Of a stretch of 64,000 bases of DNA, positions 1 to 64,000 are shown piece after piece (the first letter of the stretch is position 1; the number at the start of each line of letters is the position of its first letter). The notes beneath the pieces were generated by a model. That model saw nothing but the letters and a program-made list of their open reading frames with translations. It was not told the DNA's origin and searched no databases. Source of the stretch: an uncultured Actinomycetota bacterium (GTDB lineage Bacteria > Actinomycetota > Actinomycetes > JACCUZ01). Where the stretch lies: NCBI GenBank assembly GCA_963807005.1, contig CAWDZK010000006.1, positions 558,875 to 622,874 on the forward strand, given 5' to 3'. The position numbers and the translations under genes are program-made.

Positions 1-2
1 TC

Positions 3-1001
3 ATGGTCGAGGGCAACGCGTCGATGTACCTCGGGTCGGACCGGATGGTCGAGATGGTCACCGGTGAGAAGACGACGCTGGAGGAGATGGGCGGTGCGCG
101 GGTGCACTGCGCCGAGTCCGGCGTCGGGCACTTCCTCGTCGGAACCGAGCAGGAGGCGCTGGACACCGTCCGGGCCTACCTGTCCTACCTGCCGTCCAGC
201 TGGGAGGGGACGCCTCCGTCGGCAGAGCCGAGGCCCGCCCCGGCGAACATCGACCTGGCCGCGCTCGTGCCGGACAGCGAACGCCAGGCGTTCGACATGC
301 GCCGCTACGCCAAGGGCCTCCTCGACGAGGGGAGCTTCTTCGAGATCCACGCGCTCTGGGCCCGTGAGCTCACGGTCGGCTTCGGCCGGCTGGACGGCGA
401 GGTCGTCGGTGTCGTCGGCAACAACTCGATGTTCAAGGGCGGCGTCCTGTTCGTGGACTCCGCCGACAAGGCGACGCGGTTCGTCCAGCTGTGCGACGCG
501 TTCAACGTTCCCCTCGTGTTCCTCTCCGACGTCCCCGGCTTCATGGTCGGTTCCGTGGTGGAGAAGCAGGGCATCATCCGGCACGGCGCCAAGATGATCA
601 CCGCGATCTCCGAGGCGACGGTCCCGAAGATCTGCGTCGTGGTGCGCAAGGCGTACGGCGCCGGGCTGTACGCGATGGCCGGCCCCGGCTTCGAGCCGGA
701 CGCCACCCTCGCGCTGCCCAGCGCCAAGATCGCGGTCATGGGTGCCGAGGCCGCCGTCAACGCGGTCTACGCCAACAAGATCGCCGCGATCGAGGACGCC
801 GACGAGCGCGCCGAGTTCGTGGCGACCAAGCGCCGCGAGTACGACGAGGACATCGACATCGTCCGGTTGGCCAGCGAGCTCGTGGTCGATGACATCGTCA
901 CTGCGGACCGGCTGCGCGACGAGCTGGTGCGTCGGCTGCGGACCTACCGGAGCAAGGACCGGCACTTCTCCCGTCGCCGCCACGGCGTCACCCCGGTCTG
1001 A
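3..1001 (+). CDS. Acyl-CoA carboxylase carboxyltransferase (beta) subunit, 5'-truncated by window edge
   Basis: Translation VEGNASMYLGSDRMVEMVTGEKTTLEEMGGARVHCAESGVGHF...VFLSDVPGFMVG...AKIAVMGAEAAV is typical of the AccD/PccB carboxyltransferase family. The ORF runs to the left window edge. Confidence 0.85.
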   Translation: MVEGNASMYLGSDRMVEMVTGEKTTLEEMGGARVHCAESGVGHFLVGTEQEALDTVRAYLSYLPSSWEGTPPSAEPRPAPANIDLAALVPDSERQAFDMRRYAKGLLDEGSFFEIHALWARELTVGFGRLDGEVVGVVGNNSMFKGGVLFVDSADKATRFVQLCDAFNVPLVFLSDVPGFMVGSVVEKQGIIRHGAKMITAISEATVPKICVVVRKAYGAGLYAMAGPGFEPDATLALPSAKIAVMGAEAAVNAVYANKIAAIEDADERAEFVATKRREYDEDIDIVRLASELVVDDIVTADRLRDELVRRLRTYRSKDRHFSRRRHGVTPV

Positions 1002-1030
1002 GGTGCCCGGGGCGTCACGGCACCGGCGGC

Positions 1031-1055
1031 CGATCTGAGTACGCCGACGGGTGCG
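1031..1055 (+). promoter_or_regulatory. Conserved upstream element CGATCTGAGTAC-N-ACGGGTRCG, copy 1, upstream of small membrane protein paralog 1
   Basis: An identical 12-mer CGATCTGAGTAC plus an ACGGGT(G/A)CG core recurs at 1503-1529 in front of the paralogous gene. Seen directly in sequence. Confidence 0.35.
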
Positions 1056-1075
1056 GTTCGCCGCCTCGGCCGCCG

Positions 1076-1489
1076 ATGATCCCGGGTATGGAGCCGACAG
1101 TGCTGGCGGGACCGGTCGAGTTCAGCCCAGGCGAGATCATGGCGATCGTCGCGGTGCTCGCGGTCCTCTTCGTGCTCCTGACGGCGCCGGGCTGGGCGAT
1201 GGTCGGGTGGGCGTTCCGCCGCCGTCGGCTCGGCCGGGGCCCCGGGGGCACCGGCCGGACGTGGCCGGCAGTCGTCGGGGGCTGCGCCACCGGGCTGGTG
1301 CTCTGCGCCGGGGTCAGTGCCCTGGTGGCAGCGCTGGTGCCGCACACGTTCGTCTCCGTCGGGCTGGTGGCGGTCCTCGCGTCCTGGCTGGCCTGCTGGG
1401 TGCTCGCAGCAGCGCTCAACCGGAGCGCAGCGGGTGGCGAGGGGGCTGCCACGGGCACCGCCACGACGCCGGACGGCTGGGGTGGCTAG
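1076..1489 (+). CDS. Small hydrophobic membrane protein, paralog 1; true start may be ATG 1088 or 1139
   Basis: ORF with about 3 predicted TM segments (IMAIVAVLAVLFVLLTAPGWAMVGWAFRRRRLGRGPG...). It is paralogous to the next ORF: shared LTAPGW, RRRR-x-RGPG, WPAVV and GW-x-ACW motifs. Confidence 0.5.
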   Translation: MIPGMEPTVLAGPVEFSPGEIMAIVAVLAVLFVLLTAPGWAMVGWAFRRRRLGRGPGGTGRTWPAVVGGCATGLVLCAGVSALVAALVPHTFVSVGLVAVLASWLACWVLAAALNRSAAGGEGAATGTATTPDGWGG

Positions 1490-1502
1490 GCACTTCGTCC
1501 CG

Positions 1503-1529
1503 CGATCTGAGTACCTGTACGGGTACGCC
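1503..1529 (+). promoter_or_regulatory. Conserved upstream element, copy 2 (CGATCTGAGTAC CTGTACGGGTACGCC), near-palindromic GTAC...GTAC core
   Basis: Duplicate of the element at 1031-1055. Contains the imperfect palindrome GTACCTGTACGGGTAC. Confidence 0.35.
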
Positions 1530-1558
1530 CGGCGCCTGCCCGCGCCGATGCTCAGGAC

Positions 1559-1927
1559 ATGGGACCCGAGATCTCCGGTACCGATGCCCTGGTCGTCCTC
1601 GCGCTGTGGGGCGGGGTCGTCGTCGTGCTGACCGCGCCGGGCTGGCTCGCGCTCGCGCTCGCCGCTGGCCGGCGCCGGGCGGCTCGAGGCCCGGGCAGCA
1701 GCTGGCCGGCCGCGGTGGCCGCAGCCCTGCTCGGCCTGCTGGTCTGCGCCGTGGTGGTGCCCGCCGTCGCCGACCGGGTGTCCGGTGCCGCCGGCACCGG
1801 GCTCGGACTGCTGGCCGGCTGGGGCGCCTGCTGGCTGGTGGCCCTGCTGACCCTGCGGCGCAGCCGCAGGGGCGGGCGGGTGCGTTCGGGCTACCCGTCG
1901 CCGGACGGGCGGGGGTGGGTGCGGTGA
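1559..1927 (+). CDS. Small hydrophobic membrane protein, paralog 2
   Basis: VVLALWGGVVVVLTAPGWLALALAAGRRRAARGPGSSWPAAVAAALLGLLVCAVVV...GWGACWLVALL. Its stop overlaps the start of the downstream large membrane protein (GTGA). Confidence 0.5.
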   Translation: MGPEISGTDALVVLALWGGVVVVLTAPGWLALALAAGRRRAARGPGSSWPAAVAAALLGLLVCAVVVPAVADRVSGAAGTGLGLLAGWGACWLVALLTLRRSRRGGRVRSGYPSPDGRGWVR

Positions 1928-4653
1928 TCGACGAGACCGCGCTGGCCGACCCGACCCGCTGCCCGGACTGCGGCGCGCCGCTGACCGCGGCCCGGGACGT
2001 CTGCCCGGGCTGCGCGCTGCCGCTCACCGGACCCCTCGCCGGTCGTCTCTGGCAGGTGTCGCTGCAGGCCGACGAGCTGCTGCGGACGCGCTCCCGGCTG
2101 GTCGCCGAGCTGCGGACCCAGGGGGCGGCTGACGCGGCGCAGCCGGTCGACCGGTCTGCCGGGTCGTCCGTCGGGTCGCCGTTCGCCACGCCAGCGGCCG
2201 CCGGGACGGCGCGCCCGGTCCGGCCACGGACCGAATGGTCCGCACGCCGGGTCCAGGAGCTCCTGCTCGCCCTGGGCGTCGGCCTGCTCGGCGTCGCGGC
2301 GGTGATCTTCGTGGCCGTGTCCTGGGACCGCCTCGGCGTGGGCGGCCGGTCGGCCGTGATGGCCGGCCTCACCGGACTCGCCGGCTTCGCTGCCGTACGG
2401 GTGCACCGGCGGGGGCTGCTCTCCACCGCCGAGTGGCTCTCCCTGCTGACGGTCGGGCTGGGCGTCCTGGACTGCTACGGCGCCCGCAGCGCCGGACTCG
2501 CCGGGCTCGCGGAGGTCGACGGCCAGGTCTACTGGGCCGGCGCCCTGGCCGTTGTCGCCGCTCTCACCGCGCTGCTCGCGGTCGTCCTGCCCACCCGGGT
2601 GCTGCCGGTGACGGCCGCACTGCTCAGCCAGATACCGCTGCTCCTGCTGGCCGACCACCTGGTCGTCGACTCCGCGCAGCCGCTCGCGCTGGCTGCCGCC
2701 CTTCTCGCCGTGCAGGCCGTCGTCGACCTCGGGATCGCCGCCGCCTGGCCGGGCGGCTCGCGCACCCGCGACGCTCGCGTCGTCGTCGCGGTCGGGGGCG
2801 GCCTGGCGCACCTGCTGGCCACGCTCGCGGCCGGCGCGGCGGCGTACACCGAGGACGGCTCGCTGGTCGTCGGCACCGGGCTGCTGCTGGCCCTGGCCGG
2901 TGTCCTGGCGGTCGCGGCGACCCTCGCCGCCGGGCGGCCCCGGGCGCGCCCGGCCGTGCCCTCGCTGGACGGCCTCACCGCAGCCCTGGTCGTGGCCGGC
3001 GTCTGGGCGCCCGTCGTCGACCGGACCCCGGACCGCTGGCTCGGTCCGGCGCTCGGGGCGGCGGCGCTGGCCCTGCTCGCGGCCACGCTGGCCCTGCCGG
3101 CCACCCGCCGTCAGGCCCCGGCCGGCGTGCTCCTCGCAGCCGGGCTGGTGCCGCTGCTCGCCGCGGCGGACGCCGTGGCGGACGCGGCCGAGCAGGCGCT
3201 GACGCCGATCGAGCGCCCCTGGGCCGGGACCGCCGCTGCGGCGGCGTGGGCGGCCGGCTGGCCGGACGTGCTGTCGCTGCTGGCGGTGGCCGCCGCGCTC
3301 GTCCTCGGCGGGTACGTACTGCGGCGCTATGCCGGTCGCGTCGCTGCAGTGCCGGTCCTGGCTGCGGCTGCCGCCCTGGCGGGCCCGGCGTCGGGCGCCG
3401 GCTACGCGGTGCAGCTCGGCCTGCTCGGGGTGCTCGGCGCCGCTCTTCTCGTCGCGGGTGCCCTGCTCCACCGGCGGGGCCAGGCGCAGCCGTCCTGGGC
3501 GGCGCTCGGCTCCGGCGCGGTCGCCGTCGGGCTGATGACCGCCTGGTCCTTCGCCCTGCCCGCCGCGACGATCGCCGCCCTCCCCGGCGCCGCCCTCGCC
3601 CTGCTCGCCGGAACGGCTGCGGCCCTCGGCGTCGAGTCCCTGCGGCCGTGGCGGGTCGCCCTGGTGACCGGGTCGCTCGTGCTCGGCCTGGTCGAGGCCG
3701 GCGCGGTGGCCCGCGACGGTGGCGCCGGCTGGCCGGCCGTGTGGTCGGTCGTGCTGGTGCTCGCAGTCGGCGTCGGGGTGGGCGTCGCGTCGGCGCTCGC
3801 ACTGCGCACGGCGCCGACCGACGCCTTCTGGGGTCCGCTGCACACCACCGCGGTGATCGCGGCGGCGACAGCAGCGGTCGCCGGCACCGGCGCTGTCGCG
3901 CTCTGGCGGGACGTGGCCCTCGCGGGGAGCGGGCTGGCGGCGTCGTGCACGGTGGGCGTGCTCCTTGCCGCGACCGCCATCCCCGTGCCGACCGGCCGGC
4001 CGGTGCGTGGCGCCGTCCAGGTGGTGTCGGTGGTGACCGCCTGGCCCGCCCTCGCTGCCTCCGCGCTGGACGGGGACCGGCTCTGGGTTGCCCTGCTCGC
4101 CGTCGGGCTGGGTCTCGCCTTCGTGGCCACCACACCGCAGCGGCATGACGTGGGGTGGGCTGCGGGTCTGGTGCTCGCCGGCAGCAGCTGGGTGCGGCTG
4201 GCGCTCTCGGACGTCGAGGCTCCCGAGGCCTACACGGTGCCGGGCGGCGTCGCGCTGCTGGTGGTCGGCTTCCTCCGCCGCCGGCGCGACCCGGCGTACG
4301 GCTCGTGGCAGGCCTACGGCAGCGGGCTCACCCTCGCCCTGGTGCCGAGCCTGCTCCGGGCGGTCACCGACGCGGGTGACCTCCGCCCGCTGCTGCTCGC
4401 GGTCGTGGCTGCCGGGGTCGTCGCCGCCGGTGCGGTCCGCCGGCTGCAGGCGCCGCTGCTGCTCGGCGCCGGGGTGCTCGCAGTCGACGCGCTGGTGCAG
4501 CTCACGCCGTTGCTGGTCGCGGCGTACGAGGTGGTACCTCGGTGGCTCACGATCGGGGGCCTCGGTCTGCTGCTGCTCGTCGCGGGGATGACGTACGAGC
4601 AGCGGGTCCGCGACCTGCGTCGGGTCGGGCGGCACGTCGCCCGGCTGTCCTGA
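1924..4653 (+). CDS. Large polytopic integral membrane protein with N-terminal zinc-ribbon (CPDCG...CPGC), SCO7613-like architecture
   Basis: GTG start at 1924 is in frame with ORF 1051..4653. N-terminus reads VIDETALADPTRCPDCGAPLTAARDVCPGCALPLTGPLAGRLWQ, followed by about 850 aa of repeated hydrophobic helices. The long antisense ORF 1891..5550 is rejected as a GC artefact. Confidence 0.6.
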   Translation: MIDETALADPTRCPDCGAPLTAARDVCPGCALPLTGPLAGRLWQVSLQADELLRTRSRLVAELRTQGAADAAQPVDRSAGSSVGSPFATPAAAGTARPVRPRTEWSARRVQELLLALGVGLLGVAAVIFVAVSWDRLGVGGRSAVMAGLTGLAGFAAVRVHRRGLLSTAEWLSLLTVGLGVLDCYGARSAGLAGLAEVDGQVYWAGALAVVAALTALLAVVLPTRVLPVTAALLSQIPLLLLADHLVVDSAQPLALAAALLAVQAVVDLGIAAAWPGGSRTRDARVVVAVGGGLAHLLATLAAGAAAYTEDGSLVVGTGLLLALAGVLAVAATLAAGRPRARPAVPSLDGLTAALVVAGVWAPVVDRTPDRWLGPALGAAALALLAATLALPATRRQAPAGVLLAAGLVPLLAAADAVADAAEQALTPIERPWAGTAAAAAWAAGWPDVLSLLAVAAALVLGGYVLRRYAGRVAAVPVLAAAAALAGPASGAGYAVQLGLLGVLGAALLVAGALLHRRGQAQPSWAALGSGAVAVGLMTAWSFALPAATIAALPGAALALLAGTAAALGVESLRPWRVALVTGSLVLGLVEAGAVARDGGAGWPAVWSVVLVLAVGVGVGVASALALRTAPTDAFWGPLHTTAVIAAATAAVAGTGAVALWRDVALAGSGLAASCTVGVLLAATAIPVPTGRPVRGAVQVVSVVTAWPALAASALDGDRLWVALLAVGLGLAFVATTPQRHDVGWAAGLVLAGSSWVRLALSDVEAPEAYTVPGGVALLVVGFLRRRRDPAYGSWQAYGSGLTLALVPSLLRAVTDAGDLRPLLLAVVAAGVVAAGAVRRLQAPLLLGAGVLAVDALVQLTPLLVAAYEVVPRWLTIGGLGLLLLVAGMTYEQRVRDLRRVGRHVARLS

Positions 4654-4713
4654 GTCGCGAAACGCGCCGCACGGCATCCATGCGGTGAGCGTCGTTGTGC
4701 CTACGATGCGTCC

Positions 4714-5388
4714 ATGACCCGCGTGCTCCTGGCCGAGGACGACCAGGCGATCTCCGAGCCGCTCGCGCGCGCCCTGCGCCGCGAGGGCTACGAGGTCGAG
4801 GTGTGCGAGGACGGGCCGGGCGCGTTGGAGTCGGCCACCGGAGGAGTGCCGGTCGACCTCGTCGTGCTCGACATCGGGTTGCCCGGCATGGACGGTCTGG
4901 AGGTGTGCCGCCGGCTGCGAGGCGAGGGCAGCGGGGTGCCGGTCCTCGTGCTGACGGCGCGCATCGACGAGGTCGACACGGTGGTCGGCCTCGACGCGGG
5001 TGCTGACGACTACGTCACCAAGCCGTTCCGGCTGGCCGAGCTGCTCGCGCGGGTCCGTGCGCTGCTCCGGCGCGGCGGCATCGAGATCGCCCAGGGCGTC
5101 CACGGCGTCCGCATCGACGTCGACTCGCACCGGGCCTGGATCGACGAGCAGGAGCTGTCGCTGACGGCCAAGGAGTTCGACCTGCTCCGGGTGCTGCTCC
5201 GTGAGAGCGGCAAGGTCGTGACCCGCGAGCAGCTGATGCGCGAGGTGTGGGACACCGCCTGGTGGGGGTCCACCAAGACGCTCGACATGCACGTCTCGTG
5301 GCTGCGCAAGAAGCTCGGCGACGACGCCGCCAACCCGCGCTTCATCACGACCGTGCGAGGCGTGGGCTTCCGCTTCGAGCGCGAATGA
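4714..5388 (+). CDS. OmpR-family two-component response regulator (receiver + winged-helix)
   Basis: MTRVLLAEDDQAISEPLARALRREGYEVEV...VDLVVLDIGLPGMDGLEVCRRLR...DDYVTKPF...TLDMHVSWLRKKL. Confidence 0.9.
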   Translation: MTRVLLAEDDQAISEPLARALRREGYEVEVCEDGPGALESATGGVPVDLVVLDIGLPGMDGLEVCRRLRGEGSGVPVLVLTARIDEVDTVVGLDAGADDYVTKPFRLAELLARVRALLRRGGIEIAQGVHGVRIDVDSHRAWIDEQELSLTAKEFDLLRVLLRESGKVVTREQLMREVWDTAWWGSTKTLDMHVSWLRKKLGDDAANPRFITTVRGVGFRFERE

Positions 5389-5428
5389 CGCGGGCACTCC
5401 TGCCGGCGTTCCCGGTGGCGAGCCTGCG

Positions 5429-6412
5429 TTGAGGACGAGGATCCTGGCGGCGAGCGTGCTCGTCGCCGTCGTCGCTCTCGTTGCGACGGCCCTGCCGCTG
5501 GCGGTCCTGGCGCGGTCCGGGCGGGACGTCTCCACCGGGCTGGTGGTCACGGTCGCGCTGGCCGGAGCGTTGGTGGCCGTCGGGGCAGCCGCTGCGGTGG
5601 GCCTGCTGCAGGCGAAGGTGCTGCGGTCGGCCCTGGGCGGCCTGCAGCGGCGGGCCGAGAGCCTCGGGTCAGGTCAGATGCGCGAGCCGCTGCGGACGTC
5701 CGGGATCTCCGAGGTCGACCGCGTCGCCGAGCTGCTCGAGCGCAGCGCGGACCGGATCGACCGGCTGATCGCCGCCGAGCGCCAGTTCGCCTCGGACGCG
5801 TCGCACCAGCTGCGGACACCGCTGACGGCGCTGTCGATGCGCCTCGAGGAGATCATGCAGGCGGAGGACCAGGAGACGGCCCGTGAGGAGGCCGGCTCGG
5901 CGCTGGCCCAGGTCGAGCGGCTGGCCACCGTCGTCGAGCACCTGCTCGACGGCGTACGGGACAACAACCTGCGAGCCGGCCCGGTGCCGCTGGACGAGAT
6001 CGTGCTCCAGCAGGTGGTGGAGTGGGAGCCCGCTTTCGCTGCTCGGCAGCGCGTCGTCCGCGCCACCGGGACCCGGGGGCTGGTCGCCCTGGCCACGCCG
6101 AACGGGCTGTCCCAGGTGCTCGCGACGCTGCTCGAGAACAGCCTCATCCACGGCGCCGGCCTGGTCACGGTGTCGACCCGGTCGACCGGGATCTCGCTGG
6201 TGGTCGAGGTCTCCGACGAGGGGCCGGGGGTGCCGCCGGAGCTCGGCTCGCGGATCTTCGAGCGGTCGGTGAGCGGGCGACGGGGGACCGGGCTCGGGCT
6301 GGCCGTCGCCCGCGAGCTGGCCGAGGCCGACGGCGGCCGGCTGGAGCTGGTGCAGCAGAAGCCGGCGATGTTCGCGCTGTTCCTCAGCGCGGCGGGAGCG
6401 GGTCCTCGCTGA
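5429..6412 (+). CDS. Two-component sensor histidine kinase
   Basis: TTG start. N-terminal TM helix, then H-box ASDASHQLRTPLTALSMRLEE and ATPase motifs (SDEGPGVP, GTGLGLAVAREL). Confidence 0.85.
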   Translation: MRTRILAASVLVAVVALVATALPLAVLARSGRDVSTGLVVTVALAGALVAVGAAAAVGLLQAKVLRSALGGLQRRAESLGSGQMREPLRTSGISEVDRVAELLERSADRIDRLIAAERQFASDASHQLRTPLTALSMRLEEIMQAEDQETAREEAGSALAQVERLATVVEHLLDGVRDNNLRAGPVPLDEIVLQQVVEWEPAFAARQRVVRATGTRGLVALATPNGLSQVLATLLENSLIHGAGLVTVSTRSTGISLVVEVSDEGPGVPPELGSRIFERSVSGRRGTGLGLAVARELAEADGGRLELVQQKPAMFALFLSAAGAGPR

Positions 6413-6884
6413 GGTCCAGCTCGTCGTCCCGGGTGCCGCGCACCACGTGCGGGAGCAGGGCCGGGAACACCCACCGCCGGTAGGACCAGAACCGGAAGGT
6501 CGTGCCGAGCACCAGCCCGACCCCGTTGGCCGCGATGTTGTCCGCGAGCCGGCCGGTGAAGTCGAGCACGTAGTGCGAGACCGCCAGGCAGGTCAGCGCG
6601 ATGACCAGCCCGACGCCGTTGAGCAGGAAGAACAGCGCGTACTCGCGCTGGACCGTGGAGCGCCCGCGCAGGCGGAACGTCCAGGTGCGGTTCCCGGCGT
6701 AGGCGACCGTGGTGGCGATGATCGTCGAGACGGCCTTGGACGTGAGCGGCTTGTCGGTGAGGTGCAGGAACAGGTTGAACAGGCCGACGTCGACCACGAA
6801 CGCCACCCCGCCGACCACCCCGAACTTCATCAGCTCACGGATCAGGTGGCCCAGCCGGTAGTAGGCGGCGAGCAGGGCCCTCAC
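6384..6884 (-). CDS. GtrA-family membrane protein (polysaccharide synthesis/translocation associated)
   Basis: MKFGVVGGVAFVVDVGLFNLF...YAGNRTWTFR... with 4 TM segments, typical GtrA-like. Confidence 0.8.
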   Translation of the reverse strand: MRALLAAYYRLGHLIRELMKFGVVGGVAFVVDVGLFNLFLHLTDKPLTSKAVSTIIATTVAYAGNRTWTFRLRGRSTVQREYALFFLLNGVGLVIALTCLAVSHYVLDFTGRLADNIAANGVGLVLGTTFRFWSYRRWVFPALLPHVVRGTRDDELDLSEDPLPPR

Positions 6885-6972
6885 GGGAGGGTCAGCGGTG
6901 CGGCGGCCACGCGGATGAGCCTAACGCCGGGACCGGGACGACCGCGGACGTGGCACCATGGCGACGTACGAC

Positions 6973-7009
6973 GTGACACGCGCACGCAGGTCCGCGTCCC
7001 AGGTGACAC
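6973..7009. promoter_or_regulatory. Direct repeat GTGACAC (6973-6979 and 7003-7009) in the divergent GtrA/acyl-CoA dehydrogenase intergenic region; candidate operator
   Basis: Seen in sequence: acGTGACACgcgcacgcaggtccgcgtcccagGTGACACacc, about 45 bp upstream of the ACAD GTG start. Confidence 0.2.
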
Positions 7010-7049
7010 ACCCCGTCGCCGCACAGCACCCCCATCGCCAGGAGATCCC

Positions 7050-8207
7050 GTGAGCGCCACCCACCTCAGCGACGAGCTCGAGTCGCTGCGCAAGACCGTC
7101 GAGGAGTTCGCCCACGAGGTGGTCGCGCCGGCCATCGGCGAGCTCTACGAGCGCGAGGAGTTCCCGTACGAGATCGTCCGGCAGATGGGCGAGATGGGGC
7201 TCTTCGGGCTGCCGTTCCCCGAGGAGCACGGCGGCATGGGTGGCGACTACTTCGCGCTGTGCATCGTGCTGGAGGAGCTGGCCAGGGTCGACTCGTCGGT
7301 GGCGATCACGCTGGAGGCCGGCGTCTCGCTGGGCGCCATGCCGATCTACCGGTTCGGCACGCCCGAGCAGCAGGCCCAGTGGCTGCCCCAGCTGTGCTCC
7401 GGCGAGATGCTCGGCGCGTTCGGCCTGACCGAGCCGGGTGCCGGCTCGGACGCCGGCGGGACGACCACGACGGCCCGGCTGTCGGAGGACGGCTCCGAGT
7501 GGGTCATCAACGGCACCAAGGCCTTCATCACCAACTCCGGCACCGACATCACCGGTCTGGTCACGGTCACCGCCGTCACCGGCACCAAGGACGACGGCAG
7601 CAAGGAGATCTCGGCGATCATCGTCCCCAGCGGCACGGCCGGGTTCACCGTGTCGAAGAAGTACTCCAAGGTGGGCTGGAACGCCTCCGACACCCGAGAG
7701 CTGTCCTTCGCCGACTGCCGGGTGCCGGTCGCCAACCTCCTCGGCGAGCGCGGCCGGGGCTACGCACAGTTCCTGTCCACCCTGGACGAGGGCCGGATCG
7801 CGATCGCCGCCCTCGGCGTCGGCCTGGCGCAGGGCTGCGTGGACGAGTCGGTGCGTTACGCCAAGGAGCGCCATGCGTTCGGGCGGCCGATCGGCTCCAA
7901 CCAGGCCATCCAGTTCAAGATCGCCGACATGGAGATGCGCGCGCACACGGCGCGGCTGGCCTACTACGACGCGGCGGACCGGATGCTGCGCGGCGAGCCG
8001 TTCAAGAAGCAGGCCGCGATCGCGAAGCTGTACTCGTCGGAGATCGCGGTGACCAACGCGCGGGAGGCCACCCAGGTGCACGGCGGCTACGGCTTCATGA
8101 ACGAGTTCCCGGTGGCCCGGATGTGGCGGGACTCGAAGATCCTCGAGATCGGCGAGGGCACCTCCGAGGTCCAGCGGATGCTCATCGCCCGCGAGCTGGG
8201 CCTCTAG
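7050..8207 (+). CDS. Acyl-CoA dehydrogenase
   Basis: GTG start preceded by GGAGAT. VSATHLSDELESLRKTVEEFAHEVVAP...GLTEPGAGSDAG...ARELGL, the ACAD N/M/C domain signature. The upstream 200-codon extension of ORF 6447..8207 has no homology-like content. Confidence 0.9.
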   Translation: MSATHLSDELESLRKTVEEFAHEVVAPAIGELYEREEFPYEIVRQMGEMGLFGLPFPEEHGGMGGDYFALCIVLEELARVDSSVAITLEAGVSLGAMPIYRFGTPEQQAQWLPQLCSGEMLGAFGLTEPGAGSDAGGTTTTARLSEDGSEWVINGTKAFITNSGTDITGLVTVTAVTGTKDDGSKEISAIIVPSGTAGFTVSKKYSKVGWNASDTRELSFADCRVPVANLLGERGRGYAQFLSTLDEGRIAIAALGVGLAQGCVDESVRYAKERHAFGRPIGSNQAIQFKIADMEMRAHTARLAYYDAADRMLRGEPFKKQAAIAKLYSSEIAVTNAREATQVHGGYGFMNEFPVARMWRDSKILEIGEGTSEVQRMLIARELGL

Positions 8208-8334
8208 CCGCCGTCGACCCGGAGCGACCACTGACCCTTCGACTGGCGGAAGTCTTCACTCTCGGCCGCGGAAAAGCTGAGGACTTCCGCCAGTCGACGG
8301 GGAGGCTGGGGGCGGGTGGGTAGGGTCGCGCCTC

Positions 8335-9471
8335 GTGGGTGACGGGTTCCCGGTGGTGGGCGTCGTGGGCGGCGGGCAGCTCGCCCGGATGATGGCGGCG
8401 CCGGCGATCGGGCTGGGCATCGAGCTGCGGGTGCTCGCCCGCGACCGCCGGGACAGCGCGGCCCAGGTGGTGCCCGGCACGTCGGTGGGGGCCGAGGACG
8501 ACCTCGACACGCTGCGCGCGTTCGCCGCCGGCTGCGACGTCCTGACCTTCGACCACGAGCACGTCCCCACCGCGCACCTGCGGACGCTGCAGGCGGAGGG
8601 CGTCGTCGTCCGGCCCGGGCCGGACGCGTTGGAGCACGCGCAGGACAAGCTCGTCATGCGCCGCCGGCTCACCGCGCTCGGGGTCCCGTGCCCCCGCTGG
8701 GCCCAGGTCGGCAGCGCCGCTGAGCTGCAGGCGTTCGGTGACGAGGTGGGCTGGCCGGTCGTGCTCAAGACCGCGCGGGGCGGGTACGACGGCAAGGGGG
8801 TCCGCCTGGTCGACGACGGCGGCGCGGCCGCCGACTGGCTGGCCGGCAGCGTGCCGCTGCTGGCGGAGGAGCGGGTCGGCTTCACCCGCGAGCTGGCGGT
8901 GCTGGTGGCGCGCAGCCCGCACGGCCAGGCCTCGGTGTGGCCGGTGGTCGAGACGGTCCAGGTCGACGGCGTATGCCGTGAGGTCGTGGCGCCGGCACCG
9001 GTGAGCGAGGAGCACGCGCTGGCCGCGCAGCAGGCCGGGCTCCGGATCGCCGAGGGCCTCGACGTCACCGGCGTGATGGCGGTCGAGATGTTCGACACCG
9101 ACCGGGGGGTGCTGGTCAACGAGCTGGCGATGCGACCCCACAACAGCGGCCACTGGACCATCGAGGGCTCCCGGACCAGCCAGTTCGAGCAGCACCTGCG
9201 CGCGGTGCTCGACCTCCCGCTGGGTGACACCTCGGCGACCGCCCCGCACGTGGTGATGGCCAACGTCCTGGGCGGCGACATCGACGACATGTACGCGGGC
9301 TACCTGCACTGTCTCGCGCACGACCGTGGCGTCCGGATCCACATGTACGGCAAGCAGGTACGCCCAGGGCGAAAGGTGGGTCACGTGACGGCCCTCGGCG
9401 TGGATGCTGTGGACGTCCGCGACCGCGCCCGGCACGCCGCGGCCTTCCTGCGAGGAGACATCGATGGCTAG
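8335..9471 (+). CDS. purK: N5-carboxyaminoimidazole ribonucleotide synthase
   Basis: [15 protein letters not shown]...ATP-grasp motifs ([13 protein letters not shown]; [14 protein letters not shown]). Followed by purE. Confidence 0.9.
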
Positions 9472-9991
9472 CAACGTCCCGCTCGTCGGCATCGTCATGG
9501 GCAGCGACTCGGACTGGCCGGTCATGGAGGACGCCGCGACCGCGCTGCGCGAGTTCGGCGTCCCCTACGAGGTCGACGTCGTCTCGGCCCACCGGATGCC
9601 CCGCGAGATGGTGCAGTACGGCGAGCAGGCAGCCGGCCGCGACCTGAAGGTCATCGTGGCCGGCGCGGGGGGAGCCGCCCACCTGCCGGGGATGCTCGCC
9701 AGCGTCACGCCGCTGCCGGTGATCGGGGTTCCCGTCCCGCTCGCGTACCTGGACGGCATGGACTCGCTGCTGTCGATGGTCCAGATGCCGTCCGGGGTCC
9801 CGGTGGCGACCGTCGCCGTCGGGGGCGCCCGCAACGCCGGCCTGCTGGCGGTGCGCATCCTTGCCGCGTCGGACCGGTCGCTGCAGGAGAAGATGCTCGC
9901 CTTCCAGGAGGACCTGCGCCAGAAGGCGATCGCGAAGGGCGGTCCGATGCGGCGCCGCAGCTCGGGCGAGAACGTCGGCTTCGGCGCCTAG
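9464..9991 (+). CDS. purE: N5-carboxyaminoimidazole ribonucleotide mutase
   Basis: [21 protein letters not shown]...[18 protein letters not shown]...VPV. Its start overlaps the purK stop. Confidence 0.9.
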
Positions 9992-10000
9992 GACCGGGGC

Positions 10001-10546
10001 ATGCCGACGTACGTCGCGCTGCTCCGCGGCATCAACCTCGGCGCCCGCAACCGGGTGGCGATGGCCGACCTGCGGTCGGTGCTGGCCGGGCTGGGCTACG
10101 GCGATGTCCGCACCCACCTGCAGAGCGGCAACGCGGTGTTCACCGCACCGGACCGTGGCCCAGGTCCGGTCGCGGCGGCGCTGCACGCGGCTCTCGACGA
10201 CCGCTACGAGTTCGACGTCCCGGTGATCGTCCGGACGGCGGCCCAGGTGCGGACGGTCGCCACAGCGGACCCGCACGGCGACGTGGCCGACGACCCGGCC
10301 CGCTACCTGGTCCAGTTCGCCGACGGGCCGATCCCGAAGCGCGCGTTCGACGACCTCGACCGCGCGGGCTACGAGCCCGAGCGGCTCGCGGTCCGCGGTA
10401 GCGAGGCCTACCTCTGGCTGCCCGGCGGGCTGCACAGGAGCCGGCTGGCGCCGGCGGTGGAGCGACGGCTCACGGGCCTGACGGTGACGGTGCGCAACTG
10501 GCGCACGGTCCTCGCGCTGGCAGAGCTGACCGGTCAGCCGTCGTAG
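10001..10546 (+). CDS. DUF1697 domain protein
   Basis: MPTYVALLRGINLGARNRVAMADLRSVLAGLGYGDVRTHLQSGNAVF, the hallmark DUF1697 N-terminus. Confidence 0.7.
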   Translation: MPTYVALLRGINLGARNRVAMADLRSVLAGLGYGDVRTHLQSGNAVFTAPDRGPGPVAAALHAALDDRYEFDVPVIVRTAAQVRTVATADPHGDVADDPARYLVQFADGPIPKRAFDDLDRAGYEPERLAVRGSEAYLWLPGGLHRSRLAPAVERRLTGLTVTVRNWRTVLALAELTGQPS

Positions 10547-10755
10547 CGCAGCAGGTCACCGGGCTGGCAGCCCAGCTCCCGGCAGATCGCCGACAACGTC
10601 GAGAACCGGACGGCCTTGGCCCGGTCGTTCTTCAGCACCGACAGGTTGACGATGGTCACCCCGACCCGCTCGGCCAGCTCGGTCAGGGTCAAGCCGCGCT
10701 CGGCCAGCACGTCGTCGAGGTGGACCGAGATCAGGTGGTCGTCCTCGGAGGGCAT
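10534..10755 (-). CDS. XRE-family (Cro/C1-type) helix-turn-helix transcriptional regulator
   Basis: MPSEDDHLISVHLDDVLAERGLTLTELAERVGVTIVNLSVLKNDRAKAVRFSTLSAICRELGCQPGDLLRY. Confidence 0.8.
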   Translation of the reverse strand: MPSEDDHLISVHLDDVLAERGLTLTELAERVGVTIVNLSVLKNDRAKAVRFSTLSAICRELGCQPGDLLRYDG

Positions 10756-11090
10756 CAGACCAGCCCGTCGAGGTCCTCGCGCAGCGCGACGCCGCGGCGG
10801 AAGACCTCGCCCACCGAGGCGACGACCAGGCCGACCGCGACCCAGAGGAACGAGATGCTGAACTCGTTCGTCCGCAGCAGGGGGTCGGCGGCGGTCGCGG
10901 AGCAGCAGGGCCTTGTGCGTCATCTGCGTGACGACGGGGGCGCAGCGTGCCGCCGACTGCGAGGACGGCTCCGATGGCCGGACACCCGTCGCGCGTTGGC
11001 GGCGGTGAACGGCTCACCTCGTCGCAGCGAGCGCGCGACGAGCAGGAGGAGGACCAGGACGACGAGCGCCGTGCCGGCCACGAGCACCGG
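10756..11090 (-). pseudogene. Degraded DUF2975-like membrane protein gene (in-frame TGA and internal frame disruption) immediately upstream of the XRE regulator
   Basis: Minus-strand translation gives an N-terminal TM segment plus GEPFT motif (VLVAGTALVVLVLLLLVARSLRRGEPFTAANARRV). An in-frame TGA overlaps the start of the XRE gene's upstream ORF. The C-terminal piece FSISFLWVAVGLVVASVGEVFRRGVALREDLDGLV* ends with TGATG overlap onto the XRE start. The middle of the protein is missing or frame-shifted. Confidence 0.4.
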
Positions 11091-11180
11091 GCCGACGGGT
11101 ACTGCAGCCGCTGACCGGCGCTCGGCCCCCAGAACGTGACGTGGACCGGTGCGGCGCCGGACAGCTCGACCTGGCGCGGG

Positions 11181-12398
11181 TCACCGGGGTCCAGGTCGTC
11201 GGGCGGGCAGGCTCGGCGCTCCCGGTACGGCCACGGGATCGGTCAGGTCGGCGCTGACCTGCATGACCGCACGGTCCTCGCCGAAGGGGCGCAGGCCGCT
11301 TCGCCGCCGTGCGTCGATCAGCGGCGCGGCGACCCCGAAGAGCCGCGACCAGGACGATCCCGAGCCGCCAGGAGCAGCTCCAGCGCCCGCGAGTCTCGTC
11401 GTGCTCCACCGCATCGCTGTCTCCCCTGCTTCGTTGTCGTATCGACAGACGATAACATCGAGGAACGATAAGTCGACGTCGACGCGTCGAACGCGGGCGT
11501 CGGTCAGAGGTCGAGCGCCGGACATCTCCTGGCGGTCCTCGGCGCCGTACGCCGCCCAGTGCCAGAGGCCGGCGCCGGTGACGCGTGCCTCGTTGCAGGC
11601 CGCGACGAACGCTCGCGTCTCGCGGCGTCCCAGCGCGCCCGCGCTGCCGCCGATGACGTGCAGCGAGACCGCTGGACCCAGCGCGTCGCGCAGGAACGCG
11701 ATGTTCCCCATCGTGTAGTCGTACGTCGCCGCCGCGCCGCTCACCCGGTAGCTCGAGTAGCTCATCGGCAGCACCACGTCGTAGAACCGGCCCACCGAGG
11801 CCCAGGGGAAGTCCGGCCAGAACTTCGGCGCCAGGCTCATGCCGATCGGCGACGGCACGATCGCCCCGAGCCGGTAGCCCGGCGGAACGGACTCGCGGAT
11901 CCGCCGGCTCAACCGCCGCAGGTTGCGGTCCCGCCGGTCGCCCGCGGGAGTTGTGGCGGACGGCTCGATGTCGAGGGCGAACGCGTCGAACCGCTGACCG
12001 GACCCGGTGCGGAAGTCGATCGCGGCCATCGCGCGGCGGTGCTCGCGTCCGACCCGCCGCAACGGCGGGAGGTACCACGCGACCACCCGCATCCCGCGCG
12101 CGTGCGCGGCGACCAGGAACCTGGCGACCTTGCGCGGCCGGTACACGTCACTGCTCACCGGCGACGCGGAGCTCGCGGTCTGCAGGAACAGTGTGTGGAC
12201 GCCGGCGGCGTGCATGCGGCGGACCTGGGCGACCGGGTGGTCCCACACGGCGTTCCCGGAGAAGATCGACACCCACGTCCCGGACCCGGCGAACGGCCGT
12301 CCTGCACCGGCGGCGGCCGGCGACGCCGGCACCGCCGCCGTGACGAGCACTGCGGCCAGGCCGGCCACCACCAGCGTGCGGGCGGCCCGACCGCTCAT
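11181..12398 (-). CDS. Secreted putative glycoside hydrolase-like TIM-barrel protein (DUF4015/GHL-type) with low-complexity C-terminal tail
   Basis: ATG at 12398 gives MSGRAARTLVVAGLAAVLVTAAVPASPAAAG (signal peptide), then GTWVSIFSGNAVWDHP...VHTLFLQ...MRVVAWYLPP...FDAFALDIEP. The last ~100 aa are Arg/Gly/Pro-rich and may reflect a frameshift. Confidence 0.5.
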   Translation of the reverse strand: MSGRAARTLVVAGLAAVLVTAAVPASPAAAGAGRPFAGSGTWVSIFSGNAVWDHPVAQVRRMHAAGVHTLFLQTASSASPVSSDVYRPRKVARFLVAAHARGMRVVAWYLPPLRRVGREHRRAMAAIDFRTGSGQRFDAFALDIEPSATTPAGDRRDRNLRRLSRRIRESVPPGYRLGAIVPSPIGMSLAPKFWPDFPWASVGRFYDVVLPMSYSSYRVSGAAATYDYTMGNIAFLRDALGPAVSLHVIGGSAGALGRRETRAFVAACNEARVTGAGLWHWAAYGAEDRQEMSGARPLTDARVRRVDVDLSFLDVIVCRYDNEAGETAMRWSTTRLAGAGAAPGGSGSSWSRLFGVAAPLIDARRRSGLRPFGEDRAVMQVSADLTDPVAVPGAPSLPARRPGPR

Positions 12399-12787
12399 CG
12401 TCCCCACTCGATGACCGGGCAGCGGTCCATCACCATGAGCAGGCCCGCGTCGCGGACCCGCTGGGCGGCCTGCTCGTCGATGACGCCGAGCTGGAACCAG
12501 ACCGCCTTCGCCCCCACCGCGACGGCCTGGTCGGCGATGTCGCCCGCCCGCGCGCTGTTGACGAACACATCGACGACGTCGACCGGGTGCGGCACGTCCG
12601 TCAGCCGCGCGTACGCCGGCTCGCCGAAGACGTCCTCGGGCTGCCGGTGCACGGGCACGATGCGCCTGCCCTGCTCCTGCAGGAAGCGCGCGACGCCGTA
12701 CGCCGCCCGGGCCGGGTTCTGGCGGAGGCCGACCACCGCCCACGTCTCGAGGTCGAGGACCTCCCGCACGGTGGCGCCGTCGTTCAC
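12395..12787 (-). CDS. CoA-binding domain protein (YccU-like)
   Basis: GTG start overlapping the ugd stop (GTGA). VNDGATVREVLDLETWAVVGLRQNPARAAYGVARFLQEQGRRIVPVHRQ...AKAVWFQLGV. Confidence 0.8.
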   Translation of the reverse strand: MNDGATVREVLDLETWAVVGLRQNPARAAYGVARFLQEQGRRIVPVHRQPEDVFGEPAYARLTDVPHPVDVVDVFVNSARAGDIADQAVAVGAKAVWFQLGVIDEQAAQRVRDAGLLMVMDRCPVIEWGR

Positions 12788-14100
12788 GGGCGGCCGAGGG
12801 AGCCGTAGGTCCAGCCGGCCTCCCGCCAGCGCTGGGCGTCGAGCGCGTTTCGGCCGTCGATGACGACCTTCTCGCGGACAACGGCGGCGAGCACGGCGGG
12901 GTCCATCTCGCGGAACTCCTGCCACTCGGTGAGGTGCAGGACCAGGTCGGCACCTTCGCAGGCCTCGCTCGCCGAGTCGGCGTAGGACAGCGTCGGGAAC
13001 AGCGCCTTGGCGTTGTCGTTGCCGCGCGGGTCGTAGACCGTCACCTGGGCGCCCTGCAGCTGGATCTGGCCGGCCACGTTGAGGGCGGGGGAGTCGCGCA
13101 CGTCGTCGCTGTTGGGCTTGAAGGACGCGCCCAGTACGCCGACCCGCTTGCCGAGGAGGCTGCCGCCGCAGGCGTCCCGGGCCCGGTCGACCACATGCGC
13201 CCGGCGGCGCATGTTGATCGCGTCGACCTCGCGCAGGAACGACAGGGCCTGGTCGACGCCGAGCTCGCCCGCCCGGGCCATGAACGCCCGGATGTCCTTC
13301 GGCAGGCAGCCGCCGCCGAAGCCGAGGCCGGCGTTGAGGAACTTGCGCCCGATCCGCTCGTCGTGGCCGATCGCGTCGGCGAGCATCGTCACGTCGGCGC
13401 CGGTGGCCTCGCACAGCTCGGCCATCGCGTTGATGAACGAGATCTTGGTGGCGAGGAACGCGTTGGCCGAGACCTTGACCAGCTCGGCGGTGGCGAAGTC
13501 GGTGACGAGGAACGGCGTGCCCGTGTCAAGCATGCTCGCGTACACCTCGCGCAGCACCTCCTCCGCCCGGGGCGAGGTGGTGCCCACCACGATGCGGTCC
13601 GGGTGCAGGGTGTCCTCGACGGCGAACCCCTCGCGGAGGAACTCCGGGTTCCAGGCCAGCTCGACGGCCTCCCCGGCCGGGGCCAGGGCTGCCAGCCGCT
13701 GCTGAAGCCGGGCCGCGGTGCCGACCGGCACGGTCGACTTGCCGACCACCAGGGTGGGGCGGTCCAGGTGCGGGGCAAGGCCGTCGACCACGCCGTCGAC
13801 GTAGCGCAGGTCGGCGGCGTACTCACCCTTGCGCTGCGGCGTGCCCACGCAGAGGAAGTGCACATCCGCGGCGGCTGCCTCCGCGTACGACGTCGTGAAG
13901 CGCAGCCGGCCGCTCTCGACACCCTTGCGCAGCAGCGGTTCGAGGTCCGGCTCGAACATCGGTGCCCGGCCCTCGCTGAGCGCGGCCACCTTCGCTTCGT
14001 CGACGTCCATGCCGACCACGTCGAACCCGAGCTCGGCCATGGCGGCGGCGTGGGTGGCGCCGAGGTAGCCGGTCCCGAGAACGCTGAGGCGGAGAGTCAT
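12784..14100 (-). CDS. ugd: UDP-glucose 6-dehydrogenase
   Basis: MTLRLSVLGTGYLGATHAAAMAELGFDVVGMDVDEAKV...GGGCLPKDIRAF... with Rossmann, catalytic Cys and UDP-binding C-terminal domain. Confidence 0.9.
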   Translation of the reverse strand: MTLRLSVLGTGYLGATHAAAMAELGFDVVGMDVDEAKVAALSEGRAPMFEPDLEPLLRKGVESGRLRFTTSYAEAAAADVHFLCVGTPQRKGEYAADLRYVDGVVDGLAPHLDRPTLVVGKSTVPVGTAARLQQRLAALAPAGEAVELAWNPEFLREGFAVEDTLHPDRIVVGTTSPRAEEVLREVYASMLDTGTPFLVTDFATAELVKVSANAFLATKISFINAMAELCEATGADVTMLADAIGHDERIGRKFLNAGLGFGGGCLPKDIRAFMARAGELGVDQALSFLREVDAINMRRRAHVVDRARDACGGSLLGKRVGVLGASFKPNSDDVRDSPALNVAGQIQLQGAQVTVYDPRGNDNAKALFPTLSYADSASEACEGADLVLHLTEWQEFREMDPAVLAAVVREKVVIDGRNALDAQRWREAGWTYGSLGRP

Positions 14101-14176
14101 GCGGGCAAGGCTAGCGACGGCTCGGACGCCCCCGCCCGGGCGTCTGGTGCGGGGACCGGCGCCGTACCCTGCCGGG

Positions 14177-15328
14177 GTGAGCGACTTCGACGTCTACCGC
14201 CTTTCCGACGAGCACGAGATGCTGCGCGAAGCCGTCCGGGCAGTGTGCGACGACAAGATCGCCCCGCTGGCCGCTGAGGTCGACGAGCGGGCCGAGTTCC
14301 CCCAGGAGTCCTACGACGCGCTGCGCAAGGCCGACTTCCACGCGGTGCACATCCCGGAGCAGTACGGCGGCGCCGGTGCCGACGCGCTGGCGACCTGCAT
14401 CGTCATCGAGGAGGTGGCCCGGGCCTGCGCCTCGACCTCTCTGATCCCGGCGGTGAACAAGCTCGGGACCATGCCCTTGCTGCTGTCGGCGTCCGAGGAG
14501 CTGCTCAAGCGCTACCTGCCGGCAGTCGCGAGCGGCGAGGCGATGTTCTCCTACGCCCTGTCCGAGCCGGAGGCAGGCAGCGACGCGGTCGCGATGAAGA
14601 CCACCGCGGTGCGCGACGGTGACCACTACGTGCTCAACGGTGCCAAGCGCTGGATCACCAACGCCGGGGTGTCGGAGTACTACACCGTGATGGCGGTCAC
14701 CGACCCCGAGGCCGGGGCGAACGGCATCTCGGCCTTCGTCGTGGAGAAGAACGACGACGGCTTCACCTTCGGGGCACCGGAGAAGAAGCTCGGCATCAAG
14801 GGGTCACCCACCCGCGAGCTGTACTTCGACGGCTGCCGCATCCCGGCCGACAGGCTCGTCGGGGCCGAGGGCAGCGGCTTCAAGACGGCGCTGCGCACCC
14901 TGGACCACACCCGGGTGACGATCGCCGCTCAGGCAGTGGGCATCGCCGCAGGCGCGCTGGCCCACGCCACGCGGTACGCGAAGGAGCGCAAGCAGTTCGG
15001 CAAGTCGATCTCGGACTTCCAGGGCGTCCAGTTCATGCTCGCCGACATGGCGATGAAGCTCGAGGCTGCGCGACAGATGACCTACGTCGCGGCGGCGAAG
15101 TCCGAGCGCGGCGACGACGACCTGACCTTCTTCGGCGCCGCTGCCAAGTGCTACGCCTCGGACGTCGCGATGGAGGTCACCACCGACGCTGTGCAGATCC
15201 TCGGCGGGTACGGCTACGTCAAGGACTACCCGGTCGAGCGGATGATGCGCGACGCCAAGATCACCCAGATCTACGAGGGCACCAACCAGGTGCAGCGCCT
15301 CGTCATGGCACGACAGCTCCTGAAGTAG
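14177..15328 (+). CDS. Acyl-CoA dehydrogenase
   Basis: GTG start at 14177 (VSDFDVYRLSDEHEMLREAVRAV...). The ATG at 14099 would overlap the ugd start codon and is rejected. Motifs: ALSEPEAGSDAV, QILGGYGY, IYEGTNQVQRLVMARQLL. Confidence 0.9.
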   Translation: MSDFDVYRLSDEHEMLREAVRAVCDDKIAPLAAEVDERAEFPQESYDALRKADFHAVHIPEQYGGAGADALATCIVIEEVARACASTSLIPAVNKLGTMPLLLSASEELLKRYLPAVASGEAMFSYALSEPEAGSDAVAMKTTAVRDGDHYVLNGAKRWITNAGVSEYYTVMAVTDPEAGANGISAFVVEKNDDGFTFGAPEKKLGIKGSPTRELYFDGCRIPADRLVGAEGSGFKTALRTLDHTRVTIAAQAVGIAAGALAHATRYAKERKQFGKSISDFQGVQFMLADMAMKLEAARQMTYVAAAKSERGDDDLTFFGAAAKCYASDVAMEVTTDAVQILGGYGYVKDYPVERMMRDAKITQIYEGTNQVQRLVMARQLLK

Positions 15329-15351
15329 CCGCCGCGGACGTCAGCCGGCCG

Positions 15352-16095
15352 TCAGCCGGCCGGGCGCAGCCGGGCGGTGCCGAAGGCGACGGTGAACGCC
15401 CGGCACCAGACGACGACCTTCCCGGCGTCCGCGCGTCGCGGCACGGCGTACTGCTGGTCGCCCTTGTTGCCCTTGAGCGCGCCCAGGTCGACGGCGTCAC
15501 CGATGTCGCCCTGCGGAGGGACCAGGTAGACGCGCAGGTCCGGTCCGGGGGAGGTGGCGAACCGGGTGAGCGTGAGGACCCGGCGGCCGGACGGGAGCCG
15601 GATGAGCGAGGCCAGCCCCCGGGTCTCGTGCGCCTGGGCCCGGAACGCACCCGACGCCGACAGCGTGGCGCGGTCGGCAGCGGGCGGTGCCGCCGTCGGT
15701 GAGGCAGACGGTGCCGGCGCGGAGGCCGAGGGCGCCGCGCTGGCCGTCGGCGACGGAGTCGGCGTCGGTGACGCGGTCGGCGCCGGGCTGCCCGCCAGTG
15801 GGCCGGCCTGCACCACGTCCTCGTCGACGGCCCGGTCGACGTTGCTGGTGAGGAACAGGAAGCCGCCCACGACGAGGGCGGTACCCAGCCAGCTTCCGAC
15901 CACGGCCCAGGCCATCCGCCGCCACCGCAGGGCGACGGCGACGGCGAGGACGCCGGCCACTGCGAACCACGCGCCGGTCAGGACCATGGCGAGCGTGGCG
16001 TCGTCAGTGAGGACACCGCCGGTCAGCCAGACGCCCAGCACGGTCAGCACGGCGACGACAACGGCGGCTGCCACCCGGGCAACGATCGCGTTCAC
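15352..16095 (-). CDS. DM13-domain membrane protein with Pro/Ala/Ser-rich linker
   Basis: Three N-terminal TM helices, a low-complexity APTASPTPTPSPTASAAPS linker, and a C-terminal LTRFATSPGPDLRVYLVP...GDQQYAVP region consistent with a DM13 domain. Confidence 0.7.
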   Translation of the reverse strand: MNAIVARVAAAVVVAVLTVLGVWLTGGVLTDDATLAMVLTGAWFAVAGVLAVAVALRWRRMAWAVVGSWLGTALVVGGFLFLTSNVDRAVDEDVVQAGPLAGSPAPTASPTPTPSPTASAAPSASAPAPSASPTAAPPAADRATLSASGAFRAQAHETRGLASLIRLPSGRRVLTLTRFATSPGPDLRVYLVPPQGDIGDAVDLGALKGNKGDQQYAVPRRADAGKVVVWCRAFTVAFGTARLRPAG

Positions 16096-16173
16096 GGCTC
16101 GTCCCTCCTCGATGCCCCATCATCGGTCGCCTGCTCAGTCGGGACTCTTACCGAAACGTGACGTGTGCGTCGG

Positions 16174-18385
16174 TCAGAGCAGGCCGCCGGCGCGGGCGGC
16201 GGTCACGGCCTCGTCCCGGGTGGACACACCGAGCTTGCGGTACAGCGTGCGGGCATGGGTCTTTGCCGTGTTGTGCGAGACGAACAGCTCGTCCGCGATC
16301 TCGCGCAGGGTCTGCTGCCCGGGCAGCCGCTGCAGCACCGCTGCCTCGCGCGGGGTGAGGGCCTCGCCCTCGACGACGACCCGCGGCGAAGCCGGTACGT
16401 CGGCCAGCAGGGACAGCGCCCGCCCGGGGGCGGCCGAGAGGCGCAGCAGGGCCGCGCCCTCGTCCCGCAGGCGCTCCGCCGCGGCCCGCTCCCCGGCAGG
16501 CTCCAGCAGCCGGGCCAGGGCGGCGACGGTGGCGACCCGCTCCAGCCGGCCGGCACCGCTGCGTGCGGCGACGGTGGCGCGTTCGAGAACCGTCCGGGCC
16601 TCCGCTGTCCGGCCCTCCGCGAGCAGCAACCGCCCGTGCGCCAGCAGCGGAAGGGCCAGGACGAAGTGCTGCGCCAGGTCGGAGGCCGGCTCCAGGTGGA
16701 CGGCGACCTGGTCCAGGCGCCGGCGCGCGACCGTCTCGTCCCCTGACTCGAGCGCGAGCAGGGCCAGGTAGCCGCTGGCATACGTGTGGCCGGCGGCGTT
16801 GTCGTACGAGCGGGCGAGTGTCGTCGCCGTGGCCAGGGCGCTGCGGGCGGTGGCGTGGTCGCCGGTCCAGTAGCCGGTCGCTCCCCGCACGCAGTGCTCC
16901 ACCGTCGGCCAGAACGGCTCGCTCTCCGAGCGCTGCTGCTCGGCGCGGTCGAGCTCCTCCTGAGCGCGGGTCAGGTCGCCGGACTTGAACCGGTGCAGCG
17001 CGCGCAGGACGGCGTAGGGGTAGCCGTCCACCACCGGGTCGACCTCGAGCCAGGCGTCCAGCTCGTCCAGCCGTCCTTCGTCCGCCCAGATCAGGACCCG
17101 GGCGGCCGCCAGCCACGGGTCGAGCCGCAGCCGGTCGATGCCCAGGTCGTCCAGCCAGCTGTTGACCGTGGTGAGGCGCCCCGCGTTGTACTCGTGGTTC
17201 CAGCGCCGGGCGACCACGGCGTGCGCCCGGCCGAGATCGGGCGCCAGCATCGCGTGCCGCACCGCGTCGGCAGCCATGTCGTGCTGGTCGAACCACCGGC
17301 TGGCCCGACGGTGCAGCTCTGGCATCGAGTGGGCGGCCACCCGCTTCGAGCCGTGCGCGGAGCATGTCGGCGAACAGGTGGTGGAAGCGGAACCATTCGT
17401 GCCGGTCGTCGAGGGAGAGGACGAACAGGTTGGCCTGCTCCGCCTGACGCAGCAGCTCGGCCGAGTCGTCGCGACCGGTGACCGTGTCGCACAAAGCGGC
17501 GCAGAACCGGTCGAGCAGGGCGGTCGTGGTCAGCCAGTCCCGCAAGGTCGGGTCGAGTCCGCCCAGGACCTCGGCCCCCAGGTACTGCATGAGGTGCTCG
17601 TGCGCCCCGGAGAACTGCACGATCGAGCGGGCCGGATCGGTGCTGGTGCGCAGTGAGAGCGCGGCGAGGTGCAGCGCTGCCGCCCAGCCCTCCGTCCGCA
17701 GCTGCAGCGTCATCACGTCCGACCGGCCGAGCCGCAGCCCCAGGACGTCGGTGAGGAGGCTGCTCGTCTCGCTCGGGCTGAACCGCAGGTCGGTCGTCCC
17801 GACCTCGGTCAGCTCCCCGCGGGCCCGGAGCCGGGCCAGCGGCAACGCGGGCGTCGTCCGGGAGACGATCGCGACGTGCAGCGTCGGCGGCAGGTGGTCG
17901 ACGAGGAACGCGAGCTGCTCGTCGACGACGGGGGACCGGACCGCGTGGTAGTCGTCGAGCACCAGCACGGCCCGGTGGTCGGCGCCGGCGAGCACGTTGA
18001 GCAGCGCGGGCAGTCGCAGCTCGCGGATGTCTCCCGGTGTGCGCCCGCCGAGCTCCCGGAGCTGGACCGCGCGGTCCGGGAACGCCTGGACCAGGGCCTC
18101 GGTCACGTACGCCCAGAACGTCGCCGGGTCGCGGTCGCCCTCGTCCAGGCTGACCCAGCCGAACAGGTGGGTCTGCGCCGTGCGGCGCCGCCACTGCAGG
18201 ACCAGGGTGGTCTTCCCCCAGCCCGCGGGCGCACTGATCACGGTGAGCCGGGTGGCCTGGCCGGCGAGCAGCCGGTCGACCAGGGCGGCACGATCGACCA
18301 GCCGGCCGGCACGCCCGTGCGGGGGGTGCACCTTGCTCGCGAGCAGCGAGGGGTCGCGCGGCGGGTCGGTCAGGATCGGGGACAC
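16174..18385 (-). CDS. LuxR-family large ATP-binding regulator (LAL/MalT-like), reading frame disrupted near 17340-17370
   Basis: N-terminal part (in frame with ORF 16148..19159) has LLASKVHPP and Walker A APAGWGKTT. It ends ...LFADMLRARLEAGGRP, then continues in another frame (ORF 16174..17340) with PELHRRASRWFDQHDMAADAVRHA..., TPR-like region and C-terminal LuxR HTH (LTPREAAVLQRL...ELFVSHNTAKTHARTLYRKLGV). A one-nucleotide indel separates the halves. Start may alternatively be GTG 18433. Confidence 0.7.
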
Positions 18386-18544
18386 GGTGGGCTCGTGGCG
18401 ACCTTCGGTGCTGCTCGGCAGGACGGGGTCCACCCTCGTCCTCCACGACGGTGGCGTCCACCTCCGGCGCTCACCCGGGTGAGATCGGGGGCGACACCGC
18501 CCGCAGCGACACCGGCCGGACCCGGCCGGTCTAGCGTGCCGGCC

Positions 18545-19180
18545 ATGCCGGAGCGGAGCACGCTCGACGCCGACGACCGGGTGGACGCTGGCGCTGAGCT
18601 CGTCGAGGCCATCCGGGCGGGCGACGAGATGGCCTTCGCCGGGATCGTCCACCTCTGGTCGCCGTTCCTGCTGCGCACCGCGACCCTGCTCACGGGGGAC
18701 CCGGGCGGTGCCGAGACCCTGGTGCGGGAGACGTGGCTGCGGGTCCTCCGTGAGCTGTCCGCCTTCCGTCCCCCGCCGCGCCTGCGTGCGATGGTGTGCG
18801 GCGTCATGCTCCGGGCTGCCGACGTGACCGTCCCGGCGGGGGGCAGCCAGGACGAGCCGACGGTCGACCCCGGCAGGTTCCTCCCGCCGGACGACCCCCG
18901 CTGGCCGGGGCACTGGGCCGTCCCGCCCGGTGACTGGCCGGCGATGGAAGACCTCCGGGCGGGCTCGCGGGGTGTCGGTCACCTGCTTCGCGAGGCGCTG
19001 GCGGAGCTTCCGGTCGAGCAGCGGGTCGTGGTCGGCCTGCGGGACATGGCCGGCTGCGACGTGGCCGAGATCAGCGAGATCGTGCGGCGGGACCACGACG
19101 ACGTACGGCGGCTGCTGCACCATGGCCGCAGCGTTCTGCGCCGTCGGCTGGAGACCCACTTCCTCGCCCCGACCGCCTGA
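18545..19180 (+). CDS. ECF-type RNA polymerase sigma-70 factor (no adjacent anti-sigma gene)
   Basis: MPERSTLDADDRVDAGAELVEAIRAGDEMAFAGIVHLWSPFLL (region 2) ... LAELPVEQRVVVGLRDMAGCDVAEISEIV (region 4). Confidence 0.85.
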   Translation: MPERSTLDADDRVDAGAELVEAIRAGDEMAFAGIVHLWSPFLLRTATLLTGDPGGAETLVRETWLRVLRELSAFRPPPRLRAMVCGVMLRAADVTVPAGGSQDEPTVDPGRFLPPDDPRWPGHWAVPPGDWPAMEDLRAGSRGVGHLLREALAELPVEQRVVVGLRDMAGCDVAEISEIVRRDHDDVRRLLHHGRSVLRRRLETHFLAPTA

Positions 19181-19204
19181 CGGCCCGTCGAAGGGTGTAC
19201 CGGT

Positions 19205-19813
19205 TCAGGCGGAGAGCCCGGCGAGGGAGAAGAACTCGGCGCGGGCGCCGGAGTCCTCGCGCAGCCAGCCGTGCAGGGCGGAGGTCACTGTGCTCGAGCC
19301 CACCGCCTGCACGCCGCGCAGCGTCATGCAGGTGTGCTCGGCCCGCAGCACCACGCCCACTCCGCGGGCCTGCAGGTGCGCCGAGAGCCAGTCGGCGACC
19401 TGCTGGGTGAGCCGCTCCTGGACCTGGGGTGCGTGGGCGAACATCTGTACCACCCGGGCCAGCTTGGACAGGCCGAGGATCCGGGCGCCGGGCAGGTACC
19501 CCACATGAGCCACCCCGACGAAGGGCAGCAGGTGGTGCTCGCAGACCGAGCGGAACGGGATGTCCCTGGCCAGCACCAGCTCGTCGTACCCCTCGTCGTT
19601 CGGGAAGGTGGTGAGGTCGAACGGCGGGGGGCTGAACAGCTCGGCGTAGGCGCGGACCATCCGCCCCGGTGTCTCGCTCAGCCCCTCGCGGTCGACGTCC
19701 ACGCCCAGGGCCGTCAGCAGGTCGGTCGCGGCGCGCTCGGCGGCGGCCAGGTCGACCGGCAGCACGGACCGGACGACCGCCAGAGCCGGGGAGGCCGCCG
19801 CGTTGACGCTCAT
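19205..19813 (-). CDS. folE: GTP cyclohydrolase I
   Basis: [17 protein letters not shown]...[21 protein letters not shown]...GLSKLARVV...[11 protein letters not shown]. Its start overlaps the stop of the upstream GH63-like gene (ATGA). Confidence 0.9.
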
Positions 19814-22443
19814 CGGGAGCCGCGCAGCAGCAGGTCGGCGACCAGGCCGGTCCAGCCGGTCTGGTGCGAGGCGCCCAGGCCCTTCCCGGTGTCCCCGTGG
19901 AAGTACTCGTGGAAGGGCAGGAGATCGTGCCAGGCCGGGTGGTTCTGGAACAGGTGCTCGTCACCGAACACGGGGCGCCGGCAGTCGGCGTCCTCCAGGA
20001 ACAGGCCGACCAGCCGGTCCGAAAGGTCCGCAGCGAGCCGACTGAGGGTGACCTTCTCGCCCGACCCCGTCGGGTGCTCGACCAGCAGGTCGTCGCCGAA
20101 GAAGCGGGCGTAGCGCCGCACCGCCTCGATCACCAGGTAGTTGACCGGGAACCACACCGGTCCGCGCCAGTTGGAGTTCCCGCCGAACAGCCCGGTCGTC
20201 GACTCGCCGGGCTCGTAGTCGACCGTGAACGCGGAGCCGCCCAGGTCGAGGACGAACGGCTCGGCACGGTGCCGACGGGACAGCGCCCGCAGCCCGTGCG
20301 GTGACAGGAACTCCTGTTCCGACAGCATCGTCGACAGGATGCGCACCAGCCGGTCGCCGTCGACGACCGACAGCAGCCGGCCCTCGGCGCCGTCGCGCAG
20401 GTGCGTCTCGCCGACGACGTCCCGGTAGCTCGGCTTGTGGGTCAGGAACCATCGCACCCGGGCGGCGAAGTCCGGCAGACGCTCCAGGGTGGCGGCGCCC
20501 AGCGTCGTGGTCGCGCAGAGCGGGATCAGGCCGACCATGGACCGCACCCGCAGGGGGACGGTCGACCCGTCCGCCAGGCTCAGGACGTCGTAGAAGAAGC
20601 CGTCCTCCTCGTCCCACAGCCCCTTGTCCGACATGGCGCCGGCGATGTAGGCGAAGTGCTCGAAGAACTTCGTCGCGAGGTCCTCGTAGCTCGGGTCGGA
20701 GTCCGCGAGGACCAGCGCCATCTCCAGCAGGTTCAGCGCGTACATCGCCATCCAGGCGGTGCCGTCGCTCTGCTCGAGCCGGGCCGCGACCGGCAGGGGA
20801 GCCGAGCGGTCGATCGGGCCGATGTTGTCCAGGCCGAGAAAGCCGCCCTCGAACACGTTGCTGCCGTCGCTGTCCTTGCGGTTGACCCACCAGGTGAAGT
20901 TCAGCAGCAGCTTGTGGAACACCTTGGCCAGGAAGGCATGGTCACGCGAGCCGTCGATCTCGAAAACACGGAGCGCCGCCCAGGCGTGCACCGGAGGGTT
21001 GACGTCGCCGAAGGCCCACTCGTACGCCGGGATCTGGCCGTTGGGGTGCATGTACCACTCGCGCAGCACCAGCAACAGCTGGGCCTTGGCGAAGCCGGGG
21101 TCCACGTGCGCGATGGGCACGCAGTGGAACGCCAGGTCCCACGCCGCGTACCAGGGGTACTCCCACGGGTCGGGCATCGAGATCACGTCGTGGTTGTTGA
21201 GGTGCCGCCAGCCTGCATTGCGCCCGCGCTCGCGGCCAGGAGGGGGCGGCGGCCCGGCGGGGTCACCGGTGAGCCAGCGCTCGACGTCGTAGTGGAAGAA
21301 CTGCTTTCCCCACATCAGGCCGGCGACTGCCTGCCGGAGGACCAGCGCCTGCTCGCTCGACGTGCCTGCTGGTGCGAGCGCCGCGAAGAACGCGTCGGCC
21401 TCGCCGCGACGGGTCGCCACGATGTCGTCGAAGACCGGCCCGCTGACGTCCCCGGCGTCGTCGACGTCATCGGCACCGGCGAGCAGGCGCAGCCGGAGCT
21501 GGTGCGTCCCCCCGGCCGGGACCGTCACGACATGGTGGACGGCCGCCTTCGTCCCCGTCCGGTCGGGGTTCACCGTGGCCGCGCCGTGCACGACGTGGTC
21601 GTTGATGCCGTCCTTGGGGTACGCCGAGCGGCCTGGGCGGCCGTAGAGCCGCGGGGCGTTCGTCTCGTTGTCGCAGAAGAGCAGCTCCGGTGTCCCGTCG
21701 CTGCTGAGGGTCAGCGCGCCCAGGGAGGGGTGGGTGGCGACGAGGTGGCCGCCCTGCTCGTGGATCGACGGCATCGCCTCCTGGCCGGGCAAGCCCCAGG
21801 CCCAGGTGTTGCGGAACCAGAGGGTCGGCAGGACGTGCAGGGTGGCCTCGTCGGGTCCGTGGTTGGTCACGGTGACCCGCATGAGCAGGTCCTTCGGAGC
21901 TTCCTTCGCGTAGTCCACCTGCACCGCCCAGAAGCGGTCGCCGTCGAAGATCCCGGTGTCGACCAGCTCGTGCTCCGGCTCGTGCGGCCCCCGTCGGGCG
22001 TTCTCGGCGACGAGCTCGGAGTACGGGAACTCGGCCTGCGGGTAGTGGTAGCGCCAGCTCATCCACGAGTGGGTGGGCGTGGAGTCGAGGTACCACCAGT
22101 AGTCCTTGGCGTCCTCGCCGTGGTTGCCCTCGGGACCGGTCAGGCCGAACGCGCGCTCCTTGAGCACCGGGTCGACGCCGTTCCACAGCGCCAGGCCGAG
22201 GCAGAACCGCTGGCCGGTGTCACACACGGCGGCCAGCCCGTCCTCGCTCCAGCGGTAGGCGCGGCTGCGAGCGTGGTCGTGCGGGAAGTACGCCCATGCC
22301 GCGCCGTCCGCGCTGTAGTCCTCCCGGACCGTGCCCCAGGCGCGCTCGGAGACGTACGGCCCCCAGGCGCGCCAGGGTTCGGTCCCGGTGTCGGCCGCCG
22401 CCAGCCGGTCGCGTTCGGGCCCCAGCCCGGATGAGCTCGCCAT
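19810..22443 (-). CDS. GH63-like glucosidase (MGH1/YgjK-type, (alpha/alpha)6 barrel)
   Basis: 877 aa. ...[30 protein letters not shown]...[14 protein letters not shown]...[17 protein letters not shown]... is characteristic of the GH63 / mannosylglycerate-glucosylglycerate hydrolase family. Confidence 0.8.
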
Positions 22444-22531
22444 GGCCCTGCAGTCCCTCCCCGCCCGACCGCGTTACGCACCCCGTCGATCAGCCGACGA
22501 AACGAGGTGGGCACCCGGTAGACCTAGGAGC

Positions 22532-23206
22532 ATGACCGAACCCGTCAGTGCCGAGACCCTGACCGCGACCCGGCTGTCCCTCCACAGCGTCGCCGAGCAC
22601 CTCCTCGCGGCGACGCGCAAGCGCGCGACCGGGCAGATCACCCTGCAGCCCGGACCGGGGGGCTTCCGGACGCCACCGCTGCCGGACGGCAGCGCACTGG
22701 GGGTGGTCGGGGCCGACCTGGTCGTGTCCGGTGCGGCCGGCGAGCGTCGGCACCGGCTCACGACGCTGGCCGAGGCGGCCGCGTTCGCCGGAGTGGAGGC
22801 CGGCTTCCCGTGGACGAAACACCCGCCCAGCACGGCGTTCGAGCCGGACGCGCCGCTTGCCATCGACGACCGGGCCGCCGCCGCGCTCGCCGACTGGTTC
22901 GCGCTCGGCCAGCAGGTGCTCGAAGAGCTGGCCGCGGAGCTGAAGGCGGAGCAGCCGAGCGAGCCGCAGATCTTCCCGGAGCACTTCGACCTCGGCCTCA
23001 CGGCAGGCGCGGTGAACTACGGCTTCTCGCCCGGCGATGCGGCGATCCCCTCGCCGTACGTCTACCTCGGCCCGCACGTCCTGCCGCCCCCGGCCGACCC
23101 GTTCTGGAACGCGTCGTTCGGCGCGTACCGCACCCGGGACCAGGTCGGCGACGCCCAGCAGGCACTGGACTTCCTGCGCGCCGGCCACGCCGCGCTCCTC
23201 CGGTAG
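22532..23206 (+). CDS. Hypothetical protein
   Basis: ATG 22532 in frame with ORF 22331..23206. No recognised family (MTEPVSAETLTATRLSLHSVAEHLLAATRKRATGQITLQPGPGGFRTPPLP...). Confidence 0.45.
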   Translation: MTEPVSAETLTATRLSLHSVAEHLLAATRKRATGQITLQPGPGGFRTPPLPDGSALGVVGADLVVSGAAGERRHRLTTLAEAAAFAGVEAGFPWTKHPPSTAFEPDAPLAIDDRAAAALADWFALGQQVLEELAAELKAEQPSEPQIFPEHFDLGLTAGAVNYGFSPGDAAIPSPYVYLGPHVLPPPADPFWNASFGAYRTRDQVGDAQQALDFLRAGHAALLR

Positions 23207-23280
23207 GCGCGGGGCCCGACCTGTAACGCCGGGTACGCGCGGGTGACTGTGCTGCCATCCGCGAGGCGAGGAGACAGGTC

Positions 23281-24102
23281 ATGAAGGGTCTGGCAGGAAA
23301 GGTCGCCCTGGTCACCGGCGGCAGCTCCGGGATCGGGCAGGCGATCGCGATCCGGCTCGGCGAGGAGGGCGTCGACGTGGCGATCAACTACGTCGGACGG
23401 CCGGAGGGCGCCGAGGAGACCAAGGACGCCATCGAGCACGGCGTGGACATCTGCATGAAGCAGATGGCCGCGGCCGGCACGCACCCGACCCTCGTCGCGG
23501 CCGACGTCTCGCGCGAGGACGAGGTCCAGGAGATGTACCGCCAGGTGGTGGAGCAGTACGGCCGGCTGGACATCCTCATCAACAACGCCGGCATCCAGGT
23601 CGCCGAGGACACCGACAAGCTCACGGCAGCCGACTTCGACAAGGTGCTCGCGGTCAACCTGCGCGGCGCGTTCCTGTGCGCGCAGGGCGCGATCCGGCAG
23701 TTCCTCGACTCGGGCGAGGGTGGCTCGATCGTCAACGTCTCCAGCGTGCACCAGGTGATCCCCAAGCCGCGCTTCCTCGGCTACTCGGTCTCCAAGGGCG
23801 GCATGCAGAACCTCACCCACACGCTGGCGCTGGAGTACGCCGCCCGTGGCATCCGGGTCAACGGCATCGGCCCGGGGGCGACGGTGACCCCGATCAACCG
23901 GTCCTGGATCGACGACCCGGTCAAGCGCCAGGCGGTCGAGAGCCACATCCCGATGCGGCGGGCAGGCGACGCCGAGGAGATGGCGGCCGCGACCGCGTTC
24001 CTCGTCTCGGACGACGCCGCCTACATCACCGGCCAGACGCTGTTCGTGGACGGCGGGCTGACGCTCTACCCGTCGTTCGAGACGACGTGGTCCAGTGAGT
24101 GA
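23281..24102 (+). CDS. SDR-family oxidoreductase (glucose 1-dehydrogenase-like)
   Basis: RBS GAGGAGA. GKVALVTGGSSGIGQAIA...NNAGI...SVHQVIPKPRFLGYSVSKGG (catalytic YxxxK). Confidence 0.9.
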   Translation: MKGLAGKVALVTGGSSGIGQAIAIRLGEEGVDVAINYVGRPEGAEETKDAIEHGVDICMKQMAAAGTHPTLVAADVSREDEVQEMYRQVVEQYGRLDILINNAGIQVAEDTDKLTAADFDKVLAVNLRGAFLCAQGAIRQFLDSGEGGSIVNVSSVHQVIPKPRFLGYSVSKGGMQNLTHTLALEYAARGIRVNGIGPGATVTPINRSWIDDPVKRQAVESHIPMRRAGDAEEMAAATAFLVSDDAAYITGQTLFVDGGLTLYPSFETTWSSE

Positions 24103-25054
24103 CGACGTGATCGGCAGGTCCACCTCGGTCAGCGTCCGCAGCGTCCCCGAGGCCCGCACCTCCTGGTGGCCCTCGCGCTACGGCCCGGACGACCAGGCAG
24201 GAGCCCTCAACGAGATCGGACCGGCGAAGGTCCTGGAGGCGGTCCGGCTGGTCCGGCAGGGCCGGGTCTACGACCTGGCACACGTGCTGCACGCCGACAT
24301 CCCCGCCTTCCCGGGCCGCACGTTCCGGCAGTACCTCACCACCAACGCGCACTACGTCAACCGCCGTCGAGGCGACGCCGGAGCAGAGGGATGGGGCCGC
24401 AACGACGTCAACTGGGTGGTCGAGCAGGTCACCGCCACCCAGCAGATGGGTACCCACATGGACGGGCTCAACCATCTCCAGGTGGGCGAGCGCACCTACA
24501 ACGGGCACCGGATCTCCGACATCGCGGAGGAGTGGGGCACCAACCGTCTCGGCATCGACACGTTGCCTCAGGTGGTGACCCGCGGCCTCCTGGTCGACGT
24601 GGCCGCGGGTCGCGGGGTCGAGCGCCTCGAGCCGGGGGACGTCGTGACCCCGGCTGACGTCGAGCAGTCGCTGGCCGAGGGCGGCCTGCGAGTGCGGGCC
24701 GGCGACGCCGTCCTGCTGCACACCGGCTGGGGCTCGCTGTGGGGCTCGGACAACGAGCGGTACGCCGCCGGGGAGCCCGGGCCCGGTCGCGCGCTGGCCG
24801 AGTGGCTGGTGGACCACCGCGTCTCCCTCACCGGCTGCGACACCTGGAGCTACGGGCCCGTGCCGGCGGAGGACCCGGCTGAGCCCTTCGTGGTGCCCCA
24901 GACCCTCAACACCCACCACGGCGTCGTCGTGGTGGAGAACCTCCGGCTGGCCGAGGTCGCCCGCGCCGGACTGCGCGAGTTCCTGCTCGTCATCTCGCAC
25001 GCCAAGCTCCGCGGCGCCACCGGCGCGTGGATCGCCCCGCTCGCCATCGTCTGA
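24095..25054 (+). CDS. Cyclase-family protein (kynurenine formamidase-like metal hydrolase)
   Basis: GTG start overlapping the upstream stop. ...QMGTHMDGLNHLQVGERTYNGHR..., typical of the putative cyclase family. Confidence 0.75.
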   Translation: MSDDVIGRSTSVSVRSVPEARTSWWPSRYGPDDQAGALNEIGPAKVLEAVRLVRQGRVYDLAHVLHADIPAFPGRTFRQYLTTNAHYVNRRRGDAGAEGWGRNDVNWVVEQVTATQQMGTHMDGLNHLQVGERTYNGHRISDIAEEWGTNRLGIDTLPQVVTRGLLVDVAAGRGVERLEPGDVVTPADVEQSLAEGGLRVRAGDAVLLHTGWGSLWGSDNERYAAGEPGPGRALAEWLVDHRVSLTGCDTWSYGPVPAEDPAEPFVVPQTLNTHHGVVVVENLRLAEVARAGLREFLLVISHAKLRGATGAWIAPLAIV

Positions 25055-25074
25055 CCGGCCGGAGGAGAACCGTC

Positions 25075-26712
25075 ATGAGCGACCACTACGACGTCATCGT
25101 CATCGGCTCAGGCGCTGGAGGTGGCACCCTGACCCACGCCCTGGCACCGACCGGCAAGCGGGTGCTCCTGCTCGAACGCGGCGACTTCATGCCGCGAGAG
25201 GTCGAGAACTGGGACTCCAAGGCGGTCTGGCTGGACAAGCGCTACAGCAATGCGGGCAAGTGGACCGACGCGGCCACCGGCAAGACCTTCACCCCCAAGC
25301 AGCACTACTACGTCGGGGGCAACACCAAGGTCTACGGCGCCATCCTGTTCCGGTTCCGGGAGCAGGACTTCGACGCGATCCAGCACGTCGACGGGATCTC
25401 ACCCGCCTGGCCGGTCTCCTACGGCGACCTCGAGCCGTGGTACACCCGCGCAGAGCGGCTCTACCAGGTGCACGGTGAACGCGGCGCCGACCCGACCGAG
25501 CCGCCGAGCGACGAGCCGTACCCGTTCCCGGCGATCAGCCACGAGCCCCGCATCGCGCAGCTAGCCGCAGACCTGCGGGGAGCCGGGCTGAACCCGTTCC
25601 CGCTGCCCAACGGGATCCTGATGGACGAAGCGGCGCCGTGGCGCTCGGCCTGCATCAGGTGCGCCACCTGTGACGGCTACGCCTGCCCGACGAACGGCAA
25701 GGCCGATGCCGCGGTCATCGCGGTCGACCCGGCGCTGCGCTACCCGAACGTGACGCTGCTGACGAACGCACTGGTCACCCGGCTGGAGACCGACGCCTCG
25801 GGGCGGACCGTCACCGAGGTCGTGGTGGAGCGCGCGGGCTCGGTGGAGCGCTACTCGGCCGACGTCGTCGTGGTCGCGGCCGGCGCGATCAACTCGGCGG
25901 CGCTGCTCCTGCGCTCGGCCGGCGACCGGCACCGCGACGGGCTGGGAAACGGGTCAGGTCAGCTGGGCCGCAACCTCATGCTGCACAACAACTCGTCGTT
26001 GATCGCGTTCTCGACGGCGCCCAACCCGACGAAGTTCCAGAAGACGTTGGGCATCAACGACTACTACCACGCCGATCCCTCCAGCGACTTCCCGTTCCCG
26101 CTCGGGGCGATGCAGATGCTGGGGAAGAGCGACGCCACCCTGATCGGGTTCGACGTCAAGGACCACCCGGACCCGGCCGAGGTGGCCCGGCACGCCCTCG
26201 ACTTCTGGCTGACCACCGAGGACCTGCCGCTGCCCGGAAACCGCGTCACCGTCGACGGCGACGGAGCGATCAGCCTGCGCTACACGCCGACCAACCTGGA
26301 GGCGCACCGGCGGCTGAGAGCGCGGTTCGAGAGCCTCCTCTCGGCGATGCAGTGCCGGGACGAGGTGTACGAGAACCTGTCCTACGTCGGTGGCCGGCTC
26401 GGGATCGCCGGCGTCGCCCACCAGAACGGCACCGCCCGCTTCGGCACCGACCCCGCGACGTCCGTGCTCGACCTCGACTGCAAGCTGCACGAGGTGGACA
26501 ACGTCTACGTCGCCGACTCGAGCTTCTTCGTCTCGAGCACGGCGGTGAACCCGACCCTCACCATCATCGCCAACGCGCTGCGGGTGGCGGAGAACGTGGC
26601 GAACCGGCTCGGCGCCAGCACCCTCGCCGAGCCGGTCGCCCGACCGGTGATCCCGACCCAGGGCCCGACGCTCCTCCTGACCCCCTCTCCGGCGGGATCG
26701 AGCAGTCGATGA
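25075..26712 (+). CDS. GMC-family FAD-dependent oxidoreductase
   Basis: RBS GGAGGAGA. YDVIVIGSGAGGGTLTHALAPTGKRVLLLERG (FAD ADP-binding) ... C-terminal GTARFGTDPATSVLDLDCKLHEVDNVYVADSSFFVSSTAVNPTLTIIANALR, the GMC oxidoreductase C-terminal signature. Confidence 0.85.
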   Translation: MSDHYDVIVIGSGAGGGTLTHALAPTGKRVLLLERGDFMPREVENWDSKAVWLDKRYSNAGKWTDAATGKTFTPKQHYYVGGNTKVYGAILFRFREQDFDAIQHVDGISPAWPVSYGDLEPWYTRAERLYQVHGERGADPTEPPSDEPYPFPAISHEPRIAQLAADLRGAGLNPFPLPNGILMDEAAPWRSACIRCATCDGYACPTNGKADAAVIAVDPALRYPNVTLLTNALVTRLETDASGRTVTEVVVERAGSVERYSADVVVVAAGAINSAALLLRSAGDRHRDGLGNGSGQLGRNLMLHNNSSLIAFSTAPNPTKFQKTLGINDYYHADPSSDFPFPLGAMQMLGKSDATLIGFDVKDHPDPAEVARHALDFWLTTEDLPLPGNRVTVDGDGAISLRYTPTNLEAHRRLRARFESLLSAMQCRDEVYENLSYVGGRLGIAGVAHQNGTARFGTDPATSVLDLDCKLHEVDNVYVADSSFFVSSTAVNPTLTIIANALRVAENVANRLGASTLAEPVARPVIPTQGPTLLLTPSPAGSSSR

Positions 26713-27713
26713 CGGCCGCGACGCTCCCGGGCGGAGCTCCCGTGACGACGCCCGGCTTCACCGCGTACGACCGGTCGTTCATCGCTGTCACCGGTCGTTC
26801 GCCTCTGCTGACCAAGGTGCTCGACGCCGACGCGCACGAGGGCCCGGTCTACGCGGCGGACACCGACACGCTGTACTTCACCAGCCTGCCGCGCGTGCGA
26901 CGGGAGGCGGGCCTGGAGGTGCCGCTCGTCGACATCCGCCGGATCGTGCTGGACGGCTATCGGTTCCCGCTCGAGCGTGAGCGGGTGTCGGTCGTCCGGC
27001 CGCAGGCCAACGCGGCGAACGGGATGACCGCCGCCCCGGACGGCGGCCTGATCGTGTGCGAGCAGGGGAGCTGGTTCCAGCCGGCCAGGTTGAGCCGGGT
27101 CGACCCGGTCACCGGCGTGGCCGACGGTCTGGTGGACCGGCGCGGCGGCGTCCGGCTGGCATCACCGAACGACGTCGTGGTCCGGCACGACGGGACGATC
27201 TGGTTCACCGACCCGTCGTACGGCTTCCTCCAGGGCTTCCGGCCCCGGCCCGAGTGCGCCGACCTGCTCTACCGCTGGGACCCCGTCGCCGGGTCGCTGA
27301 CCGTCGTCGACGACTCGTTCGACAAGCCGAACGGCGTGGCCTTCTCGCCGGACGGCTCCATCCTCTACGTCACCGACAGCGGTGCCGACCACGGTCCGGG
27401 CAGCTTCGACGCCCGACGCCCGCACCGGGTGGTGGCGCTGGACCTCGACGACGCCGGCACGGTCCGGGGGAGACGCGTGCTTGCCGACATCAGCCCCGGG
27501 GCTCCCGACGGCGTCACCACCGACGTGACGGGACGGGTGTACGTGTCCTCCACCTCCGGCGTCCAGGTCTTCACCCCGGACGGCCACCTCGTCGGCCAAA
27601 TCGATGTGCCCGGTGCCGTGAACTTCACGTTCGGCGGACCGGAGCACGACGTCCTGTACATCACCGCAGACACCGCCGTCTGGGCGGCCGTGCTCGATAC
27701 GAGAGGAGCGTGA
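26709..27713 (+). CDS. SMP-30/gluconolactonase/LRE-family protein
   Basis: ATGA overlap with GMC stop. ...EGPVYAADTDTLYFTSLP...PNDVVVRHDGTIWFTDPSYG...PNGVAFSPDGSILYVTD...VLYITA. Confidence 0.8.
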   Translation: MTAATLPGGAPVTTPGFTAYDRSFIAVTGRSPLLTKVLDADAHEGPVYAADTDTLYFTSLPRVRREAGLEVPLVDIRRIVLDGYRFPLERERVSVVRPQANAANGMTAAPDGGLIVCEQGSWFQPARLSRVDPVTGVADGLVDRRGGVRLASPNDVVVRHDGTIWFTDPSYGFLQGFRPRPECADLLYRWDPVAGSLTVVDDSFDKPNGVAFSPDGSILYVTDSGADHGPGSFDARRPHRVVALDLDDAGTVRGRRVLADISPGAPDGVTTDVTGRVYVSSTSGVQVFTPDGHLVGQIDVPGAVNFTFGGPEHDVLYITADTAVWAAVLDTRGA

Positions 27714-27718
27714 CCGCC

Positions 27719-28858
27719 ATGCCCGCGGTCCGAACCCGCAGGATCCTCGACGCTGCCGGCGTCGATGCCGTCCTCGCTGCCGCCGAGCAGCACGCCCTGG
27801 CCGAGAAGTACCGGGTCGTGATCGCGGTGGTCGACGCGTCCGGCCGGCTGCTCGGGCTCAGGCGCACCGAGGACGCCCAGCTCGCGAGCGACCAGGTCGC
27901 CATCGACAAGGCCCGGACCGCCGCGATCTTCGTGCGCCCGAGTCGCGAGATCGAGGAGCAGGTCAACGGCGGCCGGCTCGGCGGGCTGGCCCTGCACGGG
28001 GCACGAGCCCTGATCGGTGGCATCCCGCTCGTCGTCGACGGCGAGGTCGTCGGCGCCGTAGGGGCCAGCGGCGAGACGACCGGCGAGGACGAGTCGGTCT
28101 CGCTCGCCGGTGCGGCGGCCTCGTTCAGCACCCGGGACGTGCCCGCGCTGTCGCAGTCGGCTGCCCGGGCGGCTGCCGAGGCTGCGGCCGCGGTCGCGGT
28201 GGCCAGAGGAGTTGCTCCCGTGGTCGCGGTCGTCGACGCCGGGGGGGACCTGGTGCACCTGTGGCGCCCGGACGCGGCGCAGGTCGCCAGCGTCGGGGTC
28301 GCCACGGACAAGGCGCGCACGGCGGCGTTGTTCCGGCGGCCGAGCAAGGACTTCGAGGACCAGGCCTCCGGGGGGCGGCCGGCTGCCCTGCACCTGGCCG
28401 GAGCGGTCCCGTTGCAGGGCGGGATGCCGATCACTGTCGAAGGCCACGTCGTCGGCGCGGTCGGGGTCAGCGGGGCGTCCTCCGCCGACGAGGACCAGGA
28501 GATCTCGGTGGTCGGGCAGCTGGCCGGCGAAGCCGCGGCGGGCGGGACCGTCGCCCAGGAGGCGGCCTTCTTCCCCCGGCAGGTGGTGCGGGAGAAGTTC
28601 GAGACCGGTGGCCTGCTCGTCGACACCAGCGGCTACAAGGTCGACGCCGGCCGGCGCACCCGCCCCGGAGAGGTCGAGCTGCACGACGACGTCGTCGACA
28701 TCATGCACGTCGTGGAGGGCGAGGCGACGGTGGTCGCGGGCTCGGCCACCCACCAGCTCGGTGAGGGTGACGTGCTGGTCATCCCCAACGGCGTACCGCA
28801 CCAGTTCGTCGACGTGACCGAGCCGTTCCTCTACTTCGTGGCCAAGGTCGAGGCGTGA
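27719..28858 (+). CDS. Fusion protein: two tandem GlcG/DUF336 (heme-binding-like) domains plus C-terminal cupin domain
   Basis: Two repeats of the DUF336 pattern (VIAVVDASGRLLGLRRTEDAQLASDQVAIDKARTAAIF... and VVAVVDAGGDLVHLWRPDAAQVASVGVATDKARTAALF...). Tail GEATVVAGSATHQLGEGDVLVIPNGVPHQF is cupin-like. Confidence 0.7.
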   Translation: MPAVRTRRILDAAGVDAVLAAAEQHALAEKYRVVIAVVDASGRLLGLRRTEDAQLASDQVAIDKARTAAIFVRPSREIEEQVNGGRLGGLALHGARALIGGIPLVVDGEVVGAVGASGETTGEDESVSLAGAAASFSTRDVPALSQSAARAAAEAAAAVAVARGVAPVVAVVDAGGDLVHLWRPDAAQVASVGVATDKARTAALFRRPSKDFEDQASGGRPAALHLAGAVPLQGGMPITVEGHVVGAVGVSGASSADEDQEISVVGQLAGEAAAGGTVAQEAAFFPRQVVREKFETGGLLVDTSGYKVDAGRRTRPGEVELHDDVVDIMHVVEGEATVVAGSATHQLGEGDVLVIPNGVPHQFVDVTEPFLYFVAKVEA

Positions 28859-28859
28859 G

Positions 28860-30470
28860 GTGATGGGGATGGCCACCGTGCACGCTCTGACCGCGAACCT
28901 CCCCCGCCCGCCCCAGCTGCTGCCCGGTCGACCCGACGCCGTCGTCGACCTGCAGACCGACGAGGGGGCCGCGCTCGTCGGTGCGGTCTGGCGGTACGGC
29001 GACGCCCGGGTCGAGGAGGTCGACTTCGTCGAGGTCGGCTCGGTCGCGGACCCGCTCGGCCCGGGCGACGTCCCCAACCGCACGTACGAGGTCCTGCCGC
29101 AGGCCGGGGCCGCCGAGTTCGACGACTCGTCCTGGCCGGTGCTGAGCCCGGCCGACACGATGCGCCGGCTGAGCACCGGCAAGGTCTGCTTCAGCTGGTA
29201 CCGCACCGAGGTCACCGTCCCCGAGCGGGTCGGGGACCTCGACCCGACCGGGGCGACGGTCGTCTTCGAGGTGGTGGTCGACGACTACGCGGAGGTCTGG
29301 GTCGACGGCCGGCTGCCGGCTGCGCTGGGCGACGCCGGCGGTCAGGTCGTCAGCGGGTTCAACGCCCCGAACCGCGTCGTCCTCACCAGCGACGCCCGAC
29401 CGGGTCAGTCGTTCAGCGTCGCCGTGCTCGGCATCAACGGGCCGATCTCGGCTGCACCGCGGAACTACATCTGGCTGCGCAACGCCACCCTCGACTTCTT
29501 CGCGCCGGAGAGCGCGGTCGCGATGATGGAGGCGCCGTACGAGGTCAGTCGGGTCGATGCGGAGATCGACGCCCTGCTGCCGCCCGGGACTCCGCTGCAC
29601 CGGGTGGCCGGAGGCTTCGAGTTCACCGAGGGCCCGGTCTGGGCACCTGATGGCACGCTGCTGTTCAGCTCGCCGAACACCAACCAGGTCTACCGGCTGG
29701 CGGGCGGCCGGCTGACGGTGTTCCGGTCGCACAGCGGGTACACCGGTGTCGACATCGGCCGCTACCACCAGCCCGGTTCGAACGGTCTGACCTTCGACCC
29801 GCAGGGCCGGCTCACGCTGTGCCAGCACGGCAACCGCCGGGTCATCCGCGTGGAGCCGCACGGGAACGTGTCGGTGCTGGCCGACCGCTTCGACGGCAAG
29901 CGGCTGAACAGCCCGAACGACCTCGTCTACCGCTCCGACGGCGTCCTGTACTTCACCGACCCGCCGTTCGGGCTCCCGGAGCTCTTCGACGACCCCAAGA
30001 AGGAGCTCGCGGTCAGCGGCGTGTTCCGGGTGCGGGACGGCGAGATCTCCCTGGTCGACGACTCGCTCGCCGGGCCGAACGGCCTCGCGTTCTCGCCGGA
30101 CGAGAGGTACCTGTACGTCGGCAACTGGGACCCGGACCAGAAGGTGGTCATGCGCTACGACGTCGCGCCTGACGGCAGTACCTCCACGGGGACGGTGTTC
30201 TTCGACATGACCCCGGCCGAGGGCGTGGACGCGATCGACGGGATCAAGGTCGACGTGGCGGGCAACCTCTGGGTCTGCGGTCCCGGCGGCGTGTGGGTCC
30301 TCTCGCCCGACGGCCGACACCTGGCCACGATCCGGCTGCCCGAGGACCCGCACAACCTCGCCTGGGGCGACGACGACGGCCGCGGGCTCTACATCACGGC
30401 GCTGACCAGCGTCTACCGGCTGCGGACCGCCGTCGTCGGCATCCGCCCCCACCTGGAGGAGATCTCATGA
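28860..30470 (+). CDS. Two-domain protein: N-terminal beta-sandwich-like domain plus C-terminal SMP-30/gluconolactonase/LRE-like beta-propeller
   Basis: C-terminal half FEFTEGPVWAPDGTLLFSSPNTNQVYRL...SPNDLVYRSDGVLYFTDPPFG...PNGLAFSPDERYLYVGN...GLYITA. Start could be GTG 28860 or ATG 28863/28869. Confidence 0.65.
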   Translation: MMGMATVHALTANLPRPPQLLPGRPDAVVDLQTDEGAALVGAVWRYGDARVEEVDFVEVGSVADPLGPGDVPNRTYEVLPQAGAAEFDDSSWPVLSPADTMRRLSTGKVCFSWYRTEVTVPERVGDLDPTGATVVFEVVVDDYAEVWVDGRLPAALGDAGGQVVSGFNAPNRVVLTSDARPGQSFSVAVLGINGPISAAPRNYIWLRNATLDFFAPESAVAMMEAPYEVSRVDAEIDALLPPGTPLHRVAGGFEFTEGPVWAPDGTLLFSSPNTNQVYRLAGGRLTVFRSHSGYTGVDIGRYHQPGSNGLTFDPQGRLTLCQHGNRRVIRVEPHGNVSVLADRFDGKRLNSPNDLVYRSDGVLYFTDPPFGLPELFDDPKKELAVSGVFRVRDGEISLVDDSLAGPNGLAFSPDERYLYVGNWDPDQKVVMRYDVAPDGSTSTGTVFFDMTPAEGVDAIDGIKVDVAGNLWVCGPGGVWVLSPDGRHLATIRLPEDPHNLAWGDDDGRGLYITALTSVYRLRTAVVGIRPHLEEIS

Positions 30471-31030
30471 GCAAGGGACTGACCGTCGGCGCCGTCCTGC
30501 CCGACTTCGTGCTGCCCGACGACCAGGGCGTCATGCACCGGCTGTCGGAGCTTCAGGGCGACGACGCACTGGTGCTCCAGCTCGGCCGGGGCGAGCACTG
30601 CCCGCGGGAGCGGCAGCACCACAAGGAGCTGCTGCGGCTGCAGGAGCTGGTGCCGGTCGCGTTCACCAGGCTGGTCACGATCCTGCCGAACGACCAGCAC
30701 GACACCAACAAGATGAAGATCGCGACCGGTGCGTGGTGGACCTTCCTGTGCGACAGCGACCTCACCGTGCAGAGCGCGCTCGAGATCGACGAGTACACCG
30801 ACGTGCACCACCCGGCCACCGTCCCTCACACCGTGGTGCTCGGTCCCGGCCTGGTCATCGACAAGGTGTACTGCGGCTACTGGTTCTGGGGCCGCCCGTC
30901 GGTCGACCAGCTGTGGGCCGACCTGCAGGACCTGTTCCGCCGGACCAAGGCCGACTTCGACCCGACGACCGCGGAAGCACGGGCGGCTTGGGAGGCGAGC
31001 CAGGTCGAGGCCGTTCCCGCCCAGCGGTAG
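30467..31030 (+). CDS. Thioredoxin-fold redoxin/peroxiredoxin-like protein (paralog of 37182..37688)
   Basis: MSKGLTVGAVLPDFVLPDDQGVMHRLSELQGDDALVLQLGRGEHCPRER...CGYWFWGRPS. The ATG overlaps the upstream stop. Confidence 0.65.
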   Translation: MSKGLTVGAVLPDFVLPDDQGVMHRLSELQGDDALVLQLGRGEHCPRERQHHKELLRLQELVPVAFTRLVTILPNDQHDTNKMKIATGAWWTFLCDSDLTVQSALEIDEYTDVHHPATVPHTVVLGPGLVIDKVYCGYWFWGRPSVDQLWADLQDLFRRTKADFDPTTAEARAAWEASQVEAVPAQR

Positions 31031-31083
31031 CTAGGCTGCTGCCCGTCGAGCAGTCCCCATCGGACGAGACGGAGGTGGCTGCC

Positions 31084-31464
31084 GTGAGCGGTCGCGTCGT
31101 GCATTTCGAGATCCCCGCCGACGACCCGGCTCGTGCCCACGAGTTCTACCGGTCCGCGTTCGGTTGGAGCATCGACTCGATGCCTGGCATGGAGTACGCG
31201 ATGGTGAGCACCACCCCCACCGACGAGCACGGGGCGCCGTCCGCTCCGGGGGCCATCAACGGCGGGATGCTCGCGCGGCAGGCACCGGTCACCAGCCCGG
31301 TCATCACCATCGAGGTCGACGACATCGACAAGGTGTTGGAGACGATCGGTTCCCTGGGTGGTTCGAGCCTCCGGGAGAAGCAGCCGGTGGGCGACATGGG
31401 CTTCGCGGCGTACTTCACCGACTCCGAAGGCAACGTCGTCGGCCTCTGGCAGAACGCCGGGTGA
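31084..31464 (+). CDS. VOC/glyoxalase-family protein
   Basis: GTG start with upstream GGAGGTGG. VSGRVVHFEIPADDPARAHEFYRSAFGWSI...AYFTDSEGNVVGLWQ. Confidence 0.8.
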   Translation: MSGRVVHFEIPADDPARAHEFYRSAFGWSIDSMPGMEYAMVSTTPTDEHGAPSAPGAINGGMLARQAPVTSPVITIEVDDIDKVLETIGSLGGSSLREKQPVGDMGFAAYFTDSEGNVVGLWQNAG

Positions 31465-31506
31465 GCTGTCTGTCCCGCCGCTGGGCGGTGGTCGGCTGTG
31501 GCCGGC
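31462..31506. repeat. 45-bp direct repeat copy 1 (TGAGCTGTCTGTCCCGCCGCTGGGCGGTGGTCGGCTGTGGCCGGC), abutting the VOC gene stop
   Basis: About 85% identical (one 3-nt indel) to copy 2 at 31681-31726. Copy 2 encodes the C-terminus of the DUF222/HNH gene. Confidence 0.7.
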
Positions 31507-31680
31507 GCCTGGACGAGCGCCGACGACGGCGCAACCCCGTCGCACGCCCGTTCCGGGCGCCGGTCCGCGCCGTTGTGCCGTCGTTCGTGTTCGCGCCGGT
31601 CGCCGCCGGTCAGCTGGACCTGCCGGATGCGCACAACCGGTAGGTGCGTCTCACCGGCACCGTAAAGGGGGACGGTGGCT

Positions 31681-31726
31681 GAGCTGTCAGTCCCGCGGGC
31701 GGGGCGGTGGTCGGCTGTGGCCGGCT
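31681..31726. repeat. 45-bp direct repeat copy 2 (TGAGCTGTCAGTCCCGCGGGCGGGGCGGTGGTCGGCTGTGGCCGGC), overlapping the 3' end of the DUF222/HNH gene
   Basis: Seen directly. On the minus strand it encodes ...SRAGHSRPPPRPRD*. Confidence 0.7.
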
Positions 31727-33015
31727 CGGGATGGCTCGGGGCCGAGCGTCTTGCCGGTTGCGGGATGCACGAGGCGGTAGCGGCCGTCGGGGAGTCGGTC
31801 GAGCTGCCAGTGGCCCTCGTGCAGCATCAGGTGGTGGGCCTCGCAGGGAAGGGCGCCGTTGGCGATCGTCGTCGGTCCGCCCACCTCGACCGGGACCAGG
31901 TGATGGCCGTCGGCCCAGGCAACCGGCCGGTCGCAGTGCGGGGCGCAGCAGATGTCGCCGTCGCGCGCGACGATGGCGCGGCGCTGGGCGGCGGTGAAGA
32001 ACCGGCGTTGGCTGCCGGCCTCGACCACGGTGCCGTCCGGGCCGAGCCTGACGAAGGTCGCGAGGCTGTCACAGCCGAGCCGACGGCCGGTCGAGGCCGT
32101 GATCCATCCGGCCCAGGTCAGCGTCCCGCCGGGTGATGCGGTGTCGGTCGAGGCGGCAGCCGGGGCCTGAGCCGGTGCCGCCGGTGCGGCGGCCAGACCG
32201 GCACCGTCCAGGGTGACGACCAGCTGGCTGCGGTGCCGGCCGGTCCGGCCCGCCGAGGCGGTGTCGGGGGAGTCGAGGCAGTGCCGGCAGATGTCGGCGA
32301 GCGCGTCCAGCCGCCGGCGAGCCGCTGTGCGCCCGTCGCCCCGGACGGGCGGGCCGGCTGCATGCACCGCGGCGGCGACGACAGCGGCGGTGCTCTCGTC
32401 CGCCGTTCCGGAGATCACGGTGACCCCGGTCAGCGTCGGACTCAGCGTGAGCCCCGCACGCTCGTAGCGCCGGACGGCGGCTGCGTCCGCCGCATCCGGG
32501 TCCAGTGCGTGCTGGAACGCGCGCATCAGGTCCGCGGTCGCGCGGACGTCGCCGTCTGTCGCGGTCTGGACAGCCTCCGCCTCGATCAAGGTGACGGCAC
32601 CAGCCGGGGCGTCGCGGGTCGCGTCAGCGATCACGGCGGCATGCGCACCGGTGATCGTCCCGGCGGTCAGTGCGGCGCTGGTGTTCGGAAGGGCCCCGGA
32701 CCGGAGGGCGCGCGCCGTCCTCACGGTCCGGGCCGCCTGGACCGGCGTGTGGTGGCTGACCGCACGCAGCCAGGCGCCCGCAGTGAGCGCACCGTCGAGG
32801 CAGTAGCTGCCGCGGGCGTCGACTTCGCCCACCGTGGTCAGGAGCAGCGCGTCACAGCGGGCCCTCGCCCGGTTCAGGCCGGACACCAGGGCGGCGAGCT
32901 GGTCGTGCGAGACGTCGCCCGCACCACGCTCCAGCTCGCGCTGCAGCCCGGTGAGGGCGCGGTCGACGGCCACCCGAGCCGCCTCGAGGCCACCGACCGC
33001 TGCTGTCGAACACAT
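31687..33015 (-). CDS. DUF222 + HNH endonuclease domain protein (REP13E12-like family)
   Basis: N-terminal DUF222-like region. C-terminal HNH: ...AQRRAIVARDGDICCAPHCDRPVAWADGHHLVPVEVGGPTTIANGALPCEAHHLMLHEGHW. An AT-richer putative promoter region lies at 33016-33145. Confidence 0.85.
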   Translation of the reverse strand: MCSTAAVGGLEAARVAVDRALTGLQRELERGAGDVSHDQLAALVSGLNRARARCDALLLTTVGEVDARGSYCLDGALTAGAWLRAVSHHTPVQAARTVRTARALRSGALPNTSAALTAGTITGAHAAVIADATRDAPAGAVTLIEAEAVQTATDGDVRATADLMRAFQHALDPDAADAAAVRRYERAGLTLSPTLTGVTVISGTADESTAAVVAAAVHAAGPPVRGDGRTAARRRLDALADICRHCLDSPDTASAGRTGRHRSQLVVTLDGAGLAAAPAAPAQAPAAASTDTASPGGTLTWAGWITASTGRRLGCDSLATFVRLGPDGTVVEAGSQRRFFTAAQRRAIVARDGDICCAPHCDRPVAWADGHHLVPVEVGGPTTIANGALPCEAHHLMLHEGHWQLDRLPDGRYRLVHPATGKTLGPEPSRAGHSRPPPRPRD

Positions 33016-33145
33016 GTTCGAATCTCACCGCACCACGACGGGTTGGAGAAAGGCGAAAACCGTTGGTGGACAATGGATTTTCGTCATCCACAGCGTTGGC
33101 GTCGACAGGTCGTCTGCACCGCCGCTCGCAGGGCGCTGGCGTCGC

Positions 33146-34378
33146 TCACATGGTGACGGAGGTGCTTGCCTGCCGGGGCTGCGGCACCTCGGCGTCGCCC
33201 GGCTCGACCGGCTCCCGCAGCAGGCCGAGCGCCACCAGCGGGAACAGCAGCACGGACAGCAGACCGGCGGTGACCATCGCCGCGCCGGTGACCGGTGAGA
33301 TGCGTTCCAGCTCGATGCCGATCTGCACGGCAGCCACGATGAACGGCAGCGACGTCGCCTGAAGCAGCGCCACCGCCGCTGTCGGGCGGCCGCCGAGGGC
33401 GCGCAGCTGCAGCAGCGCCGGGAGCCCGCGCATCACCAGCAGGGCGAGCAGGAAGACCGGCACCCGGAGCAGGGCCGAAGGCTGGTCGAACAGCCCCTGC
33501 AGGTCCAGCCGGGCGCCGCTGCTCACGAAGAACACCGGGATCAGGAAGCCGAACCCGATCGCCTCCAGCTTGGTGCGGAACGCCGGGTGGCTGGACGAGT
33601 CGCGATCGACGACCCCGATCACCACTCCCGCCAGGAACGCACCCAGGATGCTCTCCAGACCGACCCGCTCGGCCAGCGCGGTGAAGGCGACCAGCAGGAC
33701 GACGGCGAACCGGACCCGGATCTCGGCAGTGGTGTCCTGCAGCCGGACCAGGACGTCGCCGAGTCGCATGGCCCGGCCCGCGCGCGACACGACGACACCG
33801 GTCACGACGACCAGCAGGACGAACAGGGCCAGCAGCGTGACGCGGCTCCCGGCGCCACCGTCGGAGGCCGAGAAGAGCAGCGACAGCAGGACGATCGCGG
33901 CGAAGTCGGCGACGGTCGCGGCCAGGATCGCGGTCTGCGCGACCCGGCCGTCGGCCTGGCCGGAGTCCTTGAGCACCGGCACGACCAGCCCGAGCGAGGT
34001 CGCGGACAGCGCGATGACGACCAGGACCGGGCTGCGCACCCACCCGGCTGCGTCCAGCGCCAGGCCCACGGGAACGCCCAGGGCCAGTGTGACGACGTAG
34101 CCCAGCACGGCGCCGCGCAGCAGTGCCCCCTTGAGCCGGCGTACGTCGATCTCCAGCCCGGAGAGGAAGAGCAGGAAGGCCAGGCCGATCAGGCTGAGGA
34201 TCTGCACCGGGAGGTCCACCTCGACCCAGCCGAGGACGGCCGGCCCGAGGATGATGCCGGCGACCAGCTCCAGCACCACCGAGGGGAGCCGCACGCGCGG
34301 CGCGAAGCCGAGGGCCAGCGGGGCGAGGGCGCCGACGAGGGCTACGAGGAACAGGTTGTCGAACGACACGTCAGGCAC
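33146..34378 (-). CDS. Cation:proton antiporter (CPA1/CPA2-type Na+/H+ or K+/H+ exchanger)
   Basis: GTG start with AGGAGA RBS. VPDVSFDNLFLVALVGALAPLALGF...ELVAGIILGPAVLGWV...LFLSGLEID..., 11-13 TM helices. Confidence 0.85.
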   Translation of the reverse strand: MPDVSFDNLFLVALVGALAPLALGFAPRVRLPSVVLELVAGIILGPAVLGWVEVDLPVQILSLIGLAFLLFLSGLEIDVRRLKGALLRGAVLGYVVTLALGVPVGLALDAAGWVRSPVLVVIALSATSLGLVVPVLKDSGQADGRVAQTAILAATVADFAAIVLLSLLFSASDGGAGSRVTLLALFVLLVVVTGVVVSRAGRAMRLGDVLVRLQDTTAEIRVRFAVVLLVAFTALAERVGLESILGAFLAGVVIGVVDRDSSSHPAFRTKLEAIGFGFLIPVFFVSSGARLDLQGLFDQPSALLRVPVFLLALLVMRGLPALLQLRALGGRPTAAVALLQATSLPFIVAAVQIGIELERISPVTGAAMVTAGLLSVLLFPLVALGLLREPVEPGDAEVPQPRQASTSVTM

Positions 34379-34389
34379 GTCAGGTCTCC

Positions 34390-35778
34390 TCAGAGTCCGT
34401 AGGTCTCCAGGAGGCGCAGCCACACCTCGCTGATCGTGGGGAAGGCGGGGACCGCATGCCAGAGCCGGTCGAGCGGCAGCTCGCCGGCGATGGCGACGGT
34501 CGCCGAGTGGAGCAGCTCCTGCACGCCAGGGCCGGTGAAGGTGGCGCCGACCACGACGCCTCGCGCCTGGTCGACGACCAGCTTGCTGGTGCCCCGGACG
34601 CCGTTGCCGGAGGTGTATGCGCCCGCGACGTCGCCCGTCCCGTACGTGACGGCCCGCACGGCCAGCCCGCGTGCCGTCGCCTCCGCCTGGGTCAGCCCGA
34701 CTGCGCACACCTGCGGGTCGGTGAACGTCACCCGGGGCACGACGTCGCGGCTGGCGAGGTCCCGGACGTCCTTGCCCAGGATGACGTCGCCGGCGATCCG
34801 GGCCTGGTACTTGCCCATGTGGGTGAGGGGCGCAAGTCCGTTGACGTCGCCCACCGCGTACAGCCAGTCGCCCTCGACGCCGACGGCGTGCAGCCGGTCG
34901 TCGACAGCGACCGGCGCGCCGGGTTCCAGTCCCACCGTCTCCAGACCGAGATGGTCGGTGGCGGCGCGACGCCCGGCAGCGACCAGCAGCTCGTCGCCGA
35001 CGACCGCGGTGCCGTCGGCGAGCTCGACCGTCACCGGGCCGTCGGGCTGGACCCGGTGCACCGCCACCAGCCGTGCCGCGACCATGACGGCGACGCCCTC
35101 GTCCTCGAGCGCTGCCTTCACCTCGTCGCCGGCGAACGGCTCCTCGCGCGGCAGCAGCCGGGGACCGACCTCCAGGACCGTGACCTCCTCCGAGCCGAGG
35201 CGCCGGAACGCCTGGGCCAGCTCCACCCCGACGGCTCCGCCGCCCAGGACCACCAGTCGCCGAGGCGCCGACTTGGCAGCGGTGGCGTCGCGGTTGTCCC
35301 ACGGACGTGCGTCGGCCAGGCCGGGGAGCGCTGGCAGACGTGACCGGGTCCCCGTCGCGAGCACCACCGCTCGTCGCGCGCGCACCTCGCTGGTCGTGCC
35401 CGCCGTCGTGACCGCCACCGTGCGGGCGCCGGACAGCCGGCCGTCGCCGCGCAGCAGGGCGATGTCGTTCTCCGCCAGCCACGGCAGCGCCCCGGCGTCG
35501 GACCAGCCGCTGGTCATGTAGTCGCGTTGGGCGAGCGCTGCAGCCACGTCGACGGGACGGGTGACGGCCTCGGCTGCGCCCGGCACCCGCCGGGCCGCGG
35601 CCAGGACGTCGCCCGGCCGGATCAGCGTCTTGCTCGGGATGCATCCCCAGTAGCTGCACTCCCCGCCGACCAGCTCACGCTCGACCAGGGCCACCGACAG
35701 CCCGCCCGCGGCGCAACGGCCGGCGGCGTTCTCGCCAGCGGGGCCGCCACCGATCACCACGACGTCGTACTCGTCCAT
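34390..35778 (-). CDS. Pyridine nucleotide-disulfide oxidoreductase (Lpd/LpdA-like FAD/NAD(P) flavoprotein)
   Basis: MDEYDVVVIGGGPAGENAAGRCAAGGLSVALVERELVGGECSYWGCIPSK (FAD-binding and redox CxxxxC) ... second Rossmann LVVLGGGAVGVELAQ ... dimerisation domain. Confidence 0.85.
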   Translation of the reverse strand: MDEYDVVVIGGGPAGENAAGRCAAGGLSVALVERELVGGECSYWGCIPSKTLIRPGDVLAAARRVPGAAEAVTRPVDVAAALAQRDYMTSGWSDAGALPWLAENDIALLRGDGRLSGARTVAVTTAGTTSEVRARRAVVLATGTRSRLPALPGLADARPWDNRDATAAKSAPRRLVVLGGGAVGVELAQAFRRLGSEEVTVLEVGPRLLPREEPFAGDEVKAALEDEGVAVMVAARLVAVHRVQPDGPVTVELADGTAVVGDELLVAAGRRAATDHLGLETVGLEPGAPVAVDDRLHAVGVEGDWLYAVGDVNGLAPLTHMGKYQARIAGDVILGKDVRDLASRDVVPRVTFTDPQVCAVGLTQAEATARGLAVRAVTYGTGDVAGAYTSGNGVRGTSKLVVDQARGVVVGATFTGPGVQELLHSATVAIAGELPLDRLWHAVPAFPTISEVWLRLLETYGL

Positions 35779-35808
35779 CTGCGCTCCGTCCCGGCGGCCG
35801 CAGATCCG

Positions 35809-36666
35809 TTACGCGCGGACGGCGGCGAGGGTCGCGACCCCTGCGGCCACCACTGCGACGCCGGACACCTGGAGCCGAGTCAGCCGTTCGCGGAACAGCA
35901 GATAGGCCGCGACCGCTGCGATCCCGGCGAACTGGGAGGCCAGCACCGCCGCCACGGCCAGACCGTGCCGGGCGCCCTGGGCGAACGCGGCAAAGCCGAG
36001 GACCTCGCACAGCCCCCCGACGGCCACCAGTGGCGCCGCTCGCCGGGTCAGCTGGAGCCGGCCGCTGGCGGCCAACGGCAGTGCGATGGCCGTGACACCG
36101 ATCAGCCTGGCCGGCAGGAGGACCCAGGCGACGGGCAGGTCAGCGCTGGCCCGGCTGGTCGCGTAGAGGCTGGCCCCGAACGAGACCGCGGCGACGCACG
36201 CCAGCAGCACGGGCGGGGTGCCGAGCCCGGACGTGCGACCGGCGGTGGCCGGGGCGTCGGACGTGGGCCCGGACGCGGCGAGGGCCACCCCGACGACGAT
36301 GACCGGGAGCAGCCAGGCCGCGGCGACCTCCAGCCGTTCGCCGCTGGCCACCGACGCCACCGCGGCGATCGCTCCCTCGGTCGACAGCACCGGCGCGACG
36401 ACCCCCACCTTGCCGCGTCGGAGGGCCGAGTAGGCCAGCAGGAGCCCGACGACGTTGCCGCCGCCGGCAAGGAGCAGCCAGCCGAGCTGCTCGGAGCGGA
36501 GGGACGGGACGTCGACCATGACGAGTGCGGGCAGCAGTGCCACCAACCCGGTCACCATCACCCACGCCAGGACCGAGGTGGGCGGCACGAGGCGCGACGA
36601 CCGGGAGGAGCACAGCGTGGCCGTGGCGAAGAGCGCCGCGGCCGCGAGTCCACCCAGGAGTGCCAA
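35809..36666 (-). CDS. EamA/DMT-superfamily transporter
   Basis: Ten TM-like hydrophobic segments in two EamA-like halves. Confidence 0.7.
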   Translation of the reverse strand: MALLGGLAAAALFATATLCSSRSSRLVPPTSVLAWVMVTGLVALLPALVMVDVPSLRSEQLGWLLLAGGGNVVGLLLAYSALRRGKVGVVAPVLSTEGAIAAVASVASGERLEVAAAWLLPVIVVGVALAASGPTSDAPATAGRTSGLGTPPVLLACVAAVSFGASLYATSRASADLPVAWVLLPARLIGVTAIALPLAASGRLQLTRRAAPLVAVGGLCEVLGFAAFAQGARHGLAVAAVLASQFAGIAAVAAYLLFRERLTRLQVSGVAVVAAGVATLAAVRA

Positions 36667-36675
36667 GGGTGACCG

Positions 36676-37185
36676 TCAGAATCCCGCCGCGGGCCACGGC
36701 TGCCCGCTGTACCGCTGGATCACCGGGCCCGGCACCGGCGCGGCCCGCCCGAACAGGCCCCGCGCCACGTGCAGGACCGCCGGTCGGCCGAGTCGGGCGA
36801 ACGGGTCGTCACGCAGCGACCAGTGGCGCTCCCGGCGCACGGTGAGCGCACCGGCGAAGTGCGACGAGTCGCGCACGAACGTGCTGACGGCGTCGGGCGG
36901 CAGGTCCGACAGCACGGCCCGCAGCGCCCCGGACACCGCGGGGTCGTCGAACAGCGGCGACCGGTCCCGGGGAAGCAGCAGCAGCGACACCCAGGCCTCC
37001 TCGCCGTCGGCGTCGACCAGCTTCTCGTCCATCCGGACGGCGCCGGCCACCGGCTTGCGGCCGGCCGGCCACGCCGCGAGCAACCCGGCCGGGTCGCCGG
37101 TCACGGTGGTCGCCGGCGCGGCGGCCAGGGCGTCGCGGCCGACGTCGTCCGGCCCGTCGACGCGGGCGAACCAGCACCAGCTCAT
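36676..37185 (-). CDS. Hypothetical protein
   Basis: ORF translationally coupled (4-nt overlap) to the upstream redoxin-like gene. No recognised family. Confidence 0.4.
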   Translation of the reverse strand: MSWCWFARVDGPDDVGRDALAAAPATTVTGDPAGLLAAWPAGRKPVAGAVRMDEKLVDADGEEAWVSLLLLPRDRSPLFDDPAVSGALRAVLSDLPPDAVSTFVRDSSHFAGALTVRRERHWSLRDDPFARLGRPAVLHVARGLFGRAAPVPGPVIQRYSGQPWPAAGF

Positions 37186-37688
37186 GCCGGCACCTCCCAG
37201 TCCGGACGCAGGTCGGCTGTGACCCCCCGCAGGTCGCGACGGAGGTCCTCCGCGGTGGGCCGGCCCCAGAACCAGTACCCGTTGTACACCGTGTGGATGG
37301 TGAGGTCAGGGTGCAGCGTGAAGGCGGTGGGTACGTACGGCCGGTAGACCGTGTCCGTCGTCTCGCGCAGACCGAGGTCCTCGATGTACCGCCGCTCGTG
37401 GTCGGACAGGAAGGTCCAGCGGGCGCCCAGCCCCGCCCGGAAGGCTGACTGCTCGGTGGGGGTGTCGATGCTCACCGACACCAGCCGCGTGTACGCGACC
37501 TCGACCTCCTCCTGGAAGCGCACCAGCCCGCGGAAGAAGGCCTGCTCCTTCGGGCACCACCAGCCCCGGAAGAAGGTGAGGACGAGGGGATCGCCCTCAG
37601 CCAGCTCGGTCAGCGTCCGGACCACCCCGGAGTGGTCGGGTAGCTCGAGGTCGGGGAACGTCTTGCCGGGGACGAGGTCAGGGTGCAT
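37182..37688 (-). CDS. Thioredoxin-fold redoxin/peroxiredoxin-like protein (paralog of 30467..31030)
   Basis: MHPDLVPGKTFPDLELPDHSGVVRTLTELAEGDPLVLTFFRGWWCPKEQ...YNGYWFWGRPT shares the single-Cys WCP/CP motif and GYWFWGRP C-terminus with the 30467 gene. Confidence 0.65.
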   Translation of the reverse strand: MHPDLVPGKTFPDLELPDHSGVVRTLTELAEGDPLVLTFFRGWWCPKEQAFFRGLVRFQEEVEVAYTRLVSVSIDTPTEQSAFRAGLGARWTFLSDHERRYIEDLGLRETTDTVYRPYVPTAFTLHPDLTIHTVYNGYWFWGRPTAEDLRRDLRGVTADLRPDWEVPA

Positions 37689-37795
37689 GCCCGAGCCGTC
37701 TTGCCGCCGAGCGCCGCGTTACGCGTAACGGCAGGTGCGGCTCGCGGACTGACCGACGTACCGTCGAAGCATCCGGACCGAGTGGGGAGCCCGAC

Positions 37796-39625
37796 ATGTC
37801 GAGAACACCCATCGCTGACCACGCCCTGCTCTCCGACCGACACTCCAGCGCGCTGGTGGACACCGCCGGCTCGGTCGAGTGGCTCTCGTTCCCACGGTTC
37901 GACAGCCCGTCGGTGTTCGGCCGGCTGCTCGGCGAGGCTGCCGGGCACTGGCAGGTGCGCCCGACCGGCACGTGGGCCAGCAGCCGCCGCTACCTCGATC
38001 GCAGCCTCGTGCTGGAGACGACGTTCACGGCCGGCGCCGGCACCCTCGTGGTCACCGACCTGCTGGCGATGGGCGAGGACAACGGCGGGCACCGGCTCGG
38101 CACGCACGTCCCGCACCTGCTCGTCCGCCGCCTCGAGTGCACTGCCGGGAGCGTCGAGGTCCAGGTCGACTACGCGCCACGGCCCGAGTACGGGCTGGTC
38201 GTGCCGCTGCTCGCTGACGTCGAGGGCGGGGTGACGGCGCGTGGCGGTGCGGAATGGCTGGTGCTCACCTCCCCGATCGCCCTTGACCTGGCCGACGGCA
38301 GCGGACGCGGACGGCGGACCCTGACGGCCGGCGAGACCGTTCACCTGGCGCTGCACCGGTCGACGCTGGAGGAGACCCCGGCCCGGGTCTGGACGCAGGA
38401 CGAGCTCGCCGCGGTGGTGGACCGCACGGTGGGCGCATGGGTGTCGTGGTCCGAGATGCACCAGACGTACGACGGCCCGTGGGCCGACCTGGTGCACCTG
38501 AGCGGGCGGGTGCTGCAGGCGCTGTCGTTCCAGCCGAGTGGAGCCATCGTCGCCGCAGCGACCACGTCGCTCCCCGAGGGCGTCGGCGGGGAGCGCAACT
38601 GGGACTACCGCTACTCCTGGGTGCGTGACGCCAGCTTCACGATGGAGGCGCTCTGGGTGGCGGCGTGCCCCGACGAGGCGGACGACTTCTTCGCGTTCAT
38701 GACCACCGCCGCCGCCTCGTCGATCGGCCCGGGCCGTTCACTGCAGATCATGTTCGGCATCGGCGGGGAGCACGACCTGAGCGAGCGCGAGCTGCCCCAT
38801 CTCGAGGGCTGGTGCGACAGCCGCCCGGTCCGGGTGGGCAACGGTGCCTGGGACCAGGCGCAGATCGATGTGTACGGCGAGCTCCTCGGTGCCGCGCATC
38901 GGCTGGCCGACCAGCTCGGCGGGATCGACGGGCAGACCAAGGCGTTCCTGGCTGCGTGCGCCGACACCGCCGCCGAGCGGTGGCGGGAGAAGGACCAGGG
39001 CATCTGGGAGGTCCGGGGCGCCCCGCAGCACTTCCTCTACTCGAAGGTGATGTGCTGGGTGGCGCTGGACCGCGCCATCGCCCTGGCGCCCGTCCTCGAC
39101 GCGCAGGACCGGGTGCCGGCCTGGGAGTCGGCCCGGGACGAGATCTTCCGCACCGTCGTCGAGGACGGCTGGAGTGACGACGCCAAGGCCTTCACCCAGT
39201 ACGTCGGTTCCGACCAGCTGGACGCGTCGAACCTCATGATGGCCATCGTCGGGTTCCTGCCGGCCGACGACCCGCGCATCCTGGCGACGATCGACGCCAC
39301 CGAGCAGCGGCTCACCGACGACCGGGGACTGGTCTACCGCTATCGCACCGAGGGGGGCGTGGACGGTCTGGCGGGGGAGGAGGGCACCTTCCTGCTCTGC
39401 ACCTTCTGGCTCGCCCAGGCGCTGGCGCTCACCGGACAGGTGGATCGGGCGACCCGGGTCTTCGAGCGCGCCGTCGCGTTCGCCAACGACGTCGGCCTGC
39501 TCGCCGAGGAGGTGGACCCTGCCACCGGAGCGCTTCTGGGCAACTTCCCCCAGGCGTTCAGCCACATCGGGCTGGTCAACGCTGCGTGGGCCATCAGTGA
39601 GGCGGGCCGCCGGGCGTCCGCGTAA
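37796..39625 (+). CDS. Glycoside hydrolase family 15 (glucoamylase/actinobacterial trehalase-type)
   Basis: MSRTPIADHALLSDRHSSALVDTAGSVEWLSFPRFDSPSVFGRLL... NWDYRYSWVRDASFT... EEGTFLLCTFWLAQALALTG, with the GH15 catalytic (alpha/alpha)6 signature. Confidence 0.9.
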   Translation: MSRTPIADHALLSDRHSSALVDTAGSVEWLSFPRFDSPSVFGRLLGEAAGHWQVRPTGTWASSRRYLDRSLVLETTFTAGAGTLVVTDLLAMGEDNGGHRLGTHVPHLLVRRLECTAGSVEVQVDYAPRPEYGLVVPLLADVEGGVTARGGAEWLVLTSPIALDLADGSGRGRRTLTAGETVHLALHRSTLEETPARVWTQDELAAVVDRTVGAWVSWSEMHQTYDGPWADLVHLSGRVLQALSFQPSGAIVAAATTSLPEGVGGERNWDYRYSWVRDASFTMEALWVAACPDEADDFFAFMTTAAASSIGPGRSLQIMFGIGGEHDLSERELPHLEGWCDSRPVRVGNGAWDQAQIDVYGELLGAAHRLADQLGGIDGQTKAFLAACADTAAERWREKDQGIWEVRGAPQHFLYSKVMCWVALDRAIALAPVLDAQDRVPAWESARDEIFRTVVEDGWSDDAKAFTQYVGSDQLDASNLMMAIVGFLPADDPRILATIDATEQRLTDDRGLVYRYRTEGGVDGLAGEEGTFLLCTFWLAQALALTGQVDRATRVFERAVAFANDVGLLAEEVDPATGALLGNFPQAFSHIGLVNAAWAISEAGRRASA

Positions 39626-39705
39626 CGCTGCCGGCGCTGCGAGGACGGTTGCCTGCACGCCTGGCGGGACTACGCTCCGGCCTGGAGCAGAGCGGAGGCG
39701 GTTCG

Positions 39706-40425
39706 ATGCAGTCGCGCGCACCCGAGACCCCGCTGGTCGTGACGCCGGAGAGCTCGGAGCTGCCGGCACCCCGGGCGCCGACGCGGGACGACGCCGATCT
39801 CGTGAGCCGGCTGCGTGGGGGCGACGAGCGCGCTTTCGCCGACGTGGTCGGCTCCTGGTCCCCGATGATGCTGCGGGTGGCCCGGGGGCACCTGTCCACC
39901 GACGCCTCGTGCGAGGAGGTGGTGCAGGAGACGTGGATGGCCGTGGTCCGCGGGCTGCCGGCCTTCGAGGGCCGCTCGTCGCTGCGCACCTGGGTCTTCC
40001 GCATCCTCACGAACCTGGCGAAGACCCGTGGGGTCCGCGAGGCGCGCTCGGTGCCGATGTCATCCCTGGCGGCCGACCGCGACGACACGCCGACGGTCGA
40101 CCCGGATCGCTTCTGCGGCCCCGGCTACGACTACCCGGGGCACTGGACCCCGATCGGGAAGCCGACCCCGTGGCAGCCTGGTCCTGAGCAGGCGGTGGTC
40201 GCCGGCGAGACGCGCCAGCTGCTCTCGGCGGCGCTGACGGTGCTGCCGGACCGCCAGCGCACGGTGGTGACCCTGCGCGACGTGCACGGGCTGGACTCCG
40301 ACGAGGTCTGTCGCTTGCTCGACGTCAGCGCGGCCAACCAGAGGGTGCTGCTGCACCGCGGCCGGGCAAAGCTGCGCACGGTCCTGGAGGAGTACTACCG
40401 CTCACGCGAGGAGGCGACGTCGTGA
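39706..40425 (+). CDS. ECF-type sigma-70 factor
   Basis: ATG with GGAGGCGG RBS. ...ERAFADVVGSWSPMMLRVARGHL...VQETWMAVVRGLPAFEGRSSLRTWVFRILTNLA... region 4 LPDRQRTVVTLRDVHGLDSDEVCRLLDVSAANQRVLLHRGRAKLR. Confidence 0.85.
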   Translation: MQSRAPETPLVVTPESSELPAPRAPTRDDADLVSRLRGGDERAFADVVGSWSPMMLRVARGHLSTDASCEEVVQETWMAVVRGLPAFEGRSSLRTWVFRILTNLAKTRGVREARSVPMSSLAADRDDTPTVDPDRFCGPGYDYPGHWTPIGKPTPWQPGPEQAVVAGETRQLLSAALTVLPDRQRTVVTLRDVHGLDSDEVCRLLDVSAANQRVLLHRGRAKLRTVLEEYYRSREEATS

Positions 40426-40697
40426 CCGACGCCACGAATCCGGGTCTGGCAATCACCTGCCAGCAGCTGGTGGAGCTCATCACCGCCTATCTCGAGGACG
40501 ATCTGGACGAGGCCACCCGCACCGAGCTCGAGGCGCACCTCAGCCTGTGCCCGGGCTGCGAGACCTACCTCGACCAGATGAGGACCACCATCAGCGAGCT
40601 GGGCCATGTCCCGGTCGAGTCGCTCAGCGAGCAGGCCCAGTCGGATCTGCTGTCCGCCTTCCGCACGTTCACTGCGGGCACACCCGGCGCCGGTTGA
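40422..40697 (+). CDS. Zinc-binding anti-sigma factor (zf-HC2/RsrA-like, soluble)
   Basis: GTG overlapping the sigma stop. ITCQQLVELITAYLEDDLDEATRTELEAHLSLCPGCETYL, a C-x(25)-H-x3-C-x2-C ZAS motif. Confidence 0.75.
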   Translation: MTDATNPGLAITCQQLVELITAYLEDDLDEATRTELEAHLSLCPGCETYLDQMRTTISELGHVPVESLSEQAQSDLLSAFRTFTAGTPGAG

Positions 40698-40714
40698 GGC
40701 CGGGAGGAGACCCG

Positions 40715-41050
40715 GTGCTGGGCTGCCCGGAGCTCGTGGAGCTCGTCACCGAGTACGTCGAGGGGGCGCTGACGCCCGAACGGCACCATGAGGTGCACGA
40801 GCACCTGCTCGAGTGCGCGGACTGCCTGCGCTACCTCGGCCAGGTGGCGTTGACCTCGCAGCTCCTAGCGACGCTGCCGGCGCCGGAGCTGACGAGCGAG
40901 CTCGAGGCGCAGCTGGCCCGGGACTTCCGCACCGCGTCCGAGCGGCCCGGGCCGCCGAGGGTCTCGGCTCAGTTCTCCCGCAGGGACCGGAACAGGGCCA
41001 GCGCCTTCTGCCGGTCCCACTTGACGGATGACCCGGCCGGCGTCTGGTAG
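40715..41050 (+). CDS. Second zf-HC2 anti-sigma-like protein (tandem paralog); C-terminal tail overlaps convergent LCP gene
   Basis: GTG with GGGAGGAGA RBS. LGCPELVELVTEYVEGALTPERHHEVHEHLLECADCLRYL aligns position-by-position with the upstream anti-sigma. Confidence 0.55.
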   Translation: MLGCPELVELVTEYVEGALTPERHHEVHEHLLECADCLRYLGQVALTSQLLATLPAPELTSELEAQLARDFRTASERPGPPRVSAQFSRRDRNRASAFCRSHLTDDPAGVW

Positions 41051-42204
41051 TTGATGTCCGACACCGGCACCGTGACGCGCTTGCCGCCGCCACCGGCAAC
41101 CGCCCGCATCGTGAGCGCGAAGCGGACGAGCGACACCGGCCCGTCACCGTCGTCGATGGTCAGGGCGGTCGTCGCGGCGTCACCGAGGGACACGATCCGG
41201 AACGGGTTCAGCAACGTCGCCGGGCTCGCCGCCTCGTCGAAGACCGCGCCGAGGAACTCCTGCTGCCGCTGCACCCGGCCGAGGTCGCCCTTCGGGTCGA
41301 AGTACCGCGCCCGCACGTACGCCAGCGCGGTCGGGCCGTCCATCTCCTGACAGCCCTTGGCCACGTTCAGGCCGCTCTTGCGGTCGCGGATGCGCCGCTT
41401 CGGGCACAGCTCGACACCACCGACCGCGTCGGTCATGCCCACGAAGCCACCGAAGCCGACTTCGGCGTAGTGGTCGACGCGAAGTCCGGTGACGGTCTCG
41501 ACGGTCTGGGCGAGCAACGGCGCGCCACCGAACGCGTAGGCCGCGTTCAGCTTGTTCCGGCCGTGCCCGGGGATGGGCACGTAGGAGTCGCGCGGGAGGC
41601 TGACCAGAGTCGGCGCGCCGCTGGCGGGCCGGTGCAGCAGGATGATCGTGTCGGTCCGACGGCCTTCGACCTTGCCCAGGTGCAGCGCCTTCACCTGCTC
41701 GTCGCTGAGTCCTTCGCGGCTGTCCGAGCCGACGATCAGCCAGTTGGTGCCGGAGCCGGCGACCGGCCTGCCGTCGTAGTCGCGCAGGGCGTCGACCTTG
41801 TCGATCCGCGAGTAGAAGAACAGCATCGTCGCGAGCAGCAGAGCCAGCACCAGGACGAGCGCGAGCAGCCCGCGCCGCACCCATCGGACCGGCCGGATCG
41901 CGGGAACGCGGGGCCGGGGGAACGGCGGCGGCGCCGGCGCGGGACGGCGGGGCGCCTCGGGTGCGGAAGTGCGCCGGTTCGTCGGTCCCGCCGCGGCGCT
42001 CGGTCGGCCCGCTCCGGGGAGGACCTGGGTGCGCTCGGAGTCGGAGTCGGAGTCGGAGTCGGAGCCGGCCCGCGCGCCGGGGGCCGGGCGGCCGCCGTCG
42101 GCCGGCGGGCGTTCCGGCTGAGGACCCGGTCCGCGGTCGGACGACCCGCCGCGCGACCAGCCCTTCGGCCACTCGTGCGATCCCGCCACGCTGCTCCTCG
42201 TCAT
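40969..42204 (-). CDS. LCP-family (LytR-CpsA-Psr) cell-wall glycopolymer ligase with disordered N-terminus containing an (SD)n repeat
   Basis: TM anchor LLALVLVLALLLATMLFFY, then LCP core (WLIVGSDSREG...RTDTIILLH...LVSLPRDSYVPIPGHGRNKLNAAYAFGG...VDHYAEV). Start taken as ATG 42204; ORF extends to 42300. Confidence 0.8.
   Translation of the reverse strand: MTRSSVAGSHEWPKGWSRGGSSDRGPGPQPERPPADGGRPAPGARAGSDSDSDSDSERTQVLPGAGRPSAAAGPTNRRTSAPEAPRRPAPAPPPFPRPRVPAIRPVRWVRRGLLALVLVLALLLATMLFFYSRIDKVDALRDYDGRPVAGSGTNWLIVGSDSREGLSDEQVKALHLGKVEGRRTDTIILLHRPASGAPTLVSLPRDSYVPIPGHGRNKLNAAYAFGGAPLLAQTVETVTGLRVDHYAEVGFGGFVGMTDAVGGVELCPKRRIRDRKSGLNVAKGCQEMDGPTALAYVRARYFDPKGDLGRVQRQQEFLGAVFDEAASPATLLNPFRIVSLGDAATTALTIDDGDGPVSLVRFALTMRAVAGGGGKRVTVPVSDINYQTPAGSSVKWDRQKALALFRSLREN
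42037..42064. repeat. Hexanucleotide microsatellite (GGAGTC)4-5 inside the LCP N-terminal coding region (encodes SDSDSDSD on minus strand)
   Basis: Seen directly: ggagtcggagtcggagtcggagtcggag. Confidence 0.8.
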
Positions 42205-42260
42205 CGGGTCCGGCGCGGTCGGTCCGCTGCCGCAAACCCCTGACCGTACCCTTGCCGGCT

Positions 42261-42806
42261 GTGACCGACCCTTCGTCCGACCGCCCCCCGGGTGACGCAC
42301 CTCACGCCGGGAAGCCCACCAGCGCCGCTCGCAGCACCCTCAGCCGGATCATGACGGTGCTGGACACCAACCTGCTCGGCTCGGTCCATGGCGGCGTGGT
42401 GATGAAGCTCGTGGACGACGTCGCCGGCGTGGTGGCACAGCGGCACTCCGGCGGCCCGGCGGTCACCGCGTCGATGGACGAGATGGCGTTCCTCTCGCCG
42501 GTCCGGGTGGGGGACCTGGTGCACGCCGCGGCGCAGGTCAACTGGGCCGGTCGGACGTCGATGGAGGTCGGCGTCCGGGTGGTCGCCGAGCCGTGGAACG
42601 AGGCCGGCGTGGAGCCGGTGCGGGTGGCCACGGCCTACCTCGTGTTCGTCGCCGTCGACGAGGCGGGCCGGCCGCGCGTGGTCCCGCCGGTGGAGCCGGA
42701 GACGACCGAGGACCGCAGGCGGTTCGCCGAGGCGGAGATCCGCCGGCAGCACCGGCTGGCCCGTCGGGAGGCCATCCTGCGCTCGCGGGAGTCCGGCGGG
42801 ACCTAG
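42261..42806 (+). CDS. Acyl-CoA thioesterase (hotdog fold, YciA-like)
   Basis: ...TLSRIMTVLDTNLLGSVHGGVVMKLVDDVAGVVAQRHSGGPAVTASMDEMAFLSPVRVGDLVHAAAQVNWAGRTSMEVGVRV. Start is GTG 42261 or ATG 42351. The stop shares a CTAG with the convergent gene. Confidence 0.75.
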   Translation: MTDPSSDRPPGDAPHAGKPTSAARSTLSRIMTVLDTNLLGSVHGGVVMKLVDDVAGVVAQRHSGGPAVTASMDEMAFLSPVRVGDLVHAAAQVNWAGRTSMEVGVRVVAEPWNEAGVEPVRVATAYLVFVAVDEAGRPRVVPPVEPETTEDRRRFAEAEIRRQHRLARREAILRSRESGGT

Positions 42807-45283
42807 GGCGACGGGGTGGCTGTGCTCCCGGACGGCGTCCCGGAGGGCGACGTGCTCGCGGACGGCGACGCGGACCCGGACGAGGTCGGTGTGCCGCCGG
42901 CCGGCGCGCCGGTGCTGCCTGCCCCCGACGTCCCGTCGGTCGCCGTGCCGGCCGGGCTCGGGGACCTGCTCGCAGCCGGCCCGGCCGGGGCCGGGCTCGA
43001 GGGTGCGGAGGACGCGGTGCCGGCCGTCGCCGACCCGCTGGGGGTCCCGGAACCCGTCGTGGTTGACGGTGAGACCGTCGCTGTCGGGGCGGGTGCCGGT
43101 GCCGCGTCGCCGTTCTCGGCCCGGACGATGTCGATGATCTGCTGCTCGTAGCCGGCGAGGGTCGACCGGATCTGGTCCAGCGGGACGTCGGTGATGGTCC
43201 GGCCGAAGGCCAGCACCTGCTGCCAGACGGCGGTGAGCGCAGCGGTGCCGGCCTCGCTGAGCGGGCCGTCCAGGGTGAGGACCAGCTGCTGGGCCAGCGA
43301 GTAGGCGACACACTGCACGCAGTTGTAGTTGACGGCGGCCGAGAGGTTCTGTGGCACGACCACATCGGCCTGGCCAAGGACCAGCACGACCTGGAAGCCG
43401 ACGGCGACCGCGGCGCAGCCGGTGCAGCTGGCGAACGCGTAGGCCTCGTTGGTGTTCAGGACGGTGCCGTCGTCGGCCCACACCAGGGCGAACGCGACGT
43501 CGTAGCGGGTGGTGCCGTCGGTGGTGTTGACGGCCAGCGCCTGGGTGTCGCCCGCCCCCGGAGCCTCCGGCCGGTCGAACGGGAACACCCAGGTGGGAGC
43601 GTCGGCCGGCGCGGCGGGAGCGCCGGGAGCCGCAGCCGGGGCGTCAGCCGCGCCCTGGGCAGCCGGCGGTGCCGACCCGGCCGGCACCAGGACCAGGGCC
43701 AGCTCCGGCTGGTCCGGTGGTGGCGGCTGCTCGTCGCTGGCCCACAGGGTCTGCGCCAACCCGCGCTGACCTTCGCGCAGCGACGGTGCGGCCGGACGCG
43801 GAGGTGCCAGGCGGTCTAGGACGGGGATCCGCTGGTACGCCGCCGCCGGCACGGCGTCGAACACGGTGCCGCGCTCGGTCGGCCGGATCGGCCGGTACTT
43901 CTGCTCACCCGGCCACCAGGCGTAGGCCAGACCGCCGAGCAGCGCGAGGGCAGCGACGACCGCGACCGCACGGCGACCGGGGCGTCCCGCGGTGCTCCGG
44001 CGTACCGAGCGGACGCTGCGACGGACCAGCCGCCCGAGCAGGTAGAGCATCGCCAGGACCGGCAGCGCGATCGCCAGGATCGAGACCAGTCGGACGCCGA
44101 CCGTGGTCCACGCGTGCGACGCCCACGCGACCGACAGCGCGTGCGACTGCGCACCCAGGCTCTCCCACGCGGTGCCGATCGCGCGGGGGAGGGCGACGAC
44201 CATCATCACCAACGAGAGGAGCAGCACGGGCACGACGACGAGCACCCAGACGGTGACGACGGCCCGGGCCCACCAGGTCAGTGGCGACGGTCGTCGCCAG
44301 TTCTGCGGGAGCAGACCGAGCAACGTCGGCTTGATGTGCGAGTAGAGGTCCGGTACGCCGGTCACGTCGGCGAGGATGTGGTAGCCGTCGAAGCGTACGA
44401 ACGGCGCCAGCTGCCGCAGCATCTGCAGCACCTGTGCGCCGATGACCAGCAGCAGCGCCTGCCAGTGCACGACCGCCCACACGCCGAACATCGCGAGGGC
44501 GAATACCGCGTTGAAGTACAGCCCACCCAGGTCGACCCGGACCCGGCCGCCTCGGCCGAGCCGGTAGCTGTCACTCACCTCGGTGTAGAACGCCGGCCAG
44601 ACCAGGTAGAGGCCGGCCCCCATCGCGCCGGGGGTCGCGCCGCCGTAGCGGCAGGCCGCCGCGTGACCGAACTCGTGGAAGCCCGCCGAGACCGCCGTGA
44701 TCGCGAAGACGAGCAGGAACAGGCCGGGCTGGGTGAACGCGTCCCTGGTGGCGGCCGCGAGGCCCTCCCGGAACAGCACCCAGCCCGCGACGGCCACGAA
44801 CGCGAGGGTGAACGGCACGACGACGGCCGGGTGGAAGAAGACGGCGAACGGTGCCGTGACCCGCCGGGTCACGGCCGGGTCGGACACGACGTACTTGAAC
44901 CTGACCGCGAGCAGCGGGTTGGCCTTGCGCACCTCGGGATCGCTGCCGTCGGGCCGCCGCAGGACGCCGAGCGGCCGGAGCCGGTCGTCCACGAGGGACC
45001 GCACCTGCTCGGCGGTGACCCCGCGGCCGAAGGACTCGCTCACGGCATCGGCGAGCTCGTCGTACGTGCGGTGGCCGTCGATCTCCTCGAGAACGACGTA
45101 GAGCAGCCGGGTGAGCTGGACGGTCTGGCCGTCCGAGCGCCGGACCAGTGCCGGCGGCTCCTTGTAGCCGGAGCCCGCGAGGCTGCCGATCAGCTCGACA
45201 CCGGCCGCCCGAGCGGGCACCTCCGGGCTGGAGGTGCCCGCTCGGGTCGCGGACTGGGCCGGGGCGTCCGGCGTCGCGGTCAC
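42803..45283 (-). CDS. Multi-domain membrane protein: N-terminal PqqD-like (RiPP-recognition-element-like) domain + M50/site-2-protease-type intramembrane zinc metalloprotease + extracytoplasmic Cys-containing domain + Ser/Thr/Pro/Gly-rich tail
   Basis: PqqD-like region: PALVRRSDGQTVQLTRLLYVVLEEIDGHRTYDELADAVSESFGRGVTAEQVRSLVDDRLRPLGVL. M50 region: HExxH in a TM helix (AGFHEFGHAAACRYGG) and a later FDGYHILADV Asp ligand. Extracytoplasmic part: CTGC / NYNCVQC. Tail of about 110 aa of S/T/P/G/A. Start GTG 45283 (alternative GTG about 75 nt downstream). Confidence 0.6.
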   Translation of the reverse strand: MTATPDAPAQSATRAGTSSPEVPARAAGVELIGSLAGSGYKEPPALVRRSDGQTVQLTRLLYVVLEEIDGHRTYDELADAVSESFGRGVTAEQVRSLVDDRLRPLGVLRRPDGSDPEVRKANPLLAVRFKYVVSDPAVTRRVTAPFAVFFHPAVVVPFTLAFVAVAGWVLFREGLAAATRDAFTQPGLFLLVFAITAVSAGFHEFGHAAACRYGGATPGAMGAGLYLVWPAFYTEVSDSYRLGRGGRVRVDLGGLYFNAVFALAMFGVWAVVHWQALLLVIGAQVLQMLRQLAPFVRFDGYHILADVTGVPDLYSHIKPTLLGLLPQNWRRPSPLTWWARAVVTVWVLVVVPVLLLSLVMMVVALPRAIGTAWESLGAQSHALSVAWASHAWTTVGVRLVSILAIALPVLAMLYLLGRLVRRSVRSVRRSTAGRPGRRAVAVVAALALLGGLAYAWWPGEQKYRPIRPTERGTVFDAVPAAAYQRIPVLDRLAPPRPAAPSLREGQRGLAQTLWASDEQPPPPDQPELALVLVPAGSAPPAAQGAADAPAAAPGAPAAPADAPTWVFPFDRPEAPGAGDTQALAVNTTDGTTRYDVAFALVWADDGTVLNTNEAYAFASCTGCAAVAVGFQVVLVLGQADVVVPQNLSAAVNYNCVQCVAYSLAQQLVLTLDGPLSEAGTAALTAVWQQVLAFGRTITDVPLDQIRSTLAGYEQQIIDIVRAENGDAAPAPAPTATVSPSTTTGSGTPSGSATAGTASSAPSSPAPAGPAASRSPSPAGTATDGTSGAGSTGAPAGGTPTSSGSASPSASTSPSGTPSGSTATPSP

Positions 45284-45297
45284 GTCGGGTAGGGGTG

Positions 45298-46059
45298 CTA
45301 CTGGCCGGCGGTGGCGGTCGATCCGCTGCCGGAGTCGGCCGGTACCTCGTCGCCCTGGCTGATGTCGGACGTCTGGTCCGCGGTGGCGTCCGCCGACACG
45401 TCGTCGAGGTGCTGGTTGATGATCGCGTCCTGCTGGGCGACCGCTGTGGCGGCCGAGCCGATCGAGCCGACGTTCGCCGATGCGGCCGCATCGATCGGTG
45501 CCGCCACGTTGGCGTTCGCGGCCACCGCACCGGCGATCGGGGCAGCCACGTCGGCGTCCAGGTTGAGGTCGACGTTCACGTCGAGCAGGTTGCCGTCCAG
45601 CATCGAGGCCGGGTCGGCGGTGACGGCCGCCGGGTCGGCGGGTGCCGTGCCGTCGGTCGGCGTGCTGCCGTCGGTCGGCGTGCTGCCGTCGGCCGGGGCG
45701 CTGCCGGTCCCGTCCGTCGGGGTGTCGACGACGCTGTCGCCCTGTCCGATGGTGCTGTCCTGCGGGGCGTTGGCGGTGGCCTCGCCGGAGATCCCCTGGT
45801 CGATCTGCACGCCCTGGTCGGCCAGCGCCTGGGCGGTCGAGCCGGCGGACAGCACGTTGGCGCCCACAGCGGCGTTGATCGGCGCAGCGATGTTGGCGTT
45901 CGCCGCGACCGCGAGGTCGATCGGCGCGGCCACGTCCAGCCCGAGGTCCAGGTCCGCGTTGAGGTCGAGCAGCGAGATCACCTCCTTGGGAGGCAGCGCG
46001 GTGCCGGCCTCGGCGGCCAGCTCGGCGTCCGACATCGGGGTGGGGTCGTTCTCGGTCAT
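45298..46059 (-). CDS. Acidic (Asp/Ala/Asn-rich) protein composed of two ~80-aa tandem repeats; no signal peptide; unknown family
   Basis: ATG 46059 with GGGAGGA RBS. Repeat 1: LLDLNADLDLGLDVAAPIDLAVAANANIAAPINAAVGANVLSAGSTAQALADQG... Repeat 2: LLDVNVDLNLDADVAAPIAGAVAANANVAAPIDAAASANVGSIGSAATAVAQQD... Stop lies 14 nt from the next gene. Confidence 0.6.
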   Translation of the reverse strand: MTENDPTPMSDAELAAEAGTALPPKEVISLLDLNADLDLGLDVAAPIDLAVAANANIAAPINAAVGANVLSAGSTAQALADQGVQIDQGISGEATANAPQDSTIGQGDSVVDTPTDGTGSAPADGSTPTDGSTPTDGTAPADPAAVTADPASMLDGNLLDVNVDLNLDADVAAPIAGAVAANANVAAPIDAAASANVGSIGSAATAVAQQDAIINQHLDDVSADATADQTSDISQGDEVPADSGSGSTATAGQ

Positions 46060-46220
46060 GTGCCGTCCTCCCGCACGCGCGCTGAGCGTGCTTGGTCGTG
46101 CGTCCTCGAGGACCGGCAGATCGCTGTACCCCCGTGGACGCGAGGCAGGCACTCGCAGCGAGGGCCGGCCCGGTCGATGTGTCTCGGGCGGCTGGTTGCC
46201 CGCTGGGGGAGGGCTGAAAC

Positions 46221-47729
46221 TCAGCTGCAGACGTGGTCTGCGGCGGTGCGCACGCCGGAGCCGGCCGGTGCGGCCGCGCTGACCCGTACCGGCTTGGTGC
46301 CGGAGTAGGACGTGCCGATGACCACCTGCATGGTGCGGCCCAGCCCGGCCACCGGCACCAGCGCCGCGCCCGGCAGCGCCGCCGCGACCGTCTTGATGCT
46401 CTCGGTGTACCGGGCGTCGAACCGCACGGAGGTCCGAGCCACTCCGGTGCGGCTCCAGTTGGCGGCCGGACCGGCCATGCTGAAGCCCTCGGCAGCCAGG
46501 TCCGCGCTGGCCCGTGAACCGAGGCCCGGGGTGCCGCCGCCGTTGTAGACCTGCAGGTGCACCCCGGACGGGGGGATGGTCGGCCGCTGGGCACGGCCCG
46601 GACCGCGCTGCGGGCGTGCGGTGTCGTCGCGCATCGCCGCGAACACCGCGGTCGCGGCCCGGTCGTCCCACAGGGCGACGGAACCTGCGCGCGCGGAGCG
46701 GTACGACGGGTCGGCGACCGGCACCGTCCGGAACCTGATGTCGCTGCCCGACACGTGCCGGAGCCGGGTGCCGAGCCGGACCAGCTCGTCCTCGGTGAGG
46801 CCGGGGTCGGCGCGTACGGCGGACAGCGCGGCGTCGAGGAACCGGACGAGTGCCCGTGGGTCCAGCAGCACGTCGCGACTGGTGGCCCGGTCGACCATGG
46901 CGGCGAGGAACCGCTGCTGCCGCTCCACCCGGCCGAGGTCCGCGCGCGCGTCGAGGTGCCGGGCCCGGACGTAGGCCAGGGCTGTCTCGCCGTCGAGGTG
47001 GCTGACGCCGGCCGGTAGCTTCAGGCCCGCCTTGCGGTCGCGCATCCGGCTGGTGCTGCAGACGTCCACCCCGCCGACGGCGTCGACCAGCCGGACGAAC
47101 CCGAGGAAGTCGACCTCCAGGTAGTGGTCGACCCGCACGCCGGTGGTCCGCTCGATGGTCGCGACCGTCAGGGCCGGACCGCCGAACGCGTACGCCGCGT
47201 TGAGCTTGTTCCGGCGTTCGGGGACCCGGTCGCCGCCAGTGGAGACGTGCGCGGGGATCGTGACGTAGGAGTCCCGCGGCAGGCTCACCGCTTCGACAGT
47301 GCCGTGCTGCGCGGAGACGTGGACCAGCAGCATGGTGTCGGCGCGCCGGCCGGCGGCCGTCTGGGTGGTGCCGACGTGCAGCCGCTTCATGTCCGCGCGC
47401 GACATGCCGGTGCGACCGTCGGAGCCGACGAGAAGGAACGTGGTCGAGCCGGCGGCGGAGGCGGGCGGGCGGTCGGTGAGCCCGGCGAAGGCGTCGACCC
47501 GGTCGATCTTGCGGGTCGACCACGACAGCAGTGCGTAGCCGGAGGCGCTGGCGGCAAGCACCCCGAAGGCGGTCGCGGCGGCAACGAGGACGAGCAGGCG
47601 ACGGCCGATCCGGCTGAGCCGGGTCGGTGGCCGGCGACCCACCCGCGGGGGCCGCGGAGCGGCGGCGCTGCGCCCGCGCGGGTTCAGCTGCGGCGGGAGG
47701 GCCGGCTGGACGCCGGTCGGCGTGGACAT
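46221..47729 (-). CDS. LCP-family (LytR-CpsA-Psr) glycopolymer ligase with C-terminal LytR_C-like domain
   Basis: ATG 47729. TM anchor RIGRRLLVLVAAATAFGVLAA, then LCP core (FLLVGSDGR...ADTMLLVH...SLPRDSYVTIPAH...NKLNAAYAFGG...VDHYLEVDF) and C-terminal VHLQVYNGGGTPGLGSRASADLAAEGF. Confidence 0.8.
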   Translation of the reverse strand: MSTPTGVQPALPPQLNPRGRSAAAPRPPRVGRRPPTRLSRIGRRLLVLVAAATAFGVLAASASGYALLSWSTRKIDRVDAFAGLTDRPPASAAGSTTFLLVGSDGRTGMSRADMKRLHVGTTQTAAGRRADTMLLVHVSAQHGTVEAVSLPRDSYVTIPAHVSTGGDRVPERRNKLNAAYAFGGPALTVATIERTTGVRVDHYLEVDFLGFVRLVDAVGGVDVCSTSRMRDRKAGLKLPAGVSHLDGETALAYVRARHLDARADLGRVERQQRFLAAMVDRATSRDVLLDPRALVRFLDAALSAVRADPGLTEDELVRLGTRLRHVSGSDIRFRTVPVADPSYRSARAGSVALWDDRAATAVFAAMRDDTARPQRGPGRAQRPTIPPSGVHLQVYNGGGTPGLGSRASADLAAEGFSMAGPAANWSRTGVARTSVRFDARYTESIKTVAAALPGAALVPVAGLGRTMQVVIGTSYSGTKPVRVSAAAPAGSGVRTAADHVCS

Positions 47730-47877
47730 GCGGTCGCTCCTTCCGGCCTGCGGGGTCGGAGGGCGGGTCGCCGCCCCCTCGTGCCCGGCCAGGCTAGGTC
47801 GAGCAGGTGAGCGGGCCCCGGTGCCACGCCGTACGCCGTCGGGCGCCCGGTCGGCCCTCGGATACCGTGTCCGCGCC

Positions 47878-48915
47878 ATGGCCGACCTCGACCACGTCCC
47901 CGAACCCGGCCCCGCGGGCGGGACCGCCGGGTCCGCGCGCGGCGCCTGGCCGGGCGTCTCGGTCGTCATGCCGGTGCTGGACGAGGAGCGCCACCTGCGA
48001 GCGGCGGTCGCCACGGTGCTCGGCCAGGACTACCCCGGCCCGCTCGAGCTGGTGCTGGCGCTCGGCCCCTCGCGGGACCGCACCGACGAGATCGCTGCCG
48101 CCCTGGCGTCGGCCGACGGGCGGGTGCAGACGGTGCGCAACCCGACCGGGGCCACCGGCGCCGGGCTCAACCTCGCGATCGCCGCCGCCCGGCACGACGT
48201 GGTGGTGCGGCTCGACGGGCACGCACTGGTGCCGGCCGACTACGTGCGGGTAGCGGTCGAGACGCTCGGTCGGACGGGTGCCGACAACGTGGGCGGGTTG
48301 ATGGCCGCCGAGGGGGTCACCGACTTCGAGTGCGCGGTCGCGGCCGCGATGACGAGCCCGATCGGTGTCGGGCAGGCGAGCTTCCACACCGGCGGCCAGG
48401 AAGGCCCGGCGCCCACCGTGTACCTCGGGGCGTTCCGGCGGGAGGTCCTCGACCGGCTCGGCGGCTACGACGAGACCTTCCTGCGGGCCCAGGACTGGGA
48501 GCTGAACCACCGCATCCGCGAGAGTGGCGGCCTGGTCTGGTTCACGCCGGCCATGCGGGTGTCCTACCGGCCCCGGTCGACCCTGCGGGCCCTGGCGAAG
48601 CAGTACCGCGACTACGGCCGTTGGCGCCGGGTCGTCATGCGCCAGCACGAGGGCACCGTCAACGTGCGCTACCTCGCGCCCCCGGCGGCGGTGCTCGGCG
48701 TCGCCGCCGGCACGGTGGCCGGCGCGATCGGGTGGCGACCGGCTTTCGTGGCACCCCTGGGGTATGCCGCCGCTGTGCTCGTCGGGTCCGCCGTGGTGGG
48801 CCGAGGGCTGCCACCCCGCTCGCGCGCCTGGCTTCCCGTGGTGCTGGCGACGATGCACGGTGCGTGGGGGATCGGCTTCCTCACCTCCCCACGGTCCCTC
48901 CGCACCGGCGGCTGA
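47878..48915 (+). CDS. Family 2 glycosyltransferase with C-terminal membrane segments
   Basis: VSVVMPVLDEERHLRAAVATVLGQDYPGPLELVLALGPSRDRTDEI...RLDGHALVPADY... Confidence 0.8.
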   Translation: MADLDHVPEPGPAGGTAGSARGAWPGVSVVMPVLDEERHLRAAVATVLGQDYPGPLELVLALGPSRDRTDEIAAALASADGRVQTVRNPTGATGAGLNLAIAAARHDVVVRLDGHALVPADYVRVAVETLGRTGADNVGGLMAAEGVTDFECAVAAAMTSPIGVGQASFHTGGQEGPAPTVYLGAFRREVLDRLGGYDETFLRAQDWELNHRIRESGGLVWFTPAMRVSYRPRSTLRALAKQYRDYGRWRRVVMRQHEGTVNVRYLAPPAAVLGVAAGTVAGAIGWRPAFVAPLGYAAAVLVGSAVVGRGLPPRSRAWLPVVLATMHGAWGIGFLTSPRSLRTGG

Positions 48916-49152
48916 CCCGCCCCCTCGCCCCACTCACCGCCGCGGGTGGGTGGCTGCGGTCACCCGGCTGCCCCGAGCACCAACGACGGCGCAAGGGCGG
49001 CGTCGGTCCCGACATCGGTCCCCGGAGGTCGTTGCGCCGTCGTTGGTGTTCAGCCGGCCGTGGGCGTGGTCGGCCCCCGCGGGGCCCTGGACCGCGAGCG
49101 CTCCTGCGTCGCCGCCGGCTGTCGCGGGTGCGCCACGCCCCGGTGACCCGGC

Positions 49153-50109
49153 ATGATCGGCCGGGTGTCGAGGCCCTTCACGTTTCTCGCCGACGCGTTC
49201 GACGTGTCCAGCGCACGCGAGCTCGGTGAGCGGGCCCGCGCCGCCGAGGACCTCGGCGTCACCACGTTCGTGCTGCCGGACCACCTGGTCGACCAGCCGG
49301 CACCGGTGCCGTACCTGGCCGCTGTGGCCGCGCTCACCGAGCGCATCCGGATCAGCGCCTTCGTGCACAACAACGACCTCCGCCATCCCGCCGTGCTCGC
49401 CCAGGAGCTGGCCACCCTCGACGTCCTGTCCGAGGGCCGGCTCGACGTGGCCGTCGGGGCCGGCTGGAACGAGGCTGAGTACACCGCGATCGGCCTGCCC
49501 TTCGACCCGATCCGGGTCCGGCAGGCGCGGCTGGCCGAGTCGGTGCGGGTCATCAAGGGATGCTTCGGCGCCGGCCCGTTCTCGTTCGCCGGTGAGCACT
49601 ACCGGATCACCGACTACGACGCGCAGCCGAAACCGGTGCAGCAGCCGCACCCGCCGTTCTTCATCGGCGGTGGCGGCCGGCCGACGCTGGAGCTGGCCGC
49701 GCGCGAGGCGCAGACCGTGGGCCTGGCGCCGCGGATCATGCCCGGCGGCCGGCCGGACCCGCGCTCGCTCACCTGGGCGGCGACCGCGGAGAAGATCCGC
49801 TGGGTCCGGGAGGCGGCCGGCGAGCGGTTCGACGAGCTGACGCTCAACGTCTACCCGTCGTTCTGGCCCGTCACGGTCACCGACGACCTGGAGGGCGAGG
49901 CGGCGAAGGTGATCGCCGCGCTGGAGGAACGCAGCGGGATCGAGCTCACCGTCCAGGAGGTCGTCGACTCGCCGCACGTCTTCATCGGGTCGCACGACCG
50001 TTTCGTCGAGAAGTTCACCGGGCTGCGTGACGGCCTCGGGATCTCGTCGTTCCTCATCGGGGACCTCGACCAGCTCGGCCCGGTGGTCGCGCGGCTCGCG
50101 GGAACCTGA
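49153..50109 (+). CDS. LLM-class (luciferase-like) F420-dependent oxidoreductase
   Basis: FTFLADAFDVSSARELGERARAAEDLGVTTFVLPDHL...LSEGRLDVAVGAGWNEAEY..., the TIGR03621-like LLM pattern. Confidence 0.8.
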   Translation: MIGRVSRPFTFLADAFDVSSARELGERARAAEDLGVTTFVLPDHLVDQPAPVPYLAAVAALTERIRISAFVHNNDLRHPAVLAQELATLDVLSEGRLDVAVGAGWNEAEYTAIGLPFDPIRVRQARLAESVRVIKGCFGAGPFSFAGEHYRITDYDAQPKPVQQPHPPFFIGGGGRPTLELAAREAQTVGLAPRIMPGGRPDPRSLTWAATAEKIRWVREAAGERFDELTLNVYPSFWPVTVTDDLEGEAAKVIAALEERSGIELTVQEVVDSPHVFIGSHDRFVEKFTGLRDGLGISSFLIGDLDQLGPVVARLAGT

Positions 50110-50111
50110 GG

Positions 50112-50900
50112 TCAACCGGCTTCCGGCTCCCGGCGGAGCGCAGCGACCGCGTCCGGGACGTCGTTGAGCACCAGCACGTCCACGCCGGCGGCCACGAGGT
50201 CCCGCGCCCGCGCGGGCTCCGGGCACCAGGCCAGCACCCGCAGCCCGGCCCGGTGCGCGACCTCGACGCTCTCGCCGGCCGGCCGGTGCACCGGACCGGC
50301 CTCCACCCGGTTGGGTCCGAACGAGCCGTGATGCAGGCCCACGAGGTCGAGGCCGAACCCGGCGGCCGCGGCGACCAGGTGCCGCAGCGGGAAGTCGATC
50401 CAGCCGAGCAGGCCGTACGCCGCGCCGGGCACGGCGTGCCGGAGCCGGAGCAGAGCGGCGGGGTCGAACGACGTGACCAGCACCGGGCGGCGACCGGACT
50501 CCTCAGCCAGCAGCGGGGCGAGCAGTACGTCGGTACGGCGGGCGACCGGGTCGGTCGCATCCTCCAGCACCGTCTTGACGTCGAGGTCGACGGGCACTCC
50601 GGGCGGCAGTGCGTCGAGCAGATCTGCCACCGTGGCGAGACCGGCCGCGACGGCGTCCGCCTGCGAGACGTTCACGAGGAAGCGGCCGTCGGGAAGGGCC
50701 GGGTCGTGGCTCACCACGAGCGCGTCGTCGCGAGTGCGGGCGACGTCCACCTCCACGCCGTCGGCGCCCGCTGACAGCGCGGCCAGCATCGAGGCGACGG
50801 TGTTCTCCGGGTGGCCGGTCACGGCGCCCTTGCCGAGCCCGCGGTGACCGATCAGGGTAGGTCGGCCGACGAGGAAGCGATCGACCTCAGTCGTGCTCAT
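50112..50900 (-). CDS. Glycerophosphodiester phosphodiesterase (GDPD family)
   Basis: TLIGHRGLGKGAVTGHPENTVASMLAALSAGADGVEVDVARTRDDALVVSHD... Confidence 0.85.
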   Translation of the reverse strand: MSTTEVDRFLVGRPTLIGHRGLGKGAVTGHPENTVASMLAALSAGADGVEVDVARTRDDALVVSHDPALPDGRFLVNVSQADAVAAGLATVADLLDALPPGVPVDLDVKTVLEDATDPVARRTDVLLAPLLAEESGRRPVLVTSFDPAALLRLRHAVPGAAYGLLGWIDFPLRHLVAAAAGFGLDLVGLHHGSFGPNRVEAGPVHRPAGESVEVAHRAGLRVLAWCPEPARARDLVAAGVDVLVLNDVPDAVAALRREPEAG

Positions 50901-52284
50901 CGACGTCGCCGGTGGTCACCCGGCGGTGTCCTGCGAGCAGTCGGTCGCGCTCCGCGACCACGTCCGACACGGCCTGCTCGAACTTCCGCGAGCTGTCGCC
51001 GGGGCCGAGGTCGCCGAAGTAGTGCGTCCGGGTCCGGGCCCGGTCCTCGCGGCGCTTGTCGCTCTCCAGCGCGTCGGTCATCGCCTCGGCGAAACCGTCG
51101 ATGGTGGACGAGTCGATGATGTCGGCACCCTCGGTGAGCGGGCTGTCGCTGGCGAGGAGCTCGCGGTCGTCCCGCCGGTCGGTCAGGAAGATCGGCGCCT
51201 CGGCCCGGAGGTACAGGAAGTCGAGCGTGACGCTGGAGATGTCACCGACCAACGCGTCGCAGCCGCCGAACATCGCCAGGATGTTGCCGTCCGTGCGGGC
51301 GACGTGGCCGGCCTGCGGGTCACGCTGGTTGGCCTTCTCGACCATCGACATGATCTTGCGGTGCGCGGACCGGACGCCGGGGTTAGCCGAGCCTGCCACC
51401 CGGGGGTGCGGCTTGTAGACCACCCGCAGGTCGGGGAGCGCGAGCAGAGACTGCACGATCCGGATGCCGTACCGGTCCAGCGACGTCCAGTTGTTCGACT
51501 CGCTCTCGCCCTCCCACGTCGGTGCGTACATGACGGTGCGACGGGTCGACTCCGGCAGCTCGGCCGTGAAGTCGAGATCGAGCTGCGGCCGGCCGACCGG
51601 CACGACCTTGCTGTCGTCGAACCCGATGAGCGCCTCGCGGTACCTCTCGACGGCGACCGGTCCGGCCACGAACACCCGGTCATAGGCCTTGACCTGGTTG
51701 GAGAAGCTGGACAGCTTGTCGCTCTCGCCGTGGTTGACGTGCACGTGCAGCATCCGCGGGTTGTTCATCGACTGGAAGTTGCGCTGGCTGTTGTTGACGT
51801 AGATCCCGACCTTGAACTCGCAGGCGTCGTAGAGGTTCATCAGGTCGAGGAACGTCGTGAGGCAGACGGCCGGCAGCGTGGTGCGGTCCTGGAGGTCGCG
51901 CATGGCCCGGAGGTCCCGCAGGACCAGCACCACCTTGTGCTTGGAGGAGAGCCGCTCCAGCACCGGCAGCCACTGGTCGAGCTGGTAGATCCGGTCCGGG
52001 CCGTCGCCGTAGTAGACGACCACCTCGGCGTCGACCGGGATGCGGGCGGCGGCCATCTGCGGCACGAACGAGTCCGGGGCCAGCCGCAGCGCCAGCTCTG
52101 CCTGCGCCCGCCGGGCCCGCCAGCGCACCGCGCGCACGGTCCGCCGCGCCGCGGCTCGGGTGACGCTGGCCTCGGGCCTGTGGGGCACGTCGGGTCCTCC
52201 TGGGGCTGGCTGCGATGGGGGGTCTGCGGGGCGGACGCCGTACGCCCACCGCCTTCGGGGACGATACCGTCCGGGGGATCGCAC
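50887..52284 (-). CDS. CDP-glycerol glycerophosphotransferase (TagB/TagF family)
   Basis: ...HVHVNHGESDKLSSFSNQVKAYDRVFVAGPVAVERY...VMYAPTWEG...VVYKPHPR..., the TagF-like catalytic core. N-terminal start uncertain. Confidence 0.8.
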   Translation of the reverse strand: MRSPGRYRPRRRWAYGVRPADPPSQPAPGGPDVPHRPEASVTRAAARRTVRAVRWRARRAQAELALRLAPDSFVPQMAAARIPVDAEVVVYYGDGPDRIYQLDQWLPVLERLSSKHKVVLVLRDLRAMRDLQDRTTLPAVCLTTFLDLMNLYDACEFKVGIYVNNSQRNFQSMNNPRMLHVHVNHGESDKLSSFSNQVKAYDRVFVAGPVAVERYREALIGFDDSKVVPVGRPQLDLDFTAELPESTRRTVMYAPTWEGESESNNWTSLDRYGIRIVQSLLALPDLRVVYKPHPRVAGSANPGVRSAHRKIMSMVEKANQRDPQAGHVARTDGNILAMFGGCDALVGDISSVTLDFLYLRAEAPIFLTDRRDDRELLASDSPLTEGADIIDSSTIDGFAEAMTDALESDKRREDRARTRTHYFGDLGPGDSSRKFEQAVSDVVAERDRLLAGHRRVTTGDVDEHD

Positions 52285-52308
52285 TGCCCCACGGAGAGGT
52301 ACGACCTG

Positions 52309-53052
52309 ATGATCGGCATGGTGCTGGCGGCGGGTGCCGGCCGACGGCTACGCCCGTACACCGACACGCTGCCCAAGGCGCTCGTCCCGGTCGACGGCGA
52401 GACCACCATTCTCGACATCGCCCTGGGCAACCTGGCGACCGTCGGGCTCACCGACGTCACCGTGGTGGTGGGCTACCGGGCCGAGGCGGTCGAGGCCCGG
52501 CAGGCGGTCCTGGAGGAGCGGCACGGGGTCCACCTCACCCTCGTGCACAACGACAAGGCCGAGGAGTGGAACAACTGCTACTCCCTGTGGCTGGCCCGTG
52601 ACCAGTTCGCCCAGGGCGCCCTGCTGGTGAACGGCGACACCGTGCACCCGGTGAGCGTCGAGCGCACGCTGCTCGCGGCCCGGGAGAACGAGGGCGCCCC
52701 GGGCATCCTGCTCGCGCTCGACGACCAGAAGCGGCTGGCCGACGAGGAGATGAAGGTCGTCGTCGACGAGTCCCGTCGGATGCGCCGGATCACCAAGCTG
52801 ATGGACCCGGTCGAGGCGACCGGTGAGTACATCGGGGCCACCCTGATCGAGGCGCATGCCGCCGAGGCGCTGGCGACCGCCCTGGAGGCGACCTGGCAGC
52901 GCGACCCGGACCTCTACTACGAGGACGGCTACCAGCACCTGGTCGACACCGGCGGGGAGGTCGGGGTCGCTCCGATCGGTTCGGTCCGCTGGGTCGAGGT
53001 CGACAACCACGACGACCTCGCCAAGGCGCGGGAGATCGCGTGCCACTACTAG
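52309..53052 (+). CDS. Sugar/polyol-phosphate nucleotidyltransferase (MobA-like NTP_transf_3 family)
   Basis: RBS GGAGAGG. MIGMVLAAGAGRRLRPYTDTLPKALVPVDGETTILDIALGNL... Confidence 0.75.
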   Translation: MIGMVLAAGAGRRLRPYTDTLPKALVPVDGETTILDIALGNLATVGLTDVTVVVGYRAEAVEARQAVLEERHGVHLTLVHNDKAEEWNNCYSLWLARDQFAQGALLVNGDTVHPVSVERTLLAARENEGAPGILLALDDQKRLADEEMKVVVDESRRMRRITKLMDPVEATGEYIGATLIEAHAAEALATALEATWQRDPDLYYEDGYQHLVDTGGEVGVAPIGSVRWVEVDNHDDLAKAREIACHY

Positions 53053-54098
53053 CCCGGATGCTGCTCAGCCCGCTGTTCATCGACATCCGCGCGGGCGCGG
53101 TCTCCGGGCTCGGAGACCTGCTCGCCGACCGCCGGATCTCCGGCGACGGGCACGTCGCCGTGGCGGTGGGGCCGGGACAGGGCGAGGCCGTGGTGGCTGC
53201 GCTGCAGCCGGCGCTGTCCAACGCGGACGTCTTCACGGTCCGCGGGGGCAGCCTCGAGGCGGCCGGCGAGCTCCAGGCCGAGCTGCGGGGCAGGCACTAC
53301 GACGCCCTCGTCGGCATCGGCGGCGGCCGCACCCTCGACGTCGCGAAGTACGCGGCCACCAGGCTGGCGCTGCCCATGGTCGCCGTCGCGACCAACCTGG
53401 CGCACGACGGCATCGCCTCACCGGTGAGCTCACTGCTGCACGAGGGCGGCAAGGGCTCGTTCGGCGTGGTGCTGCCCATGGCAGTGGTCGTCGACCTGGA
53501 CTACGTGCGATCGTCCCCGCCCCGGATGGTGCGGTCCGGCGTCGGTGACGCCGTCTCGAACCTCTCGGCGATCGCGGACTGGCGGCTGGCGGCGGACGAG
53601 CGGGGGGAGCCGGTCGACGGGCTGGCGGTCACCTTCGCCCGGACCGCAGCCGAGTCCGTGCTGCACCGCACCGACAGCATCGAGTCGGACAGCTTCCTCA
53701 CCGCGCTCGCCGAGGCCCTCGTGCTCTCCGGCATGGCGATGGCGGCCGCGGGCTCCAGCCGGCCGTGCAGCGGCGGCGACCACGAGTTCCTGCACGCGGT
53801 GGACGTGCTCTTCCCCGGTGCCGGCAACCACGGGGAGCTGGCCGGCGTCGGCGCCCTCTACTCCTTCTTCCTGCGCGGCGACGAGGAGTCGGCGGCACTG
53901 GTCGATGCCTGCCTTCGGCGGCACGGACTTCCGCGGCTGCCGGCCGACCTGGGGCTGACCGCGGAGCAGATGACCGACGCGGTGCTGCTCGCGCCGTCCA
54001 CCAGGCCGGACCGGTACACGATCCTCGAGCACCTCGCCCTCGACGCGGCGGCGGTGCGGGCCTCGGTGGACGCCTACGTCGAGCGTTTCGGCGGCTGA
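53040..54098 (+). CDS. Iron-containing alcohol dehydrogenase-family enzyme, sn-glycerol-1-phosphate dehydrogenase (EgsA/AraM)-like
   Basis: GTG with GGGAGA RBS. ...LVGIGGGRTLDVAKYAATRLALPMVAVATNLAHDGIASPVSSL...GDAVSNLSAIADW...GDHEFLHAV..., matching the G1PDH / glycerol dehydrogenase-like pattern. Confidence 0.7.
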   Translation: MPLLARMLLSPLFIDIRAGAVSGLGDLLADRRISGDGHVAVAVGPGQGEAVVAALQPALSNADVFTVRGGSLEAAGELQAELRGRHYDALVGIGGGRTLDVAKYAATRLALPMVAVATNLAHDGIASPVSSLLHEGGKGSFGVVLPMAVVVDLDYVRSSPPRMVRSGVGDAVSNLSAIADWRLAADERGEPVDGLAVTFARTAAESVLHRTDSIESDSFLTALAEALVLSGMAMAAAGSSRPCSGGDHEFLHAVDVLFPGAGNHGELAGVGALYSFFLRGDEESAALVDACLRRHGLPRLPADLGLTAEQMTDAVLLAPSTRPDRYTILEHLALDAAAVRASVDAYVERFGG

Positions 54099-54171
54099 CC
54101 AGCCACCGAGCCCCCGGAGCCCCCGGTGGTAGCGTTCCTCGTCCGTCAGGTGAGAGACCGGTAGGAGCGTC

Positions 54172-54978
54172 GTGGCTGGACAGGTAGTGCCGGCGCGGCT
54201 GGGCACCCTGTGGGACAACCGGCGGGTCCTGTCCCTGCTCGTCACCCGTGACCTCAAGGTCAAGTACGCCGACTCGGTGCTGGGCTACGTCTGGTCCATC
54301 CTCGAGCCGCTGGCCATGGCCGGCGTCTACTGGTTCGTCTTCACCAAGCTGATGGACCGCCAGCTCGGGGAGGCGCCGTACATCGTCTTCCTGCTCTGCG
54401 GGATGCTCCCCTGGCAGTGGACCAACGCCGTGCTGCGCTCCTCGATGAAGTCGCTCACCAAGGACTCCAAGCTGGTCCGCTCGACCAACCTGCCCCGCGA
54501 GATCTGGGTGCTGCGCACGGTCGCCTCGAAGTTCGCCGAGTTCATGTATGCCATCCCGGTGCTCGTCGGCTTCGCGATCTTCTCCGACGCCCGGCTGTCC
54601 TGGTGGGTGGTGTTCGTCCCGCTCGCGATCCTCATGCAGGCGATGCTGCTCACGGGCGCGGGCCTCCTGCTGGCGTCGCTCTCGGTGCTGTACGGCGACG
54701 TCGAACGGCTGATGCGGATCGTCATGCGGCTGCTGTTCTACTTCTCCCCGGTCATCTACGGCGTCAACGACGTCACCAGCCGGCTCGGTGCGGTCGGCGA
54801 CCTCTTCCTGCTCAACCCCCTCGCGGGCATCTTCGACCTCTACCGCACCGCCTTCTTCCCCGACCAGTGGGCGGGCTGGACCGCGGTCATCCTGGCGGCG
54901 GTCGTGTCGCTGCTCTTCTTCGTCGTCGGAGCCCTGGTGTTCCGGCGGCTCGAGGGCACTGTCCTCAAGGAGATCTGA
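54172..54978 (+). CDS. ABC-2 type polysaccharide/teichoic-acid export permease (TagG/Wzm-like)
   Basis: LLVTRDLKVKYADSVLGYVWSILEPLAMAGVYWFVFTKLM..., six TM segments. Confidence 0.85.
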   Translation: MAGQVVPARLGTLWDNRRVLSLLVTRDLKVKYADSVLGYVWSILEPLAMAGVYWFVFTKLMDRQLGEAPYIVFLLCGMLPWQWTNAVLRSSMKSLTKDSKLVRSTNLPREIWVLRTVASKFAEFMYAIPVLVGFAIFSDARLSWWVVFVPLAILMQAMLLTGAGLLLASLSVLYGDVERLMRIVMRLLFYFSPVIYGVNDVTSRLGAVGDLFLLNPLAGIFDLYRTAFFPDQWAGWTAVILAAVVSLLFFVVGALVFRRLEGTVLKEI

Positions 54979-54980
54979 GG

Positions 54981-55835
54981 ATGGTCGTCGTCATCGAGGC
55001 AAAGAACCTCGGCATCCACTTCAAGCGCAACCGTCGTCGGCACAAGCGACTGCGCGACATGTTCTCGTCGACGCCCAAGCCGGACGCGCCGGTGCGCGCA
55101 CCGAAACCGGGCCAGGACGGCTCCGGCGCGGGTGGCAAGGGCGGCAAGGGCGGCAAGACCGGCAAGGGCGGCAAGGGCGGCAAGCGGAAGCACCACGAGT
55201 TCTGGGCGCTGCGCAACATCTCCTTCCAGATCCAGGAAGGCGAGGCGGTCGGCCTCGTCGGGGGCAACGGCCAGGGCAAGAGCACCCTGCTCAAGCTGAT
55301 CGCCGGCGTCCTGCTCCCCGACGCCGGCAAGATCCGGGTCCGGGGCGGGGTTGCCCCGCTCATCGAGGTGACCGGCGGCTTCGAGGGCGACCTGACGGCG
55401 CGGGACAACATCTGGCTGACGGCCGGCCTGCACGGGCTGTCGAAGAAGCAGATCGCCGCCAAGTTCGACGAGATCGTCGACTTCGCCGAGGTGGGCGACT
55501 TCCTCGACACGCCGTTCCGGCACTTCTCCTCCGGCATGAAGGTCCGGCTCGGCTTCTCCGTGATCACGACACTGGACGAGCCGATCGTCCTGGTGGACGA
55601 GGTGCTGGCGGTCGGCGACCGGGCGTTCCGCGAGAAGTGCTACCTGCGCATGCAGGACCTGCTCGCAGGTGGGCGGACGCTGTTCCTGGTGTCCCACAAC
55701 GAGGGTGACCTCAAGCGGTTCTGCACCCGTGGCCTGTACCTGCAGGGCGGTTCGCTGGTCGCGGACGCCCCCATCGAGGAGTCGCTGGCGCGCTACCGGG
55801 CCGACACCGAGGCGCGGCGGGCTCAGTACCGGTGA
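54981..55835 (+). CDS. ABC transporter ATP-binding protein (TagH/Wzt-like) with Lys/Gly-rich N-terminal insertion
   Basis: Walker A GGNGQGKSTLL, signature FSSGMKVRLGF, Walker B IVLVDEVLAVGD. Insertion PKPGQDGSGAGGKGGKGGKTGKGGKGGKRK precedes Walker A. Confidence 0.85.
   Translation: MVVVIEAKNLGIHFKRNRRRHKRLRDMFSSTPKPDAPVRAPKPGQDGSGAGGKGGKGGKTGKGGKGGKRKHHEFWALRNISFQIQEGEAVGLVGGNGQGKSTLLKLIAGVLLPDAGKIRVRGGVAPLIEVTGGFEGDLTARDNIWLTAGLHGLSKKQIAAKFDEIVDFAEVGDFLDTPFRHFSSGMKVRLGFSVITTLDEPIVLVDEVLAVGDRAFREKCYLRMQDLLAGGRTLFLVSHNEGDLKRFCTRGLYLQGGSLVADAPIEESLARYRADTEARRAQYR
55134..55187. repeat. In-frame 9-bp tandem repeat (GGCAAGGGC-like) x6 within the ABC ATPase gene, encoding (GKG)n
   Basis: Seen directly: ggcaagggc ggcaagggc ggcaagacc ggcaagggc ggcaagggc ggcaagcgg. 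Confidence 0.8.
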
Positions 55836-55836
55836 G

Positions 55837-57654
55837 GTGCACGTGACCGGGCCGCTCCTCGTCGGCCCGGTGGACGACCTCGCGACGGGGCTGGCGGGGC
55901 TCGCGGGCTCGGTCCGCGCCGGGACCGGGCCGCTGCTGCTGGTCGCCGCCGACCTGCACGTCCATCCCGAGGCCCTCGCCGACCTGGCGGACGACCCGCG
56001 GCCCGGGACCGCGGTGCTCGCCAGCGCCACTCCGGGACTCGACGGCCACGACCTGCGTACCCGCGCGGGCCAGGTGGTCGCCGTCGCGACAGAGGTGCAC
56101 CGGCTCGGGTCGGCCGACTCGAGCTTCGTCGGCGCGCTGCGTATCGGCGCGGCCGACCGCGACGCCGCGGCGTCGGTCGCGGACGAGCTCGCCGCGCTCG
56201 CGCGCCACCACGGCTGGGCCGGCGACCCGCTGGGCTACCTCGTGCTCGGGCTGGTGCGCTCCGGGGTCCGGGTGGGCGCCATCCCGCTCGACCCCTGGCC
56301 CTGGGCCCGGGGCGACGGCCCCGCGGGGCAGGCGGTCCAGCGCGAGCTCGAGGGCATGGACGCCCGGGCCGTGCACGCGACCCGGTTCCGCCGCGCGGCC
56401 AAGACCGAGGACGCGTTCGTCGCGACCTTCGTGCACCGGCCGGTGGCCCGGCGCCTGACACCCCTCGCGCTGCGGCTGGGACTGACCCCGAACCAGGTCA
56501 CCGGCTTCTCGGTGCTGCTGGGGCTGGGCGCCGCCGGTGCGTTCGCCGGGGGCCGCTGGTGGTCTCTCGTCCTGGGTGCAGTGCTGCTGCAGCTCTCGCT
56601 GGTGGTCGACTGTGTCGACGGCGATGTCGCGCGGTTCCGGAGGATGTTCTCCCCGGTGGGCGCCTGGCTGGACGCGTCCACCGACCGGCTGAAGGAGTTC
56701 GCCTGCTACGGCGGCCTGGCCTGGGGTGCAGACGCCGGTCGCACCGGCTGGGTGCTGGCAGCCGCGATGCTCACCCTGCAGACCGCACGACACTCGCTCG
56801 ACTACACGTTCACCGCCGTCAAGGAGCTGCGCGAGGCCCCGCCGGTGGCGGCATCGCTCGCGGCCCCGGACGACCCGGGCGCAACCGTCGGCGCCGGTGA
56901 CGCCACCCCGTCGTCGCGAGCGGTGGCGCTCAGCCGGCGGGCGTCGGCGGGCCGGCCGGCGGTGGTCTGGCTCAAGAAGGTGCTGCACCTCGGCATCGGC
57001 GAGCGCTGGACGGTCCTGTCCCTCTTCGCCCTGGCGCAGCTGCCCGCCGTGGGGCTGGCCGTGCTGCTCGTCCTCGGTCTCGGGTCGTTGCTGTACGTCG
57101 GTGCCGGCCGGACCCTGCGGGCCCGGGCCTGGCCGGCCGGGCCGGTCCCGCCGCGGGAGCACGAGATCGTCACCGCCCAGGTCGACGGCGCCCCGCTGGT
57201 GCCGGCTCGGCTGGCCGGGCGGGTGGCCGGCAGCCCGACCGGCAGTCAGCGCTTCCTCTGGGCCCGCCCCGCCCTGCTGCGGGTCGGCGAGTACTCCGTC
57301 GTGCTCGCCCTGACCGGGCGGCTCCCGGGCCCCGGGGCCGGCGCCGCCGTCTTCGCGCTGCTCCTCGTGGTCGCCTCGCACCACTACGACGACCTCTACC
57401 GGGTGCTGCAGGGCCTCCGGCCGCCTGGTCGCGTCTCCCGGGCGCTCGGGCTGGGGGTGCCCGGCCGGCTGCTGGTCGTGGCCGCCCTGGCGCTGGTCGG
57501 CGGGGCGGCCGGCGAGGGGGGCGTGTGGCTGCTCGCGGCCGGGCTCGGCATCCTCTTCCTCGGGGTCGAGCCCGCCCGGCTGATGGGCGAGGTCCGGTCC
57601 CGCCCCGACCGGCACGACCCGAGCACGCTGTCCGAAGGAGCCGTGGGTGCCTGA
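55837..57654 (+). CDS. Membrane protein with CDP-alcohol phosphatidyltransferase domain plus N-terminal soluble domain
   Basis: GTG 55837. CAP motif region LLQLSLVVDCVDGDVARFRRMFSPVGAWLDASTDRL (D-x2-DG-x2-AR...G-x3-D-x3-D); multiple TM helices. Confidence 0.65.
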   Translation: MHVTGPLLVGPVDDLATGLAGLAGSVRAGTGPLLLVAADLHVHPEALADLADDPRPGTAVLASATPGLDGHDLRTRAGQVVAVATEVHRLGSADSSFVGALRIGAADRDAAASVADELAALARHHGWAGDPLGYLVLGLVRSGVRVGAIPLDPWPWARGDGPAGQAVQRELEGMDARAVHATRFRRAAKTEDAFVATFVHRPVARRLTPLALRLGLTPNQVTGFSVLLGLGAAGAFAGGRWWSLVLGAVLLQLSLVVDCVDGDVARFRRMFSPVGAWLDASTDRLKEFACYGGLAWGADAGRTGWVLAAAMLTLQTARHSLDYTFTAVKELREAPPVAASLAAPDDPGATVGAGDATPSSRAVALSRRASAGRPAVVWLKKVLHLGIGERWTVLSLFALAQLPAVGLAVLLVLGLGSLLYVGAGRTLRARAWPAGPVPPREHEIVTAQVDGAPLVPARLAGRVAGSPTGSQRFLWARPALLRVGEYSVVLALTGRLPGPGAGAAVFALLLVVASHHYDDLYRVLQGLRPPGRVSRALGLGVPGRLLVVAALALVGGAAGEGGVWLLAAGLGILFLGVEPARLMGEVRSRPDRHDPSTLSEGAVGA

Positions 57655-58429
57655 GCGTCCGACCATCGCCGAGCTGCGGGCGGTGACCCAGCCGGAGTCG
57701 GTGACCGGTCGCCGCAACGCCGAGCACTGGACGGGCGACCTCTACCAGCGCCGGCTCTCGCCGTACCTCACCCGGGTGCTCGTCGGGACGGCGATCACGG
57801 CCAACGGGGTGACCGTCCTCATGATCGTCACCGGCGCGGCAGCCGGTGCGGCCCTGCTGCTGCCCGGCCTGCTCGGGGCGGTCCTGGCCGCCCTGCTGGG
57901 CCAGCTGCAGATGCTCTGGGACTGCTGCGACGGCGAGGTGGCCCGCTGGCGGAAGACGTTCTCGCCGACGGGGTTCTTCCTGGACAAGCTCGGGCACACG
58001 GTCGCCGAGACCGCCGTGCCGCTCGCGCTCGGCGTCCGCGCCGACGGCGGGTTCGACTCGCTGGGCGGCTGGACCACGCTCGGTGCCGTCCTCGCCGTCC
58101 TGGTGCTCGTCAACAAGTCGCTCAACGACGCCGTGCACGTGGCCCGCGCCGCCAACGGGCTGCCCCGGCTCCAGGACCGCGAGGACGAGGCGGCCTCCCG
58201 TGTCTCCTCCGTGCGACGGCTCCGCTCGCTCGCGCGGTTCGTGCCGTTCCACCGCGTCTTCCACTCGATCGAGATGACCTTGCTCGCGCTGGTCGCCGGG
58301 GTCGTCGACGCGGCGACAGGCGGTGGGCTGGACGCCACCCGCGTCCTGGTGGGCGTCCTCGTGCCGGTGGCCCTGGTCACGGTGGCCGGCCACCTGGCCG
58401 CCATCCTGACCTCCAGCCGGCTGCGATGA
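57647..58429 (+). CDS. CDP-alcohol phosphatidyltransferase-family membrane protein
   Basis: GTG overlapping the upstream stop. LGQLQMLWDCCDGEVARWRKTFSPTGFFLDKLGHTVAE (CDP-OH_P_transf motif). Confidence 0.75.
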   Translation: MPERPTIAELRAVTQPESVTGRRNAEHWTGDLYQRRLSPYLTRVLVGTAITANGVTVLMIVTGAAAGAALLLPGLLGAVLAALLGQLQMLWDCCDGEVARWRKTFSPTGFFLDKLGHTVAETAVPLALGVRADGGFDSLGGWTTLGAVLAVLVLVNKSLNDAVHVARAANGLPRLQDREDEAASRVSSVRRLRSLARFVPFHRVFHSIEMTLLALVAGVVDAATGGGLDATRVLVGVLVPVALVTVAGHLAAILTSSRLR

Positions 58430-59292
58430 GCCTGCCGACCGTCGGCGCCGTCGTGCTGAGCATGGGCACCCGGCCGGTGGACTTCCCGCGAGCGCTGGAG
58501 TCGCTGCTCGCGCAGCAGGGCGTCGACCTCGATGTCGTCGTCGTCGGCAACGGCTGGGAACCGGTGGGTCTCCCGGCCGGCGTGCGTACGGTGCACCTGC
58601 CGGAGAACGTCGGCATCCCGGAGGGCCGCAACGTCGGGGCCGCCGAGGCCCGGGGCGAGGTGTTGTTCTTCTACGACGACGACGCCTACCTCCCCACCGA
58701 CGACGTGCTGGCGCGGCTGTGCGACGTGCTCGCCCGGGACGAGACGATCGCCGTCGCCCAGCCACGCCCGCTGGACCCCGAGGGCAAGCCGTCGCCGAGG
58801 CGGTGGGTGCCGCGACCCGGCGGCCGGGACCCGCTGCGTGCGGGGGAGGTCGGCTGGTTCTGGGAGGGCACGTTCGTCATCCGGCGGGCCGCCTTCGAGC
58901 GGGTCGGCGGCTGGCCCGGGCACTTCTTCTACGGTCACGAGAGCATCGACCTGGTCTGGCGGCTGTACGACGCGGGGTACGTCGTCCGGTACGAGCCGGA
59001 CGTGGTCATGAACCACCCGGCCACCTCACCCGCGCGGCACGACGTGTACTACCGCAACAACGCCCGCAACCGGGTCTGGGTCGCCCGGCGGAACCTTCCG
59101 TGGCCCCTGCTCGTGGTCTATCTCGCCGTCTGGACCGCGATCACCGTGCTGCGGGTCAGGTCACCCCGGCTGCTGGCCGTCTGGTTCTCGGGCTTCCGCG
59201 AGGGCTGGGGACCGGGGGCCGGTCCACGGCGACCGATCCGCTGGCGGACCGTCTGGCGCCTCACCCGCGCCGGCCGACCGCCCGTCATCTGA
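58426..59292 (+). CDS. Family 2 glycosyltransferase
   Basis: MSLPTVGAVVLSMGTRPVDFPRALESLLAQQGVDLDVVVVGNGWEP...VGIPEGRNVGA...LFFYDDDAYL. Confidence 0.8.
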   Translation: MSLPTVGAVVLSMGTRPVDFPRALESLLAQQGVDLDVVVVGNGWEPVGLPAGVRTVHLPENVGIPEGRNVGAAEARGEVLFFYDDDAYLPTDDVLARLCDVLARDETIAVAQPRPLDPEGKPSPRRWVPRPGGRDPLRAGEVGWFWEGTFVIRRAAFERVGGWPGHFFYGHESIDLVWRLYDAGYVVRYEPDVVMNHPATSPARHDVYYRNNARNRVWVARRNLPWPLLVVYLAVWTAITVLRVRSPRLLAVWFSGFREGWGPGAGPRRPIRWRTVWRLTRAGRPPVI

Positions 59293-59353
59293 GCAGGACC
59301 CGGGACCTAGAGTGGGACGCCGCCACCGGCCCGCGGACGAGGGAGGAGAGCTC

Positions 59354-62161
59354 GTGGACGCCCCGGACGTGTCGGTGGTCGTCATCTGCTTCAACGACCG
59401 CGCGAACCTGCCCCGTGCCGTGCGCTCGGCCCTGGGCCAGACGCTGCGCAACCTCGAGGTGCTGGTCGTGGACGACGCCTCGACGGACGGCTCCGCCGAC
59501 GTCGCCGACGAGCTGGCGCGCACCGACGACCGGGTGACGGTGGTCCGGCTCCCCGAGAACAGCGGCGGCTGCAGCCGACCGCGCAACACCGGCATCGACC
59601 GGGCCCGCGGTCGCTACGTGATGTTCCTCGACAGCGACGACTACTACGAGCGGCACGCCTGCAAGAACCTGCTGCTCGCCGCCGAGCGGACCGGCGCGGA
59701 GGTCGCCGCCGGCCGGGTGGTCCGGGAGAACCTCACCCGCGGCCGGCGCACCGACTGGGCCAAGGACCTGTACTCCGGCCGCGCGTTCTACCGCGGCGTG
59801 CGCGACAACCCACACCTGTTCTTCGACCCGCTCTCGACCAACAAGATCTACCGCCGGGACTTCCTGGACCGCCACCGGATCCGGTTCCCCGAGGGCGTGC
59901 ACTACGAGGACTCGATGTTCTCCACCGAGGTCTACTGCCAGGCCGAGGGCATCGCGATCATCCCGAACGACGTCTACTACTGGCGCGTGGTCGAGGACGC
60001 CGAGGAGGCGTCGATCACCCAGCGCCGGCACGAGTTCGAGAACTTCCGCGACCGGATCGCCGTGCACCGGATGATGGACGAGTACCTGCGTGCGCACGGG
60101 GCCGGGGACCTCAAGCCGTTCAAGGACTTCAAGTTCGTGCGGCACGACCTCAAGCTCTACCTCACCGACCTCGCCTACCGGGACGAGGACTACCAGCAGA
60201 AGTTCATCCGGTTGGCCGCCGAGTACCTCGACACGGTCAGCGACAAGACGCTCGCGCTGGCCTACCCGCTGGAGCGGATCTGCGTCCACATGATTCGGCG
60301 GCTCGACATCGAGGAGACGCTGCGCACCGTCGACTACCTGCGCTACGGCTTCAAGCTCTCCACCGACCTCGTGCAGCGCGACGGCCGGGTCTACTGGTCG
60401 GCGAAGTACCTCGACACGGCTGAGGACCGGGCGGTCATGGACGTCACCGAGATGGGCTTCCACCGGCTGCCGTTCTCGCGGCTGAACTTCCACAACCAGG
60501 TGACCGCGGCCGCGGTCGAGGGCAGCCGGCTGGACATCGAGGGTGAGGTCGTCAACCAGCTCGGCCGGCTGGGCGCGGGGGAGGGTCTGCGGCTCGCCGT
60601 CTCCCTCCGCAACCGGGGCAGCGCCCGGCGGCGTACCCATCCGGTGACCGACTGGACCCTGGACGGGTCGCGGCTGCGCTACCGGACCGTGATCGACCTG
60701 TCCCGAGCACTCGGGCCGCTCGACCAGCGCGAGCCGCTGTGGGACCTCCGGCTCGAGATCACCAAGGACGGCGAGACCAGCATCACGACCTTCGCCGTCG
60801 ACCCCACCCTGGTCACTGGCGCGCCGATCCGGGTGCGTGCCCGGCTGGGCGGCGTCGGCGTCGGCTGGGTGCAGCCGTTCGTCACCAGCAAGCTCAACCT
60901 GTCGTTCCAGCAGGCCCCGGACAACGTCAGCTCGGTCGCAGCGGCGCGCTCGAGCCGGGCGGTCGGCCGGGCCCTGCACGGGGTCCGCTGGCGGTCGAGC
61001 CGGGCGGTCGGGAACAACACCGCGCTCAAGGCGCTCGCCTACAAGGTCCTGAGGCGACTGCCTGTGGTTCCCGGGCTGGTCGTCTTCGAGTCGCACATGG
61101 GTGGGCAGTACTCCGACAGCCCGCGCTACATCTACGAAGCGGCTGTCGAGGCAGGGCTGGACCGCCTCGGTCTCCGGCCCGTCTGGTCCTACGCCAGGCG
61201 ACCGGACGGGTTCCCCACCGACTGCCGGCTGGTGCGGCGCGAGAGCTGGCGCTACGTCCACGACATGGCGCGCGCCGAGCTGTGGGTCGACAACCAGGGA
61301 TTCCCACGTGCGTACACCCGACGGCCCGAGACGACCTACGTCCAGACCTGGCACGGCACGCCGCTGAAGCGGATGGGTTTCGACTCACCCGCGCTGGAGC
61401 GCGCCAGCGCCGCCACCCGCCGGACGCACAAGGCCATGATGAAGCGCTGGAGCGCCCTTCTGGTGCCCAGCGAGTACTTCGTCGAGACCTTCGTGCAGTC
61501 CTACGGGTACCAGGGCGCCCTCGTGCGGGCCGGGCTGCCGCGCAACGACCTGCTGGTGCGAGGGGTGGACCAGGAGTGGGTCGACGCCAAGAAGCGTGAG
61601 CTCGGGCTGCCCACCGACCGTCGCCTGGTGCTGTACTGCCCGACCTTCCGCGACCGGGCCCGACGGCTCGAGACGCCGTACGACCTGCCGATCGACCTGG
61701 AGCAGGCGCGCCGCCTGATCGGGGACGACGTCCACCTGTTGCTCCGCACGCACTACCTGGACTCGTACAAGCTCTCGAACCGGTTCGCGCCGTTCGCTGC
61801 GGACGTCTCCAAGCACCACGACGTGACCGAGCTGATGCTCATCGCCGACGTGCTGGTGACCGACTACTCCTCGGTGATGTTCGACTTCGCCAACACCGGC
61901 AAGCCGATGGTGTTCTACACCTACGACTACGAGGACTACGTGCGGGACGAGCGCGGCACCTACCTCGATCTGACGGAGATCGCACCCGGACCGATGGTGG
62001 AGACGACCGAGACGCTCGTTGCCGCCCTGCGCAGCGTCGACGAGGATGTCGAGAAGTACAGGGAGCGGTACAGCGCGTTCCGGCAGCGCTTCTGCGAGTA
62101 CGAGACCGGCCATGCCGCTGAGCACGTCGTCGAGCAGTTCTTCCAACGGGGCCGCGGGTGA
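59354..62161 (+). CDS. Bifunctional GT2 glycosyltransferase / CDP-glycerol glycerophosphotransferase (TagF-like) fusion
   Basis: GTG 59354 with GGGAGGAGA RBS (ORF extends to 59312). N-terminus VSVVVICFNDRANLPRAVRSALGQTLRNLEVLVVDDASTDGS...FLDSDD (GT2). C-terminus ...QTWHGTPLKRMGFD...LYCPTFRD...LLRTHYL...DYSSVMFDFANTGKPMVFYTYDYEDY (TagF core). Confidence 0.8.
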   Translation: MDAPDVSVVVICFNDRANLPRAVRSALGQTLRNLEVLVVDDASTDGSADVADELARTDDRVTVVRLPENSGGCSRPRNTGIDRARGRYVMFLDSDDYYERHACKNLLLAAERTGAEVAAGRVVRENLTRGRRTDWAKDLYSGRAFYRGVRDNPHLFFDPLSTNKIYRRDFLDRHRIRFPEGVHYEDSMFSTEVYCQAEGIAIIPNDVYYWRVVEDAEEASITQRRHEFENFRDRIAVHRMMDEYLRAHGAGDLKPFKDFKFVRHDLKLYLTDLAYRDEDYQQKFIRLAAEYLDTVSDKTLALAYPLERICVHMIRRLDIEETLRTVDYLRYGFKLSTDLVQRDGRVYWSAKYLDTAEDRAVMDVTEMGFHRLPFSRLNFHNQVTAAAVEGSRLDIEGEVVNQLGRLGAGEGLRLAVSLRNRGSARRRTHPVTDWTLDGSRLRYRTVIDLSRALGPLDQREPLWDLRLEITKDGETSITTFAVDPTLVTGAPIRVRARLGGVGVGWVQPFVTSKLNLSFQQAPDNVSSVAAARSSRAVGRALHGVRWRSSRAVGNNTALKALAYKVLRRLPVVPGLVVFESHMGGQYSDSPRYIYEAAVEAGLDRLGLRPVWSYARRPDGFPTDCRLVRRESWRYVHDMARAELWVDNQGFPRAYTRRPETTYVQTWHGTPLKRMGFDSPALERASAATRRTHKAMMKRWSALLVPSEYFVETFVQSYGYQGALVRAGLPRNDLLVRGVDQEWVDAKKRELGLPTDRRLVLYCPTFRDRARRLETPYDLPIDLEQARRLIGDDVHLLLRTHYLDSYKLSNRFAPFAADVSKHHDVTELMLIADVLVTDYSSVMFDFANTGKPMVFYTYDYEDYVRDERGTYLDLTEIAPGPMVETTETLVAALRSVDEDVEKYRERYSAFRQRFCEYETGHAAEHVVEQFFQRGRG

Positions 62162-63312
62162 GCCGTACCGACCGGCCGCGCGACATCTTCCTCGTGGCCA
62201 ACAACATCGAGGAGCTCGGCGGCGTCCAGCGCGTCACGCACAACCTCGCCACGATGCTGCACGAGCGGGGCCACCGGGTGACCGTTGTCGGCATCCAGCA
62301 CGCCACCGAGGCGCACGACTACGGTGACCGGCCCTACCGCTGGCTGACGCTCAATGAGGAGAGGGAGCCGCCGCCGCCGAAGAAGGTGGCCGGCGCGCTC
62401 CGGCGGCTCGACCCGCGGGTCCGGGCTGCCCAGCGGGCGCACGACGAGGCTCGCCGCGCCGCGGTGGACCGGCTGTCCGCGGTGTTCGCCGGGGCCGAGG
62501 AGGGCGTGGTCGTCTGCATGCAGATCTGGTCGATGAACTGGGTCGGCCCGGCTGCGACCGACCACCTCCACGTCATCGGCATGAGCCACGAGTCGTTCGA
62601 CGCGACCCTCGGCTCGACCCGCTGGGAGCGGGTGCAGCAGTGGTACCGCGACGTCGACCTGCTCCTGCTGCTCACCGAGCACGACGCGGCCCGGTTCGAG
62701 CTCGAGGGGTTCAACAACGTCGGGGTGATGCACAACTCGCTGTCGTTCTACCCGGAGAAGGGCAGCGACCTCACCGCGCCGGTCGTCGTGGCGGCCGGCC
62801 GGCTGGCGCCGGAGAAGGGCTACGACCGGCTGGTCGAGGCCTTCGCCCGGGTCGCGGACCGGCACCCGGGCTGGCTGCTGCGCATCTACGGGACCGGACC
62901 CCTGCAGGCGGCGCTGCAGAAGCAGGTCGCCGCCTCCGGGCTGTCCGGCCGGGTCGAGCTGCCCGGGCTGGCCGACGACATCGAGCAGGCGCTGCTCGAC
63001 TCGTCGGTCTTCGCCCTGTCCTCGATCCACGAGGGGCTGCCGATGGCGCTCGCGGAGGGGATGGCCTGCGGCCTGGCCTGCGTCGCCTTCGACTGCGCCC
63101 CCGGCGTACGGGAGATGGTGACCGACGGCGTCGACGGCATCGTCGTGCCCCCGCGCAACGTCGAGGCCCTGGCCGCCGGTCTGGACCGGCTGATGGGCGA
63201 CGAGGCGGTGCGTCGGTCCTACGGCGAGGCCGCCCGTCGGAGCATCACCCGGTTCGCCCCGGACGAGGTACTGGCCCAGTGGGAGGCCGTCTTCGCCCTC
63301 GTCGAGCGGTGA
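62158..63312 (+). CDS. Family 4 (GT-B) glycosyltransferase
   Basis: GTGA overlap with upstream stop. ...AGRLAPEKGYDRLVEAFARVADRHPGWLLRIYGTGPLQAALQ...SSIHEGLPMALAEGMACGLACVAFDCAPG. Confidence 0.85.
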   Translation: MSRTDRPRDIFLVANNIEELGGVQRVTHNLATMLHERGHRVTVVGIQHATEAHDYGDRPYRWLTLNEEREPPPPKKVAGALRRLDPRVRAAQRAHDEARRAAVDRLSAVFAGAEEGVVVCMQIWSMNWVGPAATDHLHVIGMSHESFDATLGSTRWERVQQWYRDVDLLLLLTEHDAARFELEGFNNVGVMHNSLSFYPEKGSDLTAPVVVAAGRLAPEKGYDRLVEAFARVADRHPGWLLRIYGTGPLQAALQKQVAASGLSGRVELPGLADDIEQALLDSSVFALSSIHEGLPMALAEGMACGLACVAFDCAPGVREMVTDGVDGIVVPPRNVEALAAGLDRLMGDEAVRRSYGEAARRSITRFAPDEVLAQWEAVFALVER

Positions 63313-63468
63313 GGACCTGCCCCCCTTCCGGCGAGGTGGAATCGGCGGCACGCTACGCCGGGCCGAGCTGCCGTCGAGTCAACAGAGGCACATATGCGTG
63401 GGCTCGCCGGACTAGTCTTGACGTCAGCGAGTCGCCCCCGCGGAGCGCCAGTGACCAGGGAGGTCACC

Positions 63469-63705
63469 ATGCCGGCAGCCCATAGGCCTGAGGAAGGTCA
63501 ACCGCCCGCGTCCGAGCTGTTCCGCGCATCTGAGTTGGACCATCACTCAGAGGTGGTGATGGAGGTGCGCGACGTCACGAAGCCGAGGCAGTACGGGTTT
63601 CCGATGCCGACGGGGACCGACACGGCGTGGAGGATCGTGTTCCCGATCACCTATGACCGCGTGCTGGACCAGTTGGAAGGCATCGAGAGCGGCGAGGACG
63701 AATAG
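63469..63705 (+). CDS. Small hypothetical protein in lower-GC terminal region
   Basis: ATG with AGGGAGG RBS. MPAAHRPEEGQPPASELFRASELDHHSEVVMEVRDVTKPRQYGFPMPTGTDTAWRIVFPITYDRVLDQLEGIESGEDE. No family recognised. Confidence 0.3.
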   Translation: MPAAHRPEEGQPPASELFRASELDHHSEVVMEVRDVTKPRQYGFPMPTGTDTAWRIVFPITYDRVLDQLEGIESGEDE

Positions 63706-63853
63706 CCCGTGAAGGTCGCGTCGCTAGGCATCGTGCGCTCCGCTCCCGTGACCGCAAGGACGGTTGAACCGGTATCGGCGCCCAGACGACCAACACGGCG
63801 ACCACGCCCGTCACCGTCACCGTAAGTGTGCAGTTTCACGAGGGTGGCACCGG

Positions 63854-63923
63854 CCAGTTGCACGGCGCCACGGCCGTTGCTCGGTGCCAGGAGTTGCCTC
63901 CGGTCGCCAGTTGCACAGCGCCA
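63854..63923. repeat. Two 17-nt near-identical direct repeats CCAGTTGCAC(G/A)GCGCCA about 53 bp apart in a lower-GC region at the window end
   Basis: Seen directly at 63854-63870 and 63907-63923. Confidence 0.6.
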
Positions 63924-64000
63924 GGCAGTTCGTCAGTGCCAAGTCCAGCGCCTGCCTCAGACGGTCCCCAGACGCCGGCAGCCGCCTCACCTGGGAGCGC

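Follow-up and report, generated by a model that had tools for sequence, protein, structure and literature searches.

Why does one ECF sigma factor gene carry two zinc anti-sigma (ZAS) genes in its wake? Pairs of an ECF sigma and a ZAS protein form the textbook one-sigma, one-sensor redox switch. At this locus, a second sensor paralog has been retained for a long time, and similar extra copies arose repeatedly within the sigma family, in different gene orders. We analyzed this arrangement in a 64-kb stretch of DNA (64,000 nt; hereafter, the window) from an uncultured Actinomycetota bacterium related to Sporichthyaceae, actinomycetes of high G+C. The locus is a variation on a well-known switch, and nothing points to a new class of mechanism. 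Our reading, held with middling confidence, is that the three-gene operon would be a cytoplasmic thiol/disulfide-stress switch with two CHCC sensors, the second of which (ZAS2) would be a further inhibitor of the same sigma.

An ECF sigma gene is followed by two tandem ZAS genes

The open reading frames of the window place three co-directional genes on the forward strand: an ECF sigma gene (39706..40425; ATG start, TGA stop, 239 aa), ZAS1 (40422..40697; GTG start, 91 aa), which encodes a soluble CHCC zinc anti-sigma factor, and ZAS2 (40715..41050; GTG start, 111 aa), which encodes a diverged CHCC paralog of ZAS1. The GTG of ZAS1 overlaps the sigma stop codon by 4 nt (GTGA), an overlap kept in 9/9 clade loci examined, and ZAS1 contains a C-x25-H-x3-C-x2-C motif. 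The preliminary description of a sigma gene translationally coupled to a soluble ZAS gene was thus borne out. The spacer between ZAS1 and ZAS2, first given as 18 nt, measured 17 nt (40698-40714). It reads as containing a Shine-Dalgarno-like sequence, GGGAGGAG (40702..40709, + strand), and the GGAGG of this region lies 7 nt before the ZAS2 GTG; no GGAGG is present in the spacers of relatives, which measure 9-17 nt, indicating that a strong ZAS2 ribosome-binding site is not kept. Third-position G+C (GC3) is 0.94 in the sigma gene, 0.88 in ZAS1, and 0.96 in ZAS2, and the GC3 frame changes at every boundary between them; all three genes therefore look coding. A convergent LytR-CpsA-Psr (LCP) gene (40969..42300, - strand; Pfam LytR_cpsA_psr, 5e-42) lies outside the module, overlaps the ZAS2 tail by 82 nt at its 3' end, and also adjoins the module in loci L001 and L087. 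Scanning the locus for E. coli-type promoters and terminators found none, as expected because the locus is 73% G+C.

The sigma factor is a member of the ECF (group IV) sigma-70 proteins, as first proposed. Its only Pfam domains are Sigma70_r2 (3.4e-12) and Sigma70_r4_2 (6.8e-13), and it passes the NCBIfam sigma70-ECF superfamily model TIGR02937 (77.9 bits vs a cutoff of 42.9). The linker between sigma-2 and sigma-4 is long and conserved (PTVDPDRF..PGHW..W), and 7995 homologs were recovered at E<=1e-10 among 8000 candidates scored. The protein reached no NCBIfam equivalog cutoff (its best matches, PRK11922, PRK11924, and TIGR02943, were far below theirs), and no SigR/SigH-specific model was among the best 25 NCBIfam matches listed. 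By these sequence comparisons, the sigma is not SigR. We also tried to name its ECF group, but NCBIfam yielded no equivalog and the ECF reclassification paper was of no direct help.

ZAS1 matches zf-HC2 above the Pfam gathering score (2.4e-10), and its ligands read as C13-x25-H39-x3-C43-x2-C46, with C13, H39, C43, and C46 invariant across 39 ZAS1 homologs. Its AlphaFold model has four helices (13-24, 30-42, 44-60, and 70-85). A ZAS1 ortholog directly follows the sigma gene in 78/80 related loci and, judged by this position, ZAS1 is the ancestral cognate partner of the sigma.

ZAS2 is a conserved gene with an unconserved tail

ZAS2 also matches zf-HC2 above the gathering score (3.1e-7), and its ligands read as C4-x25-H30-x3-C34-x2-C37. 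C4, H30, C34, and C37 are invariant across 27 ZAS2 homologs and are among 18 invariant columns in the ZAS2 alignment. Both proteins thus have the H-x3-C-x2-C of zinc-binding anti-sigma factors, with a fourth ligand (Cys/His) 23-26 residues N-terminal to it, and both genes are placed as anti-sigma genes are, ZAS1 overlapping the sigma stop and ZAS2 starting shortly after ZAS1. Both are single-domain CHCC proteins (91 aa for ZAS1, ~80 aa for ZAS2) without a second domain, and the sequences and models of both, in which no membrane segment is seen, indicate that they are soluble.

The conserved core of ZAS2 spans approximately residues 1-80 (40715-40954). The last ~30 of its 111 residues are a run-on tail that is not conserved and continues into the antisense strand of the LCP gene; in the near-identical relative L001, a 1-nt indel in a run of G shifts the frame of the tail. 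The AlphaFold model of ZAS2 has helices at 4-15, 21-33, 35-52, and 61-75 and a tail with pLDDT ~50, while the cores of both the ZAS1 and ZAS2 models reach 85-96 and consist of a three-helix bundle joined by a fourth helix. Compared with solved structures, the ZAS2 model (the sole model searched) came closest to RsiW, RslA, MucA, and ChrR, with weak E-values.

ZAS2 lies directly 3' of ZAS1 in every locus in which it was found (L001-L011, L014, and L087-L089). The ZAS2 sequences form one clade, whose set of loci matches that of the corresponding ZAS1 clade, and the position of the start is conserved, with an in-frame stop just 5' of it in relatives. Among the listed pairs, the ZAS2 core gives dN/dS values of 0.10-0.45, apart from the pairs with the two most distant members (L011, 0.87; L014, 0.67); the values for ZAS1 are similar (0.07-0.62). 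The tandem arrangement is therefore kept in relatives, and the second open reading frame, which a lack of conservation would have called into question, is instead conserved and mostly under purifying selection. The conserved position, single clade, and low core dN/dS argue that ZAS2 is a real gene.

The two proteins align over 72 residues with 25 identities (35%), without gaps (BLASTP, E=9e-12), which agrees with the residue-by-residue alignment first reported, and a profile-profile comparison gave 99.8% probability (E=4.7e-30). Divergence is uneven among the helices. Class I anti-sigma domains make contact with sigma-4 through helix 1 and with sigma-2 through helix 4 (PMC7406223). For helix 1, the two paralogs share 80% identity, equal to the identity inside each paralog, and this helix is conserved throughout the family. 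Helix 4 is 70% conserved within ZAS1 vs 23% within ZAS2, and is absent from ZAS2 orthologs of 59-66 aa. Going by the alignments, ZAS2 is losing, or has already lost, the helix of the putative sigma-2 contact. Helix 3 of ZAS2 has a conserved signature of its own, CLRYLGQxQLTxRLL.

A candidate promoter motif precedes the operon and thiol-redox genes

It had been suggested that the region upstream of the sigma gene be searched for an autoregulatory ECF promoter. This search yielded a candidate, GTAACG-N16-GACGG (39622..39648, + strand), whose -35 element contains the TAA of the upstream GH15 gene and which is kept upstream of the sigma gene in L001, L002, L004, L008, L010-L013, and L016. Across the window, we counted 3 exact matches to the motif, with 0.19 expected, and 6 matches to the relaxed form, GTAACG-N16-GAC(G/T)G, with 0.08 expected. 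All of the sites point toward a start codon no more than 60 nt away, and for three of them the distance from the end of the site to an ATG is exactly 7 nt. We considered the motif as a family-wide feature and rejected this, as it did not turn up upstream of the sigma genes of more distant members (7/64 loci scanned). A second element, TACGCT (39671..39676, + strand), lies ~30 nt upstream of the sigma ATG and resembles a housekeeping-type -10 (TAnnnT); TAnnnT is found at the same alignment position in L007, L008, L009, L012, L014, and L015. The E. coli-type promoter scan returned nothing at this site, which we infer from its sequence to be a putative sigma-A -10.

Further sites in the window precede other genes. 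One (37696..37722, - strand) ends 7 nt before the ATG (37688) of an AhpC/TSA-redoxin-like (peroxiredoxin-like) gene (37182-37688, - strand), an arrangement also present in L001 and L007. A GACTG variant (37725..37751, + strand) precedes the GH15 trehalase-like gene (37796-39625) by 44 nt, and the motif is likewise found before GH15 orthologs in L007, L009, L011, L014, L015, L021, L026, and L029. A further site (35786..35812, - strand) ends 7 nt before the ATG (35778) of a flavoprotein (pyridine-nucleotide) disulfide reductase of 462 aa with the active-site motif CSYWGC (34390-35778, - strand), and the motif precedes orthologs of this gene in L026 and L029. The genes behind the motif in the window include the sigma gene, the peroxiredoxin-like gene, the disulfide reductase, and glycosidases. 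Extra ZAS genes can also carry it: in L011, where 90 nt separate ZAS2 from ZAS1, this gap contains a copy belonging to ZAS2, and in L012, a convergent second ZAS has its own copy.

Together, these data lead us to infer that GTAACG-N16-GAC(G/T)G is the candidate promoter of this sigma, giving an uncharacterized ECF family a promoter motif together with a small candidate regulon for thiol stress. We know of no described ECF -10 element of the form GACGG or GACTG. SigD and ECF16 promoters are known to have a -35 of the form GTAAC(A/G) (PMC13537577, PMC3420878). The divergent sites at 37696..37722 and 37725..37751 together form a palindrome, CGTTACGCGTAACG (37717-37730), and an operator bound by a regulatory protein is an alternative reading of this pair.

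ZAS2 probably acts as a second brake on the same sigma

We propose the following model for this operon. The ECF sigma would be held inactive by ZAS1, a translationally coupled, soluble CHCC anti-sigma with a complete four-helix domain. If ZAS1 works like RsrA, it would release the sigma once its Cys-His-Cys-Cys zinc site is oxidized, and the sigma would then transcribe from GTAACG-N16-GAC(G/T)G its own operon and the genes for the peroxiredoxin-like protein, the disulfide reductase, and the glycoside hydrolases. ZAS2 would have arisen when the anti-sigma gene was duplicated once, long ago, in the clade's ancestor. Having kept the zinc/redox ligands and helix 1, having gained its own helix-3 surface, and losing the sigma-2/specificity helix 4, it would serve as a further redox-sensitive inhibitor of this sigma, co-expressed and binding mainly via sigma-4. 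Full release of the sigma would then need inactivation of both sensors, and induction of the operon would restore the brake (i.e., negative feedback). Zinc binding and redox sensing by both proteins are predicted here from the characterized systems that they resemble.

The anatomy of ZAS2 favors its role as a second inhibitor because the predicted sigma-4-binding helix is kept while the sigma-2-binding helix is degenerating, and we thus suggest, from sequence, that ZAS2 probably acts on this sigma as a second redox-sensitive brake. The conservation of helix 1 could, however, reflect folding around the zinc site and not a common sigma-4 target. If ZAS2 tunes the threshold, shut-off, or logic of the switch, this would explain how simple modules diversify, and such modules would offer compact parts for synthetic orthogonal sigma circuits.

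Extra ZAS copies recur across the sigma family

The preliminary description held that most SigR-RsrA-type modules have one anti-sigma. For the family of this sigma, that statement needs qualification: a six-frame HMM scan of both strands found a second family ZAS within 3.5 kb in 23/80 related loci (a + strand regex scan alone gave 8/80). The extra copies occur in several gene orders and duplication therefore recurs. Carriers include cultured strains, among them Kibdelosporangium persicum 4NS15 (L022), Actinomadura fulvescens JCM 6833 (L084), and Streptomyces spp. in which the genes are ordered ZAS'-sigma-ZAS1 (L048, L052, L058, and L083). Three-helix second copies of 53-69 aa that lack helix 4 are found in several independent lineages (L009, L014, L017, L027, L059, L067, and P0018-P0026). 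Our literature search for tandem or duplicated ZAS genes found none, the sole case being the NepR-type RsiA1/RsiA2. A tentative generalization, which we consider worth stating at low confidence, is that the second CHCC paralog, often a helix-4-less "mini-ZAS", may be a recurrent, independently evolved, distinct part (a sigma-4-only inhibitor or an anti-anti-sigma) that makes a two-sensor device. If so, the one-sensor redox switch would gain a second sensor, the two differing in threshold or kinetics and expressed from the promoter of the sigma itself.

Alternative roles for ZAS2

ZAS2 might instead be the anti-sigma of a different sigma factor, most plausibly an orphan, diverged paralog encoded 21 kb upstream (18542-19180); here, the whole sigma-ZAS module would have been duplicated long ago, the pair split, and ZAS2 left behind ZAS1. 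This is unlikely, even though several features fit. The orphan is a member of the family of this sigma (the two are 37% identical, E=1e-31, and have the linker PTVDP..RF..WPGHW in common), its GC3 of 0.92 suggests that it is coding, and it is followed by a convergent folE-like gene and has no adjacent ZAS. We found no third ZAS gene within the 64-kb window, the identity between the two sigmas is similar to that between ZAS1 and ZAS2, and the specificity helix 4 differs between ZAS1 and ZAS2. In the metagenomes, the orphan's closest relatives (L091 and L092) have no family ZAS next to them either, unlike the ordinary members L093-L095, which have one; these relatives neither support nor exclude the orphan as the partner of ZAS2. 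By contrast, ZAS2 is always directly after ZAS1 and never beside another sigma, its helix 1 is as alike between the paralogs as within each, and its helix 4 is poorly conserved or absent, not re-specialized. Moreover, the orphan may not be a working sigma: no Sigma70_r2 domain was detectable in it, and a search of 1.84 billion representatives turned up only 3 relatives at E<=1e-30. It stands as an alternative candidate partner suggested by sequence and, if this were true, the operon would couple two sigma regulons.

Alternatively, ZAS2 could bind no sigma, serving as an anti-anti-sigma or decoy that heterodimerizes with ZAS1, or setting the threshold for ZAS1 oxidation as a sacrificial thiol/zinc buffer. 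The strict co-encoding of ZAS2 with ZAS1 (9-17 nt downstream in most loci), its own helix-3 signature, and the repeated emergence of helix-4-less three-helix copies are consistent with such a role. We nonetheless consider it quite improbable. The literature searched holds no precedent for a ZAS-ZAS heterodimer, and the kept helix 1 argues for sigma-4 binding. In addition, a crystal structure (PDB 3HUG) has the isolated three-helix ZAS domain of RslA in complex with the -35 promoter-binding domain of SigL, and the loss of helix 4 is therefore compatible with sigma binding.

Finally, the variable length and frame of the ZAS2 C-terminus, its overlap with the LCP gene, and the ribosome-binding site not kept in relatives might suggest a nonfunctional, decaying duplicate or a frame merely open from high G+C, but this very improbable reading is already contradicted by the conservation data, namely a 60-residue core whose helices 1 and 3 are 75-79% identical across the clade, the invariant columns that include all four putative zinc ligands, a dN/dS well below 1 in most pairs, the in-frame GC3, and the kept start with its upstream in-frame stop.

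Comparison with known systems

SigD/ECF16-type promoters resemble the candidate motif in their -35 (GTAAC(A/G)) and spacer (~16 nt), and in EcfF the transcription start lies ~6 bp past the -10 and overlaps the ATG, which resembles the 7-nt gap seen here (PMC13537577, PMC3420878). They differ in their -10, which is CGAT or CGAA and not GAC(G/T)G, and in their anti-sigmas, which are RsdA or DUF1109 proteins and not soluble ZAS proteins; no SigD chain was among the sequence matches listed for the sigma.

RslA-SigL of Mycobacterium tuberculosis (PDB 3HUG) is the best PDB sequence match for ZAS1, albeit a weak one (E=0.015), and RslA is among the top fold matches of the ZAS2 model. Because its ZAS domain was crystallized with the promoter-binding domain of the sigma alone, RslA is a precedent for inhibition by helix-4-less ZAS2 forms. 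Unlike ZAS1 and ZAS2, however, RslA is membrane-anchored, of the HHCC type, and encoded by a single gene.

RsiA1 and RsiA2 of RpoE2 in Sinorhizobium meliloti are two paralogous anti-sigmas acting on one ECF sigma, with one encoded in the sigma operon (PMC8103513). These proteins differ from ZAS1 and ZAS2 in that they are NepR-type, proteobacterial, and not in tandem, work by partner switching with PhyR, and have no zinc motif.

Close parallels are RsrA-SigR of Streptomyces coelicolor and RshA-SigH of mycobacteria and corynebacteria, in which, as here, a soluble, single-domain CHCC anti-sigma is encoded directly after an actinobacterial ECF sigma. SigR-type promoters read GGAAT-N18-GTT. The present sigma is preceded by GTAACG-N16-GACGG and, as noted, reaches no NCBIfam equivalog cutoff and has no SigR/SigH-specific model among its best 25 listed matches, so it does not qualify as an ortholog of these partners. 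The label "RsrA-type" given to the two ZAS proteins holds in the loose sense of Rajasekar et al., who describe soluble, single-domain CHCC proteins with an N-terminal Cys 25 residues before H-x3-C-x2-C (PMC4960319), but not as membership of the RsrA family: ZAS1 and ZAS2 score 25.6 and 27.7 bits vs the TIGR03988 cutoff of 62.5. RsrA chains were absent from the PDB sequence matches of both proteins at E<=10, and RsrA structures were absent among the fold matches listed for the ZAS2 model. The spacing of Cys11, His37, Cys41, and Cys44 in RsrA nevertheless matches that of both proteins, and it is the N-terminal Cys that makes RsrA redox-responsive (PMC4960319). The cysteines equivalent to those of the RsrA trigger disulfide (Cys11-Cys41/44) are present and invariant in ZAS1 and ZAS2. 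As in the RsrA and RshA systems, the candidate regulon takes in the operon of the sigma itself along with thiol-redox enzymes; those systems have one anti-sigma gene, whereas this locus has two paralogous ones that are not RsrA orthologs.

A conserved sigma-ZAS1-ZAS2 locus

The ECF sigma gene (39706-40425, +; ATG start, TGA stop, 239 aa) is followed by two co-directional zinc anti-sigma genes. ZAS1 (40422-40697, +; 91 aa) begins at a GTG in a GTGA overlap with the sigma stop codon, and ZAS2 (40715-41050, +; GTG start, 111 aa as an open frame) lies beyond a spacer that includes GGGAGGAG and measures 17 nt rather than the 18 nt first given. The sigma protein matches Sigma70_r2 and Sigma70_r4_2, and each ZAS protein matches zf-HC2, all above Pfam gathering scores. 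Both paralogs carry C-x25-H-x3-C-x2-C, align without gaps over 72 residues (35% identity, E=9e-12), and have homolog profiles that match with 99.8% probability. GC3 is 0.94 for sigma, 0.88 for ZAS1 and 0.96 for ZAS2, and the frame of this signal changes at every boundary between the genes. Locus anatomy, Pfam domains, paralog alignment and GC3 thus bear out the preliminary description of an ECF sigma factor with two tandem ZAS paralogs.

A search of 5.8 billion proteins returned 27 ZAS2 homologs: an exact match, one near-identical relative, 24 proteins with 55-74% identity over an N-terminal stretch covering 50-77% of ZAS2, and a distant protein of ZAS1 type (44% identity). In the ZAS2 alignment, all four zinc ligands are invariant, as are 14 further columns. 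dN/dS over the ZAS2 core (62 codons) was 0.10-0.45 in the listed pairs, barring two comparisons with the most distant members (0.67 and 0.87); for ZAS1 it ranged from 0.07 to 0.62. The order sigma-ZAS1-ZAS2 occurs in every retrieved context, with or without the LytR-CpsA-Psr (LCP) gene downstream. By gene order and core dN/dS, the second ORF is kept in relatives, a point on which the preliminary description depended.

ZAS2 orthologs are 59-117 aa long and do not align past residue ~60-80. The last 82 nt of the ZAS2 frame are antisense of the 3' end of the convergent LCP gene (40969-42300, -). In a near-identical metagenome locus (L001), a 1-nt indel in a G-run shifts the tail frame (40955-41050 in the window, 4240-4318 in L001), giving two unrelated tails, and tail pLDDT is ~50 (AlphaFold). 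Because of the LCP overlap, the frame change and this pLDDT, we conclude that the tail is translational run-on outside the functional protein. Tails that are unrelated between near-identical strains mean that the 111-aa and 105-aa annotations overstate ZAS2: the gene is real, with conservation limited to the first ~80 residues.

Anti-sigma duplication recurs across the sigma family

Scanning one genome per prokaryotic species with the sigma alignment yielded 80 loci (sigma identity 52-77%) from Sporichthyaceae-like MAGs, Frankia, Geodermatophilus, Kribbella, Lentzea, Amycolatopsis, Streptomyces and others. A ZAS1 ortholog lies immediately 3' of the sigma gene in 78 of them. ZAS2-type proteins, with the signature CLRYLGQxQLTxRLL, follow ZAS1 only in the closest relatives (L007-L011, L014 and metagenome loci L001-L006 and L087-L089). 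They form one clade, whose loci are those of the matching ZAS1 clade, which indicates that ZAS2 goes back to one old duplication.

When both strands were scanned with an HMM in all six frames, 23 of the 80 loci had two or more family ZAS ORFs within 3.5 kb. The second copy is tandem in Kibdelosporangium persicum (L022) and Actinomadura fulvescens (L084), convergent in L012, L017, L055 and L079, upstream of the sigma gene in four Streptomyces loci, and 1-2.3 kb away in some loci. Duplication of the anti-sigma gene is therefore recurrent in this family, and the window holds one long-lived case. A number of second copies span just 53-69 aa, stopping after helix 3 (L009, L014, L017, L027, L059, L067; P0018-P0026). 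Judged from sequence, loss of helix 4, the predicted sigma-2-binding helix, is recurrent in several independent lineages and confined to the extra copy.

In the Streptomyces loci (L048, L052, L058, L083), two CHCC ZAS paralogs flank the family sigma gene as ZAS'-sigma-ZAS1; in L083 (3100-4375) these lie at 3100-3345, 3450-4145 and 4142-4375. No second sigma gene was found within 3.5 kb of these four loci, and a second sigma-like ORF is nearby only in L019, L067 and, weakly, L017.

ZAS2 retains helix 1 of ZAS1

AlphaFold models each paralog as a four-helix anti-sigma domain. The solved folds nearest to the ZAS2 model, the sole model searched, were RsiW, RslA, MucA and ChrR, with weak E-values. 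Across nine loci, helix 1 identity was 80% between ZAS1 and ZAS2, 80% within ZAS1 and 79% within ZAS2; the corresponding values were 28%, 70% and 52% for helix 2, 39%, 78% and 75% for helix 3, and 17%, 70% and 23% for helix 4. ZAS2 has no helix 4 in L009, L014 and metagenome forms of 59-66 aa. Class I anti-sigma domains touch sigma-4 through helix 1 and sigma-2 regions 2.1/2.2 through helix 4, which bears most of the specificity (PMC7406223). Combining helix identities with this contact map suggests that ZAS2 still has the sigma-4-binding element found in ZAS1 and has acquired a helix-3 surface of its own, and that selection on its sigma-2-binding helix has probably relaxed. Helix 1 also carries the first zinc ligand and could instead be conserved for folding.

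A candidate promoter shared with thiol-redox genes

An alignment of sigma upstream regions, where the preliminary description had proposed looking for an autoregulatory promoter, shows a conserved candidate, GTAACG-N16-GACGG (39622-39648, +; 57 nt to ATG 39706). This exact motif occurs three times in the 64-kb window versus 0.19 expected, and GTAACG-N16/17-GAC(G/T)G occurs six times versus 0.08 expected, a count reached in 0 of 100 shuffles. Every site has a start codon within 60 nt downstream. The other five precede genes for an AhpC/TSA-redoxin-like protein (37696-37722, -; 7 nt to start), a 462-aa flavoprotein disulfide reductase (35786-35812, -; 7 nt), a GH15 trehalase-like protein (37725-37751, +; 44 nt), a GH63/MGH1-like hydrolase (22451-22477, -; 7 nt) and an SDR-like protein (23223-23249, +; 31 nt). 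The three sites exactly 7 nt from an ATG suggest leaderless mRNAs. Orthologous genes in relatives are preceded by the same GTAACG-N16-GAC(G/T)G motif. It also lies in the 90-nt gap between ZAS1 and ZAS2 in L011 (4422-4448); in L012 (4700-4726, -) it directly adjoins the first possible start codon of the second ZAS gene, which is convergent there. Both placements suggest that expression of the second anti-sigma gene depends on the sigma factor.

SigD and ECF16 promoters have a GTAAC(A/G) -35 element and a ~16-nt spacer, and EcfF transcription starts 6 bp past the -10 element, overlapping the ATG (PMC13537577, PMC3420878). The window motif resembles SigD/ECF16 promoters in its -35 element and spacer, but its -10 half is unusual. 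Together, these data support, without proving, an ECF promoter under autoregulation, mRNAs that are in part leaderless and a thiol-redox-rich regulon.

Two candidate -35 elements lie back to back in the region from which the AhpC-like and GH15 genes diverge, and together they make a perfect palindrome, CGTTACGCGTAACG (37717-37730), which could equally be the operator of a dimeric regulator. Gene ends overlap candidate promoters at two sites: the TAA of the GH15 gene (39623-39625) lies inside the GTAACG -35 of the sigma-operon candidate, and that of an EamA-family transporter gene (35809-35811) inside the -35 of the candidate ahead of the disulfide reductase gene. The disulfide reductase gene is followed on its own strand by a gene for a cation/proton-antiporter-like membrane protein (33146-34390, -; N-terminus ..DNLFLVALVGALAPLALG..); similar genes lie right behind the ZAS gene in L023, L051 and L068, with the motif ahead of them.

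Proposed mechanism and alternatives

[quoted passage not shown] ZAS2 would thereby add a second sensor and stronger negative feedback.

The main rival, that ZAS2 serves an orphan sigma paralog ~21 kb upstream (18542-19180, +), is unlikely. This paralog has 37% identity to the ECF sigma, shares its linker motif and looks coding (GC3 0.92), with TAGCGT 7 nt ahead of its ATG, but no sigma-2 Pfam domain was detected in this fast-evolving protein. No anti-sigma gene adjoins it, and a folE-like gene converges on it. Only three relatives were found at E<=1e-30 among 1.84 billion representatives, and its few close relatives likewise have no adjacent ZAS. Somewhat more doubtful still is a role for ZAS2 as a decoy or anti-anti-sigma factor acting on ZAS1, which fits the recurrent forms that lack helix 4 but has no precedent in the literature searched. 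That ZAS2 is a decaying pseudogene is contradicted by the conservation data and highly improbable.

Comparison with known systems

Each part of the locus belongs to a known kind, and the logic inferred for the whole is conventional. We consider it of moderate interest because extra sensors have appeared more than once in the family and have repeatedly lost helix 4, and because cultured strains carry them (e.g., Streptomyces L048, L052, L058 and L083), making the two-ZAS question testable there. The preliminary label RsrA-type holds for type (soluble, single-domain CHCC) and exact ligand spacing, which both paralogs share with RsrA (PMC4960319), but not for orthology: ZAS1 (25.6 bits) and ZAS2 (27.7 bits) score below the 62.5-bit cutoff of TIGR03988, the NCBIfam equivalog model for RsrA/RshA, and no RsrA chain is among their PDB sequence matches. 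The sigma protein reached no equivalog cutoff among NCBIfam models. The literature searched yielded no description of a single ECF sigma factor served by ZAS genes in tandem or in duplicate. The closest precedent is RsiA1/RsiA2 of Sinorhizobium meliloti RpoE2 (PMC8103513), a NepR-type pair that provides two anti-sigma factors for one ECF sigma factor.

What the first reader, a model, noticed from the sequence alone, without database searches (positions are those of the whole stretch)
42803..46059. Gene pair between two LCP ligase genes: PqqD-like/M50 intramembrane protease fusion plus an acidic tandem-repeat protein
The 826-aa ORF combines three parts. First, an N-terminal domain matches the PqqD / RiPP-recognition-element pattern (QLTRLLYVVLEEIDGHRTYDELADAVSESFGRGVTAEQVRSLVDDRLRPLGVL). 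Second, a polytopic core carries the site-2-protease zinc site (HEFGH in a TM helix plus a downstream FDGYH Asp ligand). Third, an extracytoplasmic Cys-containing domain ends in a long Ser/Thr/Pro tail. PqqD-like domains normally present peptide substrates to RiPP-modifying enzymes, and M50 proteases normally cleave TM substrates such as anti-sigma factors. A covalent fusion of the two, sitting 14 nt downstream of a repeat-built acidic protein inside a wall-glycopolymer locus, is not a named system I recognise. It could be a peptide or protein processing-and-export module.
Basis: partly seen in the sequence, partly recalled or inferred. Interest (0 to 1): 0.8.

Follow-up and report, generated by a model that had tools for sequence, protein, structure and literature searches.

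The report
Leader-guided membrane protease with fused substrate
This gene pair is a fused version of a widespread, uncharacterised three-part actinobacterial system in which a membrane metalloprotease with a built-in peptide-recognition domain probably trims a near-invariant acidic Ala/Asn-rich protein; what the product does is unknown.

Summary
In detail: a 253-aa acidic two-module protein (46059..45298, -) lies 14 nt upstream of an 826-aa membrane protein (45283..42803, -). Pfam PqqD and M50 stay below threshold. NCBIfam, the AlphaFold model and fold search still support an N-terminal RRE/PqqD-like domain fused to a site-2-type HExxH/xDG intramembrane protease. That fusion is not new: daptide leader peptidases (MpaP/DapP) have it.

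What appears undescribed is the system. The repeat gene sits directly upstream of the protease in 79 of 80 genomes from many actinobacterial genera. The LCP/teichoic-acid neighbours are conserved only in close relatives, and no third gene is conserved.

A "short form" explains the anatomy. It has 2-4 tandem ~68-aa genes with the same leader and core motif as one module of the repeat protein (hhalign 97.8%, E 8e-13), a ~555-aa RRE-protease, and usually a separate secreted protein homologous to the window protease's Cys-containing ectodomain. The window pair is therefore a doubly fused three-component system with no conserved modifying enzyme.

Most likely mechanism: the RRE binds the leader and the protease cleaves it. 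The product's function, and any export to the ectodomain, are inferred only. New variant of a known kind; interest moderate to high.

The parts
45298..46059 (-). Gene for the 253-aa acidic two-module precursor-like protein (the 'repeat protein')
   Evidence: ORF and translation. Family of >=3541 homologues. Directly upstream of the protease gene in 79/80 genomes.
45979..46059 (-). Leader-like N-terminus, residues 1-27 (MTENDPTPMSDAELAAEAGTALPPKEV), the putative RRE recognition sequence
   Evidence: Invariant E13, L22, P23, K25, E26, V27 in 48 homologues. Aligns with the leader ELDxLAGExLPER of the 68-aa short-form peptides. Resembles the daptide leader motif ELExMEAP. Binding itself is inferred.
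45736..45978 (-). Core module 1, residues 28-108, with the near-invariant AAPIDLAVAANANxAAPIxAAVGANVLSxGS motif and a predicted beta-hairpin
   Evidence: Alignments A2/A4. hhalign to a short-form peptide: 97.8% probability, E 8.2e-13. Model strands 75-90 and 93-106 at low confidence.
45616..45735 (-). Variable T/D/G/P-rich linker, residues 109-148
   Evidence: Variable in length and sequence between homologues, roughly 30 to 170 aa. Contains an 18-nt tandem repeat.
45355..45615 (-). Core module 2, residues 149-235, which has no leader of its own
   Evidence: 48% identical to module 1, E 3e-27. Invariant AAPIxGxVAANANVAAPID.
45301..45354 (-). 18-aa C-terminal extension (GDEVPADSGSGSTATAGQ) specific to this copy
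   Evidence: The other 14 aligned homologues end at ...ITQ or a close variant.
42803..45283 (-). Gene for the 826-aa RRE / site-2-type protease / Cys-ectodomain fusion protein
   Evidence: ORF. >=3976 homologues. 9198 clusters at 50% identity with E<=1e-3.
44954..45214 (-). RRE / PqqD-like winged-helix domain, residues 24-110, predicted cytoplasmic
   Evidence: Model shows beta-beta-beta-alpha-alpha-alpha order, with block-mean pLDDT mostly 80-97 (one block 71). The only high-probability Foldseek hits are TbiB1 with its leader peptide (5V1U; prob 0.96, TM 0.62) and PqqD (5SXY; prob 0.97, TM 0.67). Aligns to the N-terminal part of the daptide RRE-peptidase model. Pfam PqqD is sub-threshold, E 0.046.
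44318..44878 (-). Intramembrane metalloprotease core, residues 136-322 (TM1-4), with HEFGH at 44663..44677 and FDGYH at 44378..44392
43913..44275 (-). Three additional TM helices, residues 337-457 (TM5-7), ending with the C-terminus outside
   Evidence: Hydropathy and positive-inside rule. Long model helices 337-388, 392-430 and 435-456. Also present in the short-form proteases.
43109..43591 (-). Extracytoplasmic Cys domain, residues 565-725: six strands plus two helices, with CxxC at 43415..43426 and 43310..43321
   Evidence: C620, C623, C655 and C658 are invariant. Model. Homologous to separate signal-peptide proteins encoded next to short-form proteases (E 2e-20, 1e-15, 4e-10). A Cys-domain gene was found in 28/39 metagenome loci. 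No Pfam or PDB relative.
42806..43108 (-). Low-complexity Ser/Thr/Pro/Ala/Gly tail, residues 726-826
   Evidence: Composition S25, T18, P18, A21, G15 of 101 residues. Variable between homologues. Modelled as disordered.

Best explanation
The two genes form a self-contained, leader-dependent proteolytic maturation system, in a doubly fused form.

Proposed steps:
1. The cytoplasmic RRE (PqqD-like) domain of the 826-aa protein binds the conserved N-terminal leader (..ELAAEAGTALPxKEV..) of the 253-aa acidic protein.
2. This presents the substrate to the adjoining site-2-type zinc intramembrane protease (HEFGH plus D299).
3. The protease removes the leader, probably close to the conserved LP-x-K/R-E junction. 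This follows the precedent of daptide MpaP, which cleaves directly after ELExMEAP.
4. The released product carries two near-invariant Ala/Asn-rich modules.
5. I infer that the product acts at or beyond the membrane together with the extracytoplasmic CxxC...CxxC domain. That domain is always linked to the system, either fused (as here) or as a separate secreted or lipoprotein-type protein.

Shown here:
- Domain identities at the level of fold and family.
- Obligate gene linkage.
- Homology of the repeat protein to short leader-plus-core peptides.
- The fusion/fission relationship of all three parts.
- Absence of any conserved modifying enzyme or transporter.

Inferred:
- RRE-leader binding.
- The cleavage event and its site.
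- Any translocation.
- The role of the product. The hyper-conserved core and the core-genome-like distribution suggest a structural or envelope role, or self-assembly, rather than an antibiotic.
For: Protease identity:
- NCBIfam daptide intramembrane metalloprotease E 3.8e-28 over residues 44-313, and YydH/LiaK protease E 5.9e-10.
- Invariant HExxH and xDG motifs.
- 7-TM, N-in/C-out topology.

RRE identity:
- beta3-alpha3 domain with block-mean pLDDT mostly 80-97.
- The only high-probability Foldseek hits are TbiB1 with its leader peptide and PqqD.

Literature precedent:
- RRE-S2P fusions remove leaders in daptide biosynthesis.
- The M50 protease EpeP is thought to both cleave and export its peptide.

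Linkage:
- The repeat gene is immediately upstream on the same strand in 79/80 genomes from Arthrobacter, Nocardioides, Kribbella, Pedococcus, Georgenia, Mycolicibacterium, Micromonosporaceae and Nitriliruptorales.
- Linkage persists at 43-44% protease identity.
- Intergenic gaps are 5-69 nt.
- Only the pair is universal among 61 full-length loci.

Substrate identity:
- The repeat-protein profile matches the 68-aa peptides encoded in 2-4 tandem copies upstream of short-form proteases: hhalign 97.8%, E 8e-13, with shared leader and core.
- A precursor gene is present in 59/60 metagenome loci with enough upstream DNA.

Third component:
- The ectodomain is homologous to separate secreted proteins in short-form loci.
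- It is found in 28/39 loci.
- An extra standalone copy sits next to the pair in Pseudarthrobacter.
Against: - There is no direct evidence of binding or cleavage. No complex model could be run.
- A 253-aa substrate with pI 4 and no signal peptide, no clear TM segment (maximum hydropathy 1.43) and no conserved transporter has no obvious route to the ectodomain.
- The repeat protein alone models poorly (pLDDT 56).
- 11 of 39 short-form loci had no detectable Cys-domain gene.
Confidence: 0.6

Rival explanations
1. Regulated intramembrane proteolysis used for signalling. The extracytoplasmic Cys domain senses an envelope cue and gates the protease. The protease then cleaves the cytoplasmic acidic protein to activate or destroy an intracellular factor, as SpoIVFB does with pro-sigma-K. 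Nothing is exported.
For: - Site-2 proteases classically act in signalling, and SpoIVFB cleaves an N-terminal prosequence from a protein that has no TM segment (established knowledge of the family).
- The substrate lacks a signal peptide, a clear TM segment and a conserved transporter.
- The ectodomain is positioned like a sensor.
- An ECF sigma factor and two anti-sigma genes lie 2-5 kb away in the window.
Against: - The sigma/anti-sigma genes are not conserved with the pair.
- The repeat protein has no recognisable regulatory or DNA-binding domain.
- Short-form systems carry 2-4 tandem paralogous 68-aa peptides, which fits a product made in quantity better than a regulator.
- In short-form systems the Cys domain is a free secreted or lipoprotein-type protein.
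Confidence: 0.17
2. A conventional RiPP (daptide-like or other) antimicrobial cluster. Its modifying enzymes and exporter are encoded elsewhere or went unrecognised, and the repeat protein is a multi-core precursor.
For: - The best family hits are RiPP leader peptidases.
- The leader motif resembles the daptide ELExMEAP.
- Some short-form loci have an adjacent MacB/FtsX ABC transporter, and several short peptides end in Thr.
- An Fe-ADH gene (PF00465, the Pfam of daptide DapC) lies 7 kb away in the window.
Against: - The score is far below the daptide equivalog cut-off (98.7 vs 300 bits).
- The C-terminal Thr is not conserved. Long forms end in Q.
- No aminotransferase, methyltransferase, DUF-RRE protein or any other gene is conserved within +-8 kb in 61 loci.
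- The Fe-ADH travels with NTP_transferase and ABC2 (usually also TagF), and only in close relatives.
- The core is more conserved than the leader and is nearly invariant across classes, which is the opposite of typical antimicrobial RiPPs.
- The pair sits in core-genome contexts such as rpsF-ssb-rplI ... dnaB.
Confidence: 0.08
3. Membrane-insertion route. The Asn/Pro-containing Ala-rich core inserts as a marginal TM segment. True intramembrane cleavage then releases the C-terminal part to the outside, where the Cys domain receives it, so no transporter is needed.
For: - Site-2 proteases need helix-destabilising residues (Asn, Pro) in their substrates (established knowledge).
- The core motif NANIAxPxNAAVAANVL is the most hydrophobic stretch, with a maximum 19-residue hydropathy of 1.54 in the short form.
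- This would explain the extracytoplasmic third component and the lack of an exporter.
Against: - Hydropathy is below the usual TM threshold, and the stretch holds several Asn residues.
- In the long form the modules are flanked by many Asp residues, and about 100 acidic residues would have to cross the membrane.
- No insertion signal is evident.
Confidence: 0.1

Closest known systems
Daptide leader peptidase MpaP/DapP (RRE fused N-terminally to an intramembrane site-2 protease; NCBIfam NF041824; Ren et al. 2023, bioRxiv 10.1101/2023.03.08.531785)
   Same: - Same N-terminal RRE plus HExxH/xDG intramembrane protease architecture, with significant homology over residues 44-313 (E 3.8e-28).
- Precursor genes lie directly upstream, often in several copies.
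- The acidic leader motif is of similar form (ELExMEAP vs ELDxLAGExLP).
- Found in Actinomycetota.
   Different: - The score is only a third of the equivalog cut-off.
- Three extra TM helices, an extracytoplasmic CxxC...CxxC domain and an S/T/P tail.
- No DapB, DapC, DapD or DapM genes.
- The precursor core is unrelated (Ala/Asn-rich, near-invariant, no obligatory C-terminal Thr).
- Here the substrate is a 253-aa two-module protein.
- No conserved ABC exporter.
EpeP/YydH (LiaK family) epipeptide maturation M50 protease of Bacillus subtilis (NF058609)
   Same: Intramembrane HExxH protease that matures a ribosomal peptide. It is reported as thought to carry out both cleavage and export (review PMC10885120). 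Homology covers residues 195-311 (E 5.9e-10).
   Different: EpeP has no RRE domain match here and no ectodomain. Its system needs a radical-SAM epimerase and has an ABC transporter, and neither is linked to this pair. The score is far below the cut-off (39 vs 225 bits).
SpoIVFB / pro-sigma-K and RseP-type site-2 proteases (Peptidase M50)
   Same: Zinc site with HExxH in a TM helix near the cytoplasmic face and Asp in an xDG motif. A short beta-hairpin follows the HExxH helix. SpoIVFB removes an N-terminal prosequence from a protein that is not an integral membrane protein.
Stand-alone RREs: PqqD (5SXY) and lasso-peptide TbiB1 (5V1U)
   Same: Same beta3-alpha3 winged-helix fold (TM 0.62-0.67, Foldseek probability 0.96-0.97). 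These domains bind precursor leaders.
   Different: Here the domain is fused to a protease rather than partnering a radical-SAM enzyme or a lasso protease/cyclase. Sequence similarity to Pfam PqqD is sub-threshold.

Membership tests
Daptide biosynthetic system (DapP/MpaP protease) | RRE domain fused N-terminally to an intramembrane site-2 protease | tested here: met
   NF041824 aligns to residues 44-313. beta3-alpha3 N-domain. Foldseek hits to TbiB1 and PqqD. Definition.
Daptide biosynthetic system (DapP/MpaP protease) | Score at or above the NF041824 equivalog cut-off (300 bits) | tested here: not met
   98.7 bits. The short-form P0331 scores 100.8 bits.
Daptide biosynthetic system (DapP/MpaP protease) | Precursor with ELExMEAP leader, aliphatic core and invariant C-terminal Thr | tested here: not met
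   The leader is similar in form only. Long forms end in ...ITQ or a variant, and short forms end in T, N, G and others.
Daptide biosynthetic system (DapP/MpaP protease) | Co-occurring DUF-RRE (DapB), Fe-ADH (DapC), PLP aminotransferase (DapD) and SAM methyltransferase (DapM) | tested here: not met
   No family other than the pair is shared by 61 loci within +-8 kb. Gene calls in Micromonospora and Georgenia show none. The window's Fe-ADH is part of an NTP_transferase/ABC2 (usually also TagF) block kept only in close relatives.
Peptidase M50 / site-2 protease | HExxH zinc motif inside a transmembrane helix | tested here: met
   HEFGH 203-207 lies within hydropathy-defined TM2 (186-206) and model helix 186-213. 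It is invariant in 73 sequences.
Peptidase M50 / site-2 protease | Third zinc ligand Asp in an xDG motif at a later TM helix | tested here: met
   FDGYH 298-302. D299, G300 and Y301 are invariant, and the motif is also present in short forms. The ligand role is inferred from the motif.
Peptidase M50 / site-2 protease | Pfam PF02163 at or above gathering score (27.2 bits) | tested here: not met
   No hit for the whole protein. 9.4 bits, E 0.83 for the isolated core. 17 bits, E 0.0039 for short-form P0331.
Peptidase M50 / site-2 protease | Fold similarity to solved S2P structures | tested here: inconclusive
RiPP recognition element (PqqD-like) | Three-stranded sheet followed by three helices (winged helix-turn-helix) | tested here: met
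   Strands 30-34, 45-48, 54-57 and helices 59-67, 74-85, 91-102, with block-mean pLDDT mostly 80-97. Foldseek probability 0.96-0.97 and TM 0.62-0.67 to 5V1U and 5SXY.
RiPP recognition element (PqqD-like) | Pfam PF05402 at or above gathering score (23.4 bits) | tested here: not met
   14.5 bits, E 0.046 on the isolated domain. NF050149 RiPP_bind_ApyI E 0.055.
RiPP recognition element (PqqD-like) | Binds the leader region of a co-encoded precursor | not testable with these tools
   No multimer prediction or binding assay was available. A conserved leader exists.
YydH/EpeP (LiaK) epipeptide protease system | NF058609 cut-off (225 bits) and a linked radical-SAM epimerase and ABC transporter | tested here: not met
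   39.2 bits. No such genes are conserved near the pair.
Peptidoglycan-binding protein (name some sources give the repeat protein) | A recognisable peptidoglycan-binding domain (LysM, PG_binding, SPOR) and a secretion signal | tested here: not met
   No Pfam or NCBIfam hit at E<=1. The N-terminus is acidic with no hydrophobic signal sequence. The name is seen.
Chaplin-type functional amyloid (considered because of the V/I-x-P-V-N style motif) | Chaplin domain (Pfam) and a Sec signal peptide | tested here: not met
   No Pfam family at E<=10 for the short peptides or at E<=1 for the repeat protein. No signal peptide. The resemblance is recalled from memory only.
Known anti-phage defence systems (PADLOC) | Match to any PADLOC model | tested here: not met
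   No hit at E<=0.1 for either protein.

The most novel reading that the evidence does not exclude
This is a previously unrecognised, phylum-wide class of enzyme-free ribosomal products. An Ala/Asn-rich polypeptide with a near-invariant motif has its leader read by an RRE, is cut by the fused intramembrane protease, and is passed across the membrane by that same protein without an ATPase. It is handed to a dedicated CxxC...CxxC ectodomain that templates or anchors its assembly into a cell-envelope structure. The two conserved paralog types (or the two fused modules) would act as a hetero-pair.
Probability: 0.25. Interest if true: 0.85.

Novelty: new variant of a known kind. Interest (0 to 1): 0.66.

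Why it matters
RRE domains are used as beacons for finding new ribosomal natural products. This case shows an RRE-protease family that:
- is far larger than the daptide subfamily (thousands of proteins; at least 582 sequenced species carry a protease relative);
- has no conserved modifying enzymes;
- acts on a core that is nearly invariant across actinobacterial classes;
- always travels with an unknown extracytoplasmic Cys domain.

That pattern points to a conserved physiological role, possibly in the cell envelope, rather than a variable antibiotic. None of the three parts reaches threshold in any Pfam family.

The fusion and fission events give a ready-made, testable wiring diagram in culturable genera such as Arthrobacter, Micromonospora, Kribbella and Mycolicibacterium. 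If the protease also moves its product across the membrane, it would be a new export route.

Tried and rejected
- **Pfam on whole proteins and isolated domains:** only sub-threshold PqqD and M50 hints, and nothing for the repeat protein or the Cys domain.
- **PADLOC defence models:** none.
- **PDB sequence-profile searches** for the protease, the Cys domain and the repeat protein: nothing meaningful.
- **Foldseek of the low-confidence repeat-protein model:** no matches.
- **LCP/teichoic-acid context as part of the system:** rejected, because it is kept only in L002-L009.
- **Search for a third conserved gene:** unbiased ORF clustering found none. The first attempt timed out.
- **Daptide membership:** rejected on precursor features and missing enzymes.
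- **Source names for divergent cluster representatives:** uninformative. One contig look-up failed.
- **Promoter, terminator and Rfam scans** of the locus: empty.
- **Literature searches** for the core motif, RRE-Finder with M50, and RRE with site-2 protease: only the daptide paper and one review.
- **Precursor core as a TM segment:** hydropathy 1.43-1.54, below the usual threshold, so kept only as a minor rival.

Full report
**1. The observation**

On the minus strand a 253-aa ORF runs from ATG 46059 to TAG 45298, with GGGAGG 8 nt upstream of the start. After a 14-nt spacer, an 826-aa ORF runs from GTG 45283 to the stop at 42803. The window is about 73% G+C. It matches an ENA metagenome-assembled contig whose independent gene calls give the same two products. 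They are flanked by LytR_cpsA_psr (LCP) genes on both sides, with a convergent 4HBT thioesterase gene between the protease gene and the downstream LCP gene.

The small protein has pI 4.05. It has 38 Asp+Glu and a single basic residue (K25), and no aromatic or Cys residues. It consists of two modules that are 48% identical (E 3e-27), joined by a T/D/G/P linker.

The large protein has HEFGH at 203-207 and FDGYH at 298-302. Hydropathy indicates seven TM segments. The loop 418-438 has 9 K/R and no acidic residue, so the N-terminal domain is predicted cytoplasmic and the C-terminal Cys domain and Ser/Thr/Pro tail are predicted outside. The description is therefore accurate.

**2. Domain identities**

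The whole proteins give no hit at E<=1. The excised domains give PqqD E 0.046 (14.5 bits, cut-off 23.4) and Peptidase_M50 E 0.83.

NCBIfam gives significant though sub-cut-off matches to two RiPP leader proteases:
- the daptide intramembrane metalloprotease NF041824 (E 3.8e-28, residues 44-313 on profile positions 18-289 of 379);
- the YydH/LiaK protease NF058609 (E 5.9e-10).

An AlphaFold2 model built on 73 homologues has mean pLDDT 74.7. Its N-domain has three strands followed by three helices (30-102), with block-mean pLDDT mostly 80-97. HEFGH lies in helix 186-213 and is followed by a short beta-hairpin. The model also shows four core helices, three extra long helices, and a six-stranded sheet with two helices at 580-723.

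In Foldseek against the PDB, the only high-probability matches are the lasso-peptide RRE TbiB1 bound to its leader (5V1U; prob 0.96, TM 0.62) and PqqD (5SXY; prob 0.97, TM 0.67). The E-values are about 0.3, as expected for a 90-residue match inside a 745-residue query.

I conclude that the RRE assignment is well supported. The site-2-type protease assignment is supported by motifs and family homology, and only weakly by fold search.

**3. The fusion itself is known**

Ren et al. 2023 found the daptides by following 'RRE domains ... [quoted passage not shown] They assign leader removal to this 'RRE-dependent intramembrane peptidase (MpaP)'. [quoted passage not shown] Their clusters carry an ADH, an aminotransferase, a methyltransferase, a DUF-RRE protein and ABC transporters.

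**4. What is conserved**

Both proteins belong to large families, with at least 3976 and 3541 hits at 55-75% identity across orders. The exhaustive search found 9198 clusters at 50% identity with E<=1e-3.

They include Arthrobacter, Pseudarthrobacter, Nocardioides, Kribbella, Pedococcus, Georgenia, Mycolicibacterium, Planosporangium, Plantactinospora, Naasia and Nitriliruptorales.

In 79 of the 80 loci kept, the repeat-protein gene is immediately upstream on the same strand. The exception has no upstream DNA. Linkage persists at 43-44% protease identity, with the same leader, two modules and a linker of very variable length.

The LCP, 4HBT, GT2 and NTP_transferase neighbours recur only in the closest relatives, L002-L009. 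In Micromonospora and Georgenia the pair sits among unrelated genes, in Georgenia between rpsF-ssb-rpsR-rplI and dnaB. Unbiased clustering of ORFs from 61 full-length loci found no other universally linked family.

The wall-glycopolymer setting is therefore incidental.

**5. The short form explains the anatomy**

Shorter relatives of about 555 aa keep the RRE, the seven TM helices and an S/T/P tail, but lack the Cys domain. In loci L086-L089 they are preceded by 2-4 tandem genes of 58-69 aa. One example is MSDNEFRKVSRDELDQLAGEPLPERAALSLINANIAIPVNAAVAANVLSDGSTAYANAIQQGDITQST.

The repeat-protein profile matches this peptide at 97.8% probability and E 8.2e-13, with 54% identity over 61 columns. 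The match covers both the leader (ELAAEAGTALPxKEV vs ELDxLAGEPLPER) and the core (alignment). These peptides form their own unnamed family of at least 4038 members, many from Acidimicrobiaceae.

In the same loci a separate protein with a signal or lipoprotein-type N-terminus is homologous to residues ~576-736 of the window protease. It includes both CxxC motifs and an S/T-rich tail (E 2e-20, 1e-15, 4e-10).

In 80 metagenome loci found with short-form proteases:
- Precursor-like genes lie upstream in 59 of 60 loci with at least 700 nt of upstream DNA, usually in 2-4 copies.
- A Cys-domain gene is present in 28 of 39 loci with enough downstream DNA. Of these, 21 are immediately downstream as a separate gene, 6 are nearby, and 1 is fused.
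- Four of the 11 negatives are a different ~1370-aa architecture.
- Two Pseudarthrobacter genomes also carry an extra standalone copy of the ectodomain next to the pair.

The window pair is therefore a three-component system in which two precursors have fused into one protein and the ectodomain has fused to the protease.

**6. Mechanism**

- **Shown:** fold- and family-level domain identities, obligate linkage, precursor homology, the fusion/fission relationships, and the absence of conserved modifying enzymes or transporters.
- **Inferred from the daptide and RRE precedents:** the cytoplasmic RRE binds the conserved leader, and the adjoining zinc site removes it near the conserved LP-x-K/R-E junction.
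- **Inferred from the always-linked ectodomain:** the mature Ala/Asn-rich modules end up at or outside the membrane. No route is evident. The substrate has no signal peptide, its most hydrophobic 19-residue window scores only 1.43-1.54, and no exporter is conserved. EpeP provides a suggested precedent for cleavage coupled to export.
- **On function:** the core is more conserved than the leader and is nearly invariant between classes. The pair also lies in core-genome contexts. This argues for a structural or self-assembling role rather than an antibiotic.

Rivals are regulated proteolysis for signalling, a hidden RiPP pathway, and membrane insertion followed by true intramembrane cleavage. They are weighed in the rival section.

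**7. Comparison and novelty**

The system works like a daptide or epipeptide leader-peptidase system, but it is not a member of either. The equivalog cut-offs, the precursor features and the co-occurring enzymes are all not met (see the membership table). The name 'peptidoglycan-binding protein' that some sources give the repeat protein has no domain support.

I found no paper that describes this family, its core motif or the Cys domain. The searchable library is limited, so prior description elsewhere cannot be excluded.

I rate it a new variant of a known kind, with moderately high interest. It is widespread, strongly conserved, lacks any above-threshold Pfam family for all three parts, and is directly testable.

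**8. Limits**

- No multimer model could be run.
- The repeat protein models poorly alone (pLDDT 56).
- The ectodomain has no detectable structural relative.
- The species counts are lower bounds, and their search patterns also match short-form proteases.
- Presence or absence in model organisms such as Streptomyces coelicolor or M. tuberculosis was not determined.

Noticed in passing
window 1051..4653 (+): A 1200-aa ORF with an N-terminal CPDC...CPGC zinc-ribbon-like motif, followed by a very long Ala/Leu/Val/Gly-rich polytopic membrane region. It accounts for the unusual composition at 2-4 kb (GC 0.79, AT skew -0.40).
   Followed up: no
window 39706..41050 (+): An ECF sigma factor gene is followed by two consecutive zf-HC2 anti-sigma-like genes (40422..40697 and about 40733..41050). 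The second overlaps the 3' end of the convergent LCP gene.
   Followed up: no
window 47878..54978: A wall-teichoic-acid-like block: GT2, LLM-class oxidoreductase, GDPD, TagF-like glycerophosphotransferase, NTP_transferase, Fe-ADH and an ABC-2 transporter. The Fe-ADH shares its Pfam family (PF00465) with daptide DapC, but it travels with NTP_transferase and ABC2 (usually also TagF), and only in close relatives.
   Followed up: partly
L160, L161, L165, L167 (for example L160:3-4484): A ~1370-aa variant fuses the RRE-protease core to an additional soluble segment (not identified here), more TM helices and a large repeat-rich ectodomain. No precursor genes lie upstream.
   Followed up: partly
L031:6353-7093 and L043:6212-6985: Pseudarthrobacter genomes carry an extra standalone copy of the ectodomain linker plus Cys domain (46-48% identical to protease residues 483-747) just upstream of the repeat-protein gene, in addition to the fused copy.
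   Followed up: partly
L086:5418-5877, L088:7778-8207, L089:8001-8655: Short-form precursors come in two conserved paralog types (...NAAVAANVLSDGS... and ...NLAAALNVLSDNS...) that co-occur in each locus. This suggests a hetero-pair and may correspond to the two fused modules of the window protein.
   Followed up: no
L089:7809-7985: A 58-aa ORF carries the same leader (EELDEQDADVLPERAAMS) but an unrelated Pro-rich core. The RRE-protease may process more than one kind of core.
   Followed up: no
L086:7744-11532: In one short-form locus the protease gene is followed by a secreted protein with an LPxTG-like C-terminal motif and by a MacB/FtsX-type ABC transporter pair. These are not seen in the other short-form loci examined.
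   Followed up: no

What the first reader, a model, noticed from the sequence alone, without database searches (positions are those of the whole stretch)
45298..46059. Acidic protein built from two ~80-aa Ala/Asn/Asp repeats with unknown fold
The 253-aa product has no signal peptide and is essentially two copies of one motif: LD-N-DL-LGLDVAAPI--AVAANAN(I/V)AAPI(N/D)AA--ANV-S-GS-A. The duplication is also visible at nucleotide level (about 45400-45600 versus 45780-45980). I cannot place it in a known family. Its tight coupling to the PqqD-M50 gene suggests it may be that protein's substrate or partner, for example a cleaved precursor or scaffold.
Basis: seen in the sequence. Interest (0 to 1): 0.6.

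Follow-up and report, generated by a model that had tools for sequence, protein, structure and literature searches.

The report
Oversized precursor of a membrane protease
This very acidic 253-residue protein is a real, widely conserved gene that looks like an enlarged, doubled version of a family of short leader-bearing peptides, all encoded just upstream of a membrane metalloprotease that carries a leader-peptide-binding domain; the system is undescribed in every library and paper searched here, and what its product does is unknown.

Summary
Window 45298-46059 (-) encodes a 253-aa protein with 38 acidic residues, 1 basic and no aromatic ones. It has no signal peptide and is built from two ~80-aa repeats, each holding two 14-aa sub-repeats. 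It matches no Pfam or NCBIfam family, and AlphaFold2 gives no confident fold.

The downstream gene (42803-45283, -) is a fusion of four parts: a cytoplasmic PqqD-like RRE domain, a site-2-protease-like core, one extra membrane helix, and an outside domain with two CxxC motifs.

The two genes are adjacent in 85 of 86 loci across Actinomycetota. Nothing else nearby is conserved with them.

The decisive evidence is comparative. Relatives of the protease are preceded by arrays of one to four ~65-75-aa peptides. Each has the same N-terminal motif (EL-x7-LP-x-K/R) plus a single copy of the repeat core. A profile built from 139 such peptides finds only this gene in the window (E 2.8e-19).

So the protein is most likely a leader-bearing, double-core precursor cleaved by its RRE-protease. 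Cleavage itself, any export, and the product's role are not shown. I class it as a new variant of the RRE-protease/precursor logic known from daptides.

The parts
45298..46059 (-). Gene for the 253-aa acidic two-repeat protein, proposed to be a double-core precursor
   Evidence: ORF and translation. GC3 0.95. >3541 homologues. Profile of 139 short peptides hits only this ORF in the window, E 2.8e-19.
46066..46072 (-). Shine-Dalgarno-like GGGAGGA, 6 nt upstream of the ATG
   Evidence: Read directly from the sequence.
45973..46023 (-). Leader motif ELAAEAGTALPPKEVIS (residues 13-29), of the form EL-x7-LP-x-[KR]-[EA]-[VLA]-x-S. The conserved N-terminal region spans about residues 8-34.
   Evidence: Near-invariant in the family. 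Kept in divergent members that have a long insert after it. The regex matches only acidic-gene N-termini and two Streptomyces small ORFs in 2.2 M six-frame residues. It aligns to the N-terminus of the short peptides.
45742..45975 (-). Repeat A (residues 29-106): strand-like LLDLNADLDLGLD, two 14-aa AAPI/ANAN sub-repeats, then a Gln-ladder segment (Q82, Q88, Q100, Q106 invariant)
   Evidence: HMM domain hits at E 1e-10.
45601..45741 (-). Variable Thr/Gly/Asp/Pro-rich linker (residues 107-153), with an 18-nt tandem repeat coding DGSTPT
   Evidence: Alignment gaps and variability. Tandem D2. Linker greatly expanded in some members.
45355..45600 (-). Repeat B (residues 154-235), same layout as A (Q210, Q216, Q229, Q235 invariant). 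Most orthologues end at Q235.
   Evidence: HMM domain hit at E 3e-6.
45301..45354 (-). 18-residue C-terminal tail (GDEVPADSGSGSTATAGQ), absent from most orthologues
   Evidence: Alignment A1.
42803..45283 (-). 826-aa RRE / site-2-protease-like fusion gene (GTG start, 14 nt after the acidic gene's stop)
   Evidence: Immediately downstream in 85/86 loci.
44954..45211 (-). N-terminal RRE (PqqD-like winged-helix) domain, residues 25-110, cytoplasmic
   Evidence: AF2 pLDDT >90 with b-b-b-a-a-a order. Foldseek top hits 5sxy PqqD (prob 0.99, TM 0.64) and 5v1u TbiB1 with leader (prob 0.92).
43910..44878 (-). Membrane core, residues 136-458: six helices of the protease plus a seventh. HEFGH at residues 203-207 (nt 44663-44677). 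P294-x4-D299-G300 (nt 44384-44404).
   Evidence: Hydropathy and positive-inside count. Motifs invariant in 98 orthologues. NCBIfam daptide_HExxH E 3.8e-28 and YydH/LiaK E 5.9e-10, both below cut-off.
43106..43909 (-). Extracytoplasmic domain, residues 459-726, with four invariant Cys (C620, C623, C655, C658)
   Evidence: Topology. Invariant columns. The homologous domain is a separate ORF in 44 short-peptide loci, with signal-peptide-like N-termini read by eye where the start is visible, and is fused in 4 long-type loci.
42806..43105 (-). Pro/Thr/Ser-rich low-complexity tail, residues 727-826
   Evidence: Alignment A3. AF2 pLDDT <50.

Best explanation
The 253-aa acidic protein is the dedicated, leader-bearing substrate of the protease encoded 14 nt downstream.

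**Shown.**
- The two genes form a conserved two-gene unit.
- The protease has a cytoplasmic RRE (leader-peptide-binding fold) fused to a site-2-protease-like membrane core, and an outside CxxC domain.
- The acidic protein's N-terminus carries a motif (EL-x7-LP-x-K/R...S) that is shared with short peptides encoded upstream of homologous proteases.
- Its two repeats are homologous to the single core of those ~65-75-aa peptides.

**Inferred.**
- The RRE binds residues ~8-34 at the inner face of the membrane.
- The metalloprotease cuts the leader off, and possibly also cuts at the second repeat. This releases a ~200-aa polyanionic product with two cores, or two core fragments.
- There are no tailoring enzymes, so proteolysis would be the only maturation step.
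- The product probably acts outside the cell, or together with the outside CxxC domain. This is the weakest step.

In evolutionary terms the long protein is a derived form of the short precursors. One 14-aa sub-repeat was duplicated, then the whole core was duplicated with a linker between the copies. In the long-type loci examined here the outside CxxC domain is fused to the protease rather than encoded as a separate protein.
For: **Pairing.**
- The protease homologue lies immediately downstream on the same strand in 81/82 loci. The one exception is a 1.4-kb contig.
- It is also present in 4/4 divergent members, including Mycolicibacterium litorale and a 507-aa variant.
- The median intergenic gap is 10 nt.
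- No other neighbour is conserved.

**RRE.** The AF2 domain has pLDDT >90 and b3-a3 order. The best PDB fold matches are PqqD and a leader-bound lasso RRE.

**Protease.** HExxH and P-x4-DG are invariant. These are the hallmarks of the S2P clan as listed in PMC13252029. The nearest named families are the daptide and YydH/LiaK leader peptidases. The daptide enzyme MpaP is described as an RRE fused N-terminally to an intramembrane S2P that removes the leader (PMC10036551).

**Shared leader, different cargo.**
- Streptomyces plasmid relatives of the protease (42% identity) are preceded by 70-86-aa ORFs with the same motif spacing but Gly/Cys-rich cores.
- The regex has zero background hits in 2.2 M residues.

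**Homology to short precursors.**
- In 35 of 43 metagenome loci with at least 1.5 kb upstream there are one to four tandem short peptides of the form leader plus one core.
- hhalign of the acidic family against one such peptide gives probability 98.7% and E 2.2e-16.
- An independent HMM of 139 peptides hits only this ORF among 823 window ORFs, E 2.8e-19.
- Divergent family members keep the leader while inserting ~150-300 residues before the repeats. This marks the leader as a separate module.
Against: - No binding or cleavage has been observed.
- An HMM of the acidic-family leader alone does not find the Streptomyces small ORFs significantly. The regex was written after those ORFs had been seen.
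- Leader-RRE covariation is not enriched.
- A single BLASTP of the protein against one short peptide is weak (E 0.5). The homology rests on profiles.
- Known S2P substrates are mostly membrane-embedded or hydrophobic, whereas this one is soluble and carries about -37 net charge.
- The core is far more conserved than is usual for RiPP cores. No modifying enzyme or transporter is co-conserved.
- The protease scores below the curated cut-offs of every named family and only marginally on Pfam M50.
Confidence: 0.7

Rival explanations
1. The acidic protein is a non-cleaved partner of the protease. It docks on the RRE and gates, activates or inhibits proteolysis of some other substrate. It would then be a regulatory subunit or scaffold rather than a precursor.
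For: The strict pairing and the RRE fold fit a stable partner as well as a substrate. The core is extremely conserved, as expected for a protein with a fixed interaction surface. A paper title cited in PMC12710340 reports peptidase activation by a leader-bound RRE in another system.
Against: Homologous proteases are served by arrays of one to four paralogous short peptides with the same leader. Other relatives are served by peptides with unrelated Cys-rich cores. That pattern is the one seen for precursors, not for a fixed subunit. No second candidate substrate is co-conserved.
Confidence: 0.12
2. The product is a self-assembling, extracellular structural protein, either amyloid-like or a repeat fibre. 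It would exist in short one-core and long two-core versions, as chaplins do. The protease and the outside CxxC domain would serve only its maturation and placement. This is a reading of the product's role and is compatible with the best explanation.
For: - The family has short single-core peptides in tandem copies and a long double-core form.
- The core is rich in Ala/Asn/Val/Gln, with invariant Gln spacing and no aromatic residues.
- The monomer has no confident fold, apart from long beta-hairpins at pLDDT ~65.
- The core is highly conserved across orders, unlike antagonistic peptides.
- A secreted or fused outside domain is an obligatory part of the system.
- Thr/Pro/Gly-rich linkers resemble those of secreted actinobacterial proteins (own knowledge).
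Against: There is no signal peptide, no sortase signal and no transporter gene. There is no sequence relation to chaplins or any amyloid family. AF2 predicts no solenoid. All of this is analogy and nothing was tested.
Confidence: 0.2
3. It is an independent cell-envelope ('peptidoglycan-binding') protein that merely shares an operon with the protease. The window's wall-polymer gene block would explain why it sits there.
For: NCBI names many family members 'peptidoglycan-binding protein'. In this window the pair sits between two LCP genes and next to teichoic-acid-type genes.
Against: No peptidoglycan-binding domain, or any other domain, is detected. LCP genes are nearby in only 13/82 loci, whereas the protease is there in 81/82. 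The shared leader and the homology to short peptides are left unexplained.
Confidence: 0.04
4. It is not a real gene, only a low-complexity ORF in GC-rich DNA.
For: Long shadow ORFs overlap it on the other strand, and its composition is strongly biased.
Against: GC3 is 0.95, against 0.89 and 0.74 for the two shadow ORFs, whose position-by-position GC is not coding-like. There are thousands of homologues with near-invariant residues and a variable linker. Synteny is conserved and there is a strong ribosome-binding site.
Confidence: 0.01

Closest known systems
Daptide precursors (MpaA) and their RRE-fused intramembrane leader peptidase MpaP/DapP (PMC10036551)
   Same: The protease has the same N-terminal layout, an RRE fused to an S2P-type membrane metalloprotease. 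It is the best-scoring named family (NF041824, E 3.8e-28). The substrates are encoded directly upstream, often in several copies, and carry an acidic N-terminal motif that starts with EL and ends with P (ELExMEAP versus EL-x7-LP).
   Different: - The score of 98.7 bits is far below the 300-bit cut-off.
- None of the daptide tailoring genes (DapB/C/D/M) or ABC transporters is co-conserved.
- The cores are not aliphatic and do not end in Thr.
- The substrate here is 253 aa with two cores.
- The protease has an extra helix and a large outside CxxC domain.
Epipeptide system EpeX/EpeP (YydF/YydH) of Bacillus subtilis (PMC10885120)
   Same: A membrane M50-type protease processes a ribosomal peptide encoded in the same operon, and it has been proposed to handle export too. 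NF058609 matches at E 5.9e-10. JGI names the orthologues 'putative peptide zinc metalloprotease protein'.
   Different: The match is below cut-off (39 versus 225 bits). There is no radical-SAM epimerase and no ABC transporter. The peptide is unrelated. Whether EpeP carries an RRE was not examined here.
SpoIVFB and pro-sigma-K (own knowledge; not tested here)
   Same: An S2P removes a short N-terminal extension from a protein-sized, non-transmembrane substrate. Its activity is governed from the other side of the membrane.
   Different: There is no sequence relation. SpoIVFB uses a CBS domain rather than an RRE. Its substrate is a sigma factor.
Short and long chaplins of Streptomyces (own knowledge; analogy of architecture only)
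   Same: A family with short one-domain peptides in several paralogous copies and long proteins carrying two copies of the same domain.
   Different: Chaplins have Sec signal peptides, a hydrophobic DUF320 domain and sortase signals. None of these is present here.
TMcin leader peptidase TmcP (PMC13252029)
   Same: An S2P-clan enzyme with HExxH and a distal Asp/Pro removes a leader peptide within a RiPP operon.
   Different: TmcP has four helices, belongs to DUF3267, and acts on a membrane-inserted precursor. No RRE is mentioned in the section read.

Membership tests
RiPP-type precursor peptide (leader + core, served by an RRE protein) | Encoded next to a protein with an RRE domain | tested here: met
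   RRE fold in the downstream protein. Adjacent in 85/86 loci.
RiPP-type precursor peptide (leader + core, served by an RRE protein) | A conserved N-terminal leader shared among substrates of related enzymes, while the cores differ | tested here: met
   The EL-x7-LP-x-[KR] motif is found on the acidic proteins, on short NANVAAP-core peptides and on Cys-rich Streptomyces peptides. Caveat: the leader-only HMM is not significant.
RiPP-type precursor peptide (leader + core, served by an RRE protein) | Small size (usually under ~110 aa) | tested here: not met
   This protein is 253 aa and the family median is 233 aa. Its short relatives of 57-81 aa do meet the criterion.
RiPP-type precursor peptide (leader + core, served by an RRE protein) | Post-translational modification of the core by co-encoded tailoring enzymes | tested here: not met
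   No enzyme other than the protease is co-conserved, in either the 82 genome loci or the 80 metagenome loci.
RiPP-type precursor peptide (leader + core, served by an RRE protein) | Leader actually bound by the RRE and removed by the protease | not testable with these tools
This needs biochemistry.
Daptide system | Protease reaches the NF041824 equivalog cut-off (300 bits) | tested here: not met
   98.7 bits.
Daptide system | Precursor ends in an invariant Thr, and DapB/C/D/M genes are present | tested here: not met
   The family ends in Gln. No such genes are co-conserved.
Site-2 protease clan (MEROPS MM / M50-like) | HExxH inside a membrane helix | tested here: met
   H203-E204-F-G-H207 lies in helix 186-213 and is invariant in 98 orthologues.
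Site-2 protease clan (MEROPS MM / M50-like) | Distal Pro...Asp-Gly motif supplying the third zinc ligand | tested here: met
   P294-x4-D299-G300 is invariant. The hallmark is as described in PMC13252029. Spatial proximity to HExxH could not be checked because no coordinates were returned.
Site-2 protease clan (MEROPS MM / M50-like) | Match to Pfam PF02163 at gathering score, or to a solved S2P | tested here: not met
RRE / PqqD-like domain | Three-stranded sheet followed by three helices (winged helix-turn-helix) | tested here: met
   E30-34, E45-48, E54-57, H59-67, H74-85 and H91-102 at pLDDT >90. Top PDB matches are 5sxy and 5v1u, although their E-values of 0.36-0.96 are weak for the 826-aa query.
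RRE / PqqD-like domain | Match to Pfam PqqD (PF05402) | tested here: not met
   No hit at E <= 1 in the window protein or in 24 orthologues. The only sequence-level hint is ApyI RRE at E 0.055.
   AF2 with 121 sequences gives mean pLDDT 53.4 and pTM 0.24. The AAPI/ANAN segments are below 50 and only two long hairpins reach ~65.
Chaplins / known functional amyloids | DUF320 or another amyloid family domain, plus a Sec signal peptide | tested here: not met
   No Pfam hit and no hydrophobic N-terminus.

The most novel reading that the evidence does not exclude
The RRE-protease and its outside CxxC domain, whether fused or secreted, form a self-contained machine. It matures leader-bearing but otherwise unmodified Ala/Asn/Gln-rich peptides and places them outside the cell without the Sec or Tat pathways or an ABC transporter. 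The peptides come in short one-core and long two-core forms, as chaplins do, and would build a conserved extracellular or cell-wall-associated assembly in Actinomycetota and related soil bacteria. That would be both a new family of structural peptides and a new export route for a polyanionic protein of about 200 residues.
Probability: 0.15. Interest if true: 0.85.

Novelty: new variant of a known kind. Interest (0 to 1): 0.62.

Why it matters
- **It defines a large, unnamed system.** The parts are one or more leader-bearing peptides, an RRE-fused site-2-type protease, and an outside CxxC domain. The long form alone was found at 510 or more places in a collection holding one genome per species. 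Short forms occur in many soil metagenomes and in a MAG labelled Chloroflexota.
- **It stretches the RiPP idea in three ways.** The precursor is protein-sized with two cores. The only maturation enzyme is the leader peptidase. The core is conserved rather than hypervariable, which hints at a housekeeping or structural role rather than an antibiotic one.
- **It makes an open question testable.** How intramembrane proteases pick soluble substrates could be studied here, because the recognition module (the RRE) and the recognition sequence (EL-x7-LP-x-K/R) are both explicit.
- **Limits on the claim.** No paper in the searched library describes it. That library does not cover subscription journals.

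Tried and rejected
**Family searches on the acidic protein.** Pfam, NCBIfam, PADLOC and PDB sequence searches found nothing.

**Structure of the acidic protein.** AlphaFold2 with a 121-sequence alignment gave a low-confidence model. I therefore ran no fold search on it and rejected the solenoid and coiled-coil ideas.

**Co-folding leader and protease.** I built a chimeric alignment of 32 paired sequences (leader and repeat A, a linker, then the RRE and protease core).

**Leader-RRE covariation.** Mutual information over 67 pairs showed no enrichment. Phylogenetic noise and near-invariant leaders probably explain this.

**Leader-only HMM.** Run against all ORFs of the two Streptomyces plasmid loci, it was not significant. 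The shared motif is therefore supported only by a regex written after I had seen the sequences, and by the much stronger whole-peptide profiles.

**Other conserved neighbours.** LCP genes, ECF sigma and anti-sigma factors, a thioesterase, transporters and modifying enzymes were all checked, and none is conserved with the pair.

**RNA elements and signals.** There are no Rfam families in the window, and no sigma-70 promoter or intrinsic terminator matches around the pair.

**Plasmids.**
- The acidic protein has no match there, with the caveat that the low-complexity filter was on.
- The protease search gave the two informative Streptomyces plasmid loci.

**The NCBI name.** The label 'peptidoglycan-binding protein' found no support in any scan.
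Full report
**1. The observation**

It starts at an ATG with GGGAGGA 6 nt upstream. Its codon-position GC is 0.72/0.54/0.95, in a window of 72.8% GC.

The two halves align at 56% identity over 96 columns, E 3e-7. At DNA level a 39-42-nt unit occurs four times, at 45471, 45513, 45855 and 45897. So each ~80-aa repeat contains two 14-aa sub-repeats of the form AN(V/I)AAPI(D/N)AAVxAN, and the large repeats lie 384 nt apart. The linker between them carries an 18-nt tandem coding DGSTPT.

The protein has 38 acidic residues, one Lys, no Arg, and no aromatic residue or Cys. No stretch is hydrophobic enough for a signal peptide or membrane helix.

**2. A real, large and unnamed family**

A search of 5.8 billion proteins gives more than 3541 hits, with the best ~74% identical. 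All are 'hypothetical' or carry the unexplained NCBI name 'peptidoglycan-binding protein'. A profile search of 1.84 billion cluster representatives gives 498. A scan of the genome-contig collection (one genome per species) finds at least 510 matching stretches. The 80 loci kept include Arthrobacter, Nocardioides, Blastococcus, Phycicoccus and Planosporangium; Micromonospora and Mycolicibacterium members came from other searches.

The alignment shows three zones:
- a conserved N-terminus, PLSxxELAAExxTALPxKEVxSLLDLN;
- two near-invariant cores;
- a variable Thr/Gly/Asp/Pro-rich linker.

Family medians are 38 acidic, 2 basic and 0 aromatic residues. Pfam, NCBIfam, PADLOC and PDB sequences give nothing. 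AlphaFold2 with 121 sequences gives mean pLDDT 53 and pTM 0.24. The most conserved segments score below 50, and only two long hairpins reach ~65. No solenoid or coiled coil is predicted.

**3. The neighbour**

The gene 14 nt downstream (42803-45283, minus strand, 826 aa) has no Pfam hit. It does match NCBIfam daptide_HExxH (E 3.8e-28, 98.7 bits against a cut-off of 300) and the YydH/LiaK epipeptide protease (E 5.9e-10).

AlphaFold2 with 98 sequences gives a confident N-terminal domain, residues 25-110 at pLDDT >90. Its order is three strands then three helices. The two best fold matches in the PDB are PqqD (5sxy, probability 0.99, TM 0.64) and the lasso-peptide RRE TbiB1 bound to its leader (5v1u, probability 0.92).

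HEFGH (residues 203-207) and P294-x4-D299-G300 sit in membrane helices and are invariant in 98 orthologues. These are the S2P-clan hallmarks as listed in PMC13252029.

Hydropathy and the positive-inside count put the RRE in the cytoplasm. Six core helices follow, then a strongly basic loop (417-436), a seventh helix, and residues 459-826 outside the membrane. The outside part has four invariant Cys in two CxxC motifs and a Pro/Thr/Ser-rich tail.

By sequence, though, the protein is only a distant relative of both Pfam families.

**4. The pairing**

The protease homologue lies immediately downstream on the same strand in 81 of 82 loci. The exception is a 1.4-kb contig that ends 80 nt after the acidic gene. 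The median gap is 10 nt.

Clustering of all neighbouring ORFs shows nothing else conserved. The next cluster occurs in 21 loci, those sampled being Arthrobacter. LCP genes are near in only 13 loci, and the ECF sigma/anti-sigma pair in only 2.

Four divergent members were looked up separately: a 507-aa variant, Mycolicibacterium litorale and two others. All four have the protease next door.

**5. The leader is a separate module**

Divergent members such as P0250 and P0288 keep L(S/T)PAELEAxxxEALPER at the N-terminus. They then insert about 150-300 residues before the two repeats. Others greatly expand the linker between the repeats.

**6. The same leader appears on other cargo**

A protein search of plasmids with the protease found 42%-identical relatives, matching the RRE and core only, on two Streptomyces plasmids.

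Upstream of these lie small ORFs:
- two of 86 and 75 aa, reading M(T/S)AVNFEELNxLAGELLPERAVLSAF... followed by Gly-rich, Cys-containing tails;
- one of 70 aa, reading ...QLDAETAELLPGREALG...

The spacing EL-x7-LP-x-[KR]-[EA]-[VLA]-x-S is identical to that of the acidic family. That regex, scanned over 2.2 million six-frame residues from all 89 sequences held, hits only acidic-gene N-termini and the two Streptomyces ORFs.

Two caveats apply. I wrote the regex after seeing those ORFs. A leader-only HMM does not reach significance on them.

**7. The decisive result: short single-core relatives**

A metagenome scan seeded with the Streptomyces protease returned 80 loci. In 35 of the 43 loci with at least 1.5 kb upstream, the protease is preceded by one to four tandem ORFs (29 of them have three or four), with 57-81 aa among the 139 distinct peptides collected.

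Their consensus is MAEKKEKKELSREELEALAGEELPEREAMSLINANVAAPVNAAVAANVLSDNSVAYANAEQTADITQSN. That is the same leader plus one copy of the acidic protein's repeat core.

- hhalign of the acidic family against one such peptide gives probability 98.7%, E 2.2e-16 and 56% identity over 62 columns. The 22-residue gap is where the acidic protein has its extra sub-repeat.
- An HMM built only from 139 distinct short peptides, searched against all 823 six-frame ORFs of the window, finds only this gene (E 2.8e-19). It gives separate hits to the leader, to repeat A (E 1e-10) and to repeat B (E 3e-6).
- A single BLASTP pair is weak (E 0.5), so the claim rests on profiles.
- Some short peptides read SLLDLN, exactly as the long form does.
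- The short peptides also match no Pfam or NCBIfam family.
- One of them is present in an NCBI MAG labelled Chloroflexi/Chloroflexota.

**8. The third component**

In the short-peptide loci, the homologue of the outside CxxC domain is a separate gene. It lies after the protease, or divergently upstream. Where the start is visible, its N-terminus looks like a signal peptide (read by eye, not tested), for example MKRRLLILLLAALVSTGLSAARPTLATA|DNAAIAVNTKD.

It is separate in 44 loci. It is fused in the 4 loci that carry the long acidic type. This independently supports the outside location and shows the domain belongs to the system. A lipoprotein-like gene follows in at least 14 short-type loci but in none of the long-type loci. 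No modifying enzyme or transporter is co-conserved.

**9. Mechanism**

*Shown:*
- a conserved unit made of a leader-bearing protein and an RRE-protease;
- the RRE fold;
- the catalytic motifs;
- the membrane topology;
- the shared leader;
- homology of the repeats to short peptide cores.

*Inferred by analogy:*
- The analogy is with the daptide enzyme MpaP, described as an RRE-dependent intramembrane leader peptidase (PMC10036551), and with EpeP (PMC10885120).
- The RRE would bind residues ~8-34 at the inner membrane face, and the metalloprotease would remove the leader.
- Daptide leaders are cut right after the Pro that ends ELExMEAP. A cut near ALP|xKE is therefore a reasonable guess, but it is untested.
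- From my own knowledge, SpoIVFB's removal of the pro-sequence of pro-sigma-K shows that an S2P can process a protein-sized, non-transmembrane substrate.

*Where the product goes is open:*
- The obligatory outside CxxC component and the secretion-style linkers favour an extracellular role.
- The lack of any signal peptide or transporter argues for caution. The outside domain could instead be a sensor that gates cytoplasmic cleavage.

**10. What it is compared with known systems**

It works like an RRE-guided leader-peptidase/precursor pair, but it is not a daptide or an epipeptide system. Scores are below cut-off, there are no tailoring genes, and the cores differ.

It also departs from the usual RiPP definition in three ways. 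The precursor is 253 aa with two cores. Nothing but proteolysis is encoded. The core is conserved rather than variable.

The split into short single-core and long double-core forms recalls short and long chaplins (own knowledge). There is no sequence or signal-peptide similarity to them.

**11. Verdict**

- I rate it a new variant of a known kind, with interest 0.62.
- Confidence that the protein is the protease's leader-bearing substrate is 0.7.
- Confidence in any particular fate or role of the product is low.

Noticed in passing
window 46221-47729 (-), 40969-42189 (-), 47878-48915 (+), 50112-50900 (-), ~50887-52188 (-) and onward to ~56000: The pair sits inside a block of wall-polymer (teichoic-acid-type) genes. 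These are two LCP ligase genes flanking it, a GT2 glycosyltransferase, GDPD, a TagF-like glycerophosphotransferase, a nucleotidyltransferase, Fe-ADH, an ABC-2 exporter pair and a CDP-alcohol phosphatidyltransferase (gene calls). The block is not conserved with the pair: LCP genes are nearby in 13/82 loci.
   Followed up: partly
window 39649-40425 (+), 40422-40697 (+), ~40714-41031 (+): An ECF sigma factor is followed by two consecutive zf-HC2 anti-sigma-like ORFs. They are present only in the window's contig copy (L001) and the closest relative (L003).
   Followed up: partly
window 42351-42806 (+): A 4HBT thioesterase gene converges on the protease gene and overlaps its stop codon by 4 nt.
   Followed up: no
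L098 336, L101 1763, L102 1802, L105 1945, L127 1865, L133 1179, L139 1955, L145 1406, L147 1771-1935, L153 271: Many short-peptide arrays begin with a different small ORF. It has the same EL-x7-LP-x-R leader but a Pro/Asp-rich tail with no NANVAAP core, for example ...LPDREAMSLVTPMDDPFLPLLPSEQDVWTNDPVRND. This may be a second class of substrate.
   Followed up: no
L131 1302-1700, L094 ~1080, L168 2046-2297 and about 17 loci in all: A small basic ORF lies upstream of the arrays. It carries a core-like motif (DVNAV(I/V)xANVNEPGS...SSKQ) but no leader. It could be a partner or an immunity-like protein, or simply an artefact of ORF calling.
   Followed up: no
L147 5438-6178 and at least 14 other short-type loci: A lipoprotein-like ~246-aa gene (MRRLVPLLVLAALAGCGG...) follows the secreted CxxC-domain gene. 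It is absent from all long-type loci.
   Followed up: partly
L087 2548-2775 and 4446-4706; L089-L091: Streptomyces plasmids and three metagenome contigs carry pairs of leader-bearing peptides with Gly-rich spacers and two-Cys cores (...TCxTQSTSPALVLGLPxGxQQITQICTPSTVTH) upstream of a shorter RRE-protease. These are another unnamed peptide family that uses the same leader.
   Followed up: partly
family-wide: NCBI annotates many members as 'peptidoglycan-binding protein'. No scan run here gives any basis for that name.
   Followed up: partly
P0252, P0254, P0448, P0465, P0481: Some family members have greatly expanded linkers made of DxxGNxxGTL-type repeats or coiled-coil-like inserts, with faint DUF3659 or FlaC-like hits. 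The two cores therefore tolerate very different spacing.
   Followed up: no
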